Below the pieces are notes generated by a model. The model had not been told where the DNA came from and searched no databases. It saw only the letters and a list, made by a program, of their open reading frames with translations. A stretch of 64,000 nucleotides of DNA, from the NCBI GenBank assembly GCA_041665345.1, contig JBAYJA010000001.1:329206-393205 (forward strand), in the 5' to 3' direction. Below, piece after piece: positions 1-64,000 of this stretch. How positions within the stretch are numbered: the first letter of the stretch is position 1; each line of letters opens with the position of its first letter. The DNA is from Patescibacteria group bacterium. GTDB lineage: Bacteria; Patescibacteriota; Patescibacteriia; PEXW01. A program made the position numbers and the translations under genes.

Positions 1-1
1 A

Positions 2-367
2 AACACCACCTTACGCAGCGGCGAGAAAATCATAGAAATCAGTTGGCCGGGCACCGAAGGCCCGACGCCACCTGCAGGCATTCGCGAGGTTGAAGATGCG
101 TTTCGCCAGATGGCAGGCTATGTTGTTGAACATCCGGAGATAAAAGCCGTGATCGCCGTGTCCTGGATGATGTCTCGTGGTATTGCGAAGCGGTTGGGTT
201 TTCAAGTGCATCCTGAGGTGTCCATTCAGCCAGACCAGCAGAAAAGTGTCGTTGATTGGGCGACGAAAGCACGCCAAGATAAACCATACGTGAAAGGGGT
301 TGAACCAAAAGACGTGCAGCTTGGGGTCATTGCGCGGGAGGAATTTTTGCAACGGTACAACGTGTAA
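2..367 (+). CDS. GNAT-like N-acetyltransferase, C-terminal part (5' end outside window)
   Basis: Frame is open from the window edge to stop at 367; C-terminal ...AVIAVSWMMSRGIAKRLGF... resembles the acetyl-CoA binding/C-terminal region of GNAT enzymes. Confidence 0.35.
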   Translation, partial: NTTLRSGEKIIEISWPGTEGPTPPAGIREVEDAFRQMAGYVVEHPEIKAVIAVSWMMSRGIAKRLGFQVHPEVSIQPDQQKSVVDWATKARQDKPYVKGVEPKDVQLGVIAREEFLQRYNV

Positions 368-460
368 CGAGACGCACTCTCAATGCATATGAGGGCAACC
401 TAGCAGCACGGTTCCCACTTCTCAGAGAACGAGCTATACTTCTCCTAACTCGTACTAAGA

Positions 461-1000
461 ATGAGAAGTATGCACAGAATCCTAAAAAACACAGCCATTT
501 GTGTGCTTGGCCTGGTTTTTGTCGTTGGTTTGGCTGGGTGCAAATCAGCGGCGGATAACGCGGTTGAGAAGGCAATTGAGCAAACCACGGGCACGGACGC
601 TGAGGTAGATGCTAGTCAAAACAAGGTGGCAATTAACGTCAATGGAACCAGTTGGGTAACGGGTGATGCAGTGAGTTTACCCACGAATTTTCCGGAGGAT
701 ATTTACGTTGCGGAAGGAACCATCAAAGTTGCAATTGCTAGTAATGAAACCCAGGGATTTACCGTCTCACTGGAGAGCACGCAGAGTGTGGCTGATTTGA
801 AGGCTGCGTACCTTAAAGAATTGGTGGCAGATGGTTGGACAATCACCGGTTCCTACGATATCCAAGGGGCGTCTTCTGTCATGGCCACGAAAGCCAAGCG
901 GTCTACGACTATCACGCTGGGTGCAAACGAAGATAAGTCCAAAACCGTGGTGGGCATTAATACGTACACAGACACGAGCCCCGCAGCGCCGAGTAATTAG
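461..1000 (+). CDS. putative lipoprotein (signal peptide with lipobox LAGC)
   Basis: N-terminal hydrophobic segment followed by L-A-G-C lipobox; no recognisable catalytic motif. Confidence 0.55.
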   Translation: MRSMHRILKNTAICVLGLVFVVGLAGCKSAADNAVEKAIEQTTGTDAEVDASQNKVAINVNGTSWVTGDAVSLPTNFPEDIYVAEGTIKVAIASNETQGFTVSLESTQSVADLKAAYLKELVADGWTITGSYDIQGASSVMATKAKRSTTITLGANEDKSKTVVGINTYTDTSPAAPSN

Positions 1001-1024
1001 CATTCTCCAAAATACAGTACATAT

Positions 1025-1702
1025 ATGCAGAAACGCATTACTATCCCAGTCGTCATCATATGTGCAATGTTCCTCACTACCGGCATTGCCCTAGCGGCTC
1101 CGCGAGACATTACCAGCAAAATTGGTGGTAAGGCGAATGAAGTCTTCAAGATTGTTGGTGGGCTCATTACCAAATCGTTGCAAGTTGATGGAAATATTCA
1201 GGTCAACGGAAATATTTACCGTGGCAAGCGAGCTGGAGCAGGGGACAAAAATCCACTAACAGTTGCTGATGATTTGAAAGTAACCGGGACTATCACCAGC
1301 GCTGGTTTAAACGTCCCCGCCACGAAGCGGTACGCTGGGACCATTGACATTGCTGCAGCTGGGGAGGTTGTGACGGAGTCATACACCACTGGTGACTGTG
1401 CGTTATTGCCCGTCACTTACCCAAAGGTGCAGCGTTTTCACTGGAAGAAAATTGCTGTCCCTGAAGCAAAAGTTGCAGCGTATCCTGACATTCGCATGTA
1501 CGTAAAAGCAAGCATTACGGCACCAGTTGCTCCGTCGGTCAATCCATTCACCGGAGTTGCGGATCTCTGGATGCCCGCAGGCAGTATCTACATGAGCCCA
1601 GGGTATGTGTACTACTTCTTCAAAGCTGTACAAGAAGCCTGCAACGGCACGCTGACGCCAAGTTATTTCACTTCGGGCGAGTATCAGATCGTGGTGCAGT
1701 AA
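1025..1702 (+). CDS. secreted hypothetical protein (signal peptide ...ALA|AP)
   Basis: ORF with N-terminal signal peptide; Gly/Thr-rich, no recognised domain. Confidence 0.5.
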   Translation: MQKRITIPVVIICAMFLTTGIALAAPRDITSKIGGKANEVFKIVGGLITKSLQVDGNIQVNGNIYRGKRAGAGDKNPLTVADDLKVTGTITSAGLNVPATKRYAGTIDIAAAGEVVTESYTTGDCALLPVTYPKVQRFHWKKIAVPEAKVAAYPDIRMYVKASITAPVAPSVNPFTGVADLWMPAGSIYMSPGYVYYFFKAVQEACNGTLTPSYFTSGEYQIVVQ

Positions 1703-1717
1703 ATAGGGGATGTAAAA

Positions 1718-1752
1718 AAAGACGCTTGGGTAGCAGCCCTGGCGCCTTTTTT
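1718..1752 (+). terminator. putative rho-independent terminator
   Basis: GC-rich imperfect hairpin followed by TTTTTT just after stop at 1702. Confidence 0.4.
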
Positions 1753-1846
1753 GGAATGACGTATTTCCGTACCTTGACGCCACGGGTAAGTTACGTAGAC
1801 TAAGAGTAAGCAAAAGAAAAATGAGTACTTCAACAAGGAGTTTCCT

Positions 1847-2524
1847 TTGAAAAAATGGATAGGTTTTATCGCCGTTGTCTGGTTCGTATGGCCCGTGATG
1901 CTTTTTGCAGATTTACGCATCGTCACGGTGGCAGACGATGAAACACAGGTCGACAGTACCATGGGCGTATTTGTTGCTCGAAAAATTCACCTTGAGAAGA
2001 CGCTTTGGCTAAACTTGGAGAAGCGCTGCGCACAAGTTGATACTAAACTTGGGAGTAAGGATGAGGGGTCAAGTCTCATTTTTGCAGATTCTCTGCTGGT
2101 GCAATACAGAAAATTTCAACAGTTTGAAGTCTACACTCGGACCGTCGAGCCACCATCTCAGCCCGCTCCCGAAGAGTTTTCAGGTGGTTTAGGTATACTT
2201 TCTGAGGTTACCTTTACTGTAGATACAACTGACTCGCAACAAATCATTTGCTCCTTTCTGTGTCAGCAAATCATTTCCACAAGAATTGAGGCTGAGGATA
2301 CGCTGACGCACACCGTATGGGTCACCGATGAGATTTGCCTACCTGCTTGGGTGAGCAATTTGCTTGATGTCGGACTGAAGCACCGTACGAAAGGCTTACC
2401 CCTGCGTACGATATACATTTCAAAACATCAGTACATTTTGCAAGAGGTAATCTCAGTGACGGAAGATGTGCCCCCACCCGATACATACGTCATCCCCGTA
2501 CACTACTCCGATTTTACGCAGTAA
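1847..2524 (+). CDS. hypothetical membrane-anchored protein (TTG start)
   Basis: ORF with N-terminal TM helix (WIGFIAVVWFVWPVMLF); no recognised domain. Confidence 0.45.
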   Translation: MKKWIGFIAVVWFVWPVMLFADLRIVTVADDETQVDSTMGVFVARKIHLEKTLWLNLEKRCAQVDTKLGSKDEGSSLIFADSLLVQYRKFQQFEVYTRTVEPPSQPAPEEFSGGLGILSEVTFTVDTTDSQQIICSFLCQQIISTRIEAEDTLTHTVWVTDEICLPAWVSNLLDVGLKHRTKGLPLRTIYISKHQYILQEVISVTEDVPPPDTYVIPVHYSDFTQ

Positions 2525-2530
2525 TTTTAT

Positions 2531-2559
2531 ACCCCGCACATTCTTGTGTGGGGTTTTTT
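2531..2559 (+). terminator. rho-independent terminator
   Basis: ccccgcaca-ttctt-gtgtgggg hairpin followed by TTTTTT. Confidence 0.75.
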
Positions 2560-2575
2560 AAACTTTACCTTTGGG

Positions 2576-2583
2576 TGTATAAT
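2576..2583 (+). promoter_or_regulatory. extended -10 (TGTATAAT) promoter element upstream of heliorhodopsin
   Basis: TG immediately 5' of TATAAT, about 33 nt upstream of the ATG at 2616. Confidence 0.45.
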
Positions 2584-2615
2584 TCTGTTATTCAAAAATT
2601 CTAACACCAACGTCC

Positions 2616-3407
2616 ATGAAAATGCCAAGCCTCACCACCCAAGCAACCAAACTCCATCGCCTTCGCCGGTTTAACGGCGTCATGGCCATTTTGCACTTGG
2701 CGCAGGGTTTCCTCATGCTCTTCCTCAGCAGCGACTTTAGCTTGCCCCTGACCACGGCGTACGTGGAGATGGACAGGACGACAAACCTGCTGACCCCAGT
2801 ACTGAAGACTATTGGAGAGTGGCGCATTGGGCCGCTTGTCGCAGGCTTCTTGTTTTTGTCAGCGATCGCGCACGCGCTCATTGCCTTTGTGCCAGGAATC
2901 AACAAGTGGTACAACGAGAATCTCGCAAAGGGCATTAATCCTGCCCGATGGATTGAGTATGCCTTTTCTAGTTCACTGATGATGGTTGTGGTGGTCATGC
3001 TCACAGGCATGTACGACGTGAGTAGTCTGTTGCTCATCTTCTTCCTGAACATGATGATGATCCTCTTCGGCTGGGTTATGGAACTACACAACCAGACCAC
3101 GAAGAAAACAGATTGGACCAGTTACATCTTTGGATGTCTCGCCGGTGCAATCCCGTGGATTGTCGTGGCGCTCTATTTATTCAACGCCGGCGGAGAAGCT
3201 GGACGTGCCCCAACCTTCGTGTACTGGATTTTCTTCTCCATCTTCCTGTTCTTCAATGTCTTTGCGGTGAACATGATTTTGCAGTACAAAAAAGTTGGGA
3301 AGTGGAAAGACTACCTCTACGGCGAGCGAGCCTACATCATCTTGAGTTTGGTCGCCAAGTCCCTGCTGGCCTGGCAGGTCTTTGCTGGTACCCTGCGACC
3401 AGTGTGA
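2616..3407 (+). CDS. heliorhodopsin (7-TM retinal protein, inverted topology family)
   Basis: 263 aa. Strong similarity to heliorhodopsin 48C12 along the whole length: FNGVMAILHLAQGFLM, WIEYAFSSSLMMVVV, MMMILFGWVMELH, FGCLAGAIPWIVV, and the C-terminal GERAYIILSLVAKSLLAWQVFAGTL containing the retinal Schiff-base lysine. Confidence 0.85.
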   Translation: MKMPSLTTQATKLHRLRRFNGVMAILHLAQGFLMLFLSSDFSLPLTTAYVEMDRTTNLLTPVLKTIGEWRIGPLVAGFLFLSAIAHALIAFVPGINKWYNENLAKGINPARWIEYAFSSSLMMVVVVMLTGMYDVSSLLLIFFLNMMMILFGWVMELHNQTTKKTDWTSYIFGCLAGAIPWIVVALYLFNAGGEAGRAPTFVYWIFFSIFLFFNVFAVNMILQYKKVGKWKDYLYGERAYIILSLVAKSLLAWQVFAGTLRPV

Positions 3408-3419
3408 TAATAGTTTTCT

Positions 3420-3788
3420 ATGGATGATCTTCAACCTGTCCAATCTTTACCAAAAAAGAGACATCTGCTCCGCTTACTATTCCTCAGTATTCTTGGAGTT
3501 GTTTGTATTGCCGCATTGCTGGGGGTAATGTATTGGAAGGATGTTTTTCCTTTCAACCTGCGCAATAGCATAGATGTAACAATTTTTGGTTTTGGGAATA
3601 ATCAAGAAATATCGACAACTTTGGGCTTAGGTGAAACAACGTGTAGTTTTTTACAAGGCGTTAGTCCCACATCACCAGTAACAACTTTTGATATTCAGGC
3701 ACAGTACGGCACAATTGGACCCAATGAATGCAGTGATAAGAACAAATTTTGCGTGCCAGGATGCGTGGCTTCGTTGGTTCAGCAGTAG
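3420..3788 (+). CDS. small membrane-anchored protein; possibly continues in another frame to 3934 (frameshift?)
   Basis: Starts 12 nt after heliorhodopsin stop; N-terminal TM (LLFLSILGVVCIAALLGV). A second frame is open 3737-3934 and its stop overlaps the start of the next gene (GTGA). Confidence 0.45.
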   Translation: MDDLQPVQSLPKKRHLLRLLFLSILGVVCIAALLGVMYWKDVFPFNLRNSIDVTIFGFGNNQEISTTLGLGETTCSFLQGVSPTSPVTTFDIQAQYGTIGPNECSDKNKFCVPGCVASLVQQ

Positions 3789-3930
3789 TAACACAAAATG
3801 AATTTGTCCATCCTTTCAAGTACACGGCACCTATGGAAATGCCGGCATCTGGTAGCGATACAGTACAAGTAGTGCTCCAAGATGAACGCGGCCATGAAGT
3901 ACGTCGGGAGTTAACTGTGCAGTTGCAGCA

Positions 3931-4569
3931 GTGAATTTTCCTACAAAACTCAGCCGGTACCCTGCGGCCGGGGTAACCACACTCCCGATACTCATCGGGG
4001 GTGCACCCTGCGCTGGGAAATCGACGCTGGCAAAAGCCCTTGCCACTGAACGTGGTTGTGAAGTTGGGCACGTCGATGATTTGAGCGACGCCTTCAAGAC
4101 GGCCAAGGAAAATGAACGCCATAAGTACCCGTGGATGTTTTCGACGTACAAAACTACGGCGGAAGAATTTTGGGAAAATCGAACACCACGTGATCTCATT
4201 GCGGTTGAAGTTGCTCAGGCGAAGGAGTACTGGCCAGAACTCAAAAGAGTTATGCAAACCGGGACGTTTGGAATTCTGGAAGGTGTCTCTATCTTGCCAG
4301 AACTTGTGTGGAAGGAGTTTGGAGCTGCTATCCGTATGGTTGTCCTTATTGATACGGATTTATTGAGAGTGCGGCAGACAATCTTTACCCGGGGGATTTG
4401 GGACGATGCCAACACCTACAGTGACTGGGTGAAAGAGAAAGAGTTAGAGTGGGTGGAATTGCACAACGCTTGGTTTCGGGAGCAAGCAAAAAAGTATCCT
4501 TACCCACTTTTTGAAGTAGGGGATCGGGGACAACTACTTGAGCAAGCAAAGACATACTTTGCTGGATGA
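3931..4569 (+). CDS. P-loop kinase/ATPase (2-phosphoglycerate-kinase-like / AAA_33-like)
   Basis: Walker A ILIGGAPCAGKST followed by ...HVDDL...; GTG start overlapping the upstream stop. Confidence 0.45.
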   Translation: MNFPTKLSRYPAAGVTTLPILIGGAPCAGKSTLAKALATERGCEVGHVDDLSDAFKTAKENERHKYPWMFSTYKTTAEEFWENRTPRDLIAVEVAQAKEYWPELKRVMQTGTFGILEGVSILPELVWKEFGAAIRMVVLIDTDLLRVRQTIFTRGIWDDANTYSDWVKEKELEWVELHNAWFREQAKKYPYPLFEVGDRGQLLEQAKTYFAG

Positions 4570-4636
4570 ATAATTGACACTGGGTAAAGCGTGAGCTAGG
4601 ATGGACGGAAAGACAAAAAAAGCGTAGGAGGAAAAC

Positions 4637-5122
4637 GTGAATAAATTACTGCTGACGTTTGATTTTTCGGAACGCTCGTACCAGCGCCTTGAAAAATTAG
4701 TTGAAATGAGCCAGAGTTCCAGTCTGTCATCAAGTTCGGAGAAGAAAGTTGCCGTTTTAGAAAAAGCGCTTTTCTGCTTGGATGAATTCCTGGATCGAAC
4801 ATTCGACGGGTGGGAGCTAATTGAAACGCAGAATGGCCAAGAGACGCAGATTGTGCTTAGCGATGAGAGCTTAGGGGAAACCTTCACTCTGGAAGAAGTT
4901 TTCCAGAACGGAGAGGGCCGACCCTGGCGCTGTACGCTGGGGCTTGCTCCAGAAGGCGCTCGTTTCCTTGCCGACCTCACCGTCGAGTCTAGTAGTGCGA
5001 ACCGAGCAGAGATGCTCATGAAAGCTTTGAACCTGCTTGACCATCTGCTGAATGGTCAGCTCGATGGCAAACGCTATGACTTCCGGCTGAATGATGAGCG
5101 TGCCAATTTCGAAAATCTGTAA
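4637..5122 (+). CDS. hypothetical protein
   Basis: GTG start 7 nt after an AGGAGG RBS; Ser-rich N-terminal region, no recognised domain. Confidence 0.45.
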   Translation: MNKLLLTFDFSERSYQRLEKLVEMSQSSSLSSSSEKKVAVLEKALFCLDEFLDRTFDGWELIETQNGQETQIVLSDESLGETFTLEEVFQNGEGRPWRCTLGLAPEGARFLADLTVESSSANRAEMLMKALNLLDHLLNGQLDGKRYDFRLNDERANFENL

Positions 5123-5270
5123 GTACTTTACTCAGTCACCATGAACCGTCCACCTAGGGCGGTTCTTTTATACACCAACGTGCGGACTTGACATACTACA
5201 TTGGCAGTGGTAGGTTTCTTCATTACAACAAGAAGTAGTCAAAAAGAAACTTAAAAACCTAGGAGGATGT

Positions 5271-5525
5271 ATGGCATTAACCCAAATCTTGATTGCCCAC
5301 GAAACAGAACAGGGAGAAAAGGTTGAAGTGCCAGGGCGCATTTCAATTGAAAATGGAGCGATCTTTATCAGAATCGATGTGCCTAAGGAGGATGCAACGT
5401 TCCCAGATCGTTCTAAGGCGATCGAGAAACTGGCCAAAGACTGTGAGGCAAATGGTATCGAGCATGAGCTCCTTTTCGTCGGCCGTCTTAAGCTCCCAGA
5501 TTGCATCAAGATTTTTTGCAAGTAG
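5271..5525 (+). CDS. hypothetical small protein
   Basis: AGGAGG RBS before ATG; followed by a perfect terminator. Confidence 0.5.
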   Translation: MALTQILIAHETEQGEKVEVPGRISIENGAIFIRIDVPKEDATFPDRSKAIEKLAKDCEANGIEHELLFVGRLKLPDCIKIFCK

Positions 5526-5538
5526 TTCGGGCCAACAT

Positions 5539-5569
5539 ACCGAGGAACGTACGTTCCTCGGCTTTTTTT
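5539..5569 (+). terminator. rho-independent terminator
   Basis: ccgaggaacgt/acgttcctcgg perfect 11-bp stem followed by TTTTTTT. Confidence 0.85.
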
Positions 5570-5602
5570 GTTTGCACGGGTCTGAAGTAGAGATGACTAC
5601 CC

Positions 5603-5631
5603 TTGACAAAAAGCCGGTTTTGCTGTAGTAT
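5603..5631 (+). promoter_or_regulatory. sigma70-like promoter TTGACA-N17-TAGTAT
   Basis: Consensus -35 and near-consensus -10 with 17-nt spacer; about 100-nt leader before the GGAG-ATG at 5737. Confidence 0.5.
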
Positions 5632-5736
5632 CTGGGGTTAGAGAAAAATAGGCGTCTGGGATTATCTGTCTTGCCCGGACCGCCGCCATGCGTCAAAAGA
5701 CAGCCAACACCAACAGCGCATGGCACGGAGTCTTTC

Positions 5737-6210
5737 ATGTTCCTTTCAAACCTATTTAATCGCCAACGCTTCGCAGCGTTGCCTGGTAGAGTCATATTAA
5801 CAATCAGGAATTGGGCAAAGCTCGTGTTGCTCAAGTCGTTAGGCGCTGAGCGTCTAAGTAAGCTCGGTTTCTGGTTTACAAAGCTGAGCGGCATATCTGA
5901 AGACCGGCCATTTGGCTGGGATTCGAATTTACGCATCACTGAGAGATTCTGGGCTTCCCCAACAGTAACTGACGGTCGGTTCTTTGAGGTGAGCGAGCCG
6001 GTGACAACATTGGCAATTCTTTCATTTTCAGCGCCCTCCACGCAGCTGGACAAGCAAACACCATTGGTGAAGGAACTCTTCAAAATCCAGGGAGTGAAGT
6101 CCATTACTATCACTCCTTATCAGATTTTAGTTCAGTGGTCAGCGGTTTTTGGGCTTAAGGAGATGTGTCCGAAAATCCATGCCGTACTTCATAAGCACCT
6201 TTCCGTCTAA
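5737..6210 (+). CDS. Nfu_N (NifU N-terminal-like scaffold) domain protein
   Basis: C-terminal ELFKIQGVKSITITPYQILVQ...W..VFGLKE matches Nfu_N motif LFxIxGVxSVFFGPDFITV; start chosen at the ATG with GGAG RBS (the ORF is open from 5671). Confidence 0.5.
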   Translation: MFLSNLFNRQRFAALPGRVILTIRNWAKLVLLKSLGAERLSKLGFWFTKLSGISEDRPFGWDSNLRITERFWASPTVTDGRFFEVSEPVTTLAILSFSAPSTQLDKQTPLVKELFKIQGVKSITITPYQILVQWSAVFGLKEMCPKIHAVLHKHLSV

Positions 6211-6222
6211 GTAGACAAGCAA

Positions 6223-6254
6223 ACCCGTGTAGCCTCCTGCTGCACGGGTTTTTT
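6223..6254 (+). terminator. rho-independent terminator
   Basis: cccgtg...cacggg hairpin followed by TTTTTT. Confidence 0.75.
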
Positions 6255-6322
6255 CGTACTGCAAATTTTTTTCACACCCCCTTCACAGTGAAGGCGTACG
6301 CTTAGGGTATTCGCAATTCATT

Positions 6323-7006
6323 TTGACACGCATGGCTGACATCATACAGGTGCACCAGGTTTCCAAAGTGTACCAGGACGGGGATCGACAGATTAAGGCG
6401 TTAGATAACATAAGCTTGAAGGTAGCAGAAGGGGAGAGTGTAGCGATTGTGGGTTCATCCGGCAGTGGGAAGTCCACCCTGCTGCAGCTGGTAGGTGGGT
6501 TGGATACGCCAACCAGCGGGGAGATTACCGTGGGTGGGCAGCAGTTAGCTGAACTCTCGGACGACAGTCTATCCACCTTCCGGAACAAGACCATTGGGTT
6601 TGTCTTCCAGTTTTTTCATTTACATGATTACCTGACTGCGCAGGAGAACGTGGCACTGCCGTTGCAACTGGGCGGGGTGCACAGCGGAGAAGCCATGCGG
6701 CAGGCCAAAGTGATGCTGCAGAAAGTGCACCTGGAAGACCGGGCCAACCACAAACCCAAGATGATGAGCGGGGGTGAAATGCAGCGGGTGGCGATTGCTC
6801 GCGCATTGGTGAACAATCCGCAGGTAATTTTGGCAGACGAGCCAACCGGGAATTTGGACAAGCAGAATGCACTCTCGGTTTTGGATGCCTTTGACGAAAT
6901 TGCGCGCTCCGGGGTGAGCGTGGTTATTATTACGCACGATGAATCTATCAAGCAGCGATTCAGCCGGGTGATCCGCTTGGACAAGGGAGCGCTGGTAAAA
7001 TTCTAA
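6323..7006 (+). CDS. ABC transporter ATP-binding protein (MacB/LolD/FtsE-type)
   Basis: Walker A GSSGSGKST, signature LSGGEMQRVAIARAL, Walker B ILADEPTGNLD. Confidence 0.9.
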   Translation: MTRMADIIQVHQVSKVYQDGDRQIKALDNISLKVAEGESVAIVGSSGSGKSTLLQLVGGLDTPTSGEITVGGQQLAELSDDSLSTFRNKTIGFVFQFFHLHDYLTAQENVALPLQLGGVHSGEAMRQAKVMLQKVHLEDRANHKPKMMSGGEMQRVAIARALVNNPQVILADEPTGNLDKQNALSVLDAFDEIARSGVSVVIITHDESIKQRFSRVIRLDKGALVKF

Positions 7007-7010
7007 ATCT

Positions 7011-8849
7011 ATGATCTGGTCAACCATTGTTTCCCTAAACTTCAAGAAACTTCGGACGTACAAAGGCAAAGCCTTGTTTCTCATCTTGCCTGTGGCAATG
7101 CTCATGGTCGTGGGCGTAACTGTCACCAGCCAAGCCACGAATTTGTTGCACGCGGCTGAACAGCGTATCCTGGGGACTGCAAAAGAAGCAGCGCGTCTCA
7201 TTCAGCTGAGCCCCGCAGTGCAGCAGAGAACCACGTCAGGCGCGGGGGGCGGGCAGGCACAGTTCATTGGTGGTTTTGGAGAAGAGTACACGGCGAGTGA
7301 CGTGGACAAAGTTTCGGCTATCCCAAATGTATCCGCAGCCGAACTTGCGGTGGATGTGCCTGCTGGCCAAGCAACGACCAGTGATTTGCAGAACGGAAAA
7401 ACCCTTACCCTGGGTCAGCTAAAAAGCGTGGGGACAGAGGTGGCGAAGCTCTACACCAATCAAGACTTTTCCTATACAGCGGGGCAACCCATTCCTATTG
7501 TCCTCACCACCAGCAGTCTCATCCACCAGTACACAGATTGGGGCGGGAAGACGGAGGTGACGTTGGAGCTGGGTCGGCCTGGGCAGGGTCGGGGGCCGGA
7601 GCAAGCCTTGGCTTCATCGCCAATCAAGTTTGAAGCCGTGGAGCTGACCAAGGACGAGCTCATGGGCAAGGAATTTACCGTCCAGTTTGGCACCTTGGAA
7701 ACCATTCAAGACTACACGCAAGAGTTCACTGATTCGGGTTTGAAGTTTACAAAGCTCACGGACGCTGAGTTGAAAACCAAAGAAGCAGACCGAAAATCCG
7801 CGCTGAGCACGTACTGGAACTACGATGCACTAGCAAAGCCCCTGACGTATACCTTCAAAGTTGTAGGGGTGGTAGAAGTGGAAGGCAGGGGCGCGTCGTA
7901 CGTGCCCACGAACTTCGTGAATGCGTTGATGCACGATCTTATCCAAAAGCAGCTGAGCGCTCGGACGAAAACCGCTCTCCCAACAGACAAGCTGAACTCT
8001 ACCTTCACGGGCATGACCTACGACGGAGTGGAACTCGGGGGTGGCCAAGGCGGGCTCATGGGCGGTGGCATCCGCGTGGCTTTTGGCCAGCTTCGGAATG
8101 GTGCGCAGGAAACCACAGCGAGTTACGCGGTGCCTGGTTTGGTCATAAGCACCGAACGTGAGACCGGAGACGCTGATGCTTTTGCTCGCAGGTTCAGCGG
8201 AAGCGGTGGGACGGTCAAAGGTGTGGTGACGGATGCGGACGTTTTCACCAAGGCCACAGTTGCTTCGGACACCATGCTGGTGCAAATTGCCAGTGCAGAA
8301 AAACGGGCTGAGGTGGTGAAGGCCTTGAACAACGCTGGGTATGCGTACACTGATGTGAACGACTTGGAAGTGTACACGTCACTCCAAAATACCCTGTCCC
8401 GAACCGTGACCTGCGTGCTCCTTGGTTTCATTCTCATTACCGCGCTAGTGATCATTTTCACCATGGGAAAGTTCGTGGCCGAGAGCCGGAAGGAGATTGG
8501 GGTGTTCCGCGCCCTGGGCGCAACCAAGGCTAGCATCAAACAGCTGTTCCTTTCCCAAGCCGTGCTCTACACTGGGTTGGCGTATGTCGCCGGGGCGTTG
8601 CTGGGTATTGGGGTGACGCTTGGGCTTGCCAAAGCCGTGCAACTCTGGTTTGATAGGTTCGTTGGTGAGACCGTGCAGCAGACGTTCACCGTGGTGCAGC
8701 AATCCAGTGCCAACTCCTTTGCCGCGGTTGATTGGGCACGGTTTGGCTTACTCACCGGGTTGCTGTTCGTCACCACGATTATCGTGGCAATCATCCCAGC
8801 TGTCCGTGCGTCCAATGTCTCGCCAGTGCAAGCCATGAAGAGCGAATAA
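7011..8849 (+). CDS. ABC transporter permease, FtsX/MacB-type with large extracytoplasmic domain
   Basis: N-terminal TM1, about 400-aa extracytoplasmic domain, C-terminal FtsX-like 3 TM (VLLGFILITALVIIFTMG...GVFRALGATK...). Confidence 0.8.
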   Translation: MIWSTIVSLNFKKLRTYKGKALFLILPVAMLMVVGVTVTSQATNLLHAAEQRILGTAKEAARLIQLSPAVQQRTTSGAGGGQAQFIGGFGEEYTASDVDKVSAIPNVSAAELAVDVPAGQATTSDLQNGKTLTLGQLKSVGTEVAKLYTNQDFSYTAGQPIPIVLTTSSLIHQYTDWGGKTEVTLELGRPGQGRGPEQALASSPIKFEAVELTKDELMGKEFTVQFGTLETIQDYTQEFTDSGLKFTKLTDAELKTKEADRKSALSTYWNYDALAKPLTYTFKVVGVVEVEGRGASYVPTNFVNALMHDLIQKQLSARTKTALPTDKLNSTFTGMTYDGVELGGGQGGLMGGGIRVAFGQLRNGAQETTASYAVPGLVISTERETGDADAFARRFSGSGGTVKGVVTDADVFTKATVASDTMLVQIASAEKRAEVVKALNNAGYAYTDVNDLEVYTSLQNTLSRTVTCVLLGFILITALVIIFTMGKFVAESRKEIGVFRALGATKASIKQLFLSQAVLYTGLAYVAGALLGIGVTLGLAKAVQLWFDRFVGETVQQTFTVVQQSSANSFAAVDWARFGLLTGLLFVTTIIVAIIPAVRASNVSPVQAMKSE

Positions 8850-8854
8850 CCCAC

Positions 8855-9526
8855 ATGAAAATTCTCCTGGTGGAAGATGAAGAGAGTATCCGCGAAGTGG
8901 TGAAACGCTACTTGGAGCGCGCGGGTTTTCAGGTGGACGAAGCCGGGAGCGGACCCGTGGCTCTACTGAAAGCCAAGCAGGGATTTGATCTCATTATTTT
9001 AGATTTGAACCTGCCGAATTTGGACGGCGTGGAAGTGTGCAAGAAGATCCGTGAGACATCCAACGTCCCAATCCTCATGGCCACGGCACGGGTGGAAGAA
9101 GGCCAGGAACTTACTGGCTTGTCCGTAGGTGCGGATGACTACATCAAGAAGCCGTACTCACCCAAAGTGTTGGTGGCGCACGTCCAAGCTTTGCTCCGTC
9201 GGGCTAGCCAGCCGGGCAGCCGCAGCCGCGGGCAGGGGAGCATTACCTGTGATGACGAGCAAATGGCTTTGCGCCGCGGCGACGAAACCATTGGGCTTAC
9301 GGCCACGCAGTACCGCATTGCGCGGGCTCTGTTTACAAGCCCGGGCCGGATTTTTTCCCGCACCGAGTTGTTGGAAGCCAGCCGGAATGGGGACAGCGTA
9401 GGGGAGACCGATGAGCGGGTGATTGACGCGCATATCAAAAGTTTGCGTCGCCGCATTGAGGCAGACCAAGAGCAGCCCAAGCACATTCTCACTGTCGTGG
9501 GCGTCGGTTACAAAGCAGCTGTATGA
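8855..9526 (+). CDS. OmpR-family response regulator
   Basis: MKILLVEDEESIRE...DLIILDLNLP receiver domain plus winged-helix C-terminus; ATG at 8855 preferred over the longer ORF from 8732. Confidence 0.85.
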   Translation: MKILLVEDEESIREVVKRYLERAGFQVDEAGSGPVALLKAKQGFDLIILDLNLPNLDGVEVCKKIRETSNVPILMATARVEEGQELTGLSVGADDYIKKPYSPKVLVAHVQALLRRASQPGSRSRGQGSITCDDEQMALRRGDETIGLTATQYRIARALFTSPGRIFSRTELLEASRNGDSVGETDERVIDAHIKSLRRRIEADQEQPKHILTVVGVGYKAAV

Positions 9527-10644
9527 CATTCCAAATCTTCATTCGATCCATAGCATTCCGCGTTGGGGTGAGCGTTGCCCTGCTCTTCATTGTGCTGTTT
9601 GGGAGTTTGTACTTCTTCGTGGAGCGGCGCGGTGAACGAGCGTTTACCGATGTGGTGACCACCTGGAATGGCCGCTTTGGCATCATCACCCCGTTTGATG
9701 ATCCGCAGATGCCGTGGTCAAACCGCATTGCCGAGCCGCGCCAGGAGTTCCGCGCACGTTTCCGCAATTCACTCCTGTTCATTGGCGGGCTTGGTGTTTT
9801 GGGATCAGTGGCTATTGGTGCACTGGTCGCTTCCATGATCACCCGGCCGTTGCGGAAAGTGGGGGAGGGCATGCAGAAGTTGCGAGCCAGTGACTACAAC
9901 CACAAGCTTGCACCAGCTCCTGCTGCGGAAGTGGATGCCTTGGTCACAGAGTTCAACGCATTGACCGATGAATTGCGCCGGACCGATGAATTACGAAAAA
10001 CCATGATCTCCGACGTGTCGCATGAATTGGCAACGCCCATCACCAGTCTCATGGCGCAGCTGGAAGCCATAAGTGACCAAGTGGTTCCTTTGGACGTTGT
10101 GCGCATAGGGAAGTTGCGCACGCAGCTAGACCGGCTGCACAGCATGGTGGATGGCTTGCAAGAGTACACGCGTTTGCGCAGCCGGGCAGTGTCTTTGCAG
10201 CGGCAGATGGTTGACCTCCGACAAGTGGTGGACGCCGTGCTCAATACGCACGAGCAGACGATACGCACTGCACGCATGGCAGTCCATGTGGACATTGCGG
10301 CCGGTGCCACCCTGCAGGCTGACCCCAAATTGCTGGAGCATGTGCTGAACAATTTGGTTGCGAATGCATTGCGGTATAGCCAGGGGAAAACCCTTGCCAT
10401 TCGGCATACTCCCAACCAATTGGTGGTTGAAGATGACGGTGTGGGGATTCCCGCTGAGCACCGGCAAAATATTTTTGAACGTTTCTTCCGCATGGAGAAA
10501 AGCCGCAGCCGGGAAACTGGTGGGCTTGGTTTGGGGCTGGCAATAGTGAAGGAAATTGTGGAAGCGCACGGTTGGCGCATTCGGGCTGAGCAAAGCCAGT
10601 ACTCAACTGGCGCGGCTTTTGTTATTACTACACATCTTGGGTAA
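9523..10644 (+). CDS. sensor histidine kinase (2 TM, HAMP, HisKA, HATPase)
   Basis: H-box MISDVSHELATPITSL, N/G boxes in the C-terminus; start overlaps response-regulator stop (ATGA). Confidence 0.85.
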   Translation: MTFQIFIRSIAFRVGVSVALLFIVLFGSLYFFVERRGERAFTDVVTTWNGRFGIITPFDDPQMPWSNRIAEPRQEFRARFRNSLLFIGGLGVLGSVAIGALVASMITRPLRKVGEGMQKLRASDYNHKLAPAPAAEVDALVTEFNALTDELRRTDELRKTMISDVSHELATPITSLMAQLEAISDQVVPLDVVRIGKLRTQLDRLHSMVDGLQEYTRLRSRAVSLQRQMVDLRQVVDAVLNTHEQTIRTARMAVHVDIAAGATLQADPKLLEHVLNNLVANALRYSQGKTLAIRHTPNQLVVEDDGVGIPAEHRQNIFERFFRMEKSRSRETGGLGLGLAIVKEIVEAHGWRIRAEQSQYSTGAAFVITTHLG

Positions 10645-10674
10645 GAAAAAGCAGCTCGGTATAGACGAGCTGCT
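10645..10674 (-). terminator. rho-independent terminator for the minus-strand gene
   Basis: agcagctcg-gtatagac-gagctgct hairpin; T-run on the minus strand. Confidence 0.7.
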
Positions 10675-10682
10675 GATGGAGG

Positions 10683-11333
10683 CTAGTACTGTTCGACACA
10701 GAACATGGCTCTGCAAAGGTGCAGTACATCCTGGGTAGGTTTCACCAGAATGTCTTGGGTTACATTGAGCAGTAAGGCTTCACTCACCACGGCTTGGGTC
10801 AAGTCTTTGGCATGGGCAATATCCGCTTCTCCATGCATTTGAGTGTAGGTGAAGTCTGTCAGTTGCAGTTTGCGTCCCGCATCCGCAAGCCAGGGCATGA
10901 ATGCTGCTGATGTGTGTTCCAAAAGTGCGAGCACAGAAACGCCGTAGAGCGCACTTTTTTCCGCATAGCTGAGGAGCACGCCAGCTCGCTGCTTTGCCTG
11001 CATTCGCCGGGAGTGGTCTATCCGCTCTTCCCATAGCGGAGTAACGAAGCGGTCAAGCATTGCCGGGTGGTCTTCACCCACTTCACACTCCAAGTTGCTG
11101 CGACACGCATGTATAGCTTCAGGGCTTTGCACGCGGAGCCAGGTGAGACTCAGCAGGGGAATGAACGTTGGTCGAATGGTGTCGGCGTAGGTGAGGACAA
11201 TGTCCGCCAATTGCTCAGGAGTAAGCGATGCAACGGATGGCAGCATTCTTCCCACAGTGTTGGCAACCATCCGAAGTTCATGCTGTGTTTTGCCAAGCAG
11301 CTGTCGTTCGTCCAAGACTTGTAGTTCTGACAT
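10683..11333 (-). CDS. heme-oxygenase-like fold protein (TenA/PqqC / iron-containing redox enzyme family-like)
   Basis: All-helical 216-aa protein with E...H-containing segments (GEDHPAML, HGEADIAHAKD) reminiscent of HO-like di-iron enzymes; assignment tentative. Confidence 0.35.
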   Translation of the reverse strand: MSELQVLDERQLLGKTQHELRMVANTVGRMLPSVASLTPEQLADIVLTYADTIRPTFIPLLSLTWLRVQSPEAIHACRSNLECEVGEDHPAMLDRFVTPLWEERIDHSRRMQAKQRAGVLLSYAEKSALYGVSVLALLEHTSAAFMPWLADAGRKLQLTDFTYTQMHGEADIAHAKDLTQAVVSEALLLNVTQDILVKPTQDVLHLCRAMFCVEQY

Positions 11334-11819
11334 TTGGAAAGGTCTCCTTTCTGGTTTTTGCGTTTCAGCTGAGCTTACTCTTGTACGTAGTACCCGTCAA
11401 GAAAAAAAAATGACGGCAGGGTTGGGAGACCATGCCGCCGTTGTGTCGGGCTTTTTTGGGACCGCAGAACCCATTGTTTGTCCTGCAGCTTTCAAAGAGC
11501 TAGCCGATGACACTACCCGACGTAATGCAGGCAGAAGAAGGGTACAGGGAGCAGGGGAAAAGCGTCAAGAAAAAGACGGTAGTTTCTGGGAACTACCGTC
11601 CGTAGATGATTGAGTGTTAGCCGAAACGTGGTCTATTACTGCATCGGCTTTCAAAGAGCGAGCTCAGCGCCTACTCAATCAAGACGCAAGCAAGGGGAGT
11701 GTAGAATGGGATGCGAAGTGGGTCAATAAACAGTGGGGGTTGACTTCTTGGGAAAAACGTGTACGCTGACTTCTTCGGAAATGGAATTGTACATTATACA
11801 TGGTCAATATGGAGGTTCG

Positions 11820-12422
11820 ATGCTCAAGAAGGAGTTTCTCTCACAGCAGGAAATGGAATTCATTTATGAGAATATCCGCATTGCGTGGGAGCTGAAGGAA
11901 AAAGGACTTTTCGTCCCGATCAACCAAAAGCGAATGCATGAGCTGGTAGGGCGGGGTATTGCAGTGCCCGTATGCCCAGATGGTGACCACAGTCATGACA
12001 TGTTTAACCATCTCACTTCGTTCACTCGTCGGGTGCATGCTCCCGCATTGAACGGGGGAGCGGTTATGATGTCACCTCACCATCCGAAGTATCAGATTGA
12101 GGGGCAAGCGCTTTTCAACAGCCTTGACGGTGCACGTCAGGCCGGCAAACGCTATGGGAATGAGTATGGACTGTTTGGTTTTGAAACGCATCTTGTGTGC
12201 AAAGCAATGCTTGAGGAAATGCGAGGTATTGCTTCTTGTACGCAGTGCATTCTTGAAGGGAAAGATGACTTTATTACGCGGACGGGAATTTCTCCCAAAG
12301 CAACAATGGTTTTCATTCGAATCGACTGGACTCCCTTTGAGCAAAGGGAGGAGAAGAAGAAACGCCGTACCTATATAGTCAAGGGTAGTCGACGTGAGCT
12401 TCTGCGGCCGTATTTGCAGTAG
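11820..12422 (+). CDS. hypothetical protein
   Basis: ATG preceded by GGAGG (ORF open from 11733); no recognised domain. Confidence 0.45.
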   Translation: MLKKEFLSQQEMEFIYENIRIAWELKEKGLFVPINQKRMHELVGRGIAVPVCPDGDHSHDMFNHLTSFTRRVHAPALNGGAVMMSPHHPKYQIEGQALFNSLDGARQAGKRYGNEYGLFGFETHLVCKAMLEEMRGIASCTQCILEGKDDFITRTGISPKATMVFIRIDWTPFEQREEKKKRRTYIVKGSRRELLRPYLQ

Positions 12423-12436
12423 TTGATCTTTTGTTT

Positions 12437-12464
12437 GGACTGGTCATTGTGCCAGTCCTTTTCT
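12437..12464 (+). terminator. rho-independent terminator
   Basis: ggactgg-tcattgtg-ccagtcc hairpin followed by TTTTCT. Confidence 0.7.
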
Positions 12465-12475
12465 ACATTTCAATA

Positions 12476-12504
12476 TTGACAGGTAGCTGTGTGTTCCCTA
12501 CACT
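12476..12504 (+). promoter_or_regulatory. sigma70-like promoter TTGACA-N17-TACACT upstream of the Ehr-like operon
   Basis: Consensus -35, 17-nt spacer. Confidence 0.45.
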
Positions 12505-12610
12505 TGATGCGTCCCGGGCATCATTTCGGCCATCGTAACTACGTTTATCAGTTTTGCTATCCGCTTGCATTTTTTTGCAGGCATCATTCAATCTGGGTTG
12601 ATGTACGTCT

Positions 12611-13150
12611 ATGTTCACACTTTTTTTGAAGATATTTAGCACGCCGAAGACTGTCATCCCCGTCCAGGATTTTGACCGTGAGCAGGCGGCCATTCTGGCG
12701 GTCGGTGAGCGGTTACAGGAGCAGGTGAAACGCCTCTTCCGTGGTTCTTTGGCTATTCGGCAGGTGGACGCTGGTTCAGACAATGCGTGCGAGCAAGAAC
12801 TCGTCGCCCTTGGGAATGCTTTCTACGATGTAGAGCGTTTCGGTATCCACTTTGTGGCGTCGCCGAAGCATGCGGATATGCTTTTGGTGACTGGCCCCGT
12901 AACCCGGAACATGGCTGAAGCATTGCGGCGAGCGTACGCAGCCACGCCAGAGCCAAAAATTGTGGTGGCCGTTGGCGATGATGCAATCAACGGTGGGATT
13001 TTCAAAGGGTCATATGCGACGCATGATGGCGTTGGGAATGTCATCCCCGTGCACTACCAGATTCCGGGTGATCCACCTACGCCAAAGGTTATTATTTACC
13101 ACCTTCTCAAAATTTTGGAAGGACTCGAAAGAAAACCCACACGCACCTGA
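12611..13150 (+). CDS. NuoB / [NiFe]-hydrogenase small-subunit homolog lacking all Fe-S cysteine ligands
   Basis: Clear NuoB-type alignment (FYDVERFGIHFVASPKHADMLLVTGPVTRNMAEALRRAYAATPEPKIVVAVGDDAINGGIF...PGDPPTP). The conserved CC, SMGxCA and PGCPP positions read ...DNACEQ..., AVGDDA and PGDPP. Confidence 0.8.
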   Translation: MFTLFLKIFSTPKTVIPVQDFDREQAAILAVGERLQEQVKRLFRGSLAIRQVDAGSDNACEQELVALGNAFYDVERFGIHFVASPKHADMLLVTGPVTRNMAEALRRAYAATPEPKIVVAVGDDAINGGIFKGSYATHDGVGNVIPVHYQIPGDPPTPKVIIYHLLKILEGLERKPTRT

Positions 13151-13155
13151 GCACT

Positions 13156-15204
13156 ATGCTAGCTAACATTGCTACACCACTGGGTTTCGTCGCGCTCCTC
13201 CTCCTCTTCACCGTTGGGGCTATCGGTGCTTTGCTCCTTCATCGGCATGACCACCGAGCGAATGTGTGGGGTAGTCTTTTCGCAATCGCTGGTTCGGTGT
13301 GGGGCGTGCTTTTCGCCATTGCGGTACTCGTGGGCGGAAATGACATTGCTGCGGCAGTGCAGCTTTCTCCTTTCCCTTTGTTCACCTTCTCCGTGCACAT
13401 CGACAAGCTTTCCGCTTTCTTCCTTGCGGTCATTTCGCTCATCGCGCTGTTCTCCTCTACCTATGGCATAGGCTACGTGAAGCACTACTACAAGCAGTAC
13501 AGCATTGGCGCCCTAGGTTTTTTCTACAACCTGTTCATCGCAGGCATGCTCCTGGTCGTTTCCGCGTCAAACGGGATTTTTTTTCTCGTCGCCTGGGAAC
13601 TCATGTCCCTTGCTTCGTACTTCTTGGTGGTGTACGACCGTAAGGATGCACAGAACGTGAAAGCCGGGTTCCTCTACCTGGTCATGACGCATGTGGGGAC
13701 GGCCTTCATTATCATCGCATTCCTCTTGCTCTATACCCACACTGGGTCGTTTGACTTTGCGGCTATAAAGGCTGGCGCCGTGCTCATCCCGGCATCTATG
13801 AAGAATGCTATTTTCATTCTGGCAATGGTAGGCTTTGGCACGAAGGCTGGCATCATTCCATTCCACATTTGGCTGCCGAGCGCTCACCCCGCGGCACCTT
13901 CACACGTCTCCGCCTTGATGTCTGGCGTGATGATAAAGACCGGCATCTTCATGATGATCAGGCTTTTCCTGGACATTCTCCAGCCTGTCCCGGCATGGTG
14001 GGGGCTGACCGTCGTGGTGATCGGACTTGTTTCGACATTGCTGGGCGTGCTCTACGCATTGACCGAGCACGATATTAAACGTTTGTTGGCGTACTCTAGT
14101 ATCGAGAATATTGGCATCATCCTCCTGGGCGTGGGGAGCGCCCTCACATTCACCGCTCTGGGCATGCAGCCCCTGGCGCTCATCGGCCTGGTTGCGGCGC
14201 TCTTCCATACGCTCAATCATGCAACATTCAAGTCCTTACTCTTCCTCAGCGCTGGATCAGTCATCAACCAGACACATACGCGCAATATGGAAGAGTATGG
14301 TGGGCTGATGAAATATATGCCACAGACAGCGTTGTTCTTTTTGGTTGGCGCAATGGCTATTTCCGCTTTGCCGCCCTTCAATGGTTTCTTCAGCGAATGG
14401 CTGACCTTCCAAGCACTTTTTCAGGGGATTGCGGCGTTAGATTTTTACGCAAAGTGGATTTTCATTCTTGCCGCTGGTTCTCTGGCATTCACCGGTGGGT
14501 TAGCATTAGCATGTTTTGTAAAAGCCTTTGGTGCAACCTTCCTGGCCCGGCCGAGGAGTATTGCAGTGACGCACACGAAAGAATCTTCCCTCTCCCTGCG
14601 TGTCGGTATGGCTGCCCTCGCAGTATTCGCCCTGGTGTTCGGCGTATTCTCCGGACGTCTAACTTCATTCCTCAATGGTGTTGGTCGTGACCTGCAGGTG
14701 TTTCATTCCTCGACCTCCTTCATTTCCATAAATACTCACCAAAATTTGTCGGCTGGGCATTTTGCCTTCGTGTCTCCACTTGCGCTCTTCGTCTACCTCC
14801 TCATTGCACTGGTCATCGTCGTGCTCGGGGTAAAGTACCTGGTGAACCGCAAGCAGAAAGTGCACCTTGGCGCCACGTGGGATTGCGGGACAGATTTGAG
14901 CCCGCGCATGGAGGTTACTGCTACCGGTTTTTCGCATTCTATTGTTACCATCTTTCAGCGAGTGCTCCGGCCCAGCATCCAGCACGACATTGAGTACCGT
15001 GATGACCAGAGTCGCTACTTGCCGAAATCCAGAACGGTGACGCTTGGGGTGAGCGATCTCTACCATACGTACATCTACAACCCAATTCACACATTAGTGA
15101 CTACTCTTTCCGAACGGACGAAGCATGTCCAAGGTGGGAATATCAACGTCTACCTCCTGTACATCTTCATTGCGCTGCTCGCCGCTCTCGTCGTGATTCG
15201 ATAA
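13156..15204 (+). CDS. NuoL/MrpA/HyfB-like antiporter-type membrane subunit
   Basis: 682 aa, about 16 TM, complex I subunit L/M/N family motifs (…GFGTKAGIIPFHIWLPSAH…). Confidence 0.8.
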   Translation: MLANIATPLGFVALLLLFTVGAIGALLLHRHDHRANVWGSLFAIAGSVWGVLFAIAVLVGGNDIAAAVQLSPFPLFTFSVHIDKLSAFFLAVISLIALFSSTYGIGYVKHYYKQYSIGALGFFYNLFIAGMLLVVSASNGIFFLVAWELMSLASYFLVVYDRKDAQNVKAGFLYLVMTHVGTAFIIIAFLLLYTHTGSFDFAAIKAGAVLIPASMKNAIFILAMVGFGTKAGIIPFHIWLPSAHPAAPSHVSALMSGVMIKTGIFMMIRLFLDILQPVPAWWGLTVVVIGLVSTLLGVLYALTEHDIKRLLAYSSIENIGIILLGVGSALTFTALGMQPLALIGLVAALFHTLNHATFKSLLFLSAGSVINQTHTRNMEEYGGLMKYMPQTALFFLVGAMAISALPPFNGFFSEWLTFQALFQGIAALDFYAKWIFILAAGSLAFTGGLALACFVKAFGATFLARPRSIAVTHTKESSLSLRVGMAALAVFALVFGVFSGRLTSFLNGVGRDLQVFHSSTSFISINTHQNLSAGHFAFVSPLALFVYLLIALVIVVLGVKYLVNRKQKVHLGATWDCGTDLSPRMEVTATGFSHSIVTIFQRVLRPSIQHDIEYRDDQSRYLPKSRTVTLGVSDLYHTYIYNPIHTLVTTLSERTKHVQGGNINVYLLYIFIALLAALVVIR

Positions 15205-15206
15205 CC

Positions 15207-16133
15207 GTGACCATTTTTTTCTCCATACTCCAGGCCATCCTCATTCCTGCACTCTCGCCGTTGGGTGTTGGCTTGGTGAGGAAGCTGAAAGCAAGGTTGC
15301 AGAACCGTCAAGGGGCAAGTGTCCTGCAGCCGTATCGGGATTTGTGGAAGCTTTTTCACAAAGATGAAATTATCAGCACTGACGCGTCGTGGATTTTTCG
15401 TTACGCGCCGTTCATCCTCTTCGCGGTTACCCTGGTGGTGAGCGCGAGCATCCCATTCCTCACGGCCATTCCCGGCAGCACATTGACGAGCGACGTACTG
15501 GTTGTCATCTACACCCTAGCCATTGGGACATTTTTCTTGGCCTTGGCGGGGATGGATACCGGTGGGCCGTTCGGCGGTTTTGGCGCCAGCCGCGAAATGA
15601 CCGTATCCGCGTTGGCCGAAGGTGGGCTTATTTTTTCGCTCCTCACCATAGCTTTGCGGAGCGGTACCACCGACCTTTTTGCCATGTCGAGCGCCTCACT
15701 CATCTCCACTACCAGCTCGTACGTGCCTGTGGCCATGGCATTTGTCGGCTTCTTCATTGTGCTGCTGGCGGAAACTGCCCGGTTTCCATTTGACAATCCA
15801 GCCACACACCTGGAACTCACCATGATTCACGAAGCCATGATTCTGGAACACTCTGGAAAGCGGCTGGCGCTCATGGAGTGGGCCTCAGCAAACAAGCTTC
15901 TCATCTTCCTCTCGCTGGGCGCAAACATATTCTTTCCTTGGGGCATCGCACATAGCTTTGGGTTCGCCGAAATGCTTGTGAGTATTTTGGTTTTTGCGGT
16001 CAAGATGCTCATACTCTACACAGCAATTGCAGTACTGGAGTCGAGCATTGCGAAATTTCGTTTCTTCCGCCTCCCTGATCTACTCATGGTTTCTTTCATT
16101 TTGAACAGTGTGGCTATCGCTTTTCTAAAATAG
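15207..16133 (+). CDS. NuoH/HyfC/HycD-like membrane subunit (GTG start)
   Basis: 308-aa polytopic protein with the complex I subunit 1 pattern; adjacent to antiporter-like subunits. Confidence 0.7.
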   Translation: MTIFFSILQAILIPALSPLGVGLVRKLKARLQNRQGASVLQPYRDLWKLFHKDEIISTDASWIFRYAPFILFAVTLVVSASIPFLTAIPGSTLTSDVLVVIYTLAIGTFFLALAGMDTGGPFGGFGASREMTVSALAEGGLIFSLLTIALRSGTTDLFAMSSASLISTTSSYVPVAMAFVGFFIVLLAETARFPFDNPATHLELTMIHEAMILEHSGKRLALMEWASANKLLIFLSLGANIFFPWGIAHSFGFAEMLVSILVFAVKMLILYTAIAVLESSIAKFRFFRLPDLLMVSFILNSVAIAFLK

Positions 16134-16134
16134 T

Positions 16135-16782
16135 ATGGACACTACCCCTGAGCAAATCCTCCTGACGATATTCTTCCTCACGATTGTGATGCTGCACATC
16201 GTGAAGAAAAACTCTGGCACAGCCATCCTCTACGGCCTACAATCTCTCACTGTCGTTCTGCTGCTCGTGCATACGTTTGCGGCTACCAGGGATATTTCCA
16301 TTCTCATTATTGCCGCCCTTCTACTTATTGTGAAAGTCATTCTTGCACCAAGTTTCTTCCTGCGTCTCATTCGGAAGCACGAGCTAAAATTTTCAGTCAG
16401 CACGTACGTGAACCTACCGTTGACACTTGTCATGGTAACCGTTCTGACAGCCATTGCGCATTCCCAGGTTTTTGGCCCACTCATCAACCACATCCCTGCC
16501 AATCAGCAGTACTTGTCCTTGTCCCTGGCTGCGCTGTTCATCTCTCTCTTCCTCATTGTGAATCGGAAGGGTGCGCTTTCACAAATTGTTGGCATCCTCT
16601 CGCTGGAGAACTGCATCGTTGCCTTTGCACTTTTTGCCGGTTTGGAGCAGTCACCCGCATTGCAAATTGGCGTCCTCTTCGACATTTCAGTGTGGATTAT
16701 TATTGCCAGCGTGTTCATCACCATGATTCACAGGCATTTTGGCACGTTGGACGTGACGGAAATGCGGCACTTAAAAGAGTAA
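16135..16782 (+). CDS. HyfE/NuoK-like membrane subunit
   Basis: 215 aa, 6-7 TM; size and position typical for hydrogenase-4 component E. Confidence 0.6.
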   Translation: MDTTPEQILLTIFFLTIVMLHIVKKNSGTAILYGLQSLTVVLLLVHTFAATRDISILIIAALLLIVKVILAPSFFLRLIRKHELKFSVSTYVNLPLTLVMVTVLTAIAHSQVFGPLINHIPANQQYLSLSLAALFISLFLIVNRKGALSQIVGILSLENCIVAFALFAGLEQSPALQIGVLFDISVWIIIASVFITMIHRHFGTLDVTEMRHLKE

Positions 16783-16786
16783 CCGT

Positions 16787-18229
16787 ATGGAATTGGCACT
16801 CATATTTATCCCACTTCTGCTTGCAACCGCAATTGGCCTGCTCATAAAACGCCAGCGGGTCATTGAGTGGGTTTCGGTTGTCGCAACCGTGGTCGCGTTC
16901 ACCGCAAGTCTCTTGGTCGCCCGCCAGGTGGCTGTGCGTGGTGTGTACGCGGTTGGACAATTTTTTTCGGTGGATGCCCTTGGCGCAATTGTCATGCTCA
17001 TCATTGCGTTCGTTGGTCTGGCGGTAACTGCATACGCGGTATTCTACCTTCGCACGGAAATGACACATGGGATCATCGGTTTTCGTCGGGTGCGCCAGTT
17101 GTACGTGTTGCTCAGTCTTTTCTTAGTGGCAATGTTTTTGGCAGCCACCTCCAGCAGCCCCATTTTTACCTGGCTATCTATTGAGGCCACCACGCTGGCT
17201 ACTGCGTTCCTCATTAGTTTCTACAACAAGCCCACCGCAATGGAGGCGGCCTGGAAGTACCTGATCATTAATTCCGTTGGTCTGCTACTGGCATTTTTTG
17301 GCACGCTGCTGTACCTCACGGTGCTGGAAGGTTCAGGTGGGGCAGATTTTCCAACCTGGAGCAGCCTCCTTGCGAATGCTGCACACCTTGACCCGTTGAT
17401 TGCGAAAATCGCTTTCGTCTTCGCGCTCATTGGCTACGGGACGAAGATGGGTTTAGCCCCAATGCACACCTGGTTGCCAGATGCGCATAGCAAAGCCCCG
17501 GTGCCGATTAGCGCGCTCCTCTCGGGTGTGTTGCTCAACGTTGCGTTCTTCGCAGTCATCAAGTGCAAAGGGGTTACTGACCTCGCCGTGGGTCCAGATT
17601 TTTCTCAGAAGCTCCTCATCGCGTTTGGGGTGCTGACGATTGGGATTGCCGCGCTCATAGTCGTCATCCAAAAAAATTACAAGCGTTTGCTGGCATACTC
17701 AAGCATGGAGAATATGGGGATTCTGGCGCTTGGGTTTGGCTTCGGTGGGCTTGGCATTTTTGCGGCACTGCTCCACACCTTGTACCATGCTCTCCTGAAA
17801 TCCGCCTTCTTCCTGACCGTGGGGAACGTTTTCCTGAAGTACGGCACCACGAAAATTCACCAAGTGCAAGGTGCCCTTCGGATCCTTCCGGTAACGAGTG
17901 TGCTCTTGCTCATTGGTTTCTTGGCCATTACCGGCGCGCCACCGTTTGGGATATTCTTTACGAAAATATACATTCTGTCCGCTGGTATGCAGCAGCACCC
18001 TTTCGTCAGCATCATCGTGTTGCTTTTCATGGCCGTGCTCTTCTACGGCTTCTTCAAGCACATTACCAGTATGGTGTTTGGTACGGCCCCAGCAGACATG
18101 CAACCAGGTCAGCAAAGCGCATGGCTCACAATTCCACCCCTTGTCCTCGTCGTCATTGCGCTCTACCTGAGCCTCCACCTGCCAGCATTCCTCAACACCC
18201 TCGTCCATGCAGCGGCGGCAAAATACTAG
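16787..18229 (+). CDS. NuoN/NuoM/HyfF-like antiporter-type membrane subunit
   Basis: 480 aa, proton-conducting membrane transporter family motifs (…GYGTKMGLAPMHTWLPDAH…). Confidence 0.8.
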   Translation: MELALIFIPLLLATAIGLLIKRQRVIEWVSVVATVVAFTASLLVARQVAVRGVYAVGQFFSVDALGAIVMLIIAFVGLAVTAYAVFYLRTEMTHGIIGFRRVRQLYVLLSLFLVAMFLAATSSSPIFTWLSIEATTLATAFLISFYNKPTAMEAAWKYLIINSVGLLLAFFGTLLYLTVLEGSGGADFPTWSSLLANAAHLDPLIAKIAFVFALIGYGTKMGLAPMHTWLPDAHSKAPVPISALLSGVLLNVAFFAVIKCKGVTDLAVGPDFSQKLLIAFGVLTIGIAALIVVIQKNYKRLLAYSSMENMGILALGFGFGGLGIFAALLHTLYHALLKSAFFLTVGNVFLKYGTTKIHQVQGALRILPVTSVLLLIGFLAITGAPPFGIFFTKIYILSAGMQQHPFVSIIVLLFMAVLFYGFFKHITSMVFGTAPADMQPGQQSAWLTIPPLVLVVIALYLSLHLPAFLNTLVHAAAAKY

Positions 18230-18230
18230 T

Positions 18231-19808
18231 ATGCACGAACTCTTACCAGCCATGGAAAAGTATATCCCAAACGGTACTCGAGCAACGCAATATGGGAACG
18301 CATCGGCATTTGCGGTTCCCGTCGGGGACATTGTTCGCGTTGCTACAGACTTGCAGAAACGGCATGGGTTGACCTTCAAGTGCATTACCGCGACTGACGA
18401 CCGAAACGAAGGTGGGGGATTTACCTTGTGGTACATTTTTAGTGCACGGAACGAGCAAGCATTCGTCATCCCATACATTACCCTGAAGGATACCGATGTA
18501 TTTCCTTCATTGGCGAAGGTCATGCAAAGTGCATGGAACTTTGAAAAGCGAATTCGAAGCTTCTTTGGCCTGCAACTGAGTGGTCATCCAGATGGTCGCC
18601 AAACTGTACTCCATGAGAATTGGCCCACGAATCTTTTCCCGTTACGAAAAGATTTTCAGTGGCAGACCCGTCCTGCAACTGCGCAGGGTGCGTACCCCTT
18701 CCAAGTAGTGGAAGGTGAAGGGATCTACGAAATTCCCGTTGGTCCTATTCATGCTGGGATTATTGAGCCGGGACACTTCCGCTTTAGCGTGGCCGGGGAA
18801 GAGATCGTGCTCCTGGAGCCACGGCTTGGGTTTGTCCATAAGGGCAGTGAAAAGCTTTTTGAGCAAGTCTCACTGGCGGACAAAGTCCGGCTTGCAGAAA
18901 AAATTTCTGGCGATAGTTCATTCAGTCACTCGCTAGCCTTCTGCCTAGCAGTGGAACAACTAGGGAATATCATCGTACCAGAACGAGCAAGTTACCTACG
19001 CGTGATCTTTGCTGAACTGGAGCGGCTGGCCAACCACTTTGGGGATATTGGCGCGATGATGCTGGATACGGGTTTTAACTTTGGTGGGAGTAACGGTGCT
19101 CGCCTGCGAGAAATGGTCATGCAGCTCAACGAGCGCTTAACCGGCAGTCGATTCTTACGTGGTACCAACGTGGTCGGCGGGGTCACCAAGGATATTGCTC
19201 ACGATGCGCAGCAGCAACTCGCGAGTGACTTGCAGGCCATGAAGGAGGATTTTGAGGAAGTTATTGCCATTGCGGAGGGCAGCGTTTCGCTCACCAACCG
19301 TTTGAAAGGTACGGGTGTTTTGACGAACGCCGTTGCTGCAGAGCACGGGATTGTGGGCGTGTCAGCTCGCGCAGCGGGGATTGCCATAGATACGCGCATT
19401 GACTTCCCATACGCGGCGTACGCGAAACTTACTCTTGGTGACATCCCAGTGGAGCAGGCTGGTGATGCTCACGCCCGATTCCAAGTTCGGATAGCGGAAG
19501 CGCGGTCCGCAATGGAGATCATCCAGCAAGCACTTCGGGCTCTGCCCGTCGGCCCCATCGTTACTTCAGTTAACCATGTGGTATTGCAAAAAAGTACCAT
19601 AGCCGTTAGCGCCGTTGAGGGCTGGCGCGGCGAAATTGTATACTTCCTCCAGACTGATACCCAGGGGAATATCAGCCGCGTTGCACCACGGGATCCGTCA
19701 ATCCTCAATTGGGTCGCATTGAGCCATGCTGGGGTAGGCAATGTGGTGCCAGACTTCCCGCTCATCAACAAGAGTTTTAACCTCTCGTACGCCGGGTATG
19801 ACTTGTAA
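18231..19808 (+). CDS. fused NuoC-NuoD / HycE-like large subunit lacking NiFe-binding cysteines
   Basis: N-terminal NuoC-like part (GGGFTLWYIF), then the large-subunit core (PVGPIHAGIIEPGHFRFSV...LGFVHKGSEKL). The L1 motif position reads ISGDSSFSHSLA instead of RxCGxCxxxH; the C-terminus (…KSFNLSYAGYDL) has no DPCxxC. Confidence 0.8.
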   Translation: MHELLPAMEKYIPNGTRATQYGNASAFAVPVGDIVRVATDLQKRHGLTFKCITATDDRNEGGGFTLWYIFSARNEQAFVIPYITLKDTDVFPSLAKVMQSAWNFEKRIRSFFGLQLSGHPDGRQTVLHENWPTNLFPLRKDFQWQTRPATAQGAYPFQVVEGEGIYEIPVGPIHAGIIEPGHFRFSVAGEEIVLLEPRLGFVHKGSEKLFEQVSLADKVRLAEKISGDSSFSHSLAFCLAVEQLGNIIVPERASYLRVIFAELERLANHFGDIGAMMLDTGFNFGGSNGARLREMVMQLNERLTGSRFLRGTNVVGGVTKDIAHDAQQQLASDLQAMKEDFEEVIAIAEGSVSLTNRLKGTGVLTNAVAAEHGIVGVSARAAGIAIDTRIDFPYAAYAKLTLGDIPVEQAGDAHARFQVRIAEARSAMEIIQQALRALPVGPIVTSVNHVVLQKSTIAVSAVEGWRGEIVYFLQTDTQGNISRVAPRDPSILNWVALSHAGVGNVVPDFPLINKSFNLSYAGYDL

Positions 19809-20018
19809 GTATTTTCCAGTTCGCCTTTTCAGGTTGTCCACAGGTCCTTGGTACGCCAGGCTGGCAGGGGTGCAATTGTCTGTCAAAACTTTGGCAAAAT
19901 GCTGATCAGATAGGCATGGAGTCCACTTCTGCTTTTCTGCGTCCGGTGGTAGAATACGGGCATGGAGCGCCAATTGTTCCAGCCAAAAAAGCTGAATTTC
20001 AGGAGGCCCTGTTAGTCG

Positions 20019-20044
20019 CGCCCGCGTTCACCCGCGGGTTTTTT
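20019..20044 (+). terminator. rho-independent terminator
   Basis: cccgcg-ttcacc-cgcggg hairpin followed by TTTTTT, about 210 nt after the large-subunit stop. Confidence 0.7.
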
Positions 20045-20060
20045 GTAAACACTAAGTTCG

Positions 20061-20588
20061 TTGACAATTCGTTCAGCCAGAAAGGAGGTTGCCTTCCAAG
20101 ACCTACAACACACCATATGTCCTCACTTCGACATATTCTTTTTTGAGCCGGTTGGCATTGAGATTAATGGGCAGCTTTTCTGTCAGTTACCGCACAGGGT
20201 GCAGAAGACGTACCGGCACAAACACTTTGAGCTTGCCGGCATGCTTTTTGAGACCGTAGAAGAGGTCCTCATGGCTCGTTTGCTCATTGCCATGCGGATT
20301 CGCTTCATGCATCACATTCGTTTTCCCATAGCTGACAGCGCCGTCTGTCCGGATTTCACCTTAGACAAGATGTTCAAGTGGGAAACGAACGTTGGTGACC
20401 CACACCACGGCAAGATTTTTTTGAATATTGAAGTGAAGCGAACAAATGCTGCCATCCAGCGACATAGTGGAAAGTACACAACGCTTGAAGAAGCGTACGG
20501 TGTGCCAACACTCCTTTTGTCTGCTGTCGAAATCACAAAGTACCTTCATACTGGTGCATTACCAATTGTTGCCCTGCAGGCTGCATAA
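20061..20588 (+). CDS. PD-(D/E)xK nuclease-fold protein (DUF559/Vsr-like), paralog 1; start uncertain
   Basis: ...FPIADSAVCPDF... then ...IFLNIEVKR... gives a D...E-x-K arrangement; paralogous to the next gene; true start may be internal (possible GTG about 20209). Confidence 0.5.
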   Translation: MTIRSARKEVAFQDLQHTICPHFDIFFFEPVGIEINGQLFCQLPHRVQKTYRHKHFELAGMLFETVEEVLMARLLIAMRIRFMHHIRFPIADSAVCPDFTLDKMFKWETNVGDPHHGKIFLNIEVKRTNAAIQRHSGKYTTLEEAYGVPTLLLSAVEITKYLHTGALPIVALQAA

Positions 20589-20685
20589 CCAAACAACCGA
20601 GAACTGGAGGTCCGTCTTCCTTACCAAAAAAGCAAAAAGAGAATTTGAAAATCAGAAAAACGTTGCACTTTGCCCAACGTTACCT

Positions 20686-21144
20686 ATGTCGCGGAGTGGC
20701 TTTGAATTCCGCGGTGTGGTGTACACCCCACGCTGTAACCCAGAAAACCATCTTGGGAAACCATGTACCTGTGGTTTTCTAGAAACAGAAGAGGAGTTCC
20801 TCATTCAGGAGCTGCTCATTAGTATGGGTATTGAATCCATTCATCACATCCATTTCCCCATGGGAGATGACTGGGGAGTTAGCCCCGATTTCGTCTTCGA
20901 CACGCTCTTTGTGTGGGATGGAGGACGGGGCGATCCGTACAATGGTCAAATCCTTCTGGGTATTGAAGCAAAGTGCTCAGAAGGTGGCCGATCCACGAGT
21001 TACAAACGCTACCGCTTGCTAGCCATGAAACTCCGAGTTCCCATTCTCATTCTCACCCGAAGTGAAATTGAGAAATGGTTCAGCTATGGTCGTTTGCCAT
21101 TAAAGCGTGCAACCAGAGAGCAGTACGAAAAGTTGGTTGCGTAA
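20686..21144 (+). CDS. PD-(D/E)xK nuclease-fold protein (DUF559/Vsr-like), paralog 2
   Basis: ...FPMGDDWGVSPDF... and ...ILLGIEAKC...; ATG at 20686 (ORF open from 20446 but overlapping the previous gene). Confidence 0.55.
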   Translation: MSRSGFEFRGVVYTPRCNPENHLGKPCTCGFLETEEEFLIQELLISMGIESIHHIHFPMGDDWGVSPDFVFDTLFVWDGGRGDPYNGQILLGIEAKCSEGGRSTSYKRYRLLAMKLRVPILILTRSEIEKWFSYGRLPLKRATREQYEKLVA

Positions 21145-21151
21145 TTCTTTT

Positions 21152-21187
21152 GGCCTGTCACATCTCGTGACAGGCCTTCTTTTTTTG
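21152..21187 (+). terminator. rho-independent terminator
   Basis: ggcctgtcac-atctc-gtgacaggcc perfect hairpin followed by a T-run. Confidence 0.85.
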
Positions 21188-21199
21188 CTATACTCTCCA

Positions 21200-21330
21200 T
21201 GCAGGCATTTACGGAACTGAAGTGCCAAGGATGGGTTAGCCTGTTGGGCGTATGGGGATGTGAACAAACTCCTTGGAAAAGGAGAGCTAAGAACCTTGAG
21301 CAGGGCAACCCATCGCCCTGCTTTTTTTCA
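21200..21330 (+). ncRNA. candidate small structured RNA or cis-regulatory leader ending in an intrinsic terminator
   Basis: Non-coding stretch with internal stem (ccaagga...tccttgg) and terminal cagggc-aacccatc-gccctg hairpin plus T7; a promoter-like TTGACG-N17-TAGGGT follows for the next gene. Confidence 0.3.
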
Positions 21331-21394
21331 GCTTGACGAAGCTTTGGATTCTGCATAGGGTGGAGAGAGAAAAACTGAAAACCAAGGAGGCAAT

Positions 21395-21757
21395 GTGCCA
21401 GGTGTGTACTACGAATATGTACGACGATTGAAGATTGAAATGTTAAAAGCTGGAAAACTGAATATCTTTTACGTGAAGGTGTACTACTGCGTTGGGTTCA
21501 ATGGTGACGAAGAAACGTGCGATGCGTGGTACCAACCTTGCGCGCACTGTGGTCTGCAGAAGAAAAAGCAGCGGACGTACCGGCCGTACGTGGAGATGGT
21601 GAAAGTTGAAGTAGAAGCTACTCCAGAAAAAATCATCAAAGACCATTCAGCCATTTGGCAATTAGCAACGGTCGCGTTCTTCCAGGAGCCGGACATTAAA
21701 GATCGTCCAGCATACTGCAAGGATTGTCCAAAGACACCCGCAAAATCCAAGACCTGA
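21395..21757 (+). CDS. Cys-rich (zinc-ribbon-like) small protein
   Basis: AGGAGG RBS; CDAWYQPCAHCG ... CKDCP cysteine pairs. Confidence 0.45.
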   Translation: MPGVYYEYVRRLKIEMLKAGKLNIFYVKVYYCVGFNGDEETCDAWYQPCAHCGLQKKKQRTYRPYVEMVKVEVEATPEKIIKDHSAIWQLATVAFFQEPDIKDRPAYCKDCPKTPAKSKT

Positions 21758-21769
21758 AAATGTGTAGTT

Positions 21770-21800
21770 GGCGACCCCCCCAAAGGTCGCCATTTTTTTT
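21770..21800 (+). terminator. rho-independent terminator
   Basis: ggcgaccccccc-aaa-ggtcgcc hairpin followed by T8. Confidence 0.75.
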
Positions 21801-21866
21801 GACAGCCGCAGGGTTATCGCCTAGGCTGGAGGCAAAGCATGTACTCATTCCCGTGAAGGAGGGAAT

Positions 21867-22136
21867 ATGAAAAGATCCTTTGCTTGCTCAGACCAACATG
21901 ATGTTATCGCCATTGATCGTGATGACCCGGATCTGCTGCAAATCGGCCACCTCGTTGGGGTGCATGAAGTGTGCGGTGGTACCGTCTTCTGCCGAGCGAG
22001 CTCACAGACGCATCATGCAATGTGCTGCAACACCTGTGGTTTACGGGTAGTGGTACCAAACACCATTGACACCTTTGGAGAGCTGCTCGAGCACTTTCAA
22101 ATTCTGGGTTTCCCAAAGCTCCGTCCATTTGAGTAG
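21867..22136 (+). CDS. Cys-rich small protein
   Basis: AAGGAGGG RBS; CGGTVFC...CCNTCG cysteine pairs. Confidence 0.45.
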   Translation: MKRSFACSDQHDVIAIDRDDPDLLQIGHLVGVHEVCGGTVFCRASSQTHHAMCCNTCGLRVVVPNTIDTFGELLEHFQILGFPKLRPFE

Positions 22137-22144
22137 CACCATCA

Positions 22145-22174
22145 CAGGACTCCATCTGGGGTCCTGTTTCTTTT
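22145..22174 (+). terminator. rho-independent terminator
   Basis: caggac-tccatctggg-gtcctg hairpin followed by TTTCTTTT. Confidence 0.7.
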
Positions 22175-22241
22175 GTCTTGACAACGCGTCAGGCTGGTTG
22201 TAGGGTGATGAGAAATAAAAACCATCAAACATGGAGGGTTC

Positions 22242-22568
22242 ATGGCACATTTGCACTATGATAACGAGTTAGTGGTTGACGTGGAGGGGGTTGACTACCG
22301 GGTGCTCTACACAACCTCAATGGAGCCGGTGGATGATTACTGCGCTGACTGTCGGCAGTATACGGATCCAAAAAATACGGTTTTCCAAGGAAGGGTAATA
22401 ATCGTACACATTGAGGACACCAGTGCGGGAAATGAGCCGGTAGAACTCACGAGCGATCAGGGGAAAGCGGTACGCGAGGCCTTTTTGGAGGAGGATGAAA
22501 TTATCCAAAAACGGCAGATCCGGTGTCAGGAATGCTTAGAGGAAATGGGAAGGTCGGCCAGCAGTTGA
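22242..22568 (+). CDS. hypothetical small protein with CxxC pairs
   Basis: GGAGGG RBS; YCADC ... RCQEC. Confidence 0.45.
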   Translation: MAHLHYDNELVVDVEGVDYRVLYTTSMEPVDDYCADCRQYTDPKNTVFQGRVIIVHIEDTSAGNEPVELTSDQGKAVREAFLEEDEIIQKRQIRCQECLEEMGRSASS

Positions 22569-22577
22569 TCATTTTTT

Positions 22578-22609
22578 CCCCCACCTGGTGTCAGGTGGGG
22601 TTTTGTTTT
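22578..22609 (+). terminator. rho-independent terminator
   Basis: cccccacctgg-tgtc-aggtgggg hairpin followed by a T-run. Confidence 0.75.
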
Positions 22610-22687
22610 GTCTTGACCTTTTTGCTGATTGTGTTAGGCTCCAGGGAAACCGAAAATTGCACTTCACAATTATACCAAGGAGGGAAA

Positions 22688-23425
22688 ATGCAGAAGTGTT
22701 TCATTTCTCTGCTCGTGGTGATGTTTGCCATGATCCAACCCGCGGCCGCACAACGGAAAGCCCCAGTAACCGATGCTAAGATGTTTGAAGTCTCGTTTGC
22801 CTGGGGTCGTTCGCAGACATTTGCGTTTCAAACATTCCCCGGCAGTGCGCGAACCGCAAATGGCGCCTTGCTTACGGACACGACGCTTATCCTGCGTCGG
22901 CAACCCAGCTTTACGGCCATGGCCTCGTACCAGCCATTCAAGGTCATGCACGTTGGTGTCCAACTCACCAGTACGCCGGATGCACGGGCAATAGAAAGCC
23001 AGTACCCCGGCCACGCCGCCGCGGACGATTCCTGGTACAGCATTACGGCCACCGAAGTCCAGTGGGGGATTGTTGGGTTCATTACCACCCCCTGGAGCAA
23101 CCCGTCCAGCCGCGCCAGCTGGCTCATGTACCGCGCAAAGATTGGTGGAACGTTTGACTTGAGTGGTTATAGCATTGATGCCCTGGTGAGCCAGAGCAAC
23201 GGTTCGGTTGTGGAACAGCAGCTTGGCCGGATGCACGAGCATCGGTTCTTCGTCTCCCTGGAGACGGGTTTCAAAAATCCTTTTGGTCGGGCTGGCGCCG
23301 TCTTTGGTCACATTGGCTACGCCTACTCGTTGTACCAATTTGCGCACGAGGACGCTCCGGGTTTACGTTTTGCACCAAACACCCGCCACCGCCTCACTCT
23401 CGGCGTGGGTATCTCCATCTCCTGA
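22688..23425 (+). CDS. secreted hypothetical protein
   Basis: AAGGAGGG RBS then ATG; signal peptide ...QPAAA|QRKAP; beta-rich composition. Confidence 0.5.
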   Translation: MQKCFISLLVVMFAMIQPAAAQRKAPVTDAKMFEVSFAWGRSQTFAFQTFPGSARTANGALLTDTTLILRRQPSFTAMASYQPFKVMHVGVQLTSTPDARAIESQYPGHAAADDSWYSITATEVQWGIVGFITTPWSNPSSRASWLMYRAKIGGTFDLSGYSIDALVSQSNGSVVEQQLGRMHEHRFFVSLETGFKNPFGRAGAVFGHIGYAYSLYQFAHEDAPGLRFAPNTRHRLTLGVGISIS

Positions 23426-23440
23426 TCCTTCGTTTTTTAA

Positions 23441-23466
23441 CCCCAGCAGACGTGCTGGGGTTTTTG
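23441..23466 (+). terminator. rho-independent terminator
   Basis: ccccagcag-acgt-gctgggg followed by TTTTT. Confidence 0.8.
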
Positions 23467-23547
23467 ACATTCGCATTGGCTTTGGGTAGGCTTGGGGCTC
23501 GATGGAAAAAAGAAAAATAACAATAGACATAGACAACAGGAGGTTGC

Positions 23548-24282
23548 ATGCAGAAATACGAGGTTTTGGTGTTTTGCGCCCACCCGGATGATGCCGAACG
23601 GCACATGGGTGGTACCCTTGCCCACTTGGCGCGTAGCGGCAGGCAAGTGCTGATGATCTCCCTGACCTCGGGTGAAATGGGGACGCATGGTGATTCGGTA
23701 ACGCGGAAGCAAGAATTTCAGGCTTCTGCCAAGGTATTGGGCGTTGACGGATTGTTGATGCACTTCATGGATACCGGTGTTGAGAATACTCGTACCGGCC
23801 AGCTAGAGATTGCCAGGTTGATGAGAGCGCATCAGCCAAGCGTGGTATTTGCCCCGTTCCCGGTGTGCGGTTCAATATTGCACGGCGTCTCCGCGCACAC
23901 GGACCACTACACGACCGGCGAACTTGTTACGCAGTCCATTCTCCTGGCGAAACTTGCAAAGGTGGATGCTACTCCTCCTCACCGTGTGGAGCACTTGCTC
24001 TACTACATGCTGCCGCCGGATGTTGCGCCAAATGTGCTCATTGGCATTTCGGATGAGGATCTGCGTGTCGGTATGCAAGCCATTGCGTGCCACGAATCGC
24101 AGCTGGCAAGTTACACCGGTGATGTACCACTGGCGGAGTACCTCACCTCAGTGCGGCGGGTGCAGTGCCGGCAGTACGGTGTTCGTTTGCCAAATGGGTG
24201 CCACGTGGCTGAAGGTTTTCTCCACCTTGGTCCGCTGGTGCTCCGCGGCAATTCTCTAAACGTCCTTTTTGGAAAGGTATAA
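23548..24282 (+). CDS. PIG-L/LmbE-family N-acetylglucosaminyl deacetylase
   Basis: VLVFCAHPDDAE zinc-binding motif near the N-terminus, about 244 aa. Confidence 0.7.
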   Translation: MQKYEVLVFCAHPDDAERHMGGTLAHLARSGRQVLMISLTSGEMGTHGDSVTRKQEFQASAKVLGVDGLLMHFMDTGVENTRTGQLEIARLMRAHQPSVVFAPFPVCGSILHGVSAHTDHYTTGELVTQSILLAKLAKVDATPPHRVEHLLYYMLPPDVAPNVLIGISDEDLRVGMQAIACHESQLASYTGDVPLAEYLTSVRRVQCRQYGVRLPNGCHVAEGFLHLGPLVLRGNSLNVLFGKV

Positions 24283-24290
24283 ATGTAAAA

Positions 24291-24322
24291 ACCCCAGGGC
24301 GAATGTTCTGGGGTTTGACTTT
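24291..24322 (+). terminator. rho-independent terminator
   Basis: ccccag-ggcgaatgtt-ctgggg hairpin followed by TTTGACTTT. Confidence 0.6.
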
Positions 24323-24405
24323 GCGTACAAACTGCAGTACACTGCATTTCGACGATTGACAAACGTCCTCATCTGAGGGGGAGTTTGTGCCATTTCCTTT
24401 TCTCT

Positions 24406-26199
24406 ATGTCGCAACATACATCCGCAACATTACGTATATACTGGCAGCACGTGAAACGGTATCCCTGGGTTACCGGCATTGCGTTGGCTGCAATCATTCT
24501 CGCTACAAGTGAGGGTGTGGTTTTACCGTTGCTGTTCAAGAAGTTTTTCGACACATTGGCGAATGCTGGTTTTGATCGGAACAGCGTTGCACAGCAGTTA
24601 CTTCACGCGCTGCTCGCCATTGGTGCCTTGGAATTGTTTGGCTGGGCTATGTACCGGGTTGCCACCTTTGCATCGATCATTGTGCAAGGCAAAGTAATGT
24701 TCGACGTGAGTACCATGTCCTTTGCCACACTGCACCGGCACGCCGTGAGTTTTTTCGCCAATAACTTTGTGGGCTCACTGGTGAAAAAGGTGAAGTGGTT
24801 TTCTCGTGCGTTTGAAAAAGTGTCTGACGACATTTTCTGGCGCATTATTCCCATGATTGTCAGCTTGGTGGCAATTACCGCCGTGCTCTTTCAGCGTAAC
24901 GCTACGTTGGGACTCGTCATTTTCATTTGGCTCGTCATCTTCCTTGGCGCGCAGGTGTTCTTCATTCGGTACAAACTCAAGTACGATCTGGCGCGTTCCG
25001 CAGCGGAGACCAAGTCCACCGCAATTCTGGCGGATTCCATAACCAACTACAGTACGATTACGCTCTTTGGTGGCTTCCTGCGAGAAGTGCGGCGGTTCAG
25101 CCGAGCGATGGATAACCAACGACGGCTGTACATGCTGAGCTGGAATATCAGCGGCATTTTTGACTCGGTCCAAGGCTTCCTGATGATTTGCCTGGAGATA
25201 GGTGGTTTCATTTTGGTCATCCACCTGTGGAAGCAGGGGACACTCACGCTGGGAGACTTCGTACTCTTCCAGTCGTACGTGTTGGTGCTCTTCAACCGGC
25301 TATGGGATTTTGGCCGTGTGGCTCGGGACGTGTATGAAAGTTTGGCAGACGCCGATGAAATGACCGTGGTGCTGCAAACACCCCTAGAAGTAACGGACGT
25401 CGCCACAGCCAAACCCTTGGTTGTTTCGAGCGGTGCCGTACGCTTTTCTACTGTCGACTTCAATTACCGGCGAACCCGGCGCGTGCTCCATGGCTTCAGT
25501 CTGGACATTGCACCAGGAGAGCACGTGGCACTGGTTGGCCCATCCGGGGCGGGGAAATCAACGGTCGTCAAAATTTTGCTTCGGTTGCATGACGTTTCGG
25601 GTGGCACCATTACCATTGATGGTCAGGATGTTTCCAAAGTCACGCAGGAGAGTTTGCGTCAGAACATTAGTTTGGTGCCGCAAGATCCGGTACTGTTCCA
25701 CCGTTCGCTCATGGAGAACATTCGGTACGGCAAGCCGGAGGCTACGGATCAGGAAGTTATTGCGGCAGCCACCGCGGCTCACTGTCATGAGTTCATTCAG
25801 ACTTTCCCTGAGCAGTACAACACTTTTGTGGGTGAGCGCGGGGTGAAACTCTCCGGGGGCGAGCGCCAGCGCGTGGCCATTGCCCGGGCAATGCTCGCGA
25901 ATACACCCATTCTCGTCTTGGATGAAGCGACATCCAGTTTGGATTCCGAATCTGAACAGCTGGTGCAGGCCGCCTTGGCGAAGCTTATGGCCGGGAAGAC
26001 AGTCTTAGCAATTGCCCACCGTCTTTCAACGATCCGCGCGATGGACCGCATTGTGGTCATGGACAATGGTCGCATTACGGAAACCGGTACGCACGATCAG
26101 CTGCTGGCTATGGAGCTGAGCCTGTACGGCAAACTTTGGAACCTCCAAGTTGCGGGTACGGGGGTGTTACCGCAGGTTGCAGAAGAAGACGAAGCATAG
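24406..26199 (+). CDS. ABC exporter, fused permease-ATPase (MsbA/type I exporter family)
   Basis: 6-TM N-terminal half, then Walker A GPSGAGKST, signature LSGGERQRVAIARA, Walker B LVLDEATSSLD; start may be TTG at 24385. Confidence 0.85.
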   Translation: MSQHTSATLRIYWQHVKRYPWVTGIALAAIILATSEGVVLPLLFKKFFDTLANAGFDRNSVAQQLLHALLAIGALELFGWAMYRVATFASIIVQGKVMFDVSTMSFATLHRHAVSFFANNFVGSLVKKVKWFSRAFEKVSDDIFWRIIPMIVSLVAITAVLFQRNATLGLVIFIWLVIFLGAQVFFIRYKLKYDLARSAAETKSTAILADSITNYSTITLFGGFLREVRRFSRAMDNQRRLYMLSWNISGIFDSVQGFLMICLEIGGFILVIHLWKQGTLTLGDFVLFQSYVLVLFNRLWDFGRVARDVYESLADADEMTVVLQTPLEVTDVATAKPLVVSSGAVRFSTVDFNYRRTRRVLHGFSLDIAPGEHVALVGPSGAGKSTVVKILLRLHDVSGGTITIDGQDVSKVTQESLRQNISLVPQDPVLFHRSLMENIRYGKPEATDQEVIAAATAAHCHEFIQTFPEQYNTFVGERGVKLSGGERQRVAIARAMLANTPILVLDEATSSLDSESEQLVQAALAKLMAGKTVLAIAHRLSTIRAMDRIVVMDNGRITETGTHDQLLAMELSLYGKLWNLQVAGTGVLPQVAEEDEA

Positions 26200-26228
26200 T
26201 GCAAGCAAGGTGCACTTGTAGTTCAGAA

Positions 26229-26257
26229 ACCCCAGCACGCACATGCTGGGGTTTTTC
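26229..26257 (+). terminator. rho-independent terminator
   Basis: ccccagcacgc-acat-gctgggg followed by TTTTT. Confidence 0.8.
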
Positions 26258-26280
26258 CTGAGAATCTAACTTTTTGTAGA

Positions 26281-26306
26281 CAAAAGGGCGCTTGGAAAAG
26301 CGCCCT
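26281..26306 (-). terminator. terminator for the minus-strand small gene
   Basis: agggcgctt-ggaa-aagcgccct hairpin with T4 on the minus strand. Confidence 0.5.
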
Positions 26307-26337
26307 AAAAAAATGTGATAAAAACGAAATGGGAATG

Positions 26338-26541
26338 TTACTGTTTTTTGATAGTTTCTTCCGCTCGTTGCACTCCATACACAAAAATGGCAATGAGCGA
26401 AACGAACTCGATCAATACAAGTCCCGGAAACAAAACTTTATGAACGAGTGGCGTGTCTATTTGTGTTCTTATGCACAAACTAACAATCCCAACAATAGCC
26501 CATGCGGCTACAAAAAGCATAATCTTCATTTTCTTTTTCAC
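26338..26541 (-). CDS. small 2-TM membrane protein
   Basis: GGAGG RBS and GTG start on the minus strand; 67 aa, two hydrophobic helices. Confidence 0.5.
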   Translation of the reverse strand: MKKKMKIMLFVAAWAIVGIVSLCIRTQIDTPLVHKVLFPGLVLIEFVSLIAIFVYGVQRAEETIKKQ

Positions 26542-26836
26542 TAGAACCTCCGAGTATCATTTGTAATGTACTTTTCCAATTTGTATACCTAGTATAACAA
26601 AAAGAGCGTCAACGTAAACATTTGCGGTTTTGATTGCATCTTGGAAAAGCTAGGTACACTGGGTGACTACTCTGTAGTTACCTTTTTGACCCCCCCTTAC
26701 TCCCTGGAGTGTCTTGTAGGTCCCGTTTCCCTAACGGCGCTTTATCCCCCCACATAGCCAAAGCGCTATACTTATTCTATAAACACGTACTATAATAGAG
26801 GAGTTCAGTCCGTCTTTCCCCCTTTTGACCAACCGT

Positions 26837-27322
26837 ATGGAAACCTACGACCCCAAGAAAGAGTGCTGCCCCAAGTTTGACCCCACACCCTGGGACGGCA
26901 AGAAATTTGCGTGGCAGAACAAGAAATTTATCAAGGGCAAAGTGTTCACTATTTTCCATATGCCCCTAAATTTTGGCAGCACCATGAAGCAGTTAACGAC
27001 GAGGGTGGAAAAGGCCGGGGCGCAGATGCCAGACATGCTGACACTTTCCGATCACACGTCCAAGTGGAACATGGATTTGTACTTAGCCGTGGACAAGGAA
27101 ATTGTGGGTGCGAACAATGTGACCCTTAGTGGGACGTTCCTGAGTAAGGTCTACGAAGGAAAATTTCAGGATACTCGGAAGTGGTGCCAAGACTTCACCA
27201 CCTATGCAAAACAGCAGGGGTATGCTGAAATAGAGAAGCAGTATATGTGGTACACCACCTGTCCCAAGTGCGCCAAGAAGTACGGGAAAAACTACGTGGT
27301 CATTATCGCTCAAGTAACCTAA
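26837..27322 (+). CDS. hypothetical protein (CC...CPKC cysteine pairs)
   Basis: ATG at 26837 (ORF open from TTG 26825); TATAAT box about 35 nt upstream; no recognised domain. Confidence 0.45.
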   Translation: METYDPKKECCPKFDPTPWDGKKFAWQNKKFIKGKVFTIFHMPLNFGSTMKQLTTRVEKAGAQMPDMLTLSDHTSKWNMDLYLAVDKEIVGANNVTLSGTFLSKVYEGKFQDTRKWCQDFTTYAKQQGYAEIEKQYMWYTTCPKCAKKYGKNYVVIIAQVT

Positions 27323-27328
27323 AAGCCT

Positions 27329-27514
27329 ATGTTTGACCTCCACGTCAGCAAACGCACCAGTGAAGCCTTCTACGGTTTGGGTTTCGTGGGCGCGGTCATC
27401 TACTTCATCTCCACGGCCACGGGCTTCTGGGACGGCGTGCTGGGTGTGCTCCAAGCGATTGTCTGGCCTGTGTTCTTTGTCTACGAAGCGTTGCAATTTT
27501 TTTACAGTCGATAG
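27329..27514 (+). CDS. small 2-TM membrane protein
   Basis: Starts 7 nt after the previous stop; 61 aa, hydrophobic. Confidence 0.4.
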   Translation: MFDLHVSKRTSEAFYGLGFVGAVIYFISTATGFWDGVLGVLQAIVWPVFFVYEALQFFYSR

Positions 27515-27529
27515 TTTTTGTCTTCCTAC

Positions 27530-27943
27530 ATGCAGGATATCAATTCAAACGTTGTTAAGAAAAGCAGTATTGTAAAGCGGGTTGGTATTGTATTTGCAAT
27601 ATTCATAATTCTTGTTGGCGTCGTAGCTTTTGTTATTATCCCATTTGTACAGACTGATAGTAAAGAAGGTGTAGGTATTTGGGGCGATGCGCCAGTCATT
27701 GGATGGGCAGTGCAAATTGCTTATAAAATAAAATGCGAACGCGATGGTGGAGAAGTTTTTGAAATAGCTGAAAAGAATTATTGCGGAATTGGCAAAACGC
27801 AGGATGCTTATAAAAAGTGTTCTTCATCAACTGAATGTGAAATATTTTGCGGGTTTGAAGGCGGTTTTATAACCCATGATGCAGCGTTCTGTGTGCCGTA
27901 CCAAAAAGGTTGGGTTGGTGTGAAATATGAAGATTATTTGTAG
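27530..27943 (+). CDS. membrane-anchored Cys-rich hypothetical protein in an AT-rich segment
   Basis: N-terminal TM, 8 Cys in the ectodomain; local GC clearly lower than surroundings. Confidence 0.45.
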   Translation: MQDINSNVVKKSSIVKRVGIVFAIFIILVGVVAFVIIPFVQTDSKEGVGIWGDAPVIGWAVQIAYKIKCERDGGEVFEIAEKNYCGIGKTQDAYKKCSSSTECEIFCGFEGGFITHDAAFCVPYQKGWVGVKYEDYL

Positions 27944-28006
27944 CGTCATTAACAGTATCCGTTCGATTTAAGTATCTTTCTTCAGTTTTTTTAACCCCGT
28001 ATACCT

Positions 28007-28627
28007 ATGGAAACGAAAATGATAACCACCGGCGCGGCCTTCCGCTACGGCTGGGAAACGCTCAAGAAGGATTTCTGGTACTTCATTGGGATCTCCGTGT
28101 TGTACGGAGTCATCACCAATATTCCAAATTCTAAAGGGACCAGAAGTGGTTTTAGCATCCTCGGCATTTTCATCAGCGCTTGGCTTATGGGCGGCCTGTA
28201 CCGCCTGTTGCTTGACTACAAAGACGGCAAGAAGCAAGAGTTTAGCGTTCTGTTCACTCAGTTGAAGCACTACTGGCGGATTTTGGGCGGTTCAATTTTG
28301 GTGGGGCTCATTGTCATTGGTGGGCTCATCCTCCTGATTGTGCCCGGCATCATCTGGGGTTTGCGCTACATGTTCACCATCATGCTCATCGTGGACAAAA
28401 ACATGGATGTTGGAACGGCCATGCACGCCAGTGCGGAAATGACCCGGGGGATTAAAGGCAAACTCTTCGTCTTCGCTTTGGCCTGCCTTGGCACCATGGT
28501 CCTGGGTGTCATCTGCTTGGGTGTGGGTGTGTTTGTGGCCATGCCCGTGGTGTGGTTGGCTTTCGTCTACCTGTACCGCAGTCTGCCAAACACCAACGCG
28601 GTGCAAGTCCAAGAGCCAACAGTTTAA
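28007..28627 (+). CDS. polytopic membrane protein (DUF975-like)
   Basis: 206 aa, about 5 TM, pattern similar to DUF975 integral membrane proteins. Confidence 0.45.
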   Translation: METKMITTGAAFRYGWETLKKDFWYFIGISVLYGVITNIPNSKGTRSGFSILGIFISAWLMGGLYRLLLDYKDGKKQEFSVLFTQLKHYWRILGGSILVGLIVIGGLILLIVPGIIWGLRYMFTIMLIVDKNMDVGTAMHASAEMTRGIKGKLFVFALACLGTMVLGVICLGVGVFVAMPVVWLAFVYLYRSLPNTNAVQVQEPTV

Positions 28628-28645
28628 ATTTTTAACGATTCGCAA

Positions 28646-28669
28646 AACCCGCAGCAGTGCGGGTTTTTG
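28646..28669 (+). terminator. rho-independent terminator
   Basis: cccgca-gcag-tgcggg followed by TTTTT. Confidence 0.75.
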
Positions 28670-28702
28670 CTTTGTAGCGAGTAGAAGCCGTGGTGCCACT
28701 AT

Positions 28703-28730
28703 TGACACATTCTCGATTGTGTGTAGAATT
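28703..28730 (+). promoter_or_regulatory. sigma70-like promoter TTGACA-N16-TAGAAT
   Basis: Consensus hexamers about 30 nt upstream of the ATG at 28762. Confidence 0.55.
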
Positions 28731-28761
28731 GGTATCAACAAAACATTTGGAGGAAAAAAGA

Positions 28762-28974
28762 ATGTTAAATCGGATCATTTTCATCATCATTGTTACAGCT
28801 CTTGCGCTCATTCCCACCTGGTTCTTTCTCCTCTTGCGGAGCATCGCCAATCCTACAGGATTCTGGCAGAACATCGTCACGTTTGGAGTAGGCATCTGGT
28901 TACTTGGAGGATTGCAGCTCATCTTCCTTGTTGTAGGGGTATTTGTCCTCTTCGCTGGGCTGTCCAAAAACTAA
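28762..28974 (+). CDS. small 2-TM membrane protein
   Basis: GGAGG RBS; 70 aa hydrophobic. Confidence 0.5.
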   Translation: MLNRIIFIIIVTALALIPTWFFLLLRSIANPTGFWQNIVTFGVGIWLLGGLQLIFLVVGVFVLFAGLSKN

Positions 28975-28984
28975 TCTCAACGTA

Positions 28985-29017
28985 GACCGGCAGAAATGTC
29001 GGTCTTTTCTTATTTTT
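28985..29017 (+). terminator. rho-independent terminator
   Basis: gaccggcag-aaa-tgtcggtc hairpin followed by a T-rich run. Confidence 0.7.
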
Positions 29018-29048
29018 GCATTTTCACCAGGGAGCGTACACTGGCTGC

Positions 29049-29714
29049 ATGACCCAGCGCAGAATACATCAAGACGAGTGCCCGTACTTCGTCACCTTCA
29101 ACACGCGGGGAGGGGAGCCGGTGTTTGAAGATGTGCGATTTGCAAAGTTACTCCAGGAGGAAATGTTTACCTCGGCCAGGTTGAAGGGTTTTGATATCTT
29201 GGCATACCAAATAATACCAAACCACGTTCACCTTTTAACCGGCACGCGCACGTTGGAGGAGGATGGTAAAAATATTGTTGGTGGTGATGCACCCACCTCC
29301 GAGGTTGATCCCGTCCCCGTCGAGCGCACGCTTGAGAGCATGCGCTCGGGGGAATTTAAAAGGATTGATAATAATAATTTCCCCGAACCCACTCCGATTC
29401 ACGAACGCGCCTCCCTTGAACGCGCCTCCCCCGAGCGTACCTTCTCTAAGGTGCGCTCGTCCCCGGCGCGTACACCCAAGCCATTCACCATCTCCGACCT
29501 TATACAATCCATCAAAGGGAATTTCTCATACAAGCACAAACTTGGAGCAATTTGGCAACGCCGGTTCTACACTAAAATCGTTAATACCCCGGAGTATTTG
29601 GAAACCGTGGTGGAGTACATCCGCTACAATCCCACCAAAGACGGTTTACCCAAACGTTTCACCCAACCGCCGTACCAATATTTTGATTGGGGGAAGATTC
29701 GGAAGTTGTTTTAA
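29049..29714 (+). CDS. IS200/IS605-like HUH tyrosine transposase (REP-associated tyrosine transposase-like) with an internal low-complexity insertion
   Basis: YFVTFNTRGG..., HUH motif NHVHLL, catalytic-Tyr region AIWQRRFY; about 60-aa insert (ERASLERASPERTFSKVRSSP...) between the motifs, encoded by a tandem repeat plus a palindrome. Confidence 0.65.
   Translation: MTQRRIHQDECPYFVTFNTRGGEPVFEDVRFAKLLQEEMFTSARLKGFDILAYQIIPNHVHLLTGTRTLEEDGKNIVGGDAPTSEVDPVPVERTLESMRSGEFKRIDNNNFPEPTPIHERASLERASPERTFSKVRSSPARTPKPFTISDLIQSIKGNFSYKHKLGAIWQRRFYTKIVNTPEYLETVVEYIRYNPTKDGLPKRFTQPPYQYFDWGKIRKLF
29403..29430 (+). repeat. tandem direct repeat (2 x gaacgcgcctccc) inside the transposase ORF
   Basis: 13-nt unit at 29403-29415 and 29418-29430. 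Confidence 0.8.
29432..29458 (+). repeat. REP-like imperfect palindrome, copy 1 (inside the transposase ORF)
   Basis: cgagcgtacctt-ctct-aaggtgcgctc; 27 nt identical to 29779-29805. Confidence 0.8.
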
Positions 29715-29778
29715 GTCCATTTAATGCATAACAAGCGCAAGTTTGGTCATAACAGTGTAAACGGTGAAAATAATTCCT

Positions 29779-29805
29779 CGAGCGTACCTTCTCTAAGGTG
29801 CGCTC
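29779..29805 (+). repeat. REP-like imperfect palindrome, copy 2 (downstream of the transposase)
   Basis: Exact 27-nt match to 29432-29458. Confidence 0.8.
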
Positions 29806-29837
29806 ACCCAAGTTTATATTATTCATTGTTAATGAAA

Positions 29838-29870
29838 AATGCTCTCCCCGAAGAGAGAGCATTACTTTTT
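29838..29870 (+). terminator. bidirectional hairpin terminator
   Basis: aatgctctc-cccgaa-gagagcatt 9-bp stem followed by ACTTTTT; on the minus strand followed by TTTCATT. Confidence 0.6.
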
Positions 29871-30285
29871 AGAGCATTTTCATTACCGCTTGAATTGCGT
29901 ACTCAATGAATTCTGGTTTTGGGTTACCACTGGTATAGATTGCTGCAGAACGGTCACACTGGCTGCCGTCGATATTATCCCAATCTTGTGACCACGGCAT
30001 GAGGACAAGAACCGTGCGTTTCCAGAACAAGATGCCGGTTTCAAACCAAAAGGTTGCAAACCAGTAGTAACCGTCACTTGTGGTTAGTCCAAGGGGAATA
30101 TCCATGATCGTACTCGCAGTTCCCCTGTAATGTGGGAGCCGCTTGCAGCGGATACGGAGGTCATCCTGGTTTAGTAGTGCGCGATTTGGGTCAGCCAGTT
30201 TCTCGTTAAACTTTTCAATGATCGGCGGGAAAAATGGACCATCGAATTTTTGCAGTTTTGCTTTAGCGTGCCTTCTTTTACTCAT
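29869..30285 (-). CDS. hypothetical protein
   Basis: AAAGGAG RBS before the internal ATG (ORF open to 30318); no recognised domain. Confidence 0.45.
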   Translation of the reverse strand: MSKRRHAKAKLQKFDGPFFPPIIEKFNEKLADPNRALLNQDDLRIRCKRLPHYRGTASTIMDIPLGLTTSDGYYWFATFWFETGILFWKRTVLVLMPWSQDWDNIDGSQCDRSAAIYTSGNPKPEFIEYAIQAVMKML

Positions 30286-30402
30286 ATTTACTCCTTTGTG
30301 TGTATTTTTAATAGCCAATCGTAAATCAGAACTTGCTTTTTGTCAAGCCGCGCGCCAGATCAATAGTTTGGCCACCATGCAGTAGCCCTTTGCAACAAAG
30401 TA

Positions 30403-30430
30403 AACCCCGAGCATCTTGCCCGGGGTTTTT
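30403..30430 (+). terminator. orphan plus-strand terminator (possible small-RNA 3' end)
   Basis: ccccgagca-tctt-gcccgggg hairpin plus TTTTT with no plus-strand CDS upstream. Confidence 0.4.
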
Positions 30431-30450
30431 GTATGCATCGGAAGCAATTT

Positions 30451-30480
30451 AGAAATAAAAAAGCGCTGGTAACAGCGCTT
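30451..30480 (-). terminator. terminator for the minus-strand gene 30497-30829
   Basis: aagcgctg-gtaa-cagcgctt hairpin with a T-run on the minus strand. Confidence 0.7.
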
Positions 30481-30496
30481 TAGGTTTTGTCGTACT

Positions 30497-30829
30497 TCAT
30501 TTGCTTGTAGATCGAAGCATGGTAACGAACATGAGTCGTTCATCTGCCACCCCGCCGTAGTGTTCCGCGACGAGCGCCCTGAGCTTTTCTCGTTGGTAAG
30601 TTGTGGGCAGATGCTGCACGGCAATGGACCGCAGGTGACAGCTCAAGCAAACGTGGATGTACACATTACCGCACGTCTGTAGCTCTTCGGGCAGCTCCTC
30701 TTTGAGGAATGCGCGGGTGGAGTCGCTGCTCCCTTTGTGGTTGCAAAACGGGCAACCGGATGTGTTGAGGGTCTTCCCAGTGACGATTTTTGTACTTCCG
30801 GGGGCGAAACGTATGTTATGAATATCCAT
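30497..30829 (-). CDS. zinc-finger / HNH-like small protein
   Basis: CPFCNH ... CGNVYIHVCLSCH cysteine/histidine clusters; tentative. Confidence 0.35.
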   Translation of the reverse strand: MDIHNIRFAPGSTKIVTGKTLNTSGCPFCNHKGSSDSTRAFLKEELPEELQTCGNVYIHVCLSCHLRSIAVQHLPTTYQREKLRALVAEHYGGVADERLMFVTMLRSTSK

Positions 30830-30924
30830 CGTACCTCCAAACTGGTATGTTTTGTGTTTACGCCATCTTAGTCTGCCGGCACTCTACTGTCAAACCTAAG
30901 CTCAAGCCAGCAAGTGAAAGGGGA

Positions 30925-30953
30925 TTGACAGTTTTTCTTTTTTTTCGTAAGGT
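30925..30953 (+). promoter_or_regulatory. sigma70-like promoter TTGACA-N17-TAAGGT
   Basis: Upstream of the GYD gene. Confidence 0.45.
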
Positions 30954-30988
30954 AGACACACAAAAAAATACAAAGAGAAGGAGGAAAA

Positions 30989-31276
30989 ATGGCAACGTAC
31001 ATTTTGCTTACAAATTTAGGCATTGAGGCGTGTGGATCAAACGAGCAAATGAAAAGCACTTTGCATTTGGTAGAGAAACGTCTGAAGGAAGAATGCCGAG
31101 GTGTCACTTTTGTTGAAGGCTATGGTTGCATGGGGACATATGACCTCGTCTATATTCTTGAGAGTGAGGAACCTCAAACGATTGAAAAAGTAGTTCCGAT
31201 TTTACGGGAATTAGGCCACTCCACAATTCAGACCATGTTAGCTACGCCATTCGAGCAATTTATCAAGGCGTTATAG
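30989..31276 (+). CDS. GYD-domain protein
   Basis: 95 aa; TNLGIEACGS ... EGYGCMGTYDLVYILE matches the GYD family pattern; AAGGAGG RBS. Confidence 0.65.
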   Translation: MATYILLTNLGIEACGSNEQMKSTLHLVEKRLKEECRGVTFVEGYGCMGTYDLVYILESEEPQTIEKVVPILRELGHSTIQTMLATPFEQFIKAL

Positions 31277-31288
31277 GTCCTTTATAAA

Positions 31289-31321
31289 AATCCACCTCCA
31301 TATCGGACGGTGGATTTTCTT
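31289..31321 (+). terminator. rho-independent terminator
   Basis: atccacc...ggtggat hairpin followed by TTTCTT. Confidence 0.6.
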
Positions 31322-31393
31322 ATACCCCATACACTTTTTTTACCTACCAGACTGGGTAAAAGTCTTTTTTAGCTGCGCTAAAGAATTTTGATT

Positions 31394-31423
31394 TACAAAA
31401 AGAGCCACCAATGTTGGTAGCTC
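31394..31423 (-). terminator. terminator for the minus-strand gene 31441-31662
   Basis: gagccaccaa-tg-ttggtagctc hairpin with T-run on the minus strand. Confidence 0.55.
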
Positions 31424-31440
31424 GAGAAATTTTTGGTTGT

Positions 31441-31662
31441 TTAGAGTACCTGTAGTGCATGTAAGCCGGCGAGGATGAGGAGGATAAGTGATATGGCGAC
31501 TATAGCGCCTGATACCGCCATACACACTTCAATGAACCGCATCTCCTTACGTGTGCCTCCTAGCATGACCAAGAAACCAGGAAACATAATTGCAAAGAAA
31601 CTCAGAACACCAATGATTAGTGTGAGTATCCACACCCACCAATGCGCAACAATAAATTCCAT
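31441..31662 (-). CDS. small 2-TM membrane protein
   Basis: GGAGGG RBS; 73 aa hydrophobic. Confidence 0.5.
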   Translation of the reverse strand: MEFIVAHWWVWILTLIIGVLSFFAIMFPGFLVMLGGTRKEMRFIEVCMAVSGAIVAISLILLILAGLHALQVL

Positions 31663-31769
31663 TTTCCCTCCAAATTTCTTAGGATCAATTTTGGCTTCAC
31701 CTTAGGCAGGGCAGGAGAGATTGTCAATGGCTGGTGCCCTACATTTTTCCAGGTTGCTAGAATACCCCC

Positions 31770-31797
31770 ATGCCCCTCCTGGAAACCCTGAACCAAC
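31770..31797 (+). repeat. remnant copy A of the helicase gene 5' end (atgcccct...aaccctgaacc)
   Basis: Shares atgcccct and aaccctgaacc with the helicase start at 33407 and the upstream aataccccc context with copy B. Confidence 0.6.
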
Positions 31798-31872
31798 CAA
31801 GGTTTAGGATTTAGATGAAAAGTTAACCCCACACAAGTACTGTGCGGGGTTAAGGTACTGACAGGAATGCAT

Positions 31873-32163
31873 TTACTTTGTTCCGAAGTACACACTGTTG
31901 TAGTTCGGGGACAAGTCGGCGTTCAGGCCTGGAACGAATTTTTCCCCTCCATTCAGGCCGGTATGGAAGAAGCGGAAGCCGTTTGCTTCATCGGTAACGG
32001 TGAGTTCGCCTGCCACCGGGGAGATAATGGCGGTTTTGCCCGTGGAAAATCTTCCTCTACTGTCACGCTTCTGCGTGAAGTGGTGTTTTCCAAGTTCCAC
32101 GAGTTCACAATGAAGTGGGCACTGTTGCGCGATTTTGGACCAGGACATGAAATTACAATCCAT
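31873..32163 (-). CDS. hypothetical protein inside the inserted segment
   Basis: GGAGG RBS on the minus strand; 96 aa (ORF open to 32214). Confidence 0.4.
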   Translation of the reverse strand: MDCNFMSWSKIAQQCPLHCELVELGKHHFTQKRDSRGRFSTGKTAIISPVAGELTVTDEANGFRFFHTGLNGGEKFVPGLNADLSPNYNSVYFGTK

Positions 32164-32269
32164 TTTAAACCTCCAGTTTGTTTTACCTTTTTGCAATGGC
32201 TTAATGTAGCACATTTCTGTTTCTTGTCAAGTCTTGGCTCTTGTATGCGGAACCTCCTACAATACCCCC

Positions 32270-32352
32270 ATGCCCCTTCTGCCAACTCTCAACCCTGCCC
32301 AAAAGCAAGCGATAACCCACACGGCTGGGCCGCATTTGATTGTGGCTGGCGC
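32270..32352 (+). repeat. duplicated copy B of the helicase gene 5' end (about 83 nt)
   Basis: atgccccttctgccaactctcaaccctgcccaaaagcaagcgataacccacacggctgggccgcatttgattgtggctggcgcggg is near-identical to 33407-33489. Confidence 0.85.
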
Positions 32353-32460
32353 GGGGTGCTCAGTTGGTAATGAGGAGGTTTACCTGGTTTGCATTTGACA
32401 TTATTTTGTAGGTGTGGCAAAGTCTTAGGTCTTCATGTATACTCAAGTACATATTAAGAA

Positions 32461-32667
32461 ATGAGCAAAAATATGGAAAAGGGAACGGAGAAACAATTAT
32501 TTACGGCTATTAAAATAGCCCGTAAGCAACTTTCTGAACTTAGTGTACATCAACGATCAACTCTAGAAAAAACTTGGGATATTGAGCATGCATATTATTC
32601 AAGCACGCTTGAAGGAAGTAAGCTGGATCGATCAGAGTTCAATCGGCTTGGTGAAGAGGTTCAATGA
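32461..32667 (+). CDS. FicA/VbhA-like antitoxin carrying the Fic inhibitory motif
   Basis: 68 aa containing SSTLEG, which fits the (S/T)xxxE(G/N) inhibitory-helix motif; stop overlaps the Fic start (ATGA). Confidence 0.55.
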   Translation: MSKNMEKGTEKQLFTAIKIARKQLSELSVHQRSTLEKTWDIEHAYYSSTLEGSKLDRSEFNRLGEEVQ

Positions 32668-33344
32668 TGGTAAGTTCTGATTTTCGTCGTCCACTAGACG
32701 AGGAAGAACTTCAAAAACGATCAGCGCTTGGAGTAATCCGAGCGTCACGTTTTATTAGAAAATTTGCTCACCAGCATCAACCGATAAACGTTGATGTATT
32801 TTGTGAAATACACAAGAAAATTTTTTTTGATGTGTGGCCTGAAATAGCGGGAACATACAGGCGTGAAAATTTAGAAATCACAGATTCTAAGCTTGTGCTA
32901 CCCCATTATTCAGAAGTTCCTCAATTAATGCACAAAATGAACGAAGACCTAAAGGACAAATTATCCTCCTTAGGCCAGGTTGAAGGAATTATAAATACCT
33001 CTAAAACACATACTGAAGATGAGGAAAAAATAATTGAAGCAACCGAACATGTTATTGGAGTTGCAGCTTGGGCGCATCATCGTATTACCTATATTCACCC
33101 TTTCCGAGAGGGGAATGGTAGAACAGGAAGGTTAGCCGCAAATTTGATTCTAGAAAGGTATGGGCTGGTTGGTATTTCGGTAAAGGTTGAAAAGGAAAAC
33201 AAAAATCGATATCGGAAAGCTTTAGCACAGATTGATGCGGAAAGTGATTATGAACCTTTGATAAGTATTATTTATGAAGGCTTGATTGACCGATATCAAG
33301 GGGTGAGTATTAAGTACTATGAGTATAAGGGAAAGACTCGGTAA
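32664..33344 (+). CDS. Fic-family protein (class I FicT-like AMPylator/toxin)
   Basis: Canonical Fic motif HPFREGNGRTGR; 226 aa without an inhibitory helix of its own. Confidence 0.8.
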   Translation: MMVSSDFRRPLDEEELQKRSALGVIRASRFIRKFAHQHQPINVDVFCEIHKKIFFDVWPEIAGTYRRENLEITDSKLVLPHYSEVPQLMHKMNEDLKDKLSSLGQVEGIINTSKTHTEDEEKIIEATEHVIGVAAWAHHRITYIHPFREGNGRTGRLAANLILERYGLVGISVKVEKENKNRYRKALAQIDAESDYEPLISIIYEGLIDRYQGVSIKYYEYKGKTR

Positions 33345-33406
33345 ACGGATTTTTTAAGACAGAAATAGAATTAGTACATCTGTGAGCAGATTGGTAGACT
33401 AGCATT

Positions 33407-36400
33407 ATGCCCCTGTTGCCAACCCTGAACCCTGCCCAAAAGCAAGCGATAACCCACACGGCTGGGCCGCTTTTGATTGTGGCAGGCGCGGGCACGGGCA
33501 AGACGACGGTGGTGACCCAGCGCATTGCCTGGCTCATTACCGAGCAGAAGGTCAAGCCGGACCACATTCTGGCCCTCACCTTCACGGACAAGGCGGCTGG
33601 GGAAATGGAGGAGCGGGTGGACAAGCTGCTGCCCATGGGCTACGTGGATTTGTGGGTGAGCACGTTCCACAGCTATTGCGAGCGGGTGCTGCGGGACCAC
33701 GCCTTGGATATTGGTCTGAGCCCGGACTTCACTTTGCTGGATGAAACTGACCAAGCGATTCTGATGCGGGAGAATTTGGAGAAGTTTGAACTCAACTACT
33801 ACCGACCGCTGGGCAATCCCACCAAATTTGTGACGAGTTTGATTTCCCATTTTTCACGGTGCAAGGATGAAGCTATTCGACCTGAGGAATACTTGAAGTT
33901 TGCGGAGAAGGTGAAACTTGATTTGGATCAGGTGCATGGCCGCAAAAAGAAATCAGAGGATGATGCCGCGCAGATAGTAGAAGCGGAGAGGATAAACGAA
34001 GTAGCAAATGCGTATCATACATATCAACAGTTATTGTTTGAAAAAAGCTGCTTGGATTTTGGTGACCTTATCACACAGACGCTGTATCTGTTCCAGCAGC
34101 GGCCAAAGATTTTGCAGCGGTACCAGGAGCAGTTCCAGTACGTGCTGGTGGATGAATTCCAAGACACCAACTGGGCGCAGTACGAGCTGGTGAAGATGCT
34201 GGCCGCGCCCAAGAACAATTTGACCGTGGTGGGGGATGATGACCAGAGCATTTACAAATTCCGTGGCGCCAGCGTGGCCAACATTCTGGCGTTCAAGAAA
34301 GACTACCCCAAGGCAAAGGAAGTGGTGCTGACTGAAAATTACCGCAGCACGCAGAACATTCTGGATTTGGCGTATAAATTTATCCAGCACAATAATCCGA
34401 ATCGATTGGAAGTACAGATGCAGAGCCGTAAAGCCGTAAGCCGTAGAGCTGTAAGTTCTGAGGGGAAGAAGGGACAGGGGATAAGTAAAAAACTCGTCGC
34501 ACAGTCAGAAGACACTGGCGAAATTGGGGTGTGGCAAATGCCGACGTTGGAGCAGGAGGCGAGTGCGGTGGTGGAAAAAATAATCGAACTTAAGAAAAAA
34601 AATGCTGAGAGCTCGTACAATGATTTTGCCGTGCTGGTGCGCGCCAATGACCATGCCACGCCGTTTCTGCAGCGGCTAAAGGCGGCAAATGTGCCGTTCC
34701 AGTTTTTGGCCTCGGCTGGGCTGTACCGCCAACCAATTATTTTGGACATTCTGAATTACCTGAAGCTCTTGGACAACTACCACGAGACTGCGAGCTTGTA
34801 CCGGATTCTCACCTTGCCCTTGCTAGCCATTCCTTTGCCAGATGTGATGCACATGCTGGCAGTGGCCAAGCGGGAAACCAAGTCCTTGTTCGACATTACT
34901 AAGCAAGCGCGGGCGCTCACCAGTTTGCAGCCGGCCACCATTGCATCGGTGGAAATTTTGCACGGGTGGTTGGAAGCGCACAGCCAGCTGGCGCGCACGC
35001 AGCCAGTGGGGGAAGTCACCCTGAAGTTCTTGGAAGACTCCGGCATGCTGCAGCAAATTACCGGCACCACGGATGCGGAGCATTTGGAGCAGGTGGGTTT
35101 TGTGAACCAGCTCTTCCAAGTGTTCCACAGTTTCCAGAGCCGGCACGCAGACCCTACGGTGGCTAATTTTTTGCGGGAGCTGGCTTTTGCCCAGGATGCT
35201 GGCGATGCTGGAACACTCAAGCCCCCGGAATGGGAGCAGGGGCCAGAGGCCGTGAAAGTCATGACTGTGCACGGGGCTAAGGGCTTGGAATTTCCGTACG
35301 TGTTCATTGTGAATTTAGTGGACAAGCGTTTCCCAACCGTGGAGCGGCGCGAACCCATTGCCATACCAGATCCGCTGGTGCGAGAAAAAGTACCGGAGGG
35401 GGACTGGCATGTGCAGGAAGAGCGCCGGTTGTTTTACGTGGGTATCACCCGGGCCAAGCGCGGCGTCTTCTTCCTGATGGCGGAGGACTACGGCGGCAGT
35501 CGAAAGAAAAAGCCTTCGCGTTTCATTCCAGAACTCGGAGTGCAGATTGTGTCGAAGCAGGTCCAAGGCAAACTCACCGAAGCACCCACGCAAGCACCGG
35601 GCCGCGTGGATGATGATCACGCCTTGCTGCGCCAGGCCATTCCGGCGGCATTCAGCTTCACACAAATTAAAGCGTTTGAAAATTGCCCTAAGCAGTACAA
35701 GTACGCGCACCTGCTGAAAATCCCGGTGCCGGGCCACGCGTCTTTAAGCTTTGGCCAAACCATCCACAACACTTTGCTCAACTTCTTCAAACTGGCGCGG
35801 GAGCGGAGCATCACTGGCCAAGCAGATTTGTTTGGGACCAAGCCAACGGTCGCGTCAGACAAGCCAGCTGTGAGTTGGGCTGAGCTGCAAGAGTTGTACA
35901 AAGCCGCGTGGATTGACCAGTGGTATGCGAATGTGAAGCAGAAGCAGGAGTACAAGCAGCGCGGCGTGCAGTTTCTCAAAAACTTCTACGACAGTTTGCC
36001 CACGCCCTGGCCGCAGCCTGTGGAACTGGAAAAAGGTTTTACCATTGCCATTGGCGGGCACAAACTACGCGGAAAAATTGACCGCATTGACCCAGCCAGT
36101 GGGGGCATTGCCATTCTGGATTACAAGACCAGCGAGAAACCGCCAACGGATCCAAGCAAAGCAGACCTGGAGCAGCTTCACCTGTACGCCATTGCCGCGC
36201 GGGAAGCCCTGGGCAAAAATCCGGTGAGCTTATCGTACATCTACCTAGCCACGGACAAACCCTACACCTACCCAATTGATGAGGCAGCCATTGCGAAAAC
36301 TAAGGCCAAGGTGGAGGGGACCATTGCCGCAATCCTGGCTAGTAACTTCAAAGCCACCCCAGCCAAGCACATTTGCGACCACTGTGATTTCCGGAATATT

Positions 36401-36424
36401 TGCGAGGATCGGTGGCGGGGATGA
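33407..36424 (+). CDS. UvrD/PcrA-type helicase fused to a C-terminal PD-(D/E)xK Cas4/AddB-like nuclease (AddA/RecB-like)
   Basis: N-terminal LNPAQKQAITHTAGPLLIVAGAGTGKTT (helicase motif I), further UvrD motifs, C-terminal ILDYKTSEKP...HLYAIAA...CDHCDFRNIC (nuclease with Cys cluster). Confidence 0.85.
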   Translation: MPLLPTLNPAQKQAITHTAGPLLIVAGAGTGKTTVVTQRIAWLITEQKVKPDHILALTFTDKAAGEMEERVDKLLPMGYVDLWVSTFHSYCERVLRDHALDIGLSPDFTLLDETDQAILMRENLEKFELNYYRPLGNPTKFVTSLISHFSRCKDEAIRPEEYLKFAEKVKLDLDQVHGRKKKSEDDAAQIVEAERINEVANAYHTYQQLLFEKSCLDFGDLITQTLYLFQQRPKILQRYQEQFQYVLVDEFQDTNWAQYELVKMLAAPKNNLTVVGDDDQSIYKFRGASVANILAFKKDYPKAKEVVLTENYRSTQNILDLAYKFIQHNNPNRLEVQMQSRKAVSRRAVSSEGKKGQGISKKLVAQSEDTGEIGVWQMPTLEQEASAVVEKIIELKKKNAESSYNDFAVLVRANDHATPFLQRLKAANVPFQFLASAGLYRQPIILDILNYLKLLDNYHETASLYRILTLPLLAIPLPDVMHMLAVAKRETKSLFDITKQARALTSLQPATIASVEILHGWLEAHSQLARTQPVGEVTLKFLEDSGMLQQITGTTDAEHLEQVGFVNQLFQVFHSFQSRHADPTVANFLRELAFAQDAGDAGTLKPPEWEQGPEAVKVMTVHGAKGLEFPYVFIVNLVDKRFPTVERREPIAIPDPLVREKVPEGDWHVQEERRLFYVGITRAKRGVFFLMAEDYGGSRKKKPSRFIPELGVQIVSKQVQGKLTEAPTQAPGRVDDDHALLRQAIPAAFSFTQIKAFENCPKQYKYAHLLKIPVPGHASLSFGQTIHNTLLNFFKLARERSITGQADLFGTKPTVASDKPAVSWAELQELYKAAWIDQWYANVKQKQEYKQRGVQFLKNFYDSLPTPWPQPVELEKGFTIAIGGHKLRGKIDRIDPASGGIAILDYKTSEKPPTDPSKADLEQLHLYAIAAREALGKNPVSLSYIYLATDKPYTYPIDEAAIAKTKAKVEGTIAAILASNFKATPAKHICDHCDFRNICEDRWRG

Positions 36425-36565
36425 AGCGGCAATCGGAATAGGTGGTCGCAGCCCGTATCGGTTCACGTTTTCGTAGGACGATATACGATACCTGCCTGCG
36501 CGAAGCCGCTTCGGCGAAGGCGGGCGGGTGGCGAAACCGTTCACCGTATGCCGAATTAGTATCAG

Positions 36566-36653
36566 TAGGGGAGGTGCAGGGTTTGGGTGTGGCGGCGTGT
36601 GGGGTTTGAGAGTGTAGATTGAAGTATGGATGGAGGGTTTGGAGGGAGGGTAG
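36566..36653 (+). repeat. G+T-rich, C-poor low-complexity tract (about 90 nt)
   Basis: gtaggggaggtgcagggtttgggtgtgg...ggagggtttggagggagggtag; strong strand compositional skew. Confidence 0.6.
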
Positions 36654-36675
36654 TCAAAGAATAATTATGACAAAG

Positions 36676-36705
36676 TGGGTAGCCCGGGTCCCTTGACCCG
36701 GGCAG
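36676..36705 (+). repeat. 30-nt palindromic repeat, copy 1
   Basis: gtgggtagcccgggtc-cctt-gacccgggca with a perfect 9-bp stem; second copy at 51388. Confidence 0.8.
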
Positions 36706-36802
36706 ATATCAGACGAAGGAGCTCTTGTTTGAACCCTACAATAGAGCTACCGTTATATTGGTAATTGACAGCACTGTGCGTTCTTACGCTTAACTGAAAA
36801 GT

Positions 36803-37639
36803 ATGGAAAACGAGCGATTTATTCCAGGAGAAGCAAAACCCAGAGATAAAGAGCTACGTGTGCCACTGGAAGACGAGGCTGCACAGTTGCAGGCGGTTGC
36901 CGAACGCGTGGGCATGTTACGGAAGTTCCGAGAGAGTAAGTGGGTGAAGCGGCTTATCCTCATTGCCGGCTTGCTTGCAGGTGGCGAAGGTGCACTGGCC
37001 AGTAGCACAACTGAGCGTGGGGCTGCCCCGGATACGGCAAAGGTAGAGCAACTGCAGAGTCAGGTGAAGGAATCCATTGCTGAAGCAAAGGAGTCAGTTG
37101 CAGTTATTGACCAGTACGTTCGTGCGCATCCAGATCAGAAATTTCAAGCAGAGTATTTAGGTAAAGCATCAGCGGAATTTCGTAAGCAAATTGGAAATGT
37201 GGAAGTGACTGTTAACGACTTCTTCACCATGGCGGTAATGGTGGATACCAGTGCTACGGGTGAGATCAAGACGAAGTACGCCTTTGACAAAGGGAGTGAT
37301 GGCTCACTGGAAAGTGTGGTCATGGTACCCGGGGAGTTATCCAAGGATGATCGTGCGATGGCGGTGTTAGATATCGATGCAGATCCGAATTCCCTAGAGA
37401 CCAAGGTTGGTATGGCTGATTTGATGTTCGAAGATGAACGGGGTACGCCTTTCAACAATCGTGGCATCTTTGTGGTCAACCCAAATGCTTCTGAAGGGCG
37501 ACGAGTCTTCGTTGGTTCATACAGGGATGGCAACTCTGGGTACATGGATGATGCCACAGAACTGAAACTGCAGCATTTGTGGGAGGGCATGACACATGCT
37601 ATTCGTGCGGATATTGAAACAGCTCAGCCTGGAAAATAA
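36803..37639 (+). CDS. hypothetical protein with N-terminal coiled-coil and one TM
   Basis: 278-aa ORF, no recognised domain. Confidence 0.45.
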   Translation: MENERFIPGEAKPRDKELRVPLEDEAAQLQAVAERVGMLRKFRESKWVKRLILIAGLLAGGEGALASSTTERGAAPDTAKVEQLQSQVKESIAEAKESVAVIDQYVRAHPDQKFQAEYLGKASAEFRKQIGNVEVTVNDFFTMAVMVDTSATGEIKTKYAFDKGSDGSLESVVMVPGELSKDDRAMAVLDIDADPNSLETKVGMADLMFEDERGTPFNNRGIFVVNPNASEGRRVFVGSYRDGNSGYMDDATELKLQHLWEGMTHAIRADIETAQPGK

Positions 37640-37718
37640 CCAGAATATATAGCCTGTCATTAAGGAGCAAGTTTATATTTACAACAGTTGTTAGTTTCAA
37701 TCTTTAACCAACAAGCAT

Positions 37719-38066
37719 ATGGGTGGAGAAGGCGAAACAGGGTACGTGCCAGAAAACGAAGACGTAAAAGCAGGTGGGTACATGACGGCGAAACGAGCGG
37801 TAGAGCAAATCGTCAACGCGGATCAGAGTATAAATATGAAGCCGTTTCAGTACGACGCAGAGAACGTGCAAGCGCGGTTGATTGAAATGGTGAACCATGA
37901 CCTTGCAGATAAAGGCCGGGGTGAGCTTGATCAAGACTCGCAGGATGCCATGGGGAATGCAGTCTCTGCTGCACTGGAGGACGGCAAGCTGAATGTGGAA
38001 ACCTTGCAGGCAAAAGTCGCAGAAGTGGTGAGCGCACACCTGGAAAAAGCTGGGGGAGCGGAGTAA
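37719..38066 (+). CDS. hypothetical acidic protein
   Basis: 115-aa ORF followed by a terminator. Confidence 0.4.
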   Translation: MGGEGETGYVPENEDVKAGGYMTAKRAVEQIVNADQSINMKPFQYDAENVQARLIEMVNHDLADKGRGELDQDSQDAMGNAVSAALEDGKLNVETLQAKVAEVVSAHLEKAGGAE

Positions 38067-38090
38067 GGACAATTTTGTATATATCAACAA

Positions 38091-38119
38091 AACCCACCTT
38101 TCCAAAGGCGGGTTTTTGG
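38091..38119 (+). terminator. rho-independent terminator
   Basis: cccacc-tttccaaa-ggcggg hairpin followed by TTTTT. Confidence 0.65.
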
Positions 38120-38168
38120 AACTCCTACCGTATCTGTGCTACTGTAGGGATGAAAGGAGGCGGGGCAT

Positions 38169-38468
38169 ATGTCTGGTTTTACCCCAATAAAATACACGTT
38201 GAATCGCAATATCCAGTCTTCCGGGATGCAAGATCAAGTGGACGCCGCCAGGAGCCTGGAGGTCTTTTCTGAGGTGTTAAAAGACATCATGGGTGAGGAT
38301 TTTGTGGATAAGGGGAAGGCGCTGTATTTGAAGAACCGGACCCTGACCATCTCCGTTACGTCGGCCGTGTACGGCCAGGAAATTAAACTCCAGGAGAAGA
38401 AAATTGTGGACGCCATGAATGCAAAATTGCAGGGTACCTTGGTGGAACGGCTGCGCTTTTTGGCCTAG
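38169..38468 (+). CDS. DUF721 (DciA-like) protein
   Basis: About 100 aa; pattern resembles DUF721 proteins, which are often found near gyrB/dnaN. Confidence 0.45.
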   Translation: MSGFTPIKYTLNRNIQSSGMQDQVDAARSLEVFSEVLKDIMGEDFVDKGKALYLKNRTLTISVTSAVYGQEIKLQEKKIVDAMNAKLQGTLVERLRFLA

Positions 38469-38525
38469 GAAAAACTGCCAGAATGTGGTATATTTTTAGG
38501 GACGAACGTCCCATTTTTTGTATCT

Positions 38526-38921
38526 ATGAGTCTTCAGAAATACTTGCTTTTTTTCTGCTTGGCCACCCTGTTTTCCTGGCTGGCCTGGCTCATCGTCCTC
38601 ACGCAGCTTAACCCGGATGTAAACCGGAGCATCACGGTCATGGCATTTAGCCTGTCCTTGGGTTTTGCCGTGGCTGGAACCGTGACGCTCTTTGGCTTTG
38701 GGGTGCGCGCGTGGTTTGGGAAAAACGTGGTGCTCTTCCGCGCTTTGCAAACCTCGGTGCGGCAGGGTGTCATTGTTGCGGTTTTCGTGGAAGCCCTGCT
38801 GGTACTGCAAGCCATGCGCTGGTTTGCCTGGTGGAATGCGGTTCCACTCACCCTGTTTTTCATTCTGCTAGAAGCGTTCTTCCTGGCGCAGGAAAATGCT
38901 GGTGAACGGCAAACCCGATGA
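38526..38921 (+). CDS. 4-TM membrane protein
   Basis: 131 aa hydrophobic; stop overlaps the pheS start. Confidence 0.5.
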   Translation: MSLQKYLLFFCLATLFSWLAWLIVLTQLNPDVNRSITVMAFSLSLGFAVAGTVTLFGFGVRAWFGKNVVLFRALQTSVRQGVIVAVFVEALLVLQAMRWFAWWNAVPLTLFFILLEAFFLAQENAGERQTR

Positions 38922-39940
38922 AAGACCAACTAGAAAAACTGCAAGCAGACATGCTGCAAGCCTTGAGCAAGGCTGCGGACGCAAAAACCGTGGATGCCTT
39001 GGAAGTGCAGGCTTTGGGCCGGAAAGGCGCCTTGGCGCAGCTGCTGGCCAAGATTCCTGACCTGCAACCAGAGGAGCGTGCGGGGGTTGGAACCCTCGCT
39101 AGTAAGGTGCGCGCTGCACTCACCCAGGCCATCATTGCTGCACGGTCTCGGCTTGCAGCAGTGCAACCCGCGCAAACGCAGTTTGACCCAACCTGGCCCG
39201 GGGTCATGCCCAGCATTGGCCATGCGCACCCGGTTGCCGCCTTTGTGGACACCGCGGTGGAGTTTTTCACGCGTCTGGGCTACGACGTGGCCGACGGCCC
39301 GGAAGTGGAAACTGCTGCGTACAATTTTGACAAGCTCAACATTCCCGCAGACCACCCCAGCCGGGATTTGTGGGACACGTACTACGTGCAGTCCAAAGGC
39401 GCAAACCCGCTTCTGCTCCGCACGCACACGTCGCCGGTGCAGCTGCGGTACCTGGAAAGCCATAAACCTCCTGTGTACGTCATGTGCCCAGGCCGGGTCT
39501 ACCGCCACGAAGCCACTGACGCCGGGCACGAGACCACCTTCACCCAAATTGAAGGTTTGGCCATTGACCGCAACCTGCACGTGACAGACTTGATTGGTAC
39601 GCTCACGGCTTTTCTGCGGCACACCTTTGGCAAAGTCAAAACTCGCGTGCGGCCACACTACTACCCCTTCGTGGAACCAGGGATGGACGTGGACATGTCC
39701 TGCCTGCTCTGCGGCGGCAAAGGCTGCGCCGTGTGCAAGCAATCTGGCTGGTTGGAAATGCTGGGTGCGGGTATGGTGCATCCTACAGTCCTGCGTATCA
39801 TGCATGTGGATCCCAAGAAATTCTCCGGCTTCGCCTTTGGCATGGGCGTGGAACGCTTGGTCATGCTCAAGCATGGCATTTCCGATGTCCGCCAGTTCCT
39901 CAGCGGTGACCTACGCTTTCTCCAGCAGTTTCACTCTTAA
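38918..39940 (+). CDS. pheS: phenylalanine--tRNA ligase alpha subunit
   Basis: Class II aaRS motifs: ...LRTHTSPVQ..., ...RPHYYPFVEPGMDVD..., GAGMVHPTVL, FAFGMGVERL. Confidence 0.92.
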   Translation: MKDQLEKLQADMLQALSKAADAKTVDALEVQALGRKGALAQLLAKIPDLQPEERAGVGTLASKVRAALTQAIIAARSRLAAVQPAQTQFDPTWPGVMPSIGHAHPVAAFVDTAVEFFTRLGYDVADGPEVETAAYNFDKLNIPADHPSRDLWDTYYVQSKGANPLLLRTHTSPVQLRYLESHKPPVYVMCPGRVYRHEATDAGHETTFTQIEGLAIDRNLHVTDLIGTLTAFLRHTFGKVKTRVRPHYYPFVEPGMDVDMSCLLCGGKGCAVCKQSGWLEMLGAGMVHPTVLRIMHVDPKKFSGFAFGMGVERLVMLKHGISDVRQFLSGDLRFLQQFHS

Positions 39941-39951
39941 GCACGCACTGT

Positions 39952-40374
39952 ATGCACGATCCAAAAGAATTCACCGCAGAGGAATCCTTGAGCCACGTTG
40001 AAGCTATTGAAGAAGCAGAAGAAGAATTACCCCCAGATGAGAAAGATTTGGAGCTTGAAAAGGAAATGGAGCTCACGGGCAAAGAGCAGGAGTGGGAGGA
40101 GCATCTCTTGCATGATTTAAAAGACTGGAAAGCTGCACGGTCTTCTCAACCTGTTGAGGCACAAGATGCAATTTTGCACATGAAAGCAAAGTTTGACCGG
40201 GATGATATTGTGCTCTACCACGCCTGGCAACAAGTGAAGAAGTCGCCCAGCCCGTACTTCCGGCAGAAATTTGGCAAACTCTTGCGGCATCGTTTGGAAA
40301 AATTTGACGATAAGCGAGATTCGAATGAGTACCGCTTGGCAAAGACGCTCCGGGCTATGCAGCCTGAAGAATAA
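39952..40374 (+). CDS. highly acidic hypothetical protein between pheS and pheT
   Basis: 140 aa, E/D-rich N-terminal half. Confidence 0.4.
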   Translation: MHDPKEFTAEESLSHVEAIEEAEEELPPDEKDLELEKEMELTGKEQEWEEHLLHDLKDWKAARSSQPVEAQDAILHMKAKFDRDDIVLYHAWQQVKKSPSPYFRQKFGKLLRHRLEKFDDKRDSNEYRLAKTLRAMQPEE

Positions 40375-40380
40375 TTTTTC

Positions 40381-42699
40381 ATGAAGCTCCCACTTTCCTG
40401 GCTCAAAGATTTCGTCTCGGTCCGGCTCTCGGTTGAGAAGCTGGCCGAAGCTTTGACGTTGTCTGGCTCGGAGGTGGAGAAAATTGAGCGCGGGCCAAAG
40501 TTGGACGGTGTGGTGGTTGGCCATGTGCTGAAAGTGGAGAAGCACCCAAATGCGGACCGGCTCCGCGTGTGTCAGGTGCAGGTGGACAGCAACGCACCCA
40601 AAACTATTGTCTGCGGTGCGCCCAACATTGCTGTGGGGCAGAAGGTACCCGTGGCGCAGCCAGGCACAACCTTGCCCAATGGACTGACTTTGGAAAAAGC
40701 CACCATCCGTGGGGTTGCTTCGGAGGGGATGGTATGCGCGGCGGACGAACTAGGTCTGGGTGAAGACCACACTGGTATACTCGTCCTCAACCCAGCGGCG
40801 AAGGTTGGTGCCCCAGCTGGCCAGTGGCTGGGGAGTGGGGATACGGTGCTGGATTTGGACATTACTCCCAACCGGGGTGACTGCTTGTCCATTCGCGGTC
40901 TGGCACGGGAAGTGGCTGCGCTCACTGGGCAGAAGGTGCACACTCCCGCGGTCACGTTCAAGGAAGGGAAAGGAAAAGCTGACGTGAAAGTGAAAATTGC
41001 TGACACCCGTGCCTGCCCAGAGTACATTGTTCGGGTTATTGATGGTGTACAAGTAGGGGAGTCACCAATGAAAATCCAAGACCGTTTACGCGCAGCTGGG
41101 CTCCGGCCAGTGAACGCAGTGGTGGATGCTACCAACTACGTGATGTTAGAACTTGGCCAGCCCTTGCACGCTTTTGATGGAAAGCATATCCAATCCATTG
41201 CTGTCCGCCGCGCCCAATCCAATGAATCCCTCACCACGCTGGATGGTATTCGGCGTTCGCTGGTGCAAAATGACATAGTCATCACTGATGGGAAAAAGCC
41301 CATTGCGCTGGCTGGGGTCATGGGCGCCGCGGAAACCAGCGTGAGTGATACTACTACAAGAATTATTTTGGAATCCGCGCGGTTTGACGCAATCAGCGTC
41401 CGGAAAACTGCACAGCGTTTAAGTTTGCGGTCTGATGCGTCCACCCGGTTTGAAAAAGGGATTGACCCCGCTCTGGCCGCGGAAGCCGTGGACCGCGCCG
41501 CTGCGTACATTGCAGAATGGTGCGGGGGTACTGTGCTGCGTGGCCGGGTACGCGCTGGGAAAACCAGCCTGGCTCCAAAACGCATTAGCGTTTCACTGGA
41601 TGCCATAAAAAAACTTTTGGGCGTAACAGTCTCTGCCAGTCAAGCCAAGAAATTGCTGGTCAGCCTCGGCTGCAAAGTTGCGGGCACCACCAAGCTGCTG
41701 CAAGTCACGCCGCCAACGTGGCGTTTGGATCTAGTCATCCCTGAGGATGTGATTGAAGAAATTGGTCGGTTGCTTGATTACAATACGTTTACCCCATCTT
41801 TACCCGTGATGCAGCAGCGCACGCCCACCTTCCCGCCTGAGTACCAGCTGGTGCGCGCAACCCGGCGGCGATTGGTTGCGGCCGGTTGCACCGAAGTTTC
41901 CACCTACAGTTTCTACGGCCAGCACTTGGCCCAAGCCTTTGCCTTGGCTGATGAGCCGCACATGGCCGTGGCCAACCCACTGAATCCAGACCAAGCCTTA
42001 CTCCGCCGTTCGCTCATGCCTTTGCTGCTCAGCGTTGCTGGGAAGCAGAGTGCAGACCGCGGCCAGCTCAGCATCTTTGACGTTGGCCGGGTGTTCTGGC
42101 CAACCTCCAGCAACCGGCCGCCAGAAGAGCGGCGCATGCTGGGCATGGTCGTTGTCGATCAAAAAGCCGACGCGTTCTTGCGGGTCAAAGGTTTAGTTGC
42201 GGATTTGTGCCACGCCATTGGTTTGCCAGATGTTCGCATCCACGCTTCCACCAATCGCTCCGCACGTATCCTGGCCGGGGCAGAACCCATTGGCATCATT
42301 GGCTGGGTGGGGGAGAAGTACGCCGCGGCAGCCAAACTGAAGCGACCCGCAGCGTTCTGCGAAATTGACCTGAGTTTGGTTGCAACCTTGCCCACGAATG
42401 GCCTGAAGGTGAAACCTGTCCCGCTGTACCCATCGGTCGAGCGGGACATTGCCTTGGTCTTGCCGGCAGGCAAGCTGGTCTCGCACGTTGACCTGGCCAG
42501 AACCATCCGCGCCGTGGACCCGCTCATCCTCTCGGTCAAGGGTTTTGACCGCTTCACCTTGCCGGATCAGCGCCTGAGCGTCGCCCTCCATATCACCTTC
42601 CAATCACCCGGAAAAAGCTTGACCGGACATGAAGTGCAGGCTATTCTGGACACAGTAACCCGCGCCGTTCGGGACGCATTTGGTGCTGAACTTCGGTAG
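40381..42699 (+). CDS. pheT: phenylalanine--tRNA ligase beta subunit
   Basis: MKLPLSWLKDFV start, tRNA-binding and B3/4 domains, 772 aa. Confidence 0.92.
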   Translation: MKLPLSWLKDFVSVRLSVEKLAEALTLSGSEVEKIERGPKLDGVVVGHVLKVEKHPNADRLRVCQVQVDSNAPKTIVCGAPNIAVGQKVPVAQPGTTLPNGLTLEKATIRGVASEGMVCAADELGLGEDHTGILVLNPAAKVGAPAGQWLGSGDTVLDLDITPNRGDCLSIRGLAREVAALTGQKVHTPAVTFKEGKGKADVKVKIADTRACPEYIVRVIDGVQVGESPMKIQDRLRAAGLRPVNAVVDATNYVMLELGQPLHAFDGKHIQSIAVRRAQSNESLTTLDGIRRSLVQNDIVITDGKKPIALAGVMGAAETSVSDTTTRIILESARFDAISVRKTAQRLSLRSDASTRFEKGIDPALAAEAVDRAAAYIAEWCGGTVLRGRVRAGKTSLAPKRISVSLDAIKKLLGVTVSASQAKKLLVSLGCKVAGTTKLLQVTPPTWRLDLVIPEDVIEEIGRLLDYNTFTPSLPVMQQRTPTFPPEYQLVRATRRRLVAAGCTEVSTYSFYGQHLAQAFALADEPHMAVANPLNPDQALLRRSLMPLLLSVAGKQSADRGQLSIFDVGRVFWPTSSNRPPEERRMLGMVVVDQKADAFLRVKGLVADLCHAIGLPDVRIHASTNRSARILAGAEPIGIIGWVGEKYAAAAKLKRPAAFCEIDLSLVATLPTNGLKVKPVPLYPSVERDIALVLPAGKLVSHVDLARTIRAVDPLILSVKGFDRFTLPDQRLSVALHITFQSPGKSLTGHEVQAILDTVTRAVRDAFGAELR

Positions 42700-42795
42700 T
42701 TACGAATTACGAAAATGGATACGAATGTACGAATTACGAATACCGTTGCGCCCCTCTCCCGCAAGGGGGAGAGGAGGCAATAAGCTTATAAATAT

Positions 42796-43152
42796 ATGAA
42801 GAAATGCCCATACTGTAAGGAAGACATTCAAGATGATGCCATCAAGTGTAAGCATTGCGGTAGCATGTTTAAAATTGATGCAGAGAAAGCTTCTATTTCT
42901 ACCAAAGAAGTTCCAAATTGTGGTCTATGTGGTAGTGTGATGAAGAAGTCCAAAGAGGCAAAATCTGGTGGTATGGGCTGTCTTCTGCTTATTATTGGTG
43001 TGCTACTTTGTCTGACGTTATACGGTGCCATTATTGGTATCCCACTAATTATCTATGCCCTCCATCTTGGAAGTAAGCGACGTGGTTTGTGGGTCTGCAC
43101 AAAATGCGGGCACCAGGTTGAACGTAAGATTAAATGGAACGAGTGGGGGTAG
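42796..43152 (+). CDS. double zinc-ribbon membrane protein (AT-rich gene)
   Basis: CPYC...CKHCG and CGLCG...CTKCG pairs flanking a TM helix; low GC. Confidence 0.5.
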   Translation: MKKCPYCKEDIQDDAIKCKHCGSMFKIDAEKASISTKEVPNCGLCGSVMKKSKEAKSGGMGCLLLIIGVLLCLTLYGAIIGIPLIIYALHLGSKRRGLWVCTKCGHQVERKIKWNEWG

Positions 43153-43170
43153 AGTAGTGTCATTTTATAA

Positions 43171-45222
<2,052 letters not shown>

Positions 45223-45294
45223 TTACGTTCTGAGCTTGTGTGAGAGATGAGATATTAAGTTCTGTACAAGTTAGTATTTTTGTTAGTTAGATAT

Positions 45295-45322
45295 TGACAT
45301 CTTGAAATGGAATCTATACTAT
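45295..45322 (+). promoter_or_regulatory. sigma70-like promoter TTGACA-N16-TACTAT
   Basis: Upstream of the hicB-like gene in an AT-rich islet. Confidence 0.45.
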
Positions 45323-45370
45323 GAGATACTCTCCATAAGGAATGAGAATAGTCGAAAGAAGGATAATTTT

Positions 45371-45730
45371 ATGAATATTTTTAGCTTATTCAAGCCTAAA
45401 AAACTCGATCAAGAAGCTTTTGAGGCCTATTGGCATAGGCTTCCAAATAATCTTGCGATTCAGTGGTTTCGAGATGGTAAATATATTGTTGGCAACATTC
45501 AAGCCGAAGGAGAGGTATTTATGACCCAGGGACGTACTGCTGATGAATTCATTGATATGGTCAATGAAACTGTTTACGCTGTTTACAATATTCCCAAAGA
45601 ATATTTTAGTCTTTTGAAACTTTCTAAAGAGTTTAAACCAGTACCGGAGGAGTATGCAAAATTACATAATGCTAGCATTCATGAATCTTCACTTTCTTTG
45701 AAGAAATCGATCAAACCCCAACTAGCATGA
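45371..45730 (+). CDS. HicB-like antitoxin (UPF0150 / RNase H-like fold)
   Basis: KYIVGNIQAEGEVFMTQGRTADEFIDMVNETV matches the HicB N-domain pattern (...G.V..PELPG..TQG.T.EEA...). Confidence 0.45.
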   Translation: MNIFSLFKPKKLDQEAFEAYWHRLPNNLAIQWFRDGKYIVGNIQAEGEVFMTQGRTADEFIDMVNETVYAVYNIPKEYFSLLKLSKEFKPVPEEYAKLHNASIHESSLSLKKSIKPQLA

Positions 45731-45736
45731 TAAGGT

Positions 45737-45988
45737 ATGGGGACGTATGCAAATGTGAAATATAGGAAGCTTGCAGGTGGACTACTTCGGTGGCTTGCAA
45801 GTAAAGAAAATGTAGAAGTGCTCACTGGCGGGAAACATGTTATTGTAGTTCGGCATGCATTTGCGGAACGGCCTTTCCCTATACCGAAGCTAGGTAATGA
45901 AGTAAATAAGCACATTATTGCAAGTTTCCAAAAGTGGTTAGAAAAACTTGGAGTCTGTTCGAAAGAAGAGTTTGACGAAAGATTGTGA
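45737..45988 (+). CDS. HicA/YcfA-like toxin
   Basis: GGKHVIVVRH...IPKLGNEVNKHIIASFQKWLEKLGV resembles the YcfA/HicA pattern GSHHI...P.H..dl..gtl..ilkqaGl. Confidence 0.45.
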   Translation: MGTYANVKYRKLAGGLLRWLASKENVEVLTGGKHVIVVRHAFAERPFPIPKLGNEVNKHIIASFQKWLEKLGVCSKEEFDERL

Positions 45989-46074
45989 ATAAAAAAACAC
46001 CACTTGAAGACAGTACATCAAGAGGTATTTTTCGTCGTGATTCACTAAGAGTATACACCATAAAACAGTTATAG

Positions 46075-46869
46075 ATGACTTATTCCACTGTACTGGATAT
46101 ACGCGCTCTCCGGACGCCCGCCCCTCGTTCCCACAAGTGGCAGAACGGGGCGGTCTTGGTGATTGGTGGGTCTCACCGGTACCACGGTGCGCTCATGCTG
46201 GCGGCGCAGACGGCTAGTGCGTTTGTGGACATGGTGCACGTTGCTTCACCAGAGGACTATGGTTACTTGCTGCCCAAACTCCGCAAGCAGAGTATGACCT
46301 TCATTCCGGTGTTCCGGAAAGAGCTGGGGACGTACATTGGGCATGTGGACGTAGTACTCATGGGTCCGGGCTTGGAAGTGAACCCAGTAAATCGTACATT
46401 GGTTAACCAACTCCTGCGGAAGTATCCTGAGAAACGCTTTGTGCTGGATGCTGGAGCATTCCGCATGGCAAATCTCAAGTACATTGGACCGCACTGCATA
46501 TGCACACCCAACGCGCGGGAGTTCATAGATGTGTTTGACCTACAGCCAACCGCTACCAATGTGCGCCGGGTTGCAAAAACCTACCAGACCAATATCCTGG
46601 CCAAGAGTGCAGTGAGCTTTATTTCTACACCCACAAAGTTTGCCGAGAATCACGCAGGTCATCCAGGTCTGACCAAAGGCGGGACAGGGGATATTCTGGC
46701 TGCCCTGGTCACCTCGTTCTACACCAAGAATGATGCCTTCCTAAGCATGAAAGCCGCTTCTTTCCTTCTGGGCACAACAGCTGAGCAGCTAGCCAAAAAG
46801 CGTTCGTATGCGTACTCGGCTGAGGATTTACTGAAAGCCGTACCCGAAGTGTTTGGACAGCTCCGGTAG
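46075..46869 (+). CDS. nnrD: ADP-dependent NAD(P)H-hydrate dehydratase (YjeF C-terminal domain)
   Basis: HKWQNGAVLVIGGSHRYHGALMLA, GPGLEV, LTKGGTGDILAALV motifs. Confidence 0.8.
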   Translation: MTYSTVLDIRALRTPAPRSHKWQNGAVLVIGGSHRYHGALMLAAQTASAFVDMVHVASPEDYGYLLPKLRKQSMTFIPVFRKELGTYIGHVDVVLMGPGLEVNPVNRTLVNQLLRKYPEKRFVLDAGAFRMANLKYIGPHCICTPNAREFIDVFDLQPTATNVRRVAKTYQTNILAKSAVSFISTPTKFAENHAGHPGLTKGGTGDILAALVTSFYTKNDAFLSMKAASFLLGTTAEQLAKKRSYAYSAEDLLKAVPEVFGQLR

Positions 46870-46879
46870 AATCCTGGAT

Positions 46880-46908
46880 TTGACAGGGTAGTTTGAAGGT
46901 TGTATAGT
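46880..46908 (+). promoter_or_regulatory. sigma70-like promoter TTGACA-N17-TATAGT upstream of secE-nusG-rplKA
   Basis: Consensus -35 and good -10. Confidence 0.55.
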
Positions 46909-46993
46909 CACCCCATCACGTCCCGCCCGGGCCGATTTTAGAAATCGAGAATGCTGGGTGTGTGGACGACATCGCATTTTTCCTAAGGATTCT

Positions 46994-47179
46994 ATGGCAT
47001 TTTTGCCAAAATACTTCCGTGAGAGCTACGAGGAACTGAAGAAGGTTTCTTGGCCTTCACGTAAGCAAACCATCAACGACACCCTCTTGGTCATCGCCGT
47101 TTCTGTGGGCGTTGCAGCTTTCCTGGGCGCTCTGGATATTGGTCTTACCTCCGCTCTCAACAAGCTCGTTATCCGATAA
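46994..47179 (+). CDS. secE: preprotein translocase subunit SecE
   Basis: 61 aa, single C-terminal TM, conserved position before nusG. Confidence 0.8.
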   Translation: MAFLPKYFRESYEELKKVSWPSRKQTINDTLLVIAVSVGVAAFLGALDIGLTSALNKLVIR

Positions 47180-47183
47180 GTGT

Positions 47184-47729
47184 ATGCCAAAACAAACCGT
47201 CCAACATGGTCGCAAGTGGTACGTGCTGCACACCTACTCTGGGTACGAAGAGAACGTGGCGCGGAACCTACGCCAGCGTATTGAATCCATGGACATGCAG
47301 GACAAAATTTTCAGTGTCCTGATTCCCACGGAGAACAAGATTAAAATCCGGAATGGCAAGCGCCGTGTGGTTACGGAGAAGATTTTTCCGGGGTACGTGC
47401 TGGTGGAAATGATTGTCACCGACGACTCCTGGTACGTCATCCGCAATACGCCGAACGTTACCGGGTTTGTGGGTTCGGGAACTACGCCAACGCCAATTTC
47501 CGAAGAAGAGGTGAAGGAAATTCAGAAGCGCATGGGTGTGGCTGAGCCGAAGTTCAAGATTGATATCATGGTGAACACACCCGTGAAGATTACTGACGGG
47601 CCGTTCAAAGACTACGAAGGCAAAGTGTCTGAAGTTGATGAAGCGCGCGGTAAGGTCAAAGTGCTGGTTTCCATGTTCGGCCGGGAAACGCCGGTTGAAC
47701 TCGACTTCCTCCAGGTTAAGAAGATATAG
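47184..47729 (+). CDS. nusG: transcription termination/antitermination factor NusG
   Basis: NGN domain (KWYVLHTYSGYE) and C-terminal KOW motif (GPFKDYEGKV). Confidence 0.92.
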   Translation: MPKQTVQHGRKWYVLHTYSGYEENVARNLRQRIESMDMQDKIFSVLIPTENKIKIRNGKRRVVTEKIFPGYVLVEMIVTDDSWYVIRNTPNVTGFVGSGTTPTPISEEEVKEIQKRMGVAEPKFKIDIMVNTPVKITDGPFKDYEGKVSEVDEARGKVKVLVSMFGRETPVELDFLQVKKI

Positions 47730-47735
47730 AATTTT

Positions 47736-48161
47736 ATGGCGAAGAAGATTAAGACAGTTGTCAAACTCCAAATTGTGGGTGGCCAGGCAAACCCGGCCCC
47801 TCCAGTGGGTACAGCCCTTGGGCCCCACGGCTTGAACCTTGCAGAATTCTGCAAGCGGTTCAACGATGCCACCAAAGATCGCATGGGTGAAGTTACCCCA
47901 GCAGAAATTACCATCTACGAAGACCGAACCTACGAGTTCATTCTGAAGACCGCACCCGCGGCTGACCTGTTGAAGAAGGCGGCGAAGATTGAGAAGGGTT
48001 CAGCCAAGCCATTGCAGGATAAGGTTGGCAAAGTGACCAAGGCACAGATCAAGGAAATTGCGGAAAAGAAAATGCCTGACCTGAACGCCAAGGATTTGGA
48101 AGGCGCCATGCGGATTATTGAAGGCACGGCCCGCAACATGGGTTTGACTGTTGTAGACTAA
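47736..48161 (+). CDS. rplK: 50S ribosomal protein L11
   Basis: [32 protein letters not shown]... Confidence 0.95.
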
Positions 48162-48165
48162 TTCC

Positions 48166-49023
48166 ATGTCTGACCAGAGTTCCAGCATTCGGCACCTGTA
48201 CTTCTACCTCGTCGCGTTCATCGCGCTGGGTTTTGTGGTGGGTGCTTCGGTGTACATTCTCAACTTCGTGGGAAAGGTGAGTGTCTTCCCAGAAGCAGAA
48301 GTTTCGTTCCGTGGAACACCGCCTGGACTCTTCTTCAACCCAAGTAAAGATGGAGCAGCCCCCATTCTCACGGTTACCTGTACTGATACCTGCTCGCTGA
48401 CGGAAGCTGACCGCACGAGTATTCGTGACTGGCAAGCAAACTACACGTCGTGGCAAGACCAACCTTCACGTTCTACCAACCGCAATCGAGGGTTGGTGAA
48501 TGCATTGTCATTCCTCATTGTTGCCTTGCCGATTTTCTGGTTCCACTTCCGCACCGCACAACGTGATTTCAAAGCAGAGGCGCAGCAACCACAGCCGGAT
48601 CCCAAACGAGCAGGCCGGACTATCCGAACATTTTACTTCTACTTGGTTGCCTTTGCGGCCATTGTCATGTTCATCATTTCCGCAGGGGTGACCATCAACA
48701 CAAGTCTGCGTACCTGGCTACTTGCTGAGGGGTCAACGACGAATGAAATTGCAAAGCCATTTGCTAGTAGTGGAACGTCGGACACGGAAGGCGTAACCTC
48801 GCTGGCTGCATGTGCGGAGAAGTGTAAGCTGGATACAACGCTTGTTACACAGCTTGCAGACTGGCAAGTAGACTACGATCAAGCAAAAGCGGAGATGGAA
48901 CAGCAGCGCACAAAAGATTGGCAGCGGACCCTCGCCATGTCCATTCCTTTCCTGCTCGCGAGCATCCCGCTTTTCTGGTTGCATTGGCTGGTGATTCAGC
49001 GCGAGCGCAAACAACTTACCTAA
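48166..49023 (+). CDS. internally duplicated membrane protein inserted between rplK and rplA
   Basis: Two homologous halves (IRHLYFYLVAFIALGF...PIFWFHF and IRTFYFYLVAFAAIVMF...PLFWLHW) each with a Cys-pair ectodomain. Confidence 0.55.
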   Translation: MSDQSSSIRHLYFYLVAFIALGFVVGASVYILNFVGKVSVFPEAEVSFRGTPPGLFFNPSKDGAAPILTVTCTDTCSLTEADRTSIRDWQANYTSWQDQPSRSTNRNRGLVNALSFLIVALPIFWFHFRTAQRDFKAEAQQPQPDPKRAGRTIRTFYFYLVAFAAIVMFIISAGVTINTSLRTWLLAEGSTTNEIAKPFASSGTSDTEGVTSLAACAEKCKLDTTLVTQLADWQVDYDQAKAEMEQQRTKDWQRTLAMSIPFLLASIPLFWLHWLVIQRERKQLT

Positions 49024-49085
49024 CTATTTCTATGTGGGAGTCCTCCTCGTCGGCGGACGTTAACACCACGTAACACTTCATCCGT

Positions 49086-49769
49086 ATGGCACAGCACAGT
49101 AAGCGCTACCGCGAGGTAGCCAAGAAAATCGACTCGACCAAGACGTACCCGCTCGCCGAGGCCGTAGCTTTGGCACAGGAAACCGCAACCACCAAGTTTA
49201 CGGGCAGCGTGGAACTGCACATTCGTCTGGGGATTGACCCCAAGAAAGCAGATCAGCTTGTCCGCGGATCCGTGGTTTTGCCGCATGGGACAGGCAAGAG
49301 CAAGCGCGTGGCTGTCTTTGCCACAGGCCCAGCCGCAGAAGCCGCGAAGAAAGCCGGTGCGGCCGTGGTGGGTGGGGAGGAGCTCATTGCTCAGGTGAAG
49401 CAGAAGAATGGCATTGATGCGGACGTCGTGGTCGCTACGCCAGACATGATGAAACTGTTGAGCGGGGTGGCAAAAATTTTGGGCCCCCGCGGTCTCATGC
49501 CAAACCCCAAGAACGAGACCGTGACCCCAGACGTGGCCAAGGCTGTGAAAGAACTTGCCGGTGGCAAAGCAACCTTCCGCAATGATGAATCTGGGAATCT
49601 GCACCAAGCAGTTGGGAAAACGAATTTTACCGCCGAGCAAATTGCGGCAAATGCTCAAGCCTTCTTGGATGCGGTTCGGCGCGTGAAACCCGCTGCGGTG
49701 AAGGGAACCTACCTTCGCACGGTCACCCTGACCACCAGCATGGGGCCAGGGGTGAGAGTGCAGGTGTAG
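49086..49769 (+). CDS. rplA: 50S ribosomal protein L1
   Basis: Canonical L1 sequence (…GSVELHIRLGIDPKKADQ…). Confidence 0.95.
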   Translation: MAQHSKRYREVAKKIDSTKTYPLAEAVALAQETATTKFTGSVELHIRLGIDPKKADQLVRGSVVLPHGTGKSKRVAVFATGPAAEAAKKAGAAVVGGEELIAQVKQKNGIDADVVVATPDMMKLLSGVAKILGPRGLMPNPKNETVTPDVAKAVKELAGGKATFRNDESGNLHQAVGKTNFTAEQIAANAQAFLDAVRRVKPAAVKGTYLRTVTLTTSMGPGVRVQV

Positions 49770-49884
49770 TTTTTCGGTTTTGGTGGGGCAGCGAGTATGG
49801 TGAATGGTTGTTGTTGAAGTCAGCCCAAACCCAAACCTCCAACCATACGAGCGTCCACACCCAAACCATGTAACCCACCAAACT

Positions 49885-50358
49885 ATGCCCAAGCGCGAAA
49901 ACTACCTTTCCTGGGATGAGTGCTTCATGCAAATGGCGCACCTCATTGCCGAACGTTCCAAAGACCCCAGCACCCAAGCTGGAGCAGTGATTGTGAATGA
50001 CAACAAGATTGTGGTGGGTTTGGGCTACAATGGCTTTCCCCGTGGCATTAAAGACGATGAACTGCCATGGGAACGGGAAGGCGCCATGCTGGACACGAAG
50101 TACGCCTACGTGGTGCACGCTGAGGAAAATGCCGTGTACAACGCCAATGCCAGCACCAAAGGCTGCACGCTCTACACCACGCTTTTCCCCTGTAACGAAT
50201 GTGCAAAAACCATTATCCAGAATGGAATTACCGAAGTGGTGTACACCTCTGACAAGTACAGCGACACGGATATTTGGAAAGCGTCCCGGAAGTTACTCTC
50301 CCTAGCAGGGGTAACCTGCCGATTATTCAACCCACAATTCAAACTCAAATTAGTATAG
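49885..50358 (+). CDS. deoxycytidylate (dCMP) deaminase
   Basis: HAEENAV and PCNECAK zinc-binding motifs; ATG at 49885 preferred (ORF open from 49804). Confidence 0.85.
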   Translation: MPKRENYLSWDECFMQMAHLIAERSKDPSTQAGAVIVNDNKIVVGLGYNGFPRGIKDDELPWEREGAMLDTKYAYVVHAEENAVYNANASTKGCTLYTTLFPCNECAKTIIQNGITEVVYTSDKYSDTDIWKASRKLLSLAGVTCRLFNPQFKLKLV

Positions 50359-50359
50359 T

Positions 50360-50917
50360 ATGGTCATTGGCATTACTGGTTTACCCGGCGCAGGGAAGGG
50401 GACGGCTGCAGCGTACCTGGTGGAAAAGTACGGCGGCGTGTCCAAGCAGTTTTCTGGGCCCTTGCGGGACATTGTGAAGCGCTTGCACCAGTCTGTGACG
50501 CGGGAGCACTTGCAGGAGCTTGCCAAAGCTTTGCGCGGGATTTTTGGGAATAATGTGCTGGCCGAGACGCTGCTCGGGGATCTGAAAGCCGATACCACGC
50601 CGCTGGTGGTTATGGAGGGTTTTCGGTACCACGATGAGTACAAAATATTGCGGCAACACCCAGACTTCCAATTTGTGGCAATTGAAGCTTCGTTTGAAAC
50701 CCGGCTGGGGCGTATCCAGCAACGCACGGAAAATGTGGGTGATGGGCAAATCACAGCCGAGTCTTTTGCCAAGCAGCATGAGCACGAAACCGAGAAAGCC
50801 ATTCCAGAGCTCATTGCTTTGGCTGACCATCACATTGATAACAGTGGCAATGTTACCCAGCTTTACGCACAGCTTGATGCGCTGATGACCAAACTCGGCC
50901 ATGCACCTAAGAGTTAA
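50360..50917 (+). CDS. P-loop nucleoside/nucleotide kinase-like protein (paralog A of three)
   Basis: GITGLPGAGKGT Walker A; shares ...DGFR..DE....R..PDF..V.I.A....RL.RI..R... with the genes at 55322 and 55892. Confidence 0.55.
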   Translation: MVIGITGLPGAGKGTAAAYLVEKYGGVSKQFSGPLRDIVKRLHQSVTREHLQELAKALRGIFGNNVLAETLLGDLKADTTPLVVMEGFRYHDEYKILRQHPDFQFVAIEASFETRLGRIQQRTENVGDGQITAESFAKQHEHETEKAIPELIALADHHIDNSGNVTQLYAQLDALMTKLGHAPKS

Positions 50918-51323
50918 ACTTCTGCACCCAGACGCAACCCTGCCCAAGTACGCCCACGACGGCGATGCGGGGTTTGATGTGTTTGCGAAAGAGGATGTCA
51001 CCATCCCAGTTGGTGAGCGTCGGGCGATCTACCTTGGCTTTTCCGCGGAAATCCCCGACGGAACAGTCGCGCTAGTTTGGGACAAAGGGGGGATTGCCGC
51101 TAAGCAAGGTATAACCTCACTGGCCGGTGTTATTGATGCCGGGTACCGGGGGGAGTGGTTGGTGGTGTTGCATAACCTTGGTTCTGAGCCGTTCACTTTT
51201 GCCAAAGGCATGAAGGTTGCACAAGTACTCATTCAGCAGGTGGAGCGCCCAACCATTGAAGTTGCTCAGGAACTTTCCGAAACCGCCCGCGGGGCAGGGA
51301 AGTTCGGCAGTACAGGCCAATAA
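50901..51323 (+). CDS. dut: dUTP diphosphatase
   Basis: GFDVFA, AGVIDAGYRGE, C-terminal RGAGKFGSTG motifs. Confidence 0.9.
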   Translation: MHLRVKLLHPDATLPKYAHDGDAGFDVFAKEDVTIPVGERRAIYLGFSAEIPDGTVALVWDKGGIAAKQGITSLAGVIDAGYRGEWLVVLHNLGSEPFTFAKGMKVAQVLIQQVERPTIEVAQELSETARGAGKFGSTGQ

Positions 51324-51387
51324 GATGATCGAAACGTGGGTAGCCAAAGCCCTCGCTTTGGCAGTATTGGCGTACGTTTTTTACCAA

Positions 51388-51417
51388 GTGGGTAGCCCGG
51401 GTCCTTTGACCCGGGCA
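51388..51417 (+). repeat. 30-nt palindromic repeat, copy 2
   Basis: gtgggtagcccgggtc-cttt-gacccgggca; differs from copy 1 only in the loop. Confidence 0.8.
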
Positions 51418-51483
51418 TTTGGCCTCCCGCCTTGACTAGCTTCAGACATAGCGTTAGGGTCAAAGCAAACTGAAGGAGGTTTT

Positions 51484-51771
51484 GTGGTAAAAGCAGTTCT
51501 TTGCAAGCTCGTTTCCTCGAATGATACCGGGGAGCACGAATGTCCTGATGGCTCAATGGTTGGCGATCTCATTCGGCAAGCCAAAATACCTTTTGACCTT
51601 GATTCCGAAAAGGTGATTCGGGTGCACCTCCCGGAAGATGGGCGAGCTGCATGGGTTGAAACCGTAGGAATGAGTGATGAAGTTGACTATGGTGACTTTG
51701 TGGGCTACATCATTGTGCCAAAGACCTTTATTCTCTACGAACATTTGAGTAAGCCCATAAACGAGACCTAG
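51484..51771 (+). CDS. hypothetical small protein
   Basis: GAAGGAGG RBS plus GTG; 95 aa; followed by a terminator. Confidence 0.45.
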   Translation: MVKAVLCKLVSSNDTGEHECPDGSMVGDLIRQAKIPFDLDSEKVIRVHLPEDGRAAWVETVGMSDEVDYGDFVGYIIVPKTFILYEHLSKPINET

Positions 51772-51787
51772 TTGCTATCCTGGCATG

Positions 51788-51816
51788 AGCCGACATTCTT
51801 CTAGTGTCGGCTTTTG
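51788..51816 (+). terminator. rho-independent terminator
   Basis: gccgaca-ttcttctag-tgtcggc followed by TTTTG. Confidence 0.7.
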
Positions 51817-51819
51817 ATC

Positions 51820-51847
51820 TTGCCAAATTCTTCAAACATGCTAAGGT
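51820..51847 (+). promoter_or_regulatory. promoter TTGCCA-N16-TAAGGT (copy 1 of a duplicated promoter module)
   Basis: attgccaaattcttcaaacatgctaaggta; near-identical module at 52821. Confidence 0.5.
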
Positions 51848-51953
51848 ACATCCTTCTTTGAAAACTAAAGAAATCCACGCGCATTTTTGTGTAATTGTTG
51901 TAACCCGGCCAGCCCAGCATGGGCCAGCCACAACCACGAAAGGTAGGCCAGTC

Positions 51954-52757
51954 ATGAAAAATGACAAGCCAACTTTGACTTCAGGGATTCCACGCGGAGT
52001 GGAAACGCAAACCCTTTTGGCGCTACAAAAGCAAGGAGTCTCAATTGCTGACTATGCTGCCATAGGTACAAATTTTGCCCTGCGTGTCGAAATCGTTGCG
52101 ACGCTCATGAAACACCGATTGTTCGCCACGCCAGAAGAGCAAATGACTAGTCTGCTTCGTATTAACGAACAGGTCTGGAAAGACCCGACTATCACTATGG
52201 CGGCAATGAAAGCCATTGGCGATCCTCCGCCGTGTCCAATGCTAGATGAAATACACCTGTATTGCGTCGTCCTGCTATCGGAAACCGGGGATCCAATCCG
52301 GACCTTTGCACGTAATTGGGCAGCCTGCGAGTTCGTCCATAGTGGCAACACGTGGAAGTACGATGGTCTGGTCTTCACCCCTCAGATTGTGCGTGTTCGG
52401 GAGAAAGCCATCCCTCGTCCCGTTGGCCTCCGTTGGGCGATTGCCGAACTGGGTCGCACGTATCTATACGACGACAAAATACCAGATGTGTTAGCAGAAC
52501 TCGATCGAACCCAAACCATGGTTATGGGTCAGGAATTACCACTCATTGCAGCATTGCATCCAAAATGGGTAACGCAAATGAACACGACAGATATTCCTCC
52601 CGTATTTGCGCCTGACCTTGAGGTTTCACTCATCGGGGAGAGTCATTACGACCATCGGCCGTTACTCTTTTTCAGGAACCGTGGTGATGGAGTGGGGCTT
52701 ATTCCGGACCTCATTGGCCGTACAAACGACGGCTATAGCTTTGGCTTCTTCCGCTAG
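51954..52757 (+). CDS. hypothetical protein
   Basis: 267 aa from the internal ATG (ORF open from 51804); no recognised domain. Confidence 0.45.
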   Translation: MKNDKPTLTSGIPRGVETQTLLALQKQGVSIADYAAIGTNFALRVEIVATLMKHRLFATPEEQMTSLLRINEQVWKDPTITMAAMKAIGDPPPCPMLDEIHLYCVVLLSETGDPIRTFARNWAACEFVHSGNTWKYDGLVFTPQIVRVREKAIPRPVGLRWAIAELGRTYLYDDKIPDVLAELDRTQTMVMGQELPLIAALHPKWVTQMNTTDIPPVFAPDLEVSLIGESHYDHRPLLFFRNRGDGVGLIPDLIGRTNDGYSFGFFR

Positions 52758-52820
52758 TTTGAAATGTATTCCGCCGATCCTTTTCGAGGCAGCACATACC
52801 CGTGTTGCCTCTTTTTCATA

Positions 52821-52848
52821 TTGCCAAATTTCTAAAACGTGCTAAGGT
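52821..52848 (+). promoter_or_regulatory. promoter TTGCCA-N16-TAAGGT (copy 2)
   Basis: attgccaaatttctaaaacgtgctaaggta immediately upstream of the ThyX-like gene. Confidence 0.5.
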
Positions 52849-52857
52849 AGTTCCGCC

Positions 52858-54441
52858 ATGCCAAAGGAAATCCTGTCCAACGAGCGCGACATCTTTGCCA
52901 TTACCGGCCTGCCCCCGGAGGTCTTGGCTGTGGGTATGGCCAAGTACTCCCGGTCTGCCGCCTCCATTAAAGACACCATTGCCGAGCTGACCGAGGAGAA
53001 ATCTGCCGAATTCCACGAGAAGTGGGTTATTGGCTATGGGGACGCGTCTGTGGCGGATATGGCTGTCATTGCCCTGGCCTGTGAAAACGTCTCTATATTG
53101 GCAAGTAAAGCCATTGAGGACCACCGTTTGGCCAGCTACCAGGAGAAGTCCACCCGGTATATCAGCTTTGAGCGGCAGGTCCAGCCAGATGGCTCTGCCT
53201 TGCCCCGGCGCTACTACCGGCCCACACCCATTGCAGAGTCTGCGCATGCTGGTTTGTACGAACGAACCTGCGAGCAGATGTTTGACGCGTACAGCGATTT
53301 GACGCAAACCATGGTGGAGTACTACCGACGGGAATACCCCATGCCGGCGGATGGCAAGGAAAAACTGTACACGGCGAAGTTGAAAGCGCGAGCCTTGGAC
53401 ATTGCACGGTACGTCCTGCCTGCAGCTACCCTGACGAATTTGGGCTGGATTACGTCGGCCCGTAGTTTGCGGCGGGCGATTTTCAAAATGGGTCAGTCAG
53501 ATTTGGATGAAGTGCGAAAAATTGCCAGTGAGGTGCAGCACGCAGCCACGAGCCCAGCGCACAACCCACAAGCGCAGAAAGTGGAACCCTTACTCTGGAA
53601 AGCGGAAGAGCAAACCGACCCTATTGTCCAAGAGCTTGTCCAGAATTTGCGCGCCAATCTCAACCTCACAGTGAAAGGTGCACCTACCCTTATCAAGCAC
53701 ACAGAGCCCACACCCTTTGCAGCCGCGCGCCGCCGGCGTATTCGGGCTATGGCCGCCACACTCCTGGGTGACCTGCATGTACTGGACAATGAACCCCGTG
53801 TTACCTTCCACCCACATGTCCATCCCGAAGTGGAATTGGCTACGTCCCTCCTCTACGAAGAGACGCAGTTTAGCTACGGGCAAATTCAAGAGGTGGTCAT
53901 GGGTCTCAGTGCTGCGGAACGGGCTGAAGTCATTGCGGCAGGAACCGCAGACCGTGGATCGCATGATTTGATTGGCCGGCCATTTGAAGTGGGAAACTTG
54001 GTCTTTGACACGCTCATGGACTATGGTGCCTTCCGGGATTTACAACGGCATCGCATGTGCACGCAAATCAACCAGCCACTGACGGCAGAGCATGGGTTTG
54101 AAAAACCGCCCGCACCCATGGGTATGGAAGCCGCAGGTGCCTTGGACATTTTTGAAACCGTTTTCCAAGAAGTCCAAAGTGCGTACCGCATTCTGGCAGC
54201 TGACTTCCCGCACGAAGCAGCGTACGTCTTGCCTTTGGCTACCCGCAAGCGCACGCTCTTTAGCATGAATGCGCGGGAGCTGACCCATTTGGTAGAATTA
54301 CGTTCGCGCTCCGGTGGCCATGTCTCCTACCGGTGGATTGTGCGGGACATGTTGGAGCAAGCCAAAGCGCACTACCCAGAGTTGGTTCGGCATATTCGCA
54401 TTGCGGACATTGACTTCGTAGCGGATTTTCACAAACGGTAA
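52858..54441 (+). CDS. thyX: tandem-duplicated flavin-dependent thymidylate synthase (ThyX-ThyX fusion)
   Basis: Domain 1 has EDHRLASYQEKSTRY (ThyX RHR-x7-S motif with DHR but Ser retained); domain 2 has DLQRHRMCTQINQP (RHR retained, Ser position is Pro). Confidence 0.65.
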   Translation: MPKEILSNERDIFAITGLPPEVLAVGMAKYSRSAASIKDTIAELTEEKSAEFHEKWVIGYGDASVADMAVIALACENVSILASKAIEDHRLASYQEKSTRYISFERQVQPDGSALPRRYYRPTPIAESAHAGLYERTCEQMFDAYSDLTQTMVEYYRREYPMPADGKEKLYTAKLKARALDIARYVLPAATLTNLGWITSARSLRRAIFKMGQSDLDEVRKIASEVQHAATSPAHNPQAQKVEPLLWKAEEQTDPIVQELVQNLRANLNLTVKGAPTLIKHTEPTPFAAARRRRIRAMAATLLGDLHVLDNEPRVTFHPHVHPEVELATSLLYEETQFSYGQIQEVVMGLSAAERAEVIAAGTADRGSHDLIGRPFEVGNLVFDTLMDYGAFRDLQRHRMCTQINQPLTAEHGFEKPPAPMGMEAAGALDIFETVFQEVQSAYRILAADFPHEAAYVLPLATRKRTLFSMNARELTHLVELRSRSGGHVSYRWIVRDMLEQAKAHYPELVRHIRIADIDFVADFHKR

Positions 54442-54476
54442 AGCAGACTGGGAGAAGCAGCTAGCGCCAATTTTTC

Positions 54477-55232
54477 CTATTCAAATTTACCAATCAACGC
54501 GCTCCATACCACTTTCAGGATGTGGCGGTTTTGACGTTTGTAGTATCGGTGGAGGTAGACGTAGCCAATAATGAGCCCAATGGCTACGGGGATACTAAAG
54601 GGCCAGTACTGCAGGAAGAACGGTTTTAGTTCCAGGGGGTAGTACCCAATGCCAAACCACAGGAAAGACCAGATGATCTCTCCAAACAGTGCGAGCCAGA
54701 AGAAACTCCAGAACGGCATTTTTAGCATGCCTGCGGCGTAGTTCACAAAACCTAAGATGCCGGCGAACAGAAATCGAGTAACAAAAACCAAGCGCTTGCC
54801 GCCGTGCTGAATGTAGTGGTAGGCCTTTTGGTAGTCTGGGTCATCTTCGGAAACCCCAAGCCACGCCAAGAAGGTATGGCGGAATCGGCGAGCCAGCGCG
54901 TAGGCAATAACATCACCGAGGATGGAAGCAATGGTGATAATCGCAATGGAAATGGCAGGCTGAAATTCCCCGCGTGATGCCGCTAAGCCAATGCCAATAG
55001 GAAGGAAGCTTGATGGCAGGCCAGCCAGAATATTCGCCGCCACAATCCACAGGAAAATAATGGGGTAGCCGTAGCGTTGAGTCCAGGCCAGCACGTGGAC
55101 TTGCACCACGTCACTGAAAATGAAGCTCAGCACCCAGATAACAAAAAAGACCGTGAGGATCTTTATGGTAATTTTCCACCATTTTTTGGAGCGGATTTTT
55201 TTCGCCTGCATGTGGTCATTCAGCGAGTGCAT
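54477..55232 (-). CDS. DedA/TVP38 family membrane protein
   Basis: Polytopic; ...GGKRLVFVTRFLFAGILGFVNYAAGM... DedA signature. Confidence 0.7.
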   Translation of the reverse strand: MHSLNDHMQAKKIRSKKWWKITIKILTVFFVIWVLSFIFSDVVQVHVLAWTQRYGYPIIFLWIVAANILAGLPSSFLPIGIGLAASRGEFQPAISIAIITIASILGDVIAYALARRFRHTFLAWLGVSEDDPDYQKAYHYIQHGGKRLVFVTRFLFAGILGFVNYAAGMLKMPFWSFFWLALFGEIIWSFLWFGIGYYPLELKPFFLQYWPFSIPVAIGLIIGYVYLHRYYKRQNRHILKVVWSALIGKFE

Positions 55233-55321
55233 ACCTCCATATAGTACTGTTTTCCTCAGGCTTTGCCTAGGTAAAAGAAAACTGCCCTTTTGGAAAAGAG
55301 CAGTTTGAAAAGTTCGGGGCG

Positions 55322-55876
55322 CTAGGCTACGCGATGTCGTTTGAGAATGTGTCGGAGAACTGACTGTACTTCTTCGGTAAACTCAGCTACGGTGCCGTTA
55401 TTCACAATAATGTCGCTTGCGCTGGAGAGCAGAAAGGGAATGTCTCTTTCTGTGGGCTGTTTATCTTGCTGTCGCAAGTCATCCACGCCCAGGTTGCTTT
55501 CAGAAGCATCGCGGTTTCTACTCCGTATGCGTTCTAGGCGCATGGCAAGGTGGGTTTGCAAACCAACGAGCACAAAGTCTGGTCGCTGAGCCAGCCAGGT
55601 GAGTTCCTCTGCATATCGCACTGCATCAATGACGGTGAGCTGGCTCTCCCGAGCCTTCCGGAGAAGGCTGCAGATTATGGATGTTGGCCCCTCGGTGTCG
55701 TGGATTTTTGCTCCCAGGGCTTGGAGGGTTCCGCGGCTGATCGGCTCACCACGTTCCTCTAAGATTTTTCTCAGTAGCGTTGAGGCAGAAAGAATTTGAG
55801 CATCGAATTGTTCCGCGGCAATTTTGCAGAACATGCTTTTCCCGCAGGCAGAATGCCCTGTTAGTCCAATAATCAC
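55322..55876 (-). CDS. P-loop kinase-like protein (paralog B)
   Basis: MIIGLTGHSACGKS...; aligns with paralogs A and C across the full length. Confidence 0.55.
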   Translation of the reverse strand: MIIGLTGHSACGKSMFCKIAAEQFDAQILSASTLLRKILEERGEPISRGTLQALGAKIHDTEGPTSIICSLLRKARESQLTVIDAVRYAEELTWLAQRPDFVLVGLQTHLAMRLERIRSRNRDASESNLGVDDLRQQDKQPTERDIPFLLSSASDIIVNNGTVAEFTEEVQSVLRHILKRHRVA

Positions 55877-55891
55877 ATTTCCTCCTTTGGG

Positions 55892-56440
55892 TTAGGTTTT
55901 TTGCTGAAACGTCTTCAGGTAGTGGCTGACCAAATTTTCCAGGTGTTGCCGTGTGTCATTGTTCAAAATCGTGTACGCACATTTGGACAGGAGTGTTGGC
56001 ACCTCGCTTTCATTGGGGTGCATATCCTGTTGGTGCAGGGTTTTCGGTGTCAGCCTGCCTTCCATGGGGTCTCGGCGCCGGCGCCGAAGTCGTTCTAGCC
56101 GCATGGTGAAAGGTGCTTGCACTCCAACGAGATGGAAATCTGGTCGGCTCCGTATTGGCGCAATATCTGCAAGGCGCCGAATGCCGTCAATGACGAGTAG
56201 GGGTTTGGCTGTTGCCACATGGAGGCGTAGTGCCTCAGCCAGAAAGTACTCACCACCATTTTGCTTTATGGACAAGCTGAGCGCCGCAACGTGTTCGCGG
56301 GTTGGTTCAAGCTGCAGCGCCTTGAGGATTTTCCAGAGTGGGTCTGACATGAGGTAGACTTCTGCGTCAAATTTTTTTCGCAAAATCTCCGCTATTGTCC
56401 CCTTGCCTGTGCCGGGTAGGCCAATGAGACCAAGAATCAT
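55892..56440 (-). CDS. P-loop kinase-like protein (paralog C)
   Basis: MILGLIGLPGTGKGT...LVIDGIRRL...PDFHLVGVQAPFTMRLERLRRR... Confidence 0.55.
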   Translation of the reverse strand: MILGLIGLPGTGKGTIAEILRKKFDAEVYLMSDPLWKILKALQLEPTREHVAALSLSIKQNGGEYFLAEALRLHVATAKPLLVIDGIRRLADIAPIRSRPDFHLVGVQAPFTMRLERLRRRRRDPMEGRLTPKTLHQQDMHPNESEVPTLLSKCAYTILNNDTRQHLENLVSHYLKTFQQKT

Positions 56441-56549
56441 GCGCTCTCCTTTGGGTTGTTCAGGTACTTGTTTTCTGGCCGTACCTTAGCATTTTTGTAT
56501 ATCAGGTCAAGGTTGTTTCCAGGCCCAGGAGACTGCTACACTACAGCAT

Positions 56550-57281
56550 ATGACCAAAGTCAAACGGGGCGCATTTATTATGGTGGATGGCATTGACGGC
56601 TCTGGCAAAGGTACGGTGGTGGATGCCTACGGTGCCTGGGCAAAGCAGAAGCAATTGACGGTATTTGACGTGCGCGCGTACGCCAAGGGGTCTGGGAAAT
56701 TGCCCCAGCCAGCTGATTGGCAGGATGCGGATTTGCTCCTTTCTGCTGAACCAACCCATGCCGGGGTGGGCCGGGTGATCCGGGAAGAGATTGTGCACGA
56801 CAATGGTCGAGACTACTCGGGGTACGTTACCGCTGAAGCTTTTAGTCTGGACAGACTCATTCTCTACAAGTCTGTCATTCTCCCTGCACTTGCAGCCGGG
56901 AAAACAGTCGTGCAAGAACGGGGCGTTTCCTCATCCATTGCTTACCAGCCAGCCCAAGGCAAGGTGACATTGCAACAATTACTGAAGTTGGAAGGGAATG
57001 CGTTTGCCCTTAAGTTTCGGCCTGACTTACTGTTAATCACGGTCTGCCCGCCCGACGTCTGCATGCGCCGCTTGCAAGCACGAACGAAGAAGCAGGACAA
57101 GGCAATTTTTGAAAAGCGCGCGTTCCTGGCCAAGCTCGATAAGCGTTACCGCAGCCCGTGGTTCATTAATCTCTTTCAGAAGCGGGGGAGTGTGGTGGGA
57201 TTTTTGGACACCAATGATACTTTCCAGGAGACGCAGCAGGAGAGCGTGGGATACATTAACGACTTCTTGACCAAAGTATGA
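56550..57281 (+). CDS. thymidylate-kinase-family protein (dTMP kinase-like)
   Basis: VDGIDGSGKGT P-loop in Tmk-like context, about 243 aa; substrate specificity not certain. Confidence 0.55.
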   Translation: MTKVKRGAFIMVDGIDGSGKGTVVDAYGAWAKQKQLTVFDVRAYAKGSGKLPQPADWQDADLLLSAEPTHAGVGRVIREEIVHDNGRDYSGYVTAEAFSLDRLILYKSVILPALAAGKTVVQERGVSSSIAYQPAQGKVTLQQLLKLEGNAFALKFRPDLLLITVCPPDVCMRRLQARTKKQDKAIFEKRAFLAKLDKRYRSPWFINLFQKRGSVVGFLDTNDTFQETQQESVGYINDFLTKV

Positions 57282-58819
57282 AGTTAGAAACCATCATTGG
57301 TTTGGAAATGCACATTCAGCTGAAGACGGAGAGTAAAATGTTTTGCCGGTGTGCAAATGTGGATACGAATGTCCCAGCGAACAGTGCAGTCTGCCCCATC
57401 TGCCTGGGCCACCCTGGTACCTTACCTGTCCCAAACGCGCAGGCTTTGGCGTTTGCTGTGCGGTTTGCCCAAGCGCTGGATTTCAAAATCCCCATGATCA
57501 CCAAGTTTGACCGGAAGCACTACGCGTATCCAGACTTGCCCAAGGGGTACCAAATTTCGCAGTTCGACGAACCCATTGGTCAGCAGGGTCACTTACTCCT
57601 GGATGTGCAAGGGGAAGAGCGCCGTGTGCAATTTGAGCGGGTACACCTGGAAGAAGATGCAGCAAAAAATCTCCACACCCCAGAAGGTGAGGTGCTGGTA
57701 GATTTCAACCGAGCAGGTACGCCATTGCTTGAAATTGTCACCACGCCGTGCCTGACGACGCCGCAAGAAGCAAAACTTCTGCTACAGGAAATGCAACGCA
57801 TTGCTCGCGCCTTGGGTATTTCTGATGCAGATATGGAGCTGGGGCATTTGCGGTGCGATGCAAACATTTCCCTACGGCCGGTGCCAGAAGAACTGGACAA
57901 GGCGCCTTTTCCTCCCAGTGCCCATGGCTACTACCCCAAGACGGAAGTGAAGAACCTGAATTCCTTCCGCCACGTGGAGCGCGCCTTGGCGTACGAGATT
58001 ACCCGGCAAACGGAGCTGTGGGAAAAAGGCGAACCACCCAAGTTGGATTCCACTCGTGGTTGGGATGAGCGGCGGGGGAGCACGACCTTGCAGCGAGAAA
58101 AAGAAGCGAGCCATGACTACCGGTACTTCCCAGAACCAGACATTCCGGCAATTGAACTGACTGATGCATTTTTGACAACAACCCTGAAGGATGTTGTGGA
58201 ATTACCCCGAGCAAAGCGGCAGCGCTTCCAAGAACAGTACGCCCTGACGCCAATGGACGCCGCCCTGCTGACGGAGAATTTGGACGTTGCCGATTGGTTT
58301 GAGAGCGTGGTCTCCGAATTGCAGAAGTGGTTTTCCACGCGGGAAGGAACTGCAGAAATGAGTGAGGAAGACTGGACGATAGCAAATCACAAAGTCATTC
58401 GCCAGGCAGCGAATTGGGTGACCACCCGCTTGTTCGCGACGCTGTCGGAGAAGAACCAAGAATTTAGCCAGTTACACATTTCACCTGAAGACTACGCAGA
58501 GTTTATTGTCATGCTCGTGGAGCGCCGGATGAACACGACCACCGCGCAGACAGTGCTTGCAACTATGGCGAATACGGGTGAAGACCCGCACCACATTTTG
58601 GAAGCTGGTGGCTTGCACCAGGTGAGCGATCCCAAAGACCTGGTTGTCCTGGTTGACCAAGTGCTGCGCGAGCAAACTGAGATTGTAGCTGATATCAAAG
58701 CCGGCAAAATTGCCAAAGCCCAGTTCCTCATTGGCCAGGTGATGAAGCTCAGCAAAGGCAAGGCTGACCCAGCTATTCTCCGTGAGCTTATTGCGGGGAA
58801 GTTGGGGATTACCCTGTAA
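57278..58819 (+). CDS. gatB: aspartyl/glutamyl-tRNA(Asn/Gln) amidotransferase subunit B
   Basis: IGLEMHIQL...SKMFCRC N-terminus and C-terminal GatB/YqeY domain; start overlaps upstream stop. Confidence 0.92.
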   Translation: MKLETIIGLEMHIQLKTESKMFCRCANVDTNVPANSAVCPICLGHPGTLPVPNAQALAFAVRFAQALDFKIPMITKFDRKHYAYPDLPKGYQISQFDEPIGQQGHLLLDVQGEERRVQFERVHLEEDAAKNLHTPEGEVLVDFNRAGTPLLEIVTTPCLTTPQEAKLLLQEMQRIARALGISDADMELGHLRCDANISLRPVPEELDKAPFPPSAHGYYPKTEVKNLNSFRHVERALAYEITRQTELWEKGEPPKLDSTRGWDERRGSTTLQREKEASHDYRYFPEPDIPAIELTDAFLTTTLKDVVELPRAKRQRFQEQYALTPMDAALLTENLDVADWFESVVSELQKWFSTREGTAEMSEEDWTIANHKVIRQAANWVTTRLFATLSEKNQEFSQLHISPEDYAEFIVMLVERRMNTTTAQTVLATMANTGEDPHHILEAGGLHQVSDPKDLVVLVDQVLREQTEIVADIKAGKIAKAQFLIGQVMKLSKGKADPAILRELIAGKLGITL

Positions 58820-58930
58820 CTTCTTGGCGACTTTAGTCGCGTTCCGCCATAGTCATGTGAAGATAGGGATGCTTGCTTGAAGCAATCAAACCGGACTAAA
58901 GTCCGTGAGAAGAAGGGGGGAGCCTTGGTC

Positions 58931-58958
58931 TTGACATAGACAAAGGTTTACGTTAAGT
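58931..58958 (+). promoter_or_regulatory. sigma70-like promoter TTGACA-N16-TTAAGT
   Basis: Upstream of the gene at 59034. Confidence 0.4.
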
Positions 58959-59033
58959 TTTGTTGCTAAAAGAAAAGTCAATGTGAAAAAGAAATATTGA
59001 AAAACGCAGCAAAATGGCTGCAAAGGAGGAAGT

Positions 59034-59909
59034 GTGCATAAACAGAAAGCTGAACAGCTTGACCAGCTCTGGGCGGAATTATTGAAGCGGGTTGCGACAG
59101 AGCGGCCACATTCGCTGTATCCCATTGTGCAAGTCATGGCTGGAGTACCTGCTTTGCGTCAGAGAGCTTGGAATTATTATGTTCAAGCAATCCAGGCAGC
59201 GCTTGGGCAAAATGCAGGTAACGCGAAGTCGCGTTATACTTGGTATCAAGCCATGTCCGTTGTTATGGCAAATGTACCAAGTTTATTCACTGCGGCGTGG
59301 AAATTGCTCCAGCCGAAGTGCACAAGAAGAAATCTCGTTCAGTTACTCATCAGGTTTGATAGCAAACTTGCTTTTCGGCAGGAAGTTTGGGATCGACTCA
59401 CAGGAAATCATCAGCTATCCAATCTTGAATGGTGGTTGATTATCCGCGGGTGTTCGCCAATGCGAGCTGAGGTGTGGAAGCATATCCCACCCAATTTCCC
59501 TAAGCGGAGACTCGTTAACCTTGTCAATGACGAACCTAGTCTGCGCAAAGTAGGTATGTCAGTGTTGTGGGAATATCATTTAAACAGCTATGAAGTTGCG
59601 CAGCTGCTTATCTACGATGCTAAAGGGAAATTACCGGGTGGTTGGCGACGACTGCGAGAGCTTCAGCCAAGTAAGAGCTTGCTATGGGATGTCATTCAGT
59701 GTGCACCGGGGTACAAAAAAAGTGCCGCGGCCCACCTGTTACGGAATTACAAGCTTACCCCAGACGAATTGCGTAATTTGCAATTGTTAGTTCCGGATCT
59801 GCGTAAAAAAATTTCATCGCGACTTCCAAAAGCAAAAACTCCAACAAAGCCGAAGCGTACTTCCATGAGTATCGCTACGGAGATAATCAAGATTAGTAAC
59901 AGTGCGTAG
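59034..59909 (+). CDS. hypothetical helical protein
   Basis: AAGGAGGAAG RBS plus GTG; 291 aa, basic C-terminus. Confidence 0.45.
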   Translation: MHKQKAEQLDQLWAELLKRVATERPHSLYPIVQVMAGVPALRQRAWNYYVQAIQAALGQNAGNAKSRYTWYQAMSVVMANVPSLFTAAWKLLQPKCTRRNLVQLLIRFDSKLAFRQEVWDRLTGNHQLSNLEWWLIIRGCSPMRAEVWKHIPPNFPKRRLVNLVNDEPSLRKVGMSVLWEYHLNSYEVAQLLIYDAKGKLPGGWRRLRELQPSKSLLWDVIQCAPGYKKSAAAHLLRNYKLTPDELRNLQLLVPDLRKKISSRLPKAKTPTKPKRTSMSIATEIIKISNSA

Positions 59910-59935
59910 GAAATGATTCAAAAAATTGTTTCCTG

Positions 59936-59967
59936 CAACAGGGTGTCATTTGATACCCTGTTTTTTC
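59936..59967 (+). terminator. rho-independent terminator (overlaps the 3' end of miaA on the other strand)
   Basis: cagggt-gtcatttgat-accctg followed by TTTTTT. Confidence 0.7.
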
Positions 59968-60848
59968 ATCCACACTTTTACCAACCGCAAAGCCTGGACG
60001 GGGGAGTGGATCCAGTGGATCTCCTGGTTCCGCTTGAACCAGGTTCGCTGGCGTTTGGCATAATGCTGAATTTCATGCTCCAATTTTTTCACCATCTCAT
60101 GCTTCGTCAGATTGCCTTGGAGGAAGAGGGTAATGTAGCGGTACTCCAAGCCTAAATCGAGTAAACGTTTTTTAGGTACGCCAGCTTTGAGCAGTTTTTT
60201 CACTTCCGCCACCATCCCTTGCTTGAAGCGTGCGTGTAAGCGCCGGTGAATATTCTTGTGGAGCTTTCCTTTGCCAGGATCAATTCCCAACCACAGTACA
60301 TTGTATACTCGAGTTTGCTTTTGCTGAGGCACTGGCTTACCCGTTTGCATGACAATCTCCAGGGCGCGGATCAACCGTACGCGATTTTTTGTATCAATAT
60401 TTTTTGCACGTTCAGGATCGAGCTTCTGTAACGTGCGCACCAGCGCTTGCGTGGTCCATTTCGCTAACTTTTTTCTAAGAACAGGATTTGGTGGAACCGA
60501 TGGTAGGGTTTGTCCGTTGAGTAGCGAGTCAATCCAAAAGCCTGTCCCGCCAACAACCACGGGAATGTTACCCCGTTGGTAGATTTCTTTGAGCTTTCGA
60601 TTTCCATTACGAACAAAATCAGCCACCGTGAATACCTGCTTTGGATTTGCAACATCCAGCAGGTGGTGGGGGACAAGTCGCTGTTCAGCCTTTGTTACCT
60701 TCCCAGTGCCAATATCCATTCCACGGTACACCTGCCTTGAATCAGCAGACACAATCTCACCACGGAGTTTTGTGGCTAGGCGAATAGCCAGGCTGGATTT
60801 TCCTGAGGCGGTGGGGCCAACAACTGCGATGATGGGTGGGTAGGGCAT
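59946..60848 (-). CDS. miaA: tRNA dimethylallyltransferase
   Basis: IIAVVGPTASGKSSLAI P-loop, ...SADSRQVYRGMDIGT... Confidence 0.9.
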   Translation of the reverse strand: MPYPPIIAVVGPTASGKSSLAIRLATKLRGEIVSADSRQVYRGMDIGTGKVTKAEQRLVPHHLLDVANPKQVFTVADFVRNGNRKLKEIYQRGNIPVVVGGTGFWIDSLLNGQTLPSVPPNPVLRKKLAKWTTQALVRTLQKLDPERAKNIDTKNRVRLIRALEIVMQTGKPVPQQKQTRVYNVLWLGIDPGKGKLHKNIHRRLHARFKQGMVAEVKKLLKAGVPKKRLLDLGLEYRYITLFLQGNLTKHEMVKKLEHEIQHYAKRQRTWFKRNQEIHWIHSPVQALRLVKVWMKKQGIK

Positions 60849-61051
60849 AGAGTGATTGGAGTATGATTTGCTTTTTTTGTCAAACTATGGTACAATATCC
60901 TTAGAATATCAAAAAAAGCGGAGAAATCATGCAGAATCACTTGAAGGGTACCATGCAACCACTTCAGTATCGTTTCCGGATCTAAGAACTCCGACGCTGT
61001 GCCGTCGGCTTTTTTCATTTTTTCCTTCACCATTTCCTAACCCCCAGGCAT

Positions 61052-64000
61052 ATGCCAGAACCAGTCAATCCAGCGCCGCAGAAGCGCGCAACCGCCGTTC
61101 GCACGCAGACCCCAACGAACACGGTTGTTCGGTCGTCGCTCCTCCTCATGACTGTGGCCGCCACGGTGAGTGCTGGCGTTTTGCTGGCCGCTTTGGTCAT
61201 TCAGTCTTTGCCTAAGCGAGTGTTTGAAGTCAAGAAAGTTGCGGCGGTGACGTCGCCTGCGGGGTATGAAGGGAATATTCTCTTGGTGAAATTTGCAGAT
61301 GCAAAATTAACAGACAAGCAACGGCTATCGGCTGTGAATGCCGCCCTGAAAAAGCCTGTGCAATGCACGCGAACGGAGACAGTGCGCGTGCGCCAAGGGT
61401 GGCGAAGAGTGAATAAGCAGGTGGACGTCAGTTACAACTGCACCGTGAAAGTGCAGCGCATGACGCCCGTAGTTCCAGCCAAGGAAGCAAGCACCGTATT
61501 GGCAGCGAACCGAGCAAGCAAAGTTGAGACAGCCGCTGCGAAGACTGCATATGCAACGCTACAACAGTACAGCATTATTACTCTCACCGGGACGCGGGTG
61601 AACGTTCCTTCAGCCATTGCGGTGTTGAAAGCAGCAGGTATTACCGCAGACGCAAATGGTGCCATGGGTATTGCAGCCTTGGCCAGCGATCCACGGGTTA
61701 CCTCAGCCTTGCAGACGTTGGGAGTAAGTGATGCGCAGACAAACGCCTATGGGGTGCAAGGCGATGCAAATGGCGATGGTGGCCTGACCTGGGCTGACCC
61801 AGAAGTGATGGTGCAGTACATCTTCAATGGTGGTGCCGCACCAACGAATCGCACTGGGGCAGATATGAATGCAGACGGTTTGCTGAATATCAGCGACGTT
61901 GTGCAGATGGTGCAGTCCTTGGTTGCCACTATGTCCGCGCCAAATGATTTGACTAGCGATGCGAAAGTGAACATGGATGACGTGCACTTCCTGCAGCGGT
62001 ACATCTTCAGCAATGGTGCGGCGCCAGTTCCCTTGGCAAGCGCAGACTACTCTGCTGATGGACAGGTGAACGTTTCCGATCTCGTGGGGTACGGGGTGTA
62101 CGTGCAAACCCATCCCGCGGCTCCTGTTGCTGCTTGCACCCGGGGTGACGCAAACGCAGATGGAAAAGTTGACCTCGCAGACGTCACAGCAATTTCTGAT
62201 TACATCTTCCAAGGTGCAACGCTGGCTGGTCTGCCTTGCGCTGACGTCAATAGTGATGGCAAGGTGAATATTAGCGACGCGGTTGCATTGGTTGCCTTAC
62301 TCCAAAATCCAGTTGCGACAACGCAAACCAATGGACGTTCTGCAGTACTTGGCGACACAATTCCTGCAACCGACACGCCCACAGATGGTGATCCTGGGTA
62401 CCTCCTGGGTGATGTTGATGCATCGAACCGAGTGAACAGCCAGGATGTCACCGCTCTTCTCAATTACATATTCCAAGGCGCGGCAGCGCCCAGCCCCTTG
62501 GCCCGCGCGGATTTGAATAGTGATGGACTGGTGAACATTTCCGACGGTGTAACACTAACCAATCTGATTTCTGCGAGCCAGAAAAACCGCTGCCAGGTTG
62601 CAGACCTGAACAATGATGGCCAGGTTGACGCGAAAGATCCATCCGTTATTGTTGACTACATTTTCAGTGGCGGGGCTGCTCCTGACACCACGAAAGCGGA
62701 TATTGATAACGATGGCCGCATTACCATAAGTGATGCTGTGGCGCTGACGAACTGCATTCAGCTAGCCGCAGCACCCCTTGCTGATTACAATAAAGTAAAC
62801 ACCAATGGTGCAGGGACGGAATTTTTGTTAGGTGATGCAAACAACAATGGTGCACGGAATTTGGATGATGCACAGTACATCATTGATTACATTTTCAACA
62901 ATGGCTCCGCGCCGGTGCCTATGGAAGCTGGTGACATTGATGGCAACGGGATAGTCAATATTAGCGACGTTGTTGCCTTGGTCAACCTTCTAGATATTCT
63001 GGCCAATAATCCAGCTGACCTGCCCGTGCTCTACGGTGATGCCAACAAAGATGGCGCGGTGGACAGCAAGGATATTGAAGCGCTTACTGCAGCGTTGATT
63101 GCCAAGCAGACAGACGCACAATTGGATGTGAATCGAGATGGGAAAGCCAATATTGTAGACGCCTACTACTTGCCCCAGCTTCTGAATGTTGACGGCGCAT
63201 CAAAGCCATTGCCTGACGTGAATGGTGACGGCAAGGTGAATTTTGGTGATGTGGATTACCTTTTGGCATACATTTTTGCTGGTGGTCCTGCGCCTGCCAA
63301 TATGAGTACGGCTGACGTGAACGGTGATGGTAAGGTGAACATTAGTGATGTTGTCGCAATCACCAATGCGCTGACGCAACAAGGCGTTCTGCAGTACATG
63401 ACCGGTGATGCAAACCGAGACGGACAAGTGACAATGGCTGACGCGCAGTACCTCATTGCCTACATTTTTGCCGGCGGCCCTGCACCAGACCCACTGCTCC
63501 GCGGTGACGTCAGCGGCGATGGCGCGGTGAATATTACGGACGTGGTGATCCTGGTGCAGCGTTTCAACCAAGTTCTCGCACCCGTGGGAACCCCAGAAGC
63601 CTCGGTTGCCGTGCTGGATACGGGCGTGAAAACCAGTGGCACGGTGCTGAAAGCAGCTGCTGTGACCACAAAGGATATCCCCGGTAATAAGAAGGACGAC
63701 GATAAGAACGGGTACGTTGATGATGCGTACGGTTGGAATACCTTGGTGGCTGGTGGCTCCACGATGGATACCAATGGGCACGGTACCACGGTCGCTACGG
63801 CGATTCTCCAAGTCGCACCAAAAGCACAAATTCTGCCGGTCGCAGTATTAGATCGGTCGGGTATGGGTACCTGCTTGTCGGTCGCGCGCGGGCTCATCTA
63901 CGCCACGCAGCAAGGTGCTGACGTCGCCAACATCAGCGCCAGCGGCAAGGGAACCTGCACGCTTCTGAGCGATGTTGCGGTGTACGCGCAAGCGCGAGGC
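61052..64000 (+). CDS. secreted subtilisin-like (S8) serine protease with about nine tandem dockerin-type modules (3' end outside window)
   Basis: N-terminal signal/anchor; repeated modules GDANxDGxVxxxD...YIFxGGAAP...ADxNxDGxVNISDVVAL (paired Ca-binding loops typical of type I dockerins) about 9 times; then S8 catalytic Asp (VAVLDTGV) and His (DTNGHGTTVA) regions; ORF runs off the window. Confidence 0.75.
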   Translation, partial: MPEPVNPAPQKRATAVRTQTPTNTVVRSSLLLMTVAATVSAGVLLAALVIQSLPKRVFEVKKVAAVTSPAGYEGNILLVKFADAKLTDKQRLSAVNAALKKPVQCTRTETVRVRQGWRRVNKQVDVSYNCTVKVQRMTPVVPAKEASTVLAANRASKVETAAAKTAYATLQQYSIITLTGTRVNVPSAIAVLKAAGITADANGAMGIAALASDPRVTSALQTLGVSDAQTNAYGVQGDANGDGGLTWADPEVMVQYIFNGGAAPTNRTGADMNADGLLNISDVVQMVQSLVATMSAPNDLTSDAKVNMDDVHFLQRYIFSNGAAPVPLASADYSADGQVNVSDLVGYGVYVQTHPAAPVAACTRGDANADGKVDLADVTAISDYIFQGATLAGLPCADVNSDGKVNISDAVALVALLQNPVATTQTNGRSAVLGDTIPATDTPTDGDPGYLLGDVDASNRVNSQDVTALLNYIFQGAAAPSPLARADLNSDGLVNISDGVTLTNLISASQKNRCQVADLNNDGQVDAKDPSVIVDYIFSGGAAPDTTKADIDNDGRITISDAVALTNCIQLAAAPLADYNKVNTNGAGTEFLLGDANNNGARNLDDAQYIIDYIFNNGSAPVPMEAGDIDGNGIVNISDVVALVNLLDILANNPADLPVLYGDANKDGAVDSKDIEALTAALIAKQTDAQLDVNRDGKANIVDAYYLPQLLNVDGASKPLPDVNGDGKVNFGDVDYLLAYIFAGGPAPANMSTADVNGDGKVNISDVVAITNALTQQGVLQYMTGDANRDGQVTMADAQYLIAYIFAGGPAPDPLLRGDVSGDGAVNITDVVILVQRFNQVLAPVGTPEASVAVLDTGVKTSGTVLKAAAVTTKDIPGNKKDDDKNGYVDDAYGWNTLVAGGSTMDTNGHGTTVATAILQVAPKAQILPVAVLDRSGMGTCLSVARGLIYATQQGADVANISASGKGTCTLLSDVAVYAQARG

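Follow-up and report, generated by a model that had tools for sequence, protein, structure and literature searches.

The window, that is, the whole 64,000-nt stretch of Patescibacteria DNA that was analyzed, contains a heliorhodopsin (HeR) gene that is followed on the same strand by ORF2, the doubtful ORF2b, a gene for a P-loop kinase-fold protein, and ORF5 (Table 1). Together these form a unit bounded by the terminators at 2531-2554 and 5143-5165. The initial annotation described a compact three-gene unit of HeR, a membrane protein, and a kinase, and this description does not hold. ORF2 stops at 3788, 142 nt short of the kinase gene, and both ORF2b and ORF5 also lie within the terminator-bounded unit. 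The GTGA overlap with the kinase start that had been attributed to an alternative frame of the membrane protein gene is present, but the overlapping frame is that of a separate ORF of 61 codons (ORF2b, 3749-3934) rather than that of ORF2. Most of the ORFs of the window (51/62) are on the plus strand, and neither Rfam families nor tRNAs were found in it.

Table 1. Features of the HeR locus. Positions are those of the window, and L001 is the locus of the closest relative.
Feature	Position	Strand	Description
Intrinsic terminator of the upstream gene (1847-2524)	2531..2554	+	10-bp stem with 6 GC pairs, then TTTTTTAAAC
Promoter-like site	2555..2583	+	TTTTTA-17-TATAAT, read from the sequence
Conserved leader	2602..2613	+	TAACACCAACGT, shortly before the HeR ATG; 12/12 identical between the window and L001
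HeR gene	2616..3407	+	263 aa; PF18761, NF038020, alignment with TaHeR 6is6
ORF2	3420..3788	+	122 aa; N-terminal hydrophobic segment at about residues 16-39; 4 Cys
ORF2b	3749..3934	+	61 codons; frame differs from that of ORF2 and overlaps its end by 40 nt; TGA overlaps the kinase GTG
P-loop kinase-fold protein	3931..4569	+	212 aa; Walker A GGAPCAGKST
Relic of the HeR 3' end	3953..3976	+	GCCGGTACCCTGCGGCCGGGGTAA = AGTLRPG*; inside the kinase N-terminal extension, in a frame other than that of the kinase
Internal promoter-like site	4574..4602	+	TTGACA-17-TAGGAT, between the kinase and ORF5; 10/12 consensus, the best of the region
ORF5	4637..5122	+	161 aa, no family; strong AGGAGG Shine-Dalgarno; codon score 0.22
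Intrinsic terminator closing the unit	5143..5169 (hairpin 5143-5165)	+	GAACCGTCCACCTAGGGCGGTTC, then TTTT

The HeR ORF matches the entire Pfam heliorhodopsin profile (PF18761, positions 1-242 of 242; E=1e-100, 336.5 bits against a cutoff of 26.7), matches NCBIfam NF038020 (E=7e-103, 343.4 bits against a cutoff of 100), and aligns with the solved structure of TaHeR (6is6, E=1e-83). The alignment places SLVAKSLLAWQ opposite SLVAKSALAWQ of TaHeR, so that the Schiff-base lysine is kept, and places RWIEYAFS opposite RWFEYSIS, so that the counterion glutamate is kept. The counterion is numbered E107 in HeR 48C12, another HeR of solved structure (6su3), and E108 in TaHeR. Three features that mark members of the family are found, namely the full-length profile match, the SxxxK retinal lysine in TM7, and the counterion glutamate in TM3; SxxxK is the retinal-lysine motif that serves as a criterion for HeRs (PMC9166423). 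The gene has a codon score of 0.29 (mean of 25 training genes 0.24, sd 0.13) and a GC3 of 0.70. HeRs have already been documented in Patescibacteria (PMC9166423; PMC8612252), and there is nothing distinctive about this one: it is 75-80% identical to those of many uncultured Patescibacteria and 97% identical to that of L001, and its C-terminus, AGTLRPV, is the same as in its relatives. The initial annotation of this ORF as a full-length heliorhodopsin is confirmed by both profiles and the structure alignment, and these matches identify it with confidence as a bona fide heliorhodopsin of a Patescibacteria (CPR) genome. Homology implies that it has the inverted topology of the family, with a cytoplasmic N-terminus. 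Like the characterized HeRs, the protein is presumably a slow-cycling, non-pumping photosensor, and its retinal would presumably be taken from outside the cell. No blh or crt family turned up when another 40 ORFs of the window, most of them at least 180 aa long, were scanned with Pfam, which agrees with the earlier observation that the window has no retinal-synthesis genes.

Upstream of the HeR gene there is a perfect TATAAT at 2578-2583. It had been called an extended -10 box, but the TG at 2576-2577 touches the hexamer and is one base off the canonical TGnTATAAT register. The -35 element is weak, with 3/6 matches, and for this reason the site is absent from the list produced by a consensus scan of the window. 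The position of the site is conserved in L001, which has TTTTCA-17-TATACT at 8392-8420, and in both loci 33 nt separate the site from the ATG; outside the 12-nt leader the intergenic regions have diverged. No Shine-Dalgarno motif was found ahead of HeR, ORF2, ORF2b, or the kinase gene. The terminator at 2531-2554 marks the 5' limit of the HeR unit.

The signals expected of a single transcript from HeR to ORF5 are a promoter upstream, a terminator downstream, and none inside. The window scan found no plus-strand terminator-like site between the HeR stop and 5143, but the promoter-like site at 4574-4602 lies inside the unit. The initial annotation took the 12 nt between the HeR stop (3405-3407) and the ATG of the next gene (3420) as a sign of co-transcription. 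The distance is correct, but such gaps are ordinary here, as 17/45 same-strand neighbor pairs in the window are at most 15 nt apart. The case for co-transcription lies instead in the uninterrupted stretch up to the terminator and in the orthology of that terminator, described below, and on these grounds HeR and the genes that follow it are probably co-transcribed. The promoters and terminators of CPR bacteria are poorly characterized, and this assignment is made from sequence alone.

ORF2 has no detectable relatives. A word-indexed search of 5.8 billion clustered proteins and an exhaustive phmmer search of 1.84 billion representatives recovered only ORF2 itself, the latter adding nothing but short repeat-like matches within giant proteins. 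It belongs to no family in Pfam, NCBIfam, PADLOC, or PHROG, and it is missing from all 177 related loci. A conserved partnership of this membrane protein with HeR thus finds no support in anything that was searched. ORF2b likewise has no Pfam or NCBIfam family and no homolog, and a fused ORF2+ORF2b query, made with a frameshifted gene in mind, has ORF2 itself as its sole match. It is quite possible, although somewhat less likely than not, that both are reading frames that arose by chance within inserted spacer DNA, decaying or of foreign origin, that separates HeR from the kinase, in which case there would be no such membrane protein. Besides the lack of homologs, the codon scores point this way (-0.05 for ORF2 and -0.06 to -0.12, about -0.1, for ORF2b), as no lower score occurs among the 25 training genes, whose mean is 0.24. 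So do the GC3 values of 0.36 and 0.42, as compared with about 0.5-0.7 in the neighboring genes, a local dip in GC content to 0.39-0.44 at ORF2, the missing Shine-Dalgarno motifs, and the fact that the two ORFs overlap each other out of frame. On the other hand, the HeR and kinase genes are also without Shine-Dalgarno motifs, the frame of each ORF is the best of six by codon score, and ORF2, which carries the NCBI annotation hypothetical protein, has a plausible signal-anchor segment as well as four cysteines. No significant RNA structure signal was detected in 3786-3935 (z=0.6). The protein-coding status of ORF2 is uncertain and that of ORF2b is doubtful. A noncoding spacer would alter the parts list of the locus but would be compatible with the insertion proposed below.

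The kinase is a member of a P-loop protein family (about 200 aa) that is widespread in CPR bacteria and occurs in many unrelated gene contexts; nearly all of its 47 homologs are from Patescibacteria or CPR. The Walker A segment GGAPCAGKS is invariant across the family, as are D49, E117-G118, R154-G155-x-W157, Y163, and E171. Residues 1-17 are a lineage-specific extension that has no counterpart in the homologs. Matches to the Pfam families AAA_28, AAA_18, and AAA_33 are weak (25.1, 24.3, and 21.7 bits) and fall just under the gathering cutoffs, and a profile of 26 homologs matches PDB sequences in the P-loop alone. The AF2 model (pLDDT 93.5) predicts a P-loop NMP-kinase-like fold. The top Foldseek matches to this model in the PDB are dTMP, adenylate, and dephospho-CoA kinases and Fap7 (probability 1.0, TM 0.42-0.55), so that the nearest solved structures, with a TM of about 0.5, are only generic NMP-kinase folds. 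The Walker A lysine and the invariant aspartate 19 residues downstream suggest that the protein phosphorylates a hydroxyl-bearing small molecule. Several of the homologs bear the automatic JGI name 2-phosphoglycerate kinase. They share the general P-loop type with that enzyme, but the name is untrustworthy: the match to COG2074 / PRK04220 has 22.5 bits against a cutoff of 343 and covers only P-loop residues 18-42, and that to PRK12337, also a 2-phosphoglycerate kinase, has 15.6 bits against a cutoff of 603 and again aligns the P-loop alone.

ORF5 found nothing in Pfam, NCBIfam, or PDB sequence searches, and its only PHROGs match is a weak one to phrog_8557. Its two halves are related to each other (E=8e-5), and we tentatively read it as a tandem ribbon-helix-helix fold. 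The single-sequence AF2 model is unusable (pLDDT 37.5). The gap between the kinase gene and ORF5 gives no significant RNA structure signal.

Comparison with L001 bears on how these genes came to lie behind HeR. The HeR genes of the two loci are 97% identical in amino acid sequence and 85% identical in nucleotide sequence, and L001 has no ORF2, kinase, or ORF5 at its HeR locus. Nucleotide homology between the window and L001 covers the HeR coding region (2602-3405), is then confined to the terminator, and resumes at the ABC ATPase gene at 6270-7064. In L001 the hairpin is at 9267-9289, 22 nt past the HeR stop, and reads GAACCGTCCACCCAGGACGGTTC followed by TTTTTTT. The pattern of the 5143 terminator is unique within the window (0 expected), and among the 177 related loci it occurs only in L001. 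The hairpin at 5143-5165 is the ortholog of this L001 terminator, which comes directly after HeR there, and since L001 lacks the genes between the two, the block at 3408-5140 is an indel between HeR and its own terminator. Of the six loci that have a HeR of 75% identity or more and 90 nt or more of sequence beyond it, five have a terminator-like hairpin within about 25 nt after HeR, compared with 17/425 random 90-nt windows. PADLOC and PHROGs give nothing meaningful that would make the block a defense or phage element, and no inverted repeats were found flanking it. Beyond the block, the minus-strand ORF at 5343-6113 is not homologous to the minus-strand gene of 231 aa in L001. No paralogy links the two 225-aa ORFs that lie upstream.

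The comparison covered 80 HeR loci from GTDB species representatives, in 78 of which the sequence runs on for at least 700 nt past HeR; tblastn detected the kinase, ORF2, ORF2b, and ORF5 in none of them (0/80). Conversely, none of 92 kinase-family loci (87 and 5 more) contains a HeR. In relatives with a HeR of 75-78% identity, what comes after it is a Na/Ca exchanger (Na_Ca_ex) or Cyt-b5 gene; over the relatives as a whole, the slot after HeR is either empty or holds a gene for AhpC, pyrimidine-dimer glycosylase, Na/Ca exchanger, or Cyt-b5. A neighbor with a more consistent linkage to HeR in this clade is a lipoprotein of about 180 aa encoded upstream. The neighbors of the kinase family are heterogeneous overall, and the homologs at 53-61% identity adjoin ABC-F and FAD oxidoreductase genes, GyrA, HTH/cupin genes, or DUF1428/DUF1801. 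The kinase therefore does not recur next to HeR across many genomes, as all 80 HeR loci are without it and a single other contig has it. This does not support the kinase/ATPase as a conserved partner of HeR, which the initial annotation had put forward as a possible functional lead. The absence of gene-order conservation in relatives, which that annotation named as evidence against its proposal, is largely what the neighborhood comparison revealed.

The exception is a 6.7-kb environmental contig (JGI sample 3300075153) in which a 75%-identical kinase (P0002) begins 1 nt after the HeR stop and is followed by AhpC. A second trace, although not a neighborhood as such, is in the window itself. Within the kinase N-terminal extension there is a short relic that is identical in 19/24 positions to the 3' end of the HeR gene (3384-3407, AGTLRPV*). 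Apart from the HeR gene itself, nothing else in the whole window reaches 17/24 on either strand (0.005 expected). The relic ends 2 nt before the codon that aligns with Met1 of the kinase homologs. No such relic was found in the other kinase loci. It shows that a tight HeR-kinase junction, confined to a very small lineage, predates the present arrangement, and the linkage of the two genes has therefore persisted or traveled as a unit. A duplicated HeR end could also result from misassembly, if the contig were a chimera of two strains, one of which had the HeR-kinase junction. The source is a metagenome-assembled genome, and the relic is as similar to the HeR alleles of other genomes (CGG CCG ... 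TAA) as it is to the resident allele. An artifact is nevertheless very improbable. The sequence directly upstream of the relic matches HeR only at chance level (8/30 and 17/60), and this is not a join inside a HeR gene; the 5/24 differences between the relic and the resident copy leave no exact k-mer to bridge them; and database entries place the HeR, ORF2, and kinase proteins together on one contig of about 697 kb and list each of them on two contigs.

The explanation that is favored here, and that is considered fairly probable, is that HeR has its own promoter region and terminator, that a lineage-specific block of cargo was inserted between them, and that the kinase is not a conserved partner and probably not an effector of HeR. 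In the lineage of the window, a 1.7-kb cargo of ORF2, ORF2b, the kinase, and ORF5 sits between the HeR stop and the HeR terminator, as an indel that is specific to this lineage and occupies a hypervariable slot behind HeR. Because of this placement, transcription from the HeR promoter most likely continues through the block, and ORF5 may have an additional promoter ahead of it. The adjacency of HeR and the kinase would then most likely be historical and regulatory, through shared transcription, rather than a physical or mechanistic partnership, and the two proteins would not be functionally coupled.

The main alternative is that HeR and the kinase form a real lineage-restricted module, in which HeR would modulate the kinase through light-dependent contact, as demonstrated for HeR with glutamine synthetase, photolyase, and an ABC exporter, or the product of the kinase would act in a light or oxidative-stress response. 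Two genomes with kinases just 75% identical have the two genes side by side, in one of them with a 1-nt gap and AhpC beyond, and the relic places a HeR end 2 nt before the ancestral kinase start. The GTGA start/stop overlap and the lack of an intervening terminator would fit coupled expression. In the literature the partners of HeR are diverse and clade-specific (PMC11109279; PMC8612252), and since the known partners are also lineage-restricted (PMC11109279), the narrow distribution would not by itself exclude a real interaction. A module is nonetheless judged unlikely. The L001 locus is without the kinase although its HeR is 97% identical and under strong purifying selection (97% amino acid versus 85% nucleotide identity), neither the 80 HeR loci nor the 92 kinase loci contain the pair, and all the other close relatives of the kinase (53-64% identity) are in unrelated contexts. 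In the window itself the pair is split by 523 nt that have no homolog elsewhere, and the original start codon of the kinase is lost. A bolder reading, regarded as quite improbable, is that HeR would be a light-gated regulator of a phosphotransfer enzyme, the uncharacterized P-loop kinase, in a small Patescibacteria lineage, with the junction and the relic as the trace of that module.

The function of HeR is debated, and conserved operon partners such as glutamine synthetase, photolyase, and an ABC exporter are the most productive leads to it. With the insertion of cargo as the preferred explanation, the P-loop kinase is a weak lead, as it lies in a variable slot, is known next to HeR from two contigs, and is missing from L001. 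It is also absent from published surveys of HeR neighbors (PMC8612252; PMC11109279). The partners with a demonstrated interaction, glutamine synthetase, photolyase, and the ABC exporter OmrDE, are lineage-restricted operon neighbors (PMC11109279). Cho et al. 2024 list ten recurrent groups: GS, NAD+ synthetase, photolyase, MerR, TerC, ABC transporter, SDR, alpha/beta hydrolase, DUF2177, and DUF2238 (PMC11109279). The kinase resembles these operons in being a lineage-restricted, same-strand neighbor that is probably on the HeR promoter, and differs from the recurrent groups in that the pair is limited to two known contigs and missing from the closest relative. Bulzu et al. 2021 tied HeR neighborhoods to oxidative-stress/UV repair and to histidine kinases (PMC8612252); the kinase of the window is of the P-loop small-molecule type, not a histidine kinase, and lies outside these recurrent classes.

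The relic is a small, clean example of gene-order turnover in reduced CPR genomes. The comparison of the 80 CPR HeR loci lends further weight to the published association of HeR with neighbors for UV repair and oxidative stress: the recurrent ones are pyrimidine-dimer glycosylase (7 loci, in 4 directly adjacent), NUDIX (6), MsrA (4), AhpC (3), response regulators (4), and ABC/FtsX (12 and 5). The window also has, 5-7 kb downstream, genes for an OmpR-type regulator and a HAMP-HisKA kinase.

The ORF at 2616-3407 encodes a heliorhodopsin (HeR) of 263 aa, as the initial annotation had proposed. Its product matches the whole PF18761 profile (Pfam, E=1e-100) and the NCBIfam equivalog NF038020 (E=7e-103), and it aligns with the solved TaHeR 6is6 (E=1e-83) with the retinal lysine motif SLVAK and the counterion glutamate kept (RWIEYAFS vs. 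RWFEYSIS in TaHeR). The source organism is a Patescibacteria (CPR) MAG. HeRs are already known from Patescibacteria (PMC8612252, PMC9166423), and this is a standard CPR heliorhodopsin of that known kind. When a further 40 ORFs of the window (mostly of at least 180 aa) were scanned with Pfam, no retinal or carotenoid synthesis families appeared, which bears out the earlier remark that the window contains no retinal-synthesis gene. GC3 is 0.70 in HeR, 0.66 in the ABC ATPase gene downstream and 0.36-0.54 in the flanking ORFs; the high value of HeR may stem from codon bias linked to high expression or from a separate origin.

Features of the window, with positions and, where assigned, strand
Feature	Position	Strand	Remarks
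Putative lipoprotein	461-1000		~180 aa
Two unrelated 225-aa ORFs	1025-1702, 1847-2524		
Terminator of upstream gene	2531-2554		strong
HeR	2616-3407		
ORF2	3420-3788		122 aa; N-terminal hydrophobic segment, 4 Cys
ORF2b	3749-3934		61 codons, other frame; 40-nt overlap with end of ORF2
Kinase	3931-4569		P-loop ORF
HeR 3'-end relic	3953-3976		reads GCCGGTACCCTGCGGCCGGGGTAA = AGTLRPG*
Promoter-like site before ORF5	4574-4602		good; TTGACA-17-TAGGAT
ORF5	4637-5122		fifth ORF of unit
Terminator after ORF5	5143-5165	+	next + strand terminator outside coding region
84-aa ORF	5271-5525		strong Shine-Dalgarno motif
Overlapping ORFs	5671-6210 and 5343-6113	+ and -	poor coding score
ABC transporter and two-component cluster	6323-10644		MacB-type ABC ATPase and FtsX permease, then OmpR-type response regulator and HAMP-HisKA histidine kinase
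Complex I/hydrogenase-like cluster	12611-19808		Oxidored_q6, two Proton_antipo_M, NADHdh, Oxidored_q2, fused 30-kDa/49-kDa subunit
IS200-like ORF (Y1_Tnp)	29016-29714		
Fic/DOC protein	32664-33344		
Second small P-loop kinase-like ORF	55322-55876	-	AAA_17/AAA_33

HeR had been described as the head of a three-gene unit with a membrane protein (ORF2) and a P-loop kinase. The boundaries of the unit are wider than this, since the terminator of the upstream gene and the next noncoding terminator enclose HeR, ORF2, possibly ORF2b, the kinase and ORF5. Upstream of HeR there is a perfect TATAAT (2578-2583), preceded across a 17-nt spacer by a weak -35 (TTTTTA), but the TG of the reported extended -10 box abuts the hexamer, one base off the canonical register. 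The spacing observations offered for co-transcription are correct in themselves: ORF2 starts 12 nt past the HeR stop, and the TGA of ORF2b overlaps the kinase GTG. Short gaps are common in this genome, however (15 nt or less in 17 of the 45 same-strand neighbour pairs of the window, where 51 of 62 ORFs are on the + strand), so the 12-nt gap carries little weight. ORF5 is preceded by the promoter-like site and by an AGGAGG Shine-Dalgarno motif, and thus may be expressed on its own as well.

The closest relative's locus (L001) carries a HeR with 97% protein and 85% DNA identity to that of the window. Nucleotide homology between the two loci spans the HeR CDS (window 2602-3405), ends at the stop codon and resumes at the ABC ATPase gene (6270-7064); ORF2, the kinase and ORF5 are all absent from L001. 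The promoter-like site of HeR lies 33 nt from the ATG in both (TTTTCA-17-TATACT in L001), and the leader TAACACCAACGT is conserved. L001 has a hairpin, GAACCGTCCACCCAGGACGGTTC plus a T-run, 22 nt past the HeR stop, and the window terminator at 5143-5165 is the same hairpin, GAACCGTCCACCTAGGGCGGTTC plus TTTT, located 20 nt past ORF5. This hairpin pattern is unique within the window (0 expected), and L001 alone has it among the 177 loci searched. The shared terminator, promoter position and leader indicate an ancestral unit of promoter, HeR and terminator. In the window, approximately 1.7 kb (3408-5140) sits between HeR and its own terminator, so that the HeR transcription unit contains an indel. 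The arrangement supports read-through transcription of the block from the HeR promoter, and the absence of the block from L001 shows that HeR can do without it. Six loci combine a HeR of 75% identity or more with 90 nt or more of sequence beyond it, and in 5 of them a terminator-like hairpin comes within ~25 nt after HeR, compared with 17 of 425 random 90-nt windows as background.

A second region without homology to L001 occupies window 5166-6270, where L001 has a minus-strand gene for a 231-aa protein with two TM segments. The plus-strand ORF at 5671-6210 matches Nfu_N weakly in its C-terminal part, and its N-terminal part is weakly similar to the gene upstream of the kinase in three loci (L174, L175 and L177). 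This ORF is possibly a pseudogene or a fusion.

Neither a word-indexed search (5.8 billion clusters) nor an exhaustive phmmer search (1.84 billion representatives) recovered a homolog of ORF2. The ORF is atypical, with a codon-usage score of -0.05 (gene mean 0.24, sd 0.13, minimum -0.08), a GC3 of 0.36 and a local GC dip to 0.39; ORF2b scores -0.06 to -0.12, and each of the two may be a spurious gene or a very recent one. Codon usage is normal in ORF5 (0.22), which belongs to no family found in Pfam or NCBIfam. ORF5 contains an internal duplication, its residues 29-58 being similar to residues 115-144 (E=8e-5). From the sequence pattern it is conjectured to be a tandem ribbon-helix-helix regulator.

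The kinase ORF encodes 212 aa from a GTG start and has the Walker A motif GGAPCAGKST. Its 47 homologs are nearly all from Patescibacteria, and the family invariants are GGxPxxGK[ST], D49, E117-G118, R154-G155-x-W157, Y163 and E171. Pfam matches to AAA_28, AAA_18 and AAA_33 are all sub-threshold. The JGI name, 2-phosphoglycerate kinase, was rejected, as PRK04220 scores 22.5 bits against a cutoff of 343 and matches the P-loop only. The AF2 model is confident (pLDDT 93.5) and bears a generic likeness (TM ~0.5) to dTMP, adenylate and dephospho-CoA kinases and to Fap7. The invariant Asp ~19 residues after the Walker lysine presumably points to phosphorylation of a hydroxyl substrate.

A conserved partnership of this kinase with HeR, raised as a possible functional lead by the initial annotation, is not borne out by the loci compared. 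In tblastn comparisons the kinase, ORF2, ORF2b and ORF5 are absent from all 80 HeR loci of GTDB species representatives (HeRs 56-97% identical; at least 700 nt downstream in 78), and HeR is absent from all 92 kinase loci (87 kinase-family loci and 5 more). Further HeR relatives (75-78% identity) are followed by a Na/Ca exchanger gene, or by Cyt-b5 plus PepSY_TM genes. Kinase homologs of 53-61% identity adjoin ABC-F with an HI0933-like oxidoreductase, GyrA, an HTH/cupin pair or DUF1428/DUF1801, and the neighbours of the family are mixed (serine hydrolase in 9 loci, IleRS in 7, RecO in 6, ABC-F in 5). Published surveys of HeR neighbourhoods are likewise without a P-loop kinase (PMC8612252, PMC11109279). 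These comparisons argue that the kinase is not a conserved HeR partner; the gene order in the window, a putative operon, is specific to its lineage.

The closest kinase homolog, P0002 (75% identical), is encoded on a 6.7-kb environmental contig (JGI sample 3300075153) in the order 182-aa PF27226 protein, 225-aa ORF, 265-aa HeR, kinase and AhpC, with 1 nt from the HeR stop to the kinase start. In the window, the relic is identical at 19 of 24 positions to the 3' end of HeR (3384-3407, AGTLRPV*) and is the sole other match of at least 17/24 on either strand of the whole window (0.005 expected). Of its five differences, three are silent in the HeR frame, and a stop codon is retained, so that the relic resembles the 3' end of a different HeR allele. 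Its end lies 2 nt ahead of the ACA codon aligned with Met1 of all kinase homologs, which reproduces the junction geometry of the P0002 contig. Together, the relic and the P0002 junction indicate that a tight HeR-kinase junction existed, in an ancestor or a donor. There is no HeR similarity directly upstream of the relic, and no HeR-end relic in the other kinase loci. The window junction is now split by 523 nt without a homolog elsewhere. The original ATG of the kinase is lost; the present GTG start lies 48 nt upstream, and the kinase reads through the relic in another frame, which adds 17 residues modelled with low confidence (pLDDT 58-72).

We lean towards a reading in which a standard CPR HeR is followed by a hypervariable slot, here filled by cargo for which read-through from the HeR promoter is probable, and in which the HeR-kinase adjacency, with two known contigs only, would be a historical and dispensable linkage. 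Dispensability is proposed because the HeR of L001, 97% identical and under strong purifying selection, persists there in the absence of the kinase. The same observation weighs against the main rival, a genuine but narrow HeR-kinase module, for which it may be said that the junction persisted across 25% kinase divergence and that proven HeR partners are likewise clade-specific (PMC11109279); on balance such a module seems rather unlikely, and an assembly artefact would be far more surprising still. The finding is of value chiefly as a negative result for the kinase lead, while the terminator and relic evidence record how the HeR locus was built.

Within 3.5 kb of HeR, the 80 loci contain a pyrimidine-dimer glycosylase (Pyr_excise) in 7 cases, 4 of them directly adjacent and downstream, NUDIX in 6, MsrA in 4, response regulators in 4, AhpC (AhpC-TSA) in 3, mostly directly adjacent, an ABC ATPase in 12 and a MacB/FtsX permease in 5. 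These neighbours agree with the published picture of HeRs in oxidative stress, UV and signalling. The ABC transporter and two-component cluster of the window lies 3-7 kb downstream of HeR, with an ABC ATPase gene in synteny with L001. Both histidine kinases and ABC transporters have been considered as HeR neighbours in published work (PMC8612252, PMC11109279).

The putative lipoprotein is encoded upstream of HeR on the same strand in the window, in L001 (7789-8331) and in most of the closest HeR relatives (also L002, L003, L005-L007, L038, L060 and L168-L170). Its homologs carry a precomputed Pfam match, PF27226 (AF_1845), and its linkage to HeR is much more consistent than that of the kinase. 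In the window the lipoprotein gene and HeR are separated by the 225-aa ORFs and a terminator. Further downstream, the gene cluster with complex I-like or membrane-bound hydrogenase-like subunits is notable for a reduced CPR genome.

Several HeR-bearing TPA MAG records (L001, L007, L009, L011, L013, L017 and others) are labelled 'uncultured Gammaproteobacteria bacterium'. By HeR and by synteny these records agree with Patescibacteria, and HeRs reportedly occur in monoderms only (PMC8612252); the labels are probably taxonomic mislabels.

Follow-up and report, generated by a model that had tools for sequence, protein, structure and literature searches.

Gene content and boundaries of the operon

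Six co-directional ORFs make up a unit at positions 12476 to 20045 (first to last gene, 12611 to 19808) of the window, the 64-kb stretch of DNA that was analyzed as a whole (Table 1). Pfam and NCBIfam profiles identified the products, in the order B-L-H-E-N-CD, as NuoB-like, HyfB/NuoL-like, HycD/NuoH-like, HyfE-like, HyfF/NuoN-like, and fused NuoC-NuoD/HycE-like subunits. The first four intergenic junctions measure 5, 2, 1, and 4 nt. EhrN and EhrCD overlap by 23 nt if the ORF opening at 18207 is taken in full, or are separated by 1 nt if translation starts at the ATG at 18231; alignments of homologues to EhrCD begin at residues 13 to 16 (residue numbers count from 18207). ORF calling thus recovered the gene order and the short or overlapping junctions described in an earlier note on this DNA, and candidates were found for the single upstream promoter and downstream terminator that it had proposed. 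Neither kind of site is enriched in the region (10 promoter-like sites versus 7.4 ± 3.0 by chance; 11 terminator-like sites versus 11.3 ± 4.0), so only placement supports these candidates. The locus is not a fragment of a larger Fe-S operon: the promoter-like site and the terminator bound it, and the same six-gene order is kept in ~45 genomes, very small in size.

Table 1. Features of the operon and its boundaries (window coordinates)
Feature	Position	Strand	Remarks
Terminator-like hairpin	12437..12458	+	8-bp stem then TTTTCT; closes upstream gene 11733-12422; 5' boundary of unit
Sigma-70-like promoter candidate	12476..12504	+	TTGACA-17-TACACT, 10/12; top match within 11600-20600; just 3' of upstream hairpin
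EhrB, NuoB/HycG/MbhJ-like small subunit, 179 aa	12611..13150	+	PF01058; MbhJ E 1.8e-29, HycG E 1.6e-28
EhrB cluster-ligand positions D57, C60, D124, D154	12779-81, 12788-90, 12980-82, 13070-72	+	
EhrL, HyfB/HycC/NuoL/MrpA-like antiporter-like subunit, 682 aa	13156..15204	+	PF00361; HyfB equivalog 675.6 bits, cut-off 667; HycC E 3.1e-79; MrpA E 1e-46
EhrH, HycD/NuoH-like, 308 aa	15207..16133	+	PF00146; HycD E 1.8e-44
EhrE, HyfE-like, NuoK-like C-terminal half, 215 aa	16135..16782	+	NF008556 E 4.5e-17; PF00420 E 1.6e-5
EhrN, HyfF/NuoN/MbhH-like antiporter-like subunit, 480 aa	16787..18229	+	PF00361
EhrCD, fused NuoC + NuoD/HycE-like large subunit	18207/18231..19808	+	PF00329 + PF00346; HycE E 1.2e-68
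Former NiFe motif KISGDSSFSH in EhrCD	18900-18929	+	
Former NiFe motif NLSYAGYDL in EhrCD	19779-19805	+	
Intrinsic-terminator-like hairpin	20020..20045	+	GCCCGCG-TTCACC-CGCGGGT then TTTTTT; 7 pairs, 6 GC

The window belongs to a genome of the CPR/Patescibacteria, and a protein from a Patescibacteria MAG is 100% identical to EhrB. The operon almost certainly encodes the CPR/Patescibacteria form of the Ehr (energy-converting-hydrogenase-related) complex. Its large subunit is homologous to those of group 4 [NiFe]-hydrogenases and to NuoD and has no NiFe site, in agreement with 52 homologues, and NuoB-like, NuoH-like, and Mrp/Nuo antiporter-like subunits are encoded with it. The same combination occurs in other Ehr, including Geobacter sulfurreducens GSU0739-45, M. 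tuberculosis Rv0082-87, and those of Nitrospira, Margulisbacteria, and a CPR clade; the partners proposed for other Ehr (formate dehydrogenase with NuoE/F-like genes) are absent here. On domain content, the predicted complex has a four-subunit Hyf-type membrane arm (two antiporter-like subunits, one NuoH-like, and one HyfE/NuoK-like) and a minimal peripheral arm of the NuoB-like and fused NuoC-NuoD-like subunits.

Among known systems, E. coli Hyf/Hyc (PDB 7Z0S) gave the best matches for four subunits (HycE, HycG, HycC, and HycD). The likeness to Hyf extends to an EhrL score above the HyfB equivalog cutoff, the presence of HyfE-like and HyfF-like subunits, and a retained loop glutamate (E187). 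Unlike Hyf/Hyc, the operon has no NiFe site, proximal cluster, HycF/HyfH ferredoxin-like subunit, HycB, or formate dehydrogenase. EhrB is closest to MbhJ of P. furiosus MBH, and alignment of the antiporter-like subunits to MbhH and MbsH shows a shared set of Glu, Lys, and His residues (MBH/MBS, PDB 6CFW and 6U8Y). The general concept is also alike in that a peripheral module is attached to an Mrp-like one. However, MBH and MBS are ferredoxin driven and contain three [4Fe-4S] clusters (MBH also has NiFe), features not found here, and their full Mrp-type set of small membrane subunits is absent from the six-gene operon. Homologues of NuoB, C, D, H, K (in part), L, and N relate the operon to complex I (NDH-1), and an L-shaped architecture would be expected, but NuoE, F, G, and I, the N2 ligand set, and separate NuoA and NuoJ genes are missing.

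Former metal sites of the peripheral arm and missing redox partners

Alignment with MbhJ, HycG, and complex I PSST placed the four ligand positions of the proximal [4Fe-4S] cluster at D57, C60, D124, and D154 of EhrB. The earlier note had all four N2 cysteines substituted; this holds for three of them, while C60, the second Cys of CxxC in hydrogenases or of CC in complex I, is retained. The cysteines are not merely shifted in the alignment, and EhrB does not have the four cluster cysteines of a group 4 hydrogenase small subunit. The third position is D124 rather than D123, which is also found in many Cys-containing relatives (GDCA). Patterns at the four positions in relatives include DCDD, DCDN, TCDD, DADD, SEGD, NEGD, and TCGN, and C, A, V, and E all occur at the position of C60. 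Among 36 CPR-type EhrB sequences, conservation at each of the four positions stayed below 97%, and the same pattern of ligand loss recurs in >100 homologues, which argues that the loss is not due to chance. As judged from these alignments, EhrB is without a usable ligand set for the proximal cluster, and the site is not maintained as an Fe-S site. Despite this loss, EhrB is the most conserved of the six subunits, with the highest share of positions conserved at 97% or more (0.32) and the highest mean identity (0.68).

The nearest non-CPR Ehr have a CCCC small subunit, with its gene placed after the large-subunit gene, compared to three Asp at the four positions and the order B-L-H-E-N-CD here. 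The distribution of patterns indicates that loss of the Fe-S ligands is confined to CPR-type sequences and a small number of independent branches, Chloroflexota among them. In a crude neighbor-joining tree of 115 columns, replacement of Cys by Asp or Glu recurs on separate branches (Chloroflexota with DAAD, Dehalococcoidia with SAES, ECED, and a DVDD/DEDS/DDDS clade), a recurrence more suggestive of selection for negative charge than of random decay.

Gap-free HMMER alignments of EhrCD with E. coli HycE and P. furiosus MbhL paired RVCGIC with KISGDS and DPCYSC with NLSYAG. All four NiFe cysteines of the L1 (RxCGxCxxxH) and L2 (DPCxxC) motifs of group 4 hydrogenases are thus gone (S234, S237, S527, and G530), as the earlier note had it. 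The replacement motifs, (I/V)SGD(S/T)(S/T)FxH and NKSFNLSYxGNDL, are near-invariant over 52 sequences, distant non-CPR Ehr included; three non-CPR Ehr-like loci (L046-L048) with 41 to 47% identity have SGD(S/T)(S/T)...H and NLSYxGNDL in common. Since non-CPR Ehr whose small subunit is still CCCC share these motifs, they look like a ligand or catalytic pocket rather than filler. Many charged residues of EhrCD are invariant, the hydrogenase-type loop glutamate is kept (E187, in EPGHFR), and a basic residue equivalent to the Arg beside cluster N2 is retained (K232; R in relatives). His38 and Tyr87 of Thermus Nqo4, the quinone-contacting residues of that complex I, correspond to I186 and G235. This His/Tyr pair, the N2 ligand set, and the NuoI subunit of complex I are all absent.

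No NuoI/HycF-like ferredoxin-like gene is present in the operon, no window ORF of 40 aa or more has a CxxCxxCxxxCP motif, and ORF clustering found no ferredoxin-like subunit recurring in the flanks of 52 genome loci. The flanks in the window encode an ABC transporter, a two-component system, and proteins of no known function; across the 52 loci the only recurrent ORFs were the six genes, atp genes, UvrD-like helicases, and ABC ATPases. An electron-input module (NuoEFG or equivalent) is absent from the operon, the window, and the homologous loci, and no Hyp maturation genes were seen among the scanned window ORFs (64 kb of a ~1.07-Mb genome). For another 80 loci, from metagenomes, the screen was confined to Ehr, atp, and three other queries. 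With no NiFe ligands, one of four cluster ligands, and no ferredoxin-like subunit, the earlier description of an Ehr-type module that keeps antiporter-like and coupling subunits with no evident redox cofactor stands.

CPR Ehr large subunits without NiFe cysteines have been described as a monophyletic group within Ehr (Jaffe 2020, PMC7304191). In the literature searched, large-subunit cysteine loss was the only such loss described for CPR; we found no report of CPR-type-specific Fe-S ligand loss, strong purifying selection, intact ion-translocation residues, or adjacency to atp operons.

Ion-translocation residues, selection, and linkage to ATP synthase genes

EhrL carries E148, K230, K261, H351, H355, K359, and E414, all invariant in 38 sequences. 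It aligns with HycC, with MbhH, and with MrpA from a genuine antiporter, and the MrpA alignment shows conservation of the TM5 Glu, TM7 Lys, TM8 Lys, and TM11 His/Lys. EhrN has E133, K220, H334, K338, and K393, the first four forming the conserved set, and N251 in place of the usual TM8 Lys. The TM5-6 loop of EhrH reads FPFDNPATHLELTMIHEAMILEHSG; D196, H201, E203, H208, E209, and E214 are invariant, and two of the three loop glutamates found in HycD are missing. K67 and E158 are invariant in EhrE. By alignment, the ion-translocation residue set is intact overall, with the Asn of EhrN and the two missing glutamates of EhrH pointing to a modified coupling path.

Comparison with the closest relative gave dN/dS values of 0.046 to 0.079 for all six genes at dS above 1, and database searches returned thousands of homologues. 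These ratios show strong purifying selection on every one of the six genes and indicate that the encoded machine is intact and used.

CPR generally retain an ATPase without respiratory chains (PMC13293708). At seven loci (L013, L017, L020, L026, L028, L029, and L050) atp genes adjoin or lie near the operon, upstream on the same strand, and they are also near it in L041 and L042. In L055 a full atpIBEFHAGDC operon stops 9 nt before EhrB. In L106 the six genes are nested between atpG and atpD with gaps of ≤25 nt, and EhrB there has the pattern DADD, with zero Cys at the four positions. Among metagenome loci, linkage was found for 8 of 56 Cys-poor loci, or about one in seven, versus 0 of 24 of the CCCC type. 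Overall, only ~10 to 20% of loci show linkage, in a sample whose related genomes are not independent, and it is absent in the 64-kb window. In some loci a transporter gene follows directly downstream, for a Na+/H+ exchanger in L050 and for one of the CitMHS/ArsB type in L017 and L020.

Possible roles of the complex

Loss of the NiFe site and of three of the four Fe-S ligands suggests that ions are most likely moved without redox chemistry. The preferred, if tentative, reading by analogy is that the complex acts as a secondary, redox-independent, Mrp-like cation/proton translocator serving an ATPase-based ion circuit. The two antiporter-like subunits and a NuoH/HyfE "E-channel" would move H+ against Na+ or K+ through the conserved chain of Glu, Lys, and His residues, and the peripheral arm, its former metal sites now polar or acidic, would form or gate the cytoplasmic entrance of that chain. 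The physiological partner would be an H+-type F1Fo ATPase, with which a fermenting cell without a respiratory chain would hydrolyze ATP to set up a proton gradient. Conversion or regulation of this gradient, for pH or Na+ homeostasis or gradient interconversion, would fall to the Ehr module. In favor of this reading are the loss of metal ligands, the lack of a recurrent partner gene in the flanks examined, the low dN/dS, the conserved ion-translocation residues, the alignment of EhrL to MrpA, and the linkage to atp genes in some relatives. The Mrp antiporter (e.g., Bacillus pseudofirmus, PDB 7QRU), which has the same antiporter-like fold and is redox independent, serves as a working analogy: the operon may work like Mrp but is not a member of that family. 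Mrp has seven subunits (MrpA-G) and no homologues of NuoH, NuoB, NuoC, or NuoD, and of its gene set only MrpA/D-like and MrpC/NuoK-like homologues are found here, equivalents of MrpB, MrpE, MrpF, and MrpG being absent. Several observations count against an Mrp-like role, among them the near-invariant former NiFe motifs, the sparse atp linkage, and the modified coupling path in EhrN and EhrH. Moreover, Mrp works without a peripheral arm, yet here the arm is kept and the clusterless EhrB is the most conserved subunit, which argues for a role of the arm beyond scaffolding.

In an alternative that we regard as rather unlikely, non-redox chemistry powers the pump or an ion gradient drives chemistry. 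The polar pocket at the former NiFe site (S234, D236, S237, H241, Y528, and D532, with loop residues H182 and E187) would bind a small substrate or metal, possibly jointly with the former cluster site, which is rich in Asp. A complex-I-type conformational or electrostatic wave would then be set off by binding, hydrolysis, or protonation instead of by electron transfer. The near-invariance of the pocket motifs, the invariant charged residues of EhrCD, the conservation of EhrB, and the recurrent replacement of Cys by Asp or Glu are all consistent with this proposal. However, it has no candidate substrate, and EhrB and EhrCD have no extra domain relative to HycG and HycE. Acidic residues do not fill the four EhrB positions throughout (TCGN contains none, SEGD and NEGD two each), and the branches in which replacement recurs come from the crude tree described above. 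Because the basic K232 (R in relatives) is kept, the carboxylates may simply occupy and salt-bridge the emptied cavity.

It is improbable that the complex is still a redox enzyme, with an odd metal center on C60 and carboxylates or with a soluble redox partner, encoded elsewhere, that docks and drives ion pumping as in other Ehr, MBH, MBS, and FHL. Precedents exist for a [4Fe-4S] cluster with one Asp among its ligands, non-CPR Ehr keep the CCCC small subunit and are assumed to be redox coupled, and the contig of the closest relative (L058) also encodes a separate NiFe hydrogenase pair, located ~9 kb upstream of the operon and read from the other strand. Against this, three of the four cluster ligands are replaced; in many relatives A, V, or E stands in for the remaining Cys, and the atp-nested operon has no Cys at any of the four positions. 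Docking of a soluble partner, one of the roles suggested in the earlier note, finds no conserved partner gene in the flanks examined; there is also no NuoI-like relay, NiFe site, or set of quinone ligands, and without a cluster electrons would have no route between the surface and the pocket.

It is very improbable that the complex carries out vectorial CO2 hydration, or converts some other solute, in the way of cyanobacterial NDH-1MS (CupA) or DabAB. Antiporter-like PF00361 subunits are the energy-coupling parts of NDH-1MS and DabAB, and the earlier note had offered such a role, but no DabA or CupA/CupB is encoded with the PF00361 subunits here, no carbonic-anhydrase-like or Cup/DabA-like neighbor recurs among the 52 clustered genome loci or the called genes of other inspected loci, and NDH-1MS is itself still redox driven. 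A decaying relic of a hydrogenase operon would also have lost its metal ligands, but is effectively refuted by six intact ORFs with tight junctions, conserved gene order and residues, the low dN/dS, and the abundance of homologues.

A broader proposal, speculative and on balance unlikely, is that of a complex-I-type converter that works without electrons, its whole "redox" arm kept under strong selection. The ghost of the Fe-S site would be a carboxylate cluster with a charge roughly like that of the reduced cluster, and together with the polar former NiFe pocket it would form a titratable, cation- or substrate-binding trigger that drives or gates the antiporter modules. Since the operon is fused to the F1Fo operon in places, and once nested within it, Ehr and F1Fo together would make up the complete chemiosmotic circuit of many CPR, and such a converter would have arisen independently in Chloroflexota. 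If true, this would explain how ion gradients are handled in cells with an ATP synthase and no respiratory chain. 

The operon bears on the debate over how events at the quinone or NiFe site of complex I and its relatives reach the antiporter modules: a naturally electron-free version that keeps NuoB, NuoC, NuoD, NuoH, and all membrane charge relays would offer a minimal, six-subunit object in which the contribution of the peripheral arm could be isolated from electron transfer.

CPR make up a very large part of bacterial diversity and typically have an ATP synthase without a respiratory chain, and a widespread, strongly conserved complex that is repeatedly linked to atp genes is an obvious candidate for their missing ion-gradient partner. 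Genes of this kind are currently labeled in databases as "NADH-quinone oxidoreductase subunit B" or "Ni,Fe-hydrogenase III small subunit," names that can mislead metabolic reconstructions into predicting respiration or H2 metabolism although neither can take place.

Operon layout and metal-ligand positions

The six-gene energy-converting-hydrogenase-related (Ehr) operon that an earlier note had described is real, with open reading frames (ORFs), domain matches, and tight junctions where that note had placed them.

Features of the Ehr operon, in window coordinates
Feature	Position	Strand	Assignment	Evidence
Promoter candidate	12476-12504		sigma-70-like, TTGACA-17-TACACT	top match of the region, after the hairpin terminating the upstream gene
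Operon	12611-19808	+	six ORFs	junctions of 1 to 5 nt
EhrB		+	NuoB-like small subunit	PF01058, 89.6 bits (Pfam/NCBIfam)
EhrL		+	antiporter-like, 682 aa	675.6 bits, passing the NCBI curated HyfB cutoff of 667
EhrH		+	NuoH/HycD-like	PF00146
EhrE		+	HyfE-like; C-terminal half NuoK-like	Pfam/NCBIfam
EhrN		+	HyfF/NuoN-like antiporter-like subunit	Pfam/NCBIfam
EhrCD		+	fused NuoC and NuoD/HycE-like large subunit	PF00329 and PF00346
Terminator-like hairpin	20020-20045		GC-rich, with T-run

The EhrCD ORF is open from position 18207, from which its residues are numbered here; an ATG lies at 18231, 1 nt past the EhrN stop codon, and homolog alignments begin at residues 13 to 16. Since the numbers of promoter-like and terminator-like sites were not above chance, placement alone counts as support for these two elements. 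Between the EhrCD stop codon and the hairpin lie ~210 nt (19809-20019) that are apparently noncoding, and an ATG at 19916 starts a frame of ~74 codons passing through the terminator. An Rfam scan of 11500-21500, at E values up to 0.1, matched no RNA family, in this spacer or the rest of that stretch.

Gap-free HMMER alignment to solved structures placed C35, C38, C102, and C132 of Pyrococcus furiosus MbhJ, the proximal-cluster ligands, opposite EhrB D57, C60, D124, and D154, and alignment to Escherichia coli HycG gave an equivalent assignment. Asp occupies three of the four ligand positions, and Cys remains at one; the CC pair of complex I falls opposite A59-C60. The earlier claim that all four N2 cysteines are substituted holds for D57, D124, and D154 and fails for C60, and the third position is D124 rather than D123. 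In the large subunit, HycE RVCGICGFAH aligned with EhrCD K232-I-S234-G-D236-S237-S-F-S-H241 and DPCYSC aligned with N525-L-S527-Y-A-G530; none of the four NiFe ligands remains, in agreement with the prior call of no NiFe site. H38 and Y87 of Thermus Nqo4, which we take to be quinone-contacting residues, lie opposite EhrCD I186 and G235. EhrB contains a single Cys in total and EhrCD contains two, at 59 and 246, both away from the ligand sites. Codon positions of the ligand-site residues were checked against the sequence. The motifs that replace the NiFe site, together with the loop residues H182 and E187 and with D236, H241, Y528, and D532, are invariant in the large subunit.

Distribution and ligand loss among relatives

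Ehr complexes are group 4 hydrogenase relatives without NiFe ligands, and their function has repeatedly been called unknown in the literature. Jaffe et al. 2020 (PMC7304191) found CPR sequences to be monophyletic within Ehr, with the large subunit lacking its metal-binding cysteines, and judged that the CPR proteins "likely cannot interact with H2"; the small subunit, the antiporter subunits, and ATP synthase are not mentioned there. Because that study already described Cys loss in the CPR large subunit, the core of the earlier note's finding is a rediscovery. In the literature searched, neither the loss of Fe-S ligands from the small subunit of CPR Ehr nor a link between Ehr and ATP synthase was described, an absence that is no proof of novelty. 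Within the searchable literature, the complete absence of a redox cofactor set, the clade-specific and possibly convergent origin of this loss, the intact transport residues, and the ATP synthase linkage appear to be new.

All 8,000 scored candidates in the EhrB search were significant. Named members of the best 120 clusters (69 to 87% identity) were nearly all CPR, including Paceibacterota, Nomurabacteria, Magasanikiibacteriota, and Staskawiczbacteria. Scanning a single genome of each species yielded 52 loci, nearly all from CPR and about 45 with the gene order B-L-H-E-N-CD. A few contigs were labeled as other phyla; those with CPR-type sequence may be binning errors.

The Fe-S loss is derived and clade specific. 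The most distant of the 52 genome loci, L046 and L047 (Nitrospirales-type) and L048 (Clostridiaceae-labeled), had 41 to 47% large-subunit identity and the same Cys-less motifs in that subunit (SGDTT..., NLSYAGNDL), and their small subunits, encoded after the large-subunit gene, had all four cysteines (GSCNACE, GDCA, and PGCPP). Writing the residues equivalent to EhrB 57/60/124/154 as a four-letter pattern, 56 of 80 metagenome loci were Cys-poor, with at least 64% identity to the query (DCDD, 25; DCDN, 13; TCDD, 7; DADD, 3; SCDD, 3; DVDD, 2; others, 3), and 24 were CCCC, with at most 65% identity. In a set of 50%-identity representatives standing for 1.8 billion proteins, the nearest 150 included ~110 that were CCCC or CCCC-like fragments and ~30 that were Cys-poor. 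None of the four ligand positions reached ≥97% conservation in the CPR-type clade, where position 2 was C, A, V, or E and a deeper subclade had the pattern S/N-E-G-D. This variability indicates that the site is not maintained for cluster binding.

A neighbor-joining tree of 130 representatives rejected monophyly of the Cys-poor small subunits, which fell into the query's clade of nine, a clade of six (DVDD/DEDS/DDDS), a clade of three (xSSD), and four singletons; as the tree used only 115 columns, independent losses can be counted only approximately. For three singletons, the distance to a CCCC protein was smaller than that to the query: 0.24 versus 0.33 (P0124, DAAD), 0.19 versus 0.42 (P0139, SAES), and 0.28 versus 0.45 (P0180, ECED). 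P0124 came from Chloroflexota and P0139 from Dehalococcoidia. A Chloroflexota MAG (L056:10001-17536) carried the operon in the query order, B-L-H-E-N-CD, with large-subunit motifs RISGDTSFSH and NKSFDLSYSGNDL and a Cys-free small subunit (DAAD), to which a CCCC protein was closer than the CPR clade in this crude tree. The cofactor-less form is thus not confined to CPR. Recurrent replacement by Asp or Glu possibly reflects selection for negative charge, a lead only, given the crude tree and the scarcity or absence of acidic residues in some patterns.

A more distant high-GC variant (L057:5312-12948) had the order H-E-N-CD-B-L and divergent large-subunit motifs (RTEGVASVAH and ASFGLSVAGVAL). Its small subunit had a DEDS-type ligand pattern and a fused N-terminal domain with a faint ferredoxin-like match and a CILCGRC motif.

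Neighboring genes

Clustering of ORFs across the 52 genome loci recovered no recurrent redox partner, and the sole energy-related recurrent neighbor was the F1Fo ATP synthase. The genes atpA-G-D-C lay immediately upstream on the same strand in five loci (L013, L017, L026, L028, and L029), with 3 nt between the end of atpC and EhrB in L026. They were one to three genes away in L020 and L050 and downstream of the operon in L041 and L042, and a complete atpIBEFHAGDC operon ended 9 nt before EhrB in L055. Among the metagenome loci, atp genes flanked EhrB in 8 of 56 Cys-poor loci versus 0 of 24 CCCC loci, many contigs being too short to tell. On one groundwater metagenome contig (L106:5554-19025), the Ehr operon was inserted into the ATP synthase genes (atpB-E-F-H-A-G, ehrB-L-H-E-N-CD, atpD-C) on one strand with gaps of ≤25 nt; its EhrB pattern, DADD, has Cys at none of the ligand positions. 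A tblastn search found no atp genes in the window. By our estimate, chance alone would presumably place an atp operon within 10 kb in a few percent of ~1-Mb genomes. The observed linkage of 10 to 20%, in at least four arrangements, exceeds this estimate, in an informal comparison of loci that are not phylogenetically independent. In four linked ATPases (L042, L055, L106, and L107), the c subunit was without the Gln/Ser-Thr set, which we read as the Na+-binding signature, so the linked ATPase is probably H+ coupled. Such a c subunit is neutral on Na+/H+ exchange by Ehr. Downstream neighbors restricted to single lineages were a Na+/H+ exchanger (L050), a CBS protein with a CitMHS/ArsB-type transporter (L017 and L020), and ComEC (L026 and L028).

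The earlier report of no ferredoxin-like subunit extends to the whole 64-kb window, where no ORF of ≥40 aa had a CxxCxxCxxxCP-type motif. Genes in the near flanks specify an ABC/FtsX pair, a two-component pair (response regulator and histidine kinase), a PIG-L deacetylase, and an ABC exporter; other flanking ORFs are unknowns, and one has a weak heme-oxygenase-like match. ORFs 11733-12422, 20061-20588, 20446-21144, 21395-21757, and 22523-23425 had no Pfam match. These five ORFs were rejected as partners, none being conserved beside homologous operons, with one weak exception (38% identity over ~40 aa in L007).

The OmpR-type response regulator and HAMP/HisKA histidine kinase (8732-10644), ~2 kb upstream of the operon, are preceded by the ABC ATPase and FtsX permease (6323-8849). 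In L014 a regulator and a kinase were likewise upstream, as was a kinase in L015; identities are only 24 to 34%, on which we base no claim of regulation. In L058, the closest relative, a pair of separate genes for NiFe hydrogenase large and small subunits (L058:1-1464) lay on the opposite strand, ~9 kb upstream of Ehr, and none like it was among the scanned window ORFs. Farther genes in the window are housekeeping (AddA/UvrD-like helicase, PheRS, GyrB, GatB, and ThyX). The UvrD-helicase/PD-(D/E)XK (AddA-like) gene (33407-36424) is 13.6 kb downstream of the operon, and a homolog lay within a few kilobases downstream of Ehr in at least nine other loci (e.g., L012, L020, L050, L053, and L055), which suggests eroded ancestral synteny. 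A 527-aa ORF (52858-54441) with two separate ThyX (Thy1) domain matches looks like a double-length tandem ThyX, compared to the usual single-domain protein of ~220 to 250 aa. An ORF at 29016-29714, matched weakly to an IS200-like Y1 transposase (E = 2.7e-6), lies in a region of lower GC content (26 to 34 kb, 0.45 to 0.49 versus 0.51 to 0.57 elsewhere).

Ion-translocation residues and possible mechanisms

All six subunits are under strong selection, and the membrane charge relay is intact. Compared to the closest relative, L058 (79 to 88% amino acid identity), dN/dS was 0.046 to 0.079 in all six genes, ratios that are approximate because dS (1.1 to 2.2) was partly saturated. EhrB, although its cluster is lost, had both the highest fraction of ≥97% conserved positions (0.32) and the highest mean identity (0.68) among the six. 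Charged residues of EhrL were matched one by one to MrpA, MbhH, and HycC; E148 (TM5), K230 (TM7), K261 (TM8), H351/H355/K359 (TM11), and E414 (TM12) were invariant. In EhrN, E133, K220, H334, and K338 were invariant, K393 was present, and N251 replaced the TM8 Lys. EhrE kept K67 and E158. The EhrH TM5-6 loop was conserved and acidic, with A and H at two of the three HycD glutamates.

A ligand set for Ni-Fe or the proximal cluster, a relay subunit, a quinone site, and a conserved partner are all absent, and the earlier interpretation of an Ehr-type, cofactor-less module is sound. The operon is of interest for both the mechanism of complex I and CPR bioenergetics. By analogy with Mrp antiporters, we tentatively favor, at somewhat less than an even chance, a complex that moves ions without redox input and serves the ion circuit of the F-ATPase. 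Ion movement would be redox free, as Mrp achieves via homologous subunits, and the circuit would be set up by an ATP-hydrolyzing (or gradient-using) F-ATPase in a fermenter without a respiratory chain. Complex V is commonly the sole complex retained in CPR (PMC13293708). The weak point of the Mrp-like reading is that Mrp needs no peripheral arm, whereas the Ehr operon keeps one. This arm may form or gate the cytoplasmic entry to the E-channel. More speculatively, carboxylates could replace the lost cluster, either filling its space structurally while salt-bridged to K/R232 or acting as a control site that can be titrated or can bind cations.

A machine driven by a non-redox substrate or ligand comes next, and is unlikely. 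A cryptic redox enzyme, set beside the missing ligand sets, relay, and partner, is more doubtful still, and CO2 hydration is very improbable. With all six genes under such selection, a relic can be dismissed.

AT skew was strongly negative (−0.18 to −0.20) over 12 to 18 kb (12611-18229), compared to ~0 elsewhere in the window. The skew fits a coding strand in which hydrophobic membrane proteins are specified by T-rich codons, and it is not a replication signal.

Follow-up and report, generated by a model that had tools for sequence, protein, structure and literature searches.

Nuclease gene and hairpins at the locus

The 64-kb stretch of DNA that was analysed (the window) contains an intact gene for a nuclease of the RAYT type, which carries REP-like hairpins within its reading frame and a further copy just downstream. 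The unit is bounded by an upstream terminator (28984-29005), from which 43 nt lead to the start codon, and by a terminator-like hairpin downstream. The features are the following:

29049-29714, plus strand: RAYT-type HUH/Y1 nuclease gene, intact, 221 aa and stop (ATG at 29049, stop codon at 29712-29714)
29220-29237, plus strand: HUH motif NHVHLL, aa 58-63, strand beta3; aligns to HMH of 4ER8, AF2 strand at residues 59-66
29238-29489, plus strand: insert, aa 64-147, beta3/alphaC loop, mostly REP-like hairpins, half-sites and spacer
29239-29258, plus strand: degenerate half-hairpin CCGGCACGCGCACGTTGGAG, encoding RTLEE, with 5' arm and loop and without 3' arm; 75% identity to 29317-29336
29321-29348, minus strand: hairpin H1, CGAGCGCACGCTTGAGAGCATGCGCTCG, 12-bp stem, loop TGAG (as read on the plus strand), encoding ERTLESMRS; the CC-foot strand is antisense
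29403-29432, plus strand: tandem repeat, 2 x 15 nt, GAACGCGCCTCCC plus 2 nt, encoding ERASL/ERASP, frame kept
29432-29459, plus strand: hairpin H2, one T.G wobble in the stem, CTCT loop, 5' CCCC foot, encoding ERTFSKVRS; the CC-foot strand is sense
29458-29475, plus strand: further 5' half-site CGTCCCCGGCGCGTACAC, from direct-repeat and flank comparison
29553-29570, plus strand: WQRRFY, aa 169-174, strand beta4; corresponds to W94-W99 of E. coli TnpA-REP (4ER8 alignment), AF2 strand 169-177
29613-29633, plus strand: EYIRYNP, helix alphaD; Y190 (29616-29618) aligns to Y115 of 4ER8 (DYIYINP)
29779-29805, plus strand: extragenic copy of H2, 27/27 nt identical, same orientation, 65 nt past the stop codon and before the terminator
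29838-29863, bidirectional: intrinsic-terminator-like hairpin, common to this gene and to the convergent ORF 29869-30318 on the minus strand; bounds the unit on its downstream side

The true start of the reading frame is the ATG at 29049, which gives the N-terminus MTQRRI that is conserved across the family. The ENA gene call for this frame (P0001) places the start 24 codons further in.

Identity of the encoded protein

Profile and fold comparisons support the assignment of the protein to the Y1 HUH enzymes of the RAYT/TnpA-REP type. The Pfam profile Y1_Tnp (PF01797) matches above its gathering threshold (28.2 bits, cut-off 23), and the NCBIfam profile REP_Tyr_transpos (NF047646) scores just under its cut-off (76.3 bits, cut-off 80), with the profile match split by the insert. 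When a profile of the family was compared with solved structures, 4ER8 was found with an E-value of 1.1e-11 and the best IS200-type chain with 7e-4. The AF2 model, with pLDDT above 90 in its core, likewise gave 4ER8 as the best Foldseek match (E = 1.6e-8, TM 0.68; best IS200-type match 2.5e-5), and all of the top 30 PDB matches were Y1 transposases. A preliminary description of this DNA from sequence had proposed a RAYT-type HUH protein with REP-like hairpins in its reading frame, and both parts of this proposal are supported.

The motifs of such an enzyme are all present. The HUH region NHVHLL lies where it had been described in the same frame, with H61 invariant among 26 sequences and H59 conserved in at least 90% of them. 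The catalytic tyrosine had been sought in WQRRFY, but the counterpart of this motif in 4ER8 is strand beta4, and the equivalent W94-W99 region of E. coli TnpA-REP reads the GTAG foot (PMC6006769). The alignment instead predicts Y190 as the catalytic residue; Y190, N194 and P195 are invariant in the family, and the AF2 helix at 181-197 holds Y190. With an intact frame and every catalytic motif in place, the protein looks functional as far as can be judged from its sequence, and the idea of a decaying RAYT is not borne out at this locus.

Structure of the insert and of the hairpins

HUH motif and helix alphaC are separated by an insert that is real, as first noticed, and longer than the roughly 60 aa then estimated, namely about 80 aa. 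It measures 83 aa in this protein versus 30-72 aa in 28 intact relatives. AF2 assigns pLDDT below 50 and no secondary structure to its residues 72-82, 84-113 and 117-138, so that disorder and a peripheral position are predicted for the insert.

Two hairpins occupy aa 92-100 (H1) and aa 129-137 (H2). H1, an inverted palindrome that the preliminary description had overlooked, is related to the H2 palindrome in reverse-complement orientation. The strands are not equivalent in either hairpin. A covariance model gives H1 40.2 bits on the minus strand versus 21.9 bits on the plus strand, and H2 39.8 bits on the plus strand versus 8.6 bits on the minus strand; folded as DNA, H1 reaches -18.6 kcal/mol on the minus strand versus -16.7 kcal/mol on the plus strand. 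The extragenic copy scores 36.6 bits on the plus strand (29772-29813). Single-stranded DNA fold z-scores range from -6.2 to -6.6 for the three hairpins (-6.2 each for H2 and the downstream copy).

The palindrome GAGCGTACCTTCTCTAAGGTGCGCTC is present in exactly two copies in the 64 kb, at 29433-29458 and 29780-29805, and had no match in 100 shuffles, even with 3 mismatches allowed. The separation of 320 nt given for the 27-nt palindrome and its second copy outside the frame is exact (347 nt from start to start). Hairpins of this type number only three in the window, all at the gene and two of them coding.

Partial copies surround the hairpins. Of the tandem repeat reported earlier, the two occurrences of GAACGCGCCTCCC were found again, with a measured period of 15 nt. 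The repeat resembles the 5' arm and loop of a REP variant, as seen in the hairpin GAACGCGCCTCTCC... of the relative L016. Next to H2, the 15 nt of GTCCCCGGCGCGTAC (29459-29473) are missing from the extragenic copy, and ACCCAAG continues both copies once GTCCCCGGCGCGTAC is skipped in the copy within the frame. Several relatives hold an extra RTLxx remnant like the half-hairpin at 29239-29258.

Hairpins across the gene family

An insert with hairpins is not peculiar to this protein; all intact relatives that were examined have one (30-83 aa in 29 intact members). Nearly all of 46 unique relatives from Patescibacteria have one or two GC-rich hairpins at nt 195-350 of the gene. Several MAGs have two or more divergent paralogues (JBAZBR01, JBAZLK01, LCPQ01, JAHIVO01, JAQTMH01).

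The family has so far been seen only in Patescibacteria in the searches run. A second profile search, aimed at a bridge to cyanobacterial subclass 2.4, gave 153 matches, and among the 120 listed, every one with a named source belonged to Patescibacteria, Kerfeldbacteria or Parcubacteria. No match to the protein was found in plasmids by tblastn, and no exact copy of the palindrome in a scan of viral contigs.

We considered whether genomic REPs have been inserted repeatedly and passively into a permissive loop of a decaying or tolerant gene, without selection to keep them, a reading that joins the "insertion" idea of Quentin et al. to the "decaying RAYT" of the preliminary description. The order of hairpin orientations does differ between sister proteins (RY in 26 genes, YR in 6), half-site tandem duplications and nested second palindromes resemble insertion scars, and the insert is, by prediction, disordered and peripheral. 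Frames are interrupted in 12 of the 46 relatives, because of which part of the family may indeed be decaying. However, no intact member lacks the insert, and its minimum of 30 aa leaves just room for two hairpins. The motifs encoded by the hairpins are the only conserved islands in an otherwise gap-rich part of the family alignment, the hairpins are always in the same loop even though extragenic copies are rare, and the gene studied here is intact with invariant catalytic residues. We therefore regard passive insertion as unlikely.

Evidence for selection on single-stranded DNA

Sequence changes in the hairpins are compensated across the stem. Among 76 oriented hairpins, 90% of cells were paired, a percentage that is inflated by the choice of this set for palindromy. 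Double-change cells were counted 155 times versus 46 times in shuffles, and the covariation score was 0.504 versus 0.193 after shuffling; none of 500 shuffles reached this value, and slid controls remained at or below 0.157. Covariation extends to a synonymous site: the third base of the Thr codon goes with the residue three codons on, ACC with K/R in 13 of 13 cases and ACG with S/N in 16 of 16.

The reading frame of the hairpins is not conserved. Hairpins of one type are translated in each of the three frames and yield unrelated peptides such as ERTLESVRS, SAGRDTRARG and RAQPAVVAR.

The hairpins are also asymmetric. A 5' CC was present in 70 of the 76, followed by [G/C]A, and the mirror positions are not conserved. 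A GT[AG]G foot, by which canonical REPs are defined, was found on the foot strand of none of the 76 hairpins and on the other strand of 2. CGTC was considered as a foot tag and discarded, as it is not a conserved feature and stands before H1 in this window only. Elsewhere in the window, at 36675, 51336 and 51388, there are three canonical-looking hairpins tagged with GTGGGTAG, which could be the real REPs of this genome and, like the missing GT[AG]G foot, count against the explanation proposed below. Non-Watson-Crick pairs on the CC-foot strand are T.G in 34 cases versus A.C in 1. The T.G pairs are divided between hairpins with an antisense (17) and a sense (16) foot strand, and both covariance-model scores and fold energies depend on the strand.

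REPs in 3' UTRs are known to stabilise transcripts, and the hairpins might accordingly be mRNA structures, those within the frame pausing translation or serving as RNase targets and the 3' copy protecting the message, with the link to the nuclease being incidental. All three copies do precede the terminator at 29838-29863 and belong to the predicted transcript, and the sense strand of H2 and of the 3' copy has a G.U-compatible wobble. But for half of the hairpins, the R class to which H1 belongs, the wobble-compatible CC-foot strand is antisense (17 T.G versus 1 A.C), and the mRNA would have C.A mismatches instead. Extragenic copies are found on the strand of the RAYT gene as well as on the opposite one, and an Rfam scan of 28500-30500 returned no family, only noise below threshold. 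Because of the wobble bias on the antisense strand, we dropped mRNA structure as the main explanation and give it only a small chance of being correct.

Covariation, the use of three frames and the antisense position of the CC-foot strand in half of the hairpins thus argue for selection on single-stranded DNA, rather than on peptide or mRNA. On this sequence evidence, the hairpins are kept as single-stranded DNA structures, and the encoded peptide appears just to follow from the DNA.

Extragenic copies and mobility

Outside the genes, the hairpins are rare. With the covariance model at a threshold of at least 30 bits, about 75 matches were counted in the table for about 25 kb of gene DNA versus 14 in about 340 kb of flanks. 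In relatives, extragenic copies with the same foot either adjoin the genes or are distant from them. The region L025:7679-7774 is a free-standing inverted doublet, the second arm of which is identical to the hairpin in the RAYT gene L004 on the same contig. At the locus studied here, there is one flanking copy downstream, none upstream and none further away in the 64 kb. The preliminary description had taken a palindrome confined to two sites, together with a protein unlike Y1 transposases, as an argument against its proposal. The palindrome is indeed confined to two sites in the window and the protein does match Y1 transposases; the confinement does not refute the proposal, because dispersed extragenic copies exist in relatives, but with all copies in the window at the gene itself it does count against a dispersed REP population in this particular genome. 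The feet of H2 and of the extragenic copy are on the plus strand and the cumulative GC skew rises across the window, a faint hint that the plus strand might be the lagging-strand template.

Could the gene be an autonomous insertion sequence of the IS200/IS605 type, with end hairpins that resemble the internal ones by chance? The fold is common to the TnpA proteins of IS608 and ISDra2, and one hairpin does lie downstream of the gene. Against this, the NCBIfam profile transpos_IS200 (NF033573) scores far below its cut-off (17.7 bits versus 55), the 43 nt that separate the upstream terminator from the start codon contain no hairpin, there is one copy in 64 kb without a tnpB gene, and paralogues within one MAG are highly divergent. 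We consider this explanation very improbable.

A functional peptide repeat ERTLExVRS / ERTFSxVRS, for example an Arg-rich DNA-binding arm with DNA palindromy as a by-product, would fit the conservation of both motifs in the closest subfamily. Frames and codons, however, effectively refute it: other subfamilies read the hairpins in other frames into unrelated peptides, and a synonymous position changes in perfect step with a non-synonymous one. It also conflicts with the presence of the same sequences outside genes and with the lack of AF2 structure in the insert.

Proposed explanation

We conclude, with a probability of about 0.75, that the locus encodes a RAYT-type single-stranded DNA nuclease whose own REP-like hairpins are kept as single-stranded DNA structures in its loop and are most likely its substrates. 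The insert is encoded by an inverted pair of REP-like hairpins, similar to a REPIN or BIME doublet, amid partial half-site duplications. In each hairpin, a 5' CC foot is followed by an imperfect stem of 11 bp (GAGCGYAC...GTRCGCTC), typically with a T.G wobble, which is closed by a YTCY loop; such units are most likely recognition or cleavage substrates of the enzyme whose gene contains them. The beta3/alphaC loop is probably a permissive site in which these elements can survive in frame; as they survive within the nuclease gene, nuclease and substrate would be inherited together. Anatomy, family-wide conservation, covariation, strand asymmetry, the existence of extragenic copies and the protein fold are shown by the data, whereas binding or cutting of these hairpins by the protein and any regulatory or reservoir role of the copies within the gene are inferred.

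A further step is tentative, and we hold it to be possible though rather doubtful. In the streamlined, intergenic-poor genomes of Patescibacteria, the gene of its own nuclease may be the main place where the REP/REPIN lineage survives. The inverted pair in the frame might then be a selected master copy, or a cis site at which the enzyme binds or nicks its own gene in single-stranded form for autoregulation or copy-out, with the frame-preserving half-site tandem repeats as scars of this activity. If this were true, enzyme and substrate would form one fused heritable unit.

With these findings, the candidate phyla radiation and hairpins without the canonical GTAG tag come within the scope of REP-RAYT biology. 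They indicate that the in-gene REPs described in 2018 can be a conserved, covarying and strand-specific trait rather than occasional insertions. The family offers dozens of natural variant pairs of nuclease and hairpin, each within one gene, as a data set on how HUH enzymes read hairpins, and such pairs may be useful for HUH-tag engineering. For annotation, a caution follows: the low-complexity inserts of these "transposase" genes are DNA elements and not protein domains.

Comparison with known systems

In-gene REPs have been known for related enzymes since 2018, when in-frame REPs between HuH and Y were described inside the tnpA-REP genes of TnpA-Y1 subclass 2.4 (Quentin, Siguier, Chandler, Fichant 2018, PMC6006769). 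A transposase with its own REPs in the reading frame, which the preliminary description had called unusual, is so in a limited sense only, as it is a published hallmark of that subclass. Subclass 2.4, or RAYT group 4 (PMC6006769; Bertels et al. 2017, PMC5581495), likewise has REP hairpins in the beta3/alphaC loop, in an insert that is variable in length and sequence, contains short DNA repeats and is predicted to be peripheral; the proteins are without C-terminal extension, and the associated repeats have a low genomic copy number. The Patescibacteria hairpins differ by a 5' CC foot in place of GT[AG]G. In addition, N is found here (IWQRRFYTKIVNT versus IWQPRFWEHAIRN) at the position of R104, which binds GTAG in E. 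coli TnpA-REP and is retained in subclass 2.4 (PMC6006769), whereas the equivalents of W94 and Q95 are conserved. Subclass 2.4 is mostly found in Cyanobacteria and Bacteroidetes. The near-universal inverted pair, the covariation and the strand asymmetry were analysed here and not in the subclass 2.4 paper (PMC6006769). The missing GT[AG]G foot, the change of R104 to N and the very low extragenic copy number distinguish the present clade from subclass 2.4.

E. coli TnpA-REP (YafM, 4ER8) is the best match in sequence and fold, with aligned equivalents of HUH, W94, Q95 and Y115, and it shares imperfect GC-rich hairpins in inverted pairs. However, it has about 13 residues from HUH to alphaC versus 83 here, and the E. 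coli REPs are extragenic, number hundreds and carry the GTAG tag, in contrast to three copies, of which two are coding, in the 64 kb analysed here.

REPIN-RAYT systems of Pseudomonas (Bertels and Rainey 2011, PMC3116915) have in common with the present one the inverted REP doublet as repeat unit, the Y1 nuclease gene and gene-flanking REPs. Pseudomonas REPINs are extragenic and abundant and flank a single-copy RAYT, whereas here the doublet is inside the reading frame and several MAGs have at least two paralogues.

Rickettsia palindromic elements (RPE) and the REPs found within repair genes (Di Nocera et al. 2013, PMC3733652) are also in-frame palindromes at tolerant sites of protein-coding genes, adding 20-80 residues. 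Their host genes are unrelated to the presumed nuclease of the element, whereas here the hairpins lie in the gene of what is presumably their cognate nuclease, and an entire gene family has the insertion as a fixed trait.

The IS200/IS605 TnpA proteins (IS608, ISDra2) share the HUH/Y1 fold and are enzymes that recognise hairpins in single-stranded DNA. The present gene differs from them in that it is not bounded by left-end and right-end hairpins and is not part of a multi-copy element.

Hairpins in and beside the nuclease gene

The target gene is surrounded by ordinary chromosomal genes (for an ABC transporter, a hydrolase, a DUF975 membrane protein, a GYD protein, a Fic protein and a UvrD/PD-(D/E)XK helicase-nuclease). 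Strands given for hairpins are foot strands, i.e., those bearing a conserved 5' CC beside the hairpin (the CC foot).

Features of the target gene and its flanks
28984-29005: terminator upstream of the gene
29049-29714, plus: RAYT-type open reading frame, 221 aa, from ATG at 29049 to the stop at 29712-29714
29239-29258 and 29458-29475: partial 5' half-sites
29321-29348, minus: in-gene palindrome CGAGCGCACGCTTGAGAGCATGCGCTCG (H1), overlooked in the preliminary description
29403-29432: tandem repeat, two 15-nt units with common 13-mer GAACGCGCCTCCC
29432-29459, plus: in-gene hairpin H2
29779-29805, plus: extragenic copy identical to H2
29838-29863: bidirectional terminator, downstream limit of the unit

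Scanning the 64-kb window located the 26-nt core GAGCGTACCTTCTCTAAGGTGCGCTC at 29433-29458 and 29780-29805, with no third site at up to three mismatches and no match in 100 shuffles. The gap between the palindrome copies is exactly 320 nt, as first described, and both full copies continue with ACCCAAG if a 15-nt half-site is omitted from the ORF copy. The reported 13-nt tandem repeat stands insofar as the 13-mer is present twice on the plus strand; its units measure 15 nt. H1 is 79% complementary to the first palindrome across 33 nt and is therefore the same element in reversed orientation. As a whole, the original observation was confirmed in the window.

The nuclease

The target protein scored 28.2 bits against Pfam Y1_Tnp (cut-off 23), 76.3 bits against NCBIfam REP_Tyr_transpos, under the cut-off of 80, and just 17.7 bits against the NCBIfam IS200 transposase model (cut-off 55). 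The family profile matched E. coli TnpA-REP (PDB structure 4ER8) with E = 1.1e-11, aligning PNHVHLL with PEHMHCI, IWQRRFY with IWQPRFW (residues 93-99), and EYIRYNP with DYIYINP, the segment holding Y115. Y190, N194 and P195 are invariant across the 26 sequences of the family alignment. Because Y190 of EYIRYNP is invariant and aligns with Y115, it is the catalytic tyrosine, and not the tyrosine of WQRRFY, as had been proposed.

AlphaFold2 predicted a confident core (block-mean pLDDT 81-97, residues 11-70 and 141-220) and no structure for residues 67-147, with pLDDT below 50 over most of 72-138. The top Foldseek match in the PDB was 4ER8 (E = 1.6e-8, TM 0.68), followed by ISDra2 and IS608 TnpA. 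Where E. coli TnpA-REP has a beta3/alphaC loop of about 13 residues, the target protein has its insert. The original interpretation was supported in part; its reading of the gene as a RAYT with its own REP-like hairpins in frame is upheld. The public gene call P0001 (197 aa) on the 1.07-Mb source contig begins 24 codons past the family-conserved MTQRRI start (window 29049-29120), so that the N-terminal strand is cut off in the deposited annotation.

The insert in relatives

A first search found 44 homologues (33-99% identity), from Patescibacteria wherever the source was named. Once these were aligned, conservation in the gap-rich insert was confined to two islands, RTLExVRS and ERTFSxVRS, precisely the peptides that the two palindromes encode. 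We fetched 62 loci with 46 unique genes; in almost every relative, nt 195-350 of the gene contain a single GC-rich hairpin or a pair of them, each stem 9-14 bp long. All 29 intact members measured have an insert (30-83 aa, the longest being that of the window) and none is insert-free, so the insert is not unique. Nor is the target gene a decaying RAYT, as had been suggested; it is intact.

The RAYT frame is broken in 12 of the 46 unique relatives (L005, L007, L014, L016, L024, L026, L027, L028, L036, L038, L040 and L056), with a stop codon in a hairpin loop of L024 and L028. Pseudogenes, frameshifting or MAG assembly errors at GC-rich hairpins could each account for this. Two divergent RAYT paralogues of the clade per genome were seen in L040 and in the MAGs JBAZBR01, JBAZLK01, LCPQ01, JAHIVO01 and JAQTMH01, each with its own in-gene hairpin pair; in L040 they lie 1.3 kb apart (1944-2477 and 3757-4398).

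Conservation as DNA rather than peptide

Seventy-six distinct hairpins, oriented by loop composition and flanks, gave the consensus 5'-CC-[G/C]A[G]CGC-(variable stem)-YTCY-(variable stem)-GCG-N-T. The 5' CC was present in 70 of the 76, while the 3' mirror positions were without conservation. In the hairpin alignment A2, 90% of cells were paired, a percentage partly built in because the hairpins were chosen as palindromes; the compensated stems are diverse (GCGCAC, GCGCGGG, GCGCAGG, GCGCAAC), and that diversity is not built in by the choice. Double changes occurred in 8 of 11 pairs (155 double-change cells versus 46 in shuffles), the covariation score was 0.504 versus 0.193 and was matched by 0 of 500 shuffles, and shifting the partner by 1-3 columns reduced pairing to 21-50%.

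In the subfamily reading ERT..VRS, the residue three codons after the Thr codon can be predicted from that codon's synonymous third position (ACC with Lys/Arg, 13/13; ACG with Ser/Asn, 16/16). In other subfamilies a different frame is used for this hairpin type, yielding SAGRDTRARG, RAQPAVVAR or PRVSAPAV. From this linkage and the multiple reading frames it follows that the DNA dictates the peptide.

Single-stranded DNA rather than mRNA

Genes typically carry one hairpin each way: with R denoting a foot strand that is antisense and Y the opposite class, 26 genes were RY, 6 were YR and 11 had a single hairpin. Non-Watson-Crick pairs in the stems, read on the foot strand, were T.G in 34 cases and A.C in 1 (binomial p = 2e-9), with the T.G pairs split between hairpins whose foot strand is the gene's antisense (17) and sense (16) strand. 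As mRNA, half of the hairpins would have C.A mismatches, which an RNA structure would not keep, and this reading was rejected as the main explanation.

A covariance model derived from A2 and run over the window scored H1 at 40.2 bits on the minus strand versus 21.9 on the plus strand, H2 at 39.8 bits on the plus strand versus 8.6 on the minus strand, and the extragenic copy at 36.6 bits (plus strand); the best remaining match within the 64 kb had 13 bits. In DNA folding, the foot strand was stabler by 1.2-1.9 kcal/mol in all three hairpins (z-scores -6.2 to -6.6). The hairpins are conserved as single-stranded DNA structures with an asymmetric foot.

Copies outside genes and turnover

Over 365 kb of relatives' loci, model matches reaching 30 bits numbered about 75 inside target genes, 2 in the second RAYT paralogue of L040 and 14 elsewhere. 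Some lie shortly past the stop, as in the window (L001 +8, L038 +16, L052 +78 and +125; an L021 copy at +24 had 28.9 bits, under the threshold), and others kilobases from the genes (L014, L011, L023, L026, L029, L030). A free-standing inverted doublet occupies L025:7679-7774; over 31 nt its second arm shows no difference from the hairpin within the L004 RAYT gene, which is on the same 312-kb contig. In a neighbour-joining tree of protein cores, sisters differ in orientation order (L019 YR versus L020 RY; L004 RY versus L013 and L025 YR), which indicates turnover alongside conservation. Copies outside genes and turnover characterise a low-copy REP/REPIN family.

The loop of some CC-foot hairpins, within a RAYT gene (H1 of L004) as well as outside genes, harbours another palindrome family (CCTGCCCGCC...GGCGGGCAGG, with variants), which may be a second mobile hairpin aimed at the loop of the first.

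Nested second palindromes
L004:3607-3664
L029:6093-6174
L010:5605-5673
L026:4823-4900
L020:6074-6145

Other repeats in the window

Three hairpins with the conserved 5' tag GTGGGTAG (36675-36704, 51336-51363 and 51388-51417, plus strand) each lie shortly downstream of a plus-strand gene, with a 3' CA and covarying stems (CCCGGGTC/GACCCGGG and CCAAAGC/GCTTTGG). In shape they match canonical GTAG-tagged REPs; they are unrelated to the CC-foot hairpins, and none was found in the relatives' loci. The first 40-90 nt of the helicase-nuclease gene (33407-36424) are present three times, at 31757, 32257 and 33394 (74-93% identity), with an unknown 167-aa ORF and a Fic/DOC gene between the copies; the region 31757-33492 looks like cassettes inserted at the 5' end of that gene with target duplication. 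Further along, at 61861-63555, lie seven coding repeats, each about 51 nt long, whose D(V/L)NGDGKVNISDV-like motifs are similar to calcium-binding repeats of the dockerin or EF-hand type.

Proposed mechanism

An intact Y1 nuclease gene contains one hairpin per strand and has another in its 3' flank, and relatives have free hairpin copies related to the in-gene ones. The enzyme would recognise the CC foot and imperfect stem while the DNA is transiently single-stranded and, by analogy with TnpA-REP on GTAG-REPs, cut near the hairpin. The beta3/alphaC loop would tolerate any stop-free, in-frame reading of the element, so that elements could persist there and be passed on together with the enzyme. 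The in-gene copies might in addition regulate the gene or serve as a reservoir. The 15-nt half-site repeats at 29403-29432 and 29459-29473, which preserve the frame, may have arisen by slippage, or by abortive cleavage followed by rejoining at the 5' arm.

Comparison with known systems

A RAYT gene carrying in-frame REPs, the striking point of the preliminary description, is already published. In TnpA-Y1 subclass 2.4, REPs lie in frame within the tnpA-REP gene, as a rule between HuH and Y; they occupy a variable beta3/alphaC insertion with short DNA repeats that was modelled as a peripheral extension (Quentin et al., 2018, PMC6006769). The equivalent of this subclass in Bertels et al. (2017) is RAYT group 4, common in Cyanobacteria and with flanking 16-mers of low abundance (PMC5581495); in-frame REPs of other genes were catalogued by Di Nocera et al. 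(2013, PMC3733652).

The present clade differs in several respects. Its CC foot stands where canonical REPs have GT[AG]G, a motif found on the foot strand of 0 of the 76 hairpins. R104 of E. coli TnpA-REP, part of the GTAG-reading surface and conserved in subclass 2.4 (PMC6006769), is Asn in this Patescibacteria clade, and W99, E100 and H101 are replaced by Tyr, Thr and Lys (4ER8 alignment). Patescibacteria alone appeared among the named matches listed in the profile search. Very low extragenic copy number also sets the clade apart, and whereas classical RAYTs are described as one copy per genome, several genomes here hold two divergent paralogues. Covariation, strand asymmetry and the universality of the inverted pair are not analyzed in Quentin et al. 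(2018); in this clade the pair is near-universal, covarying and strand-asymmetric.
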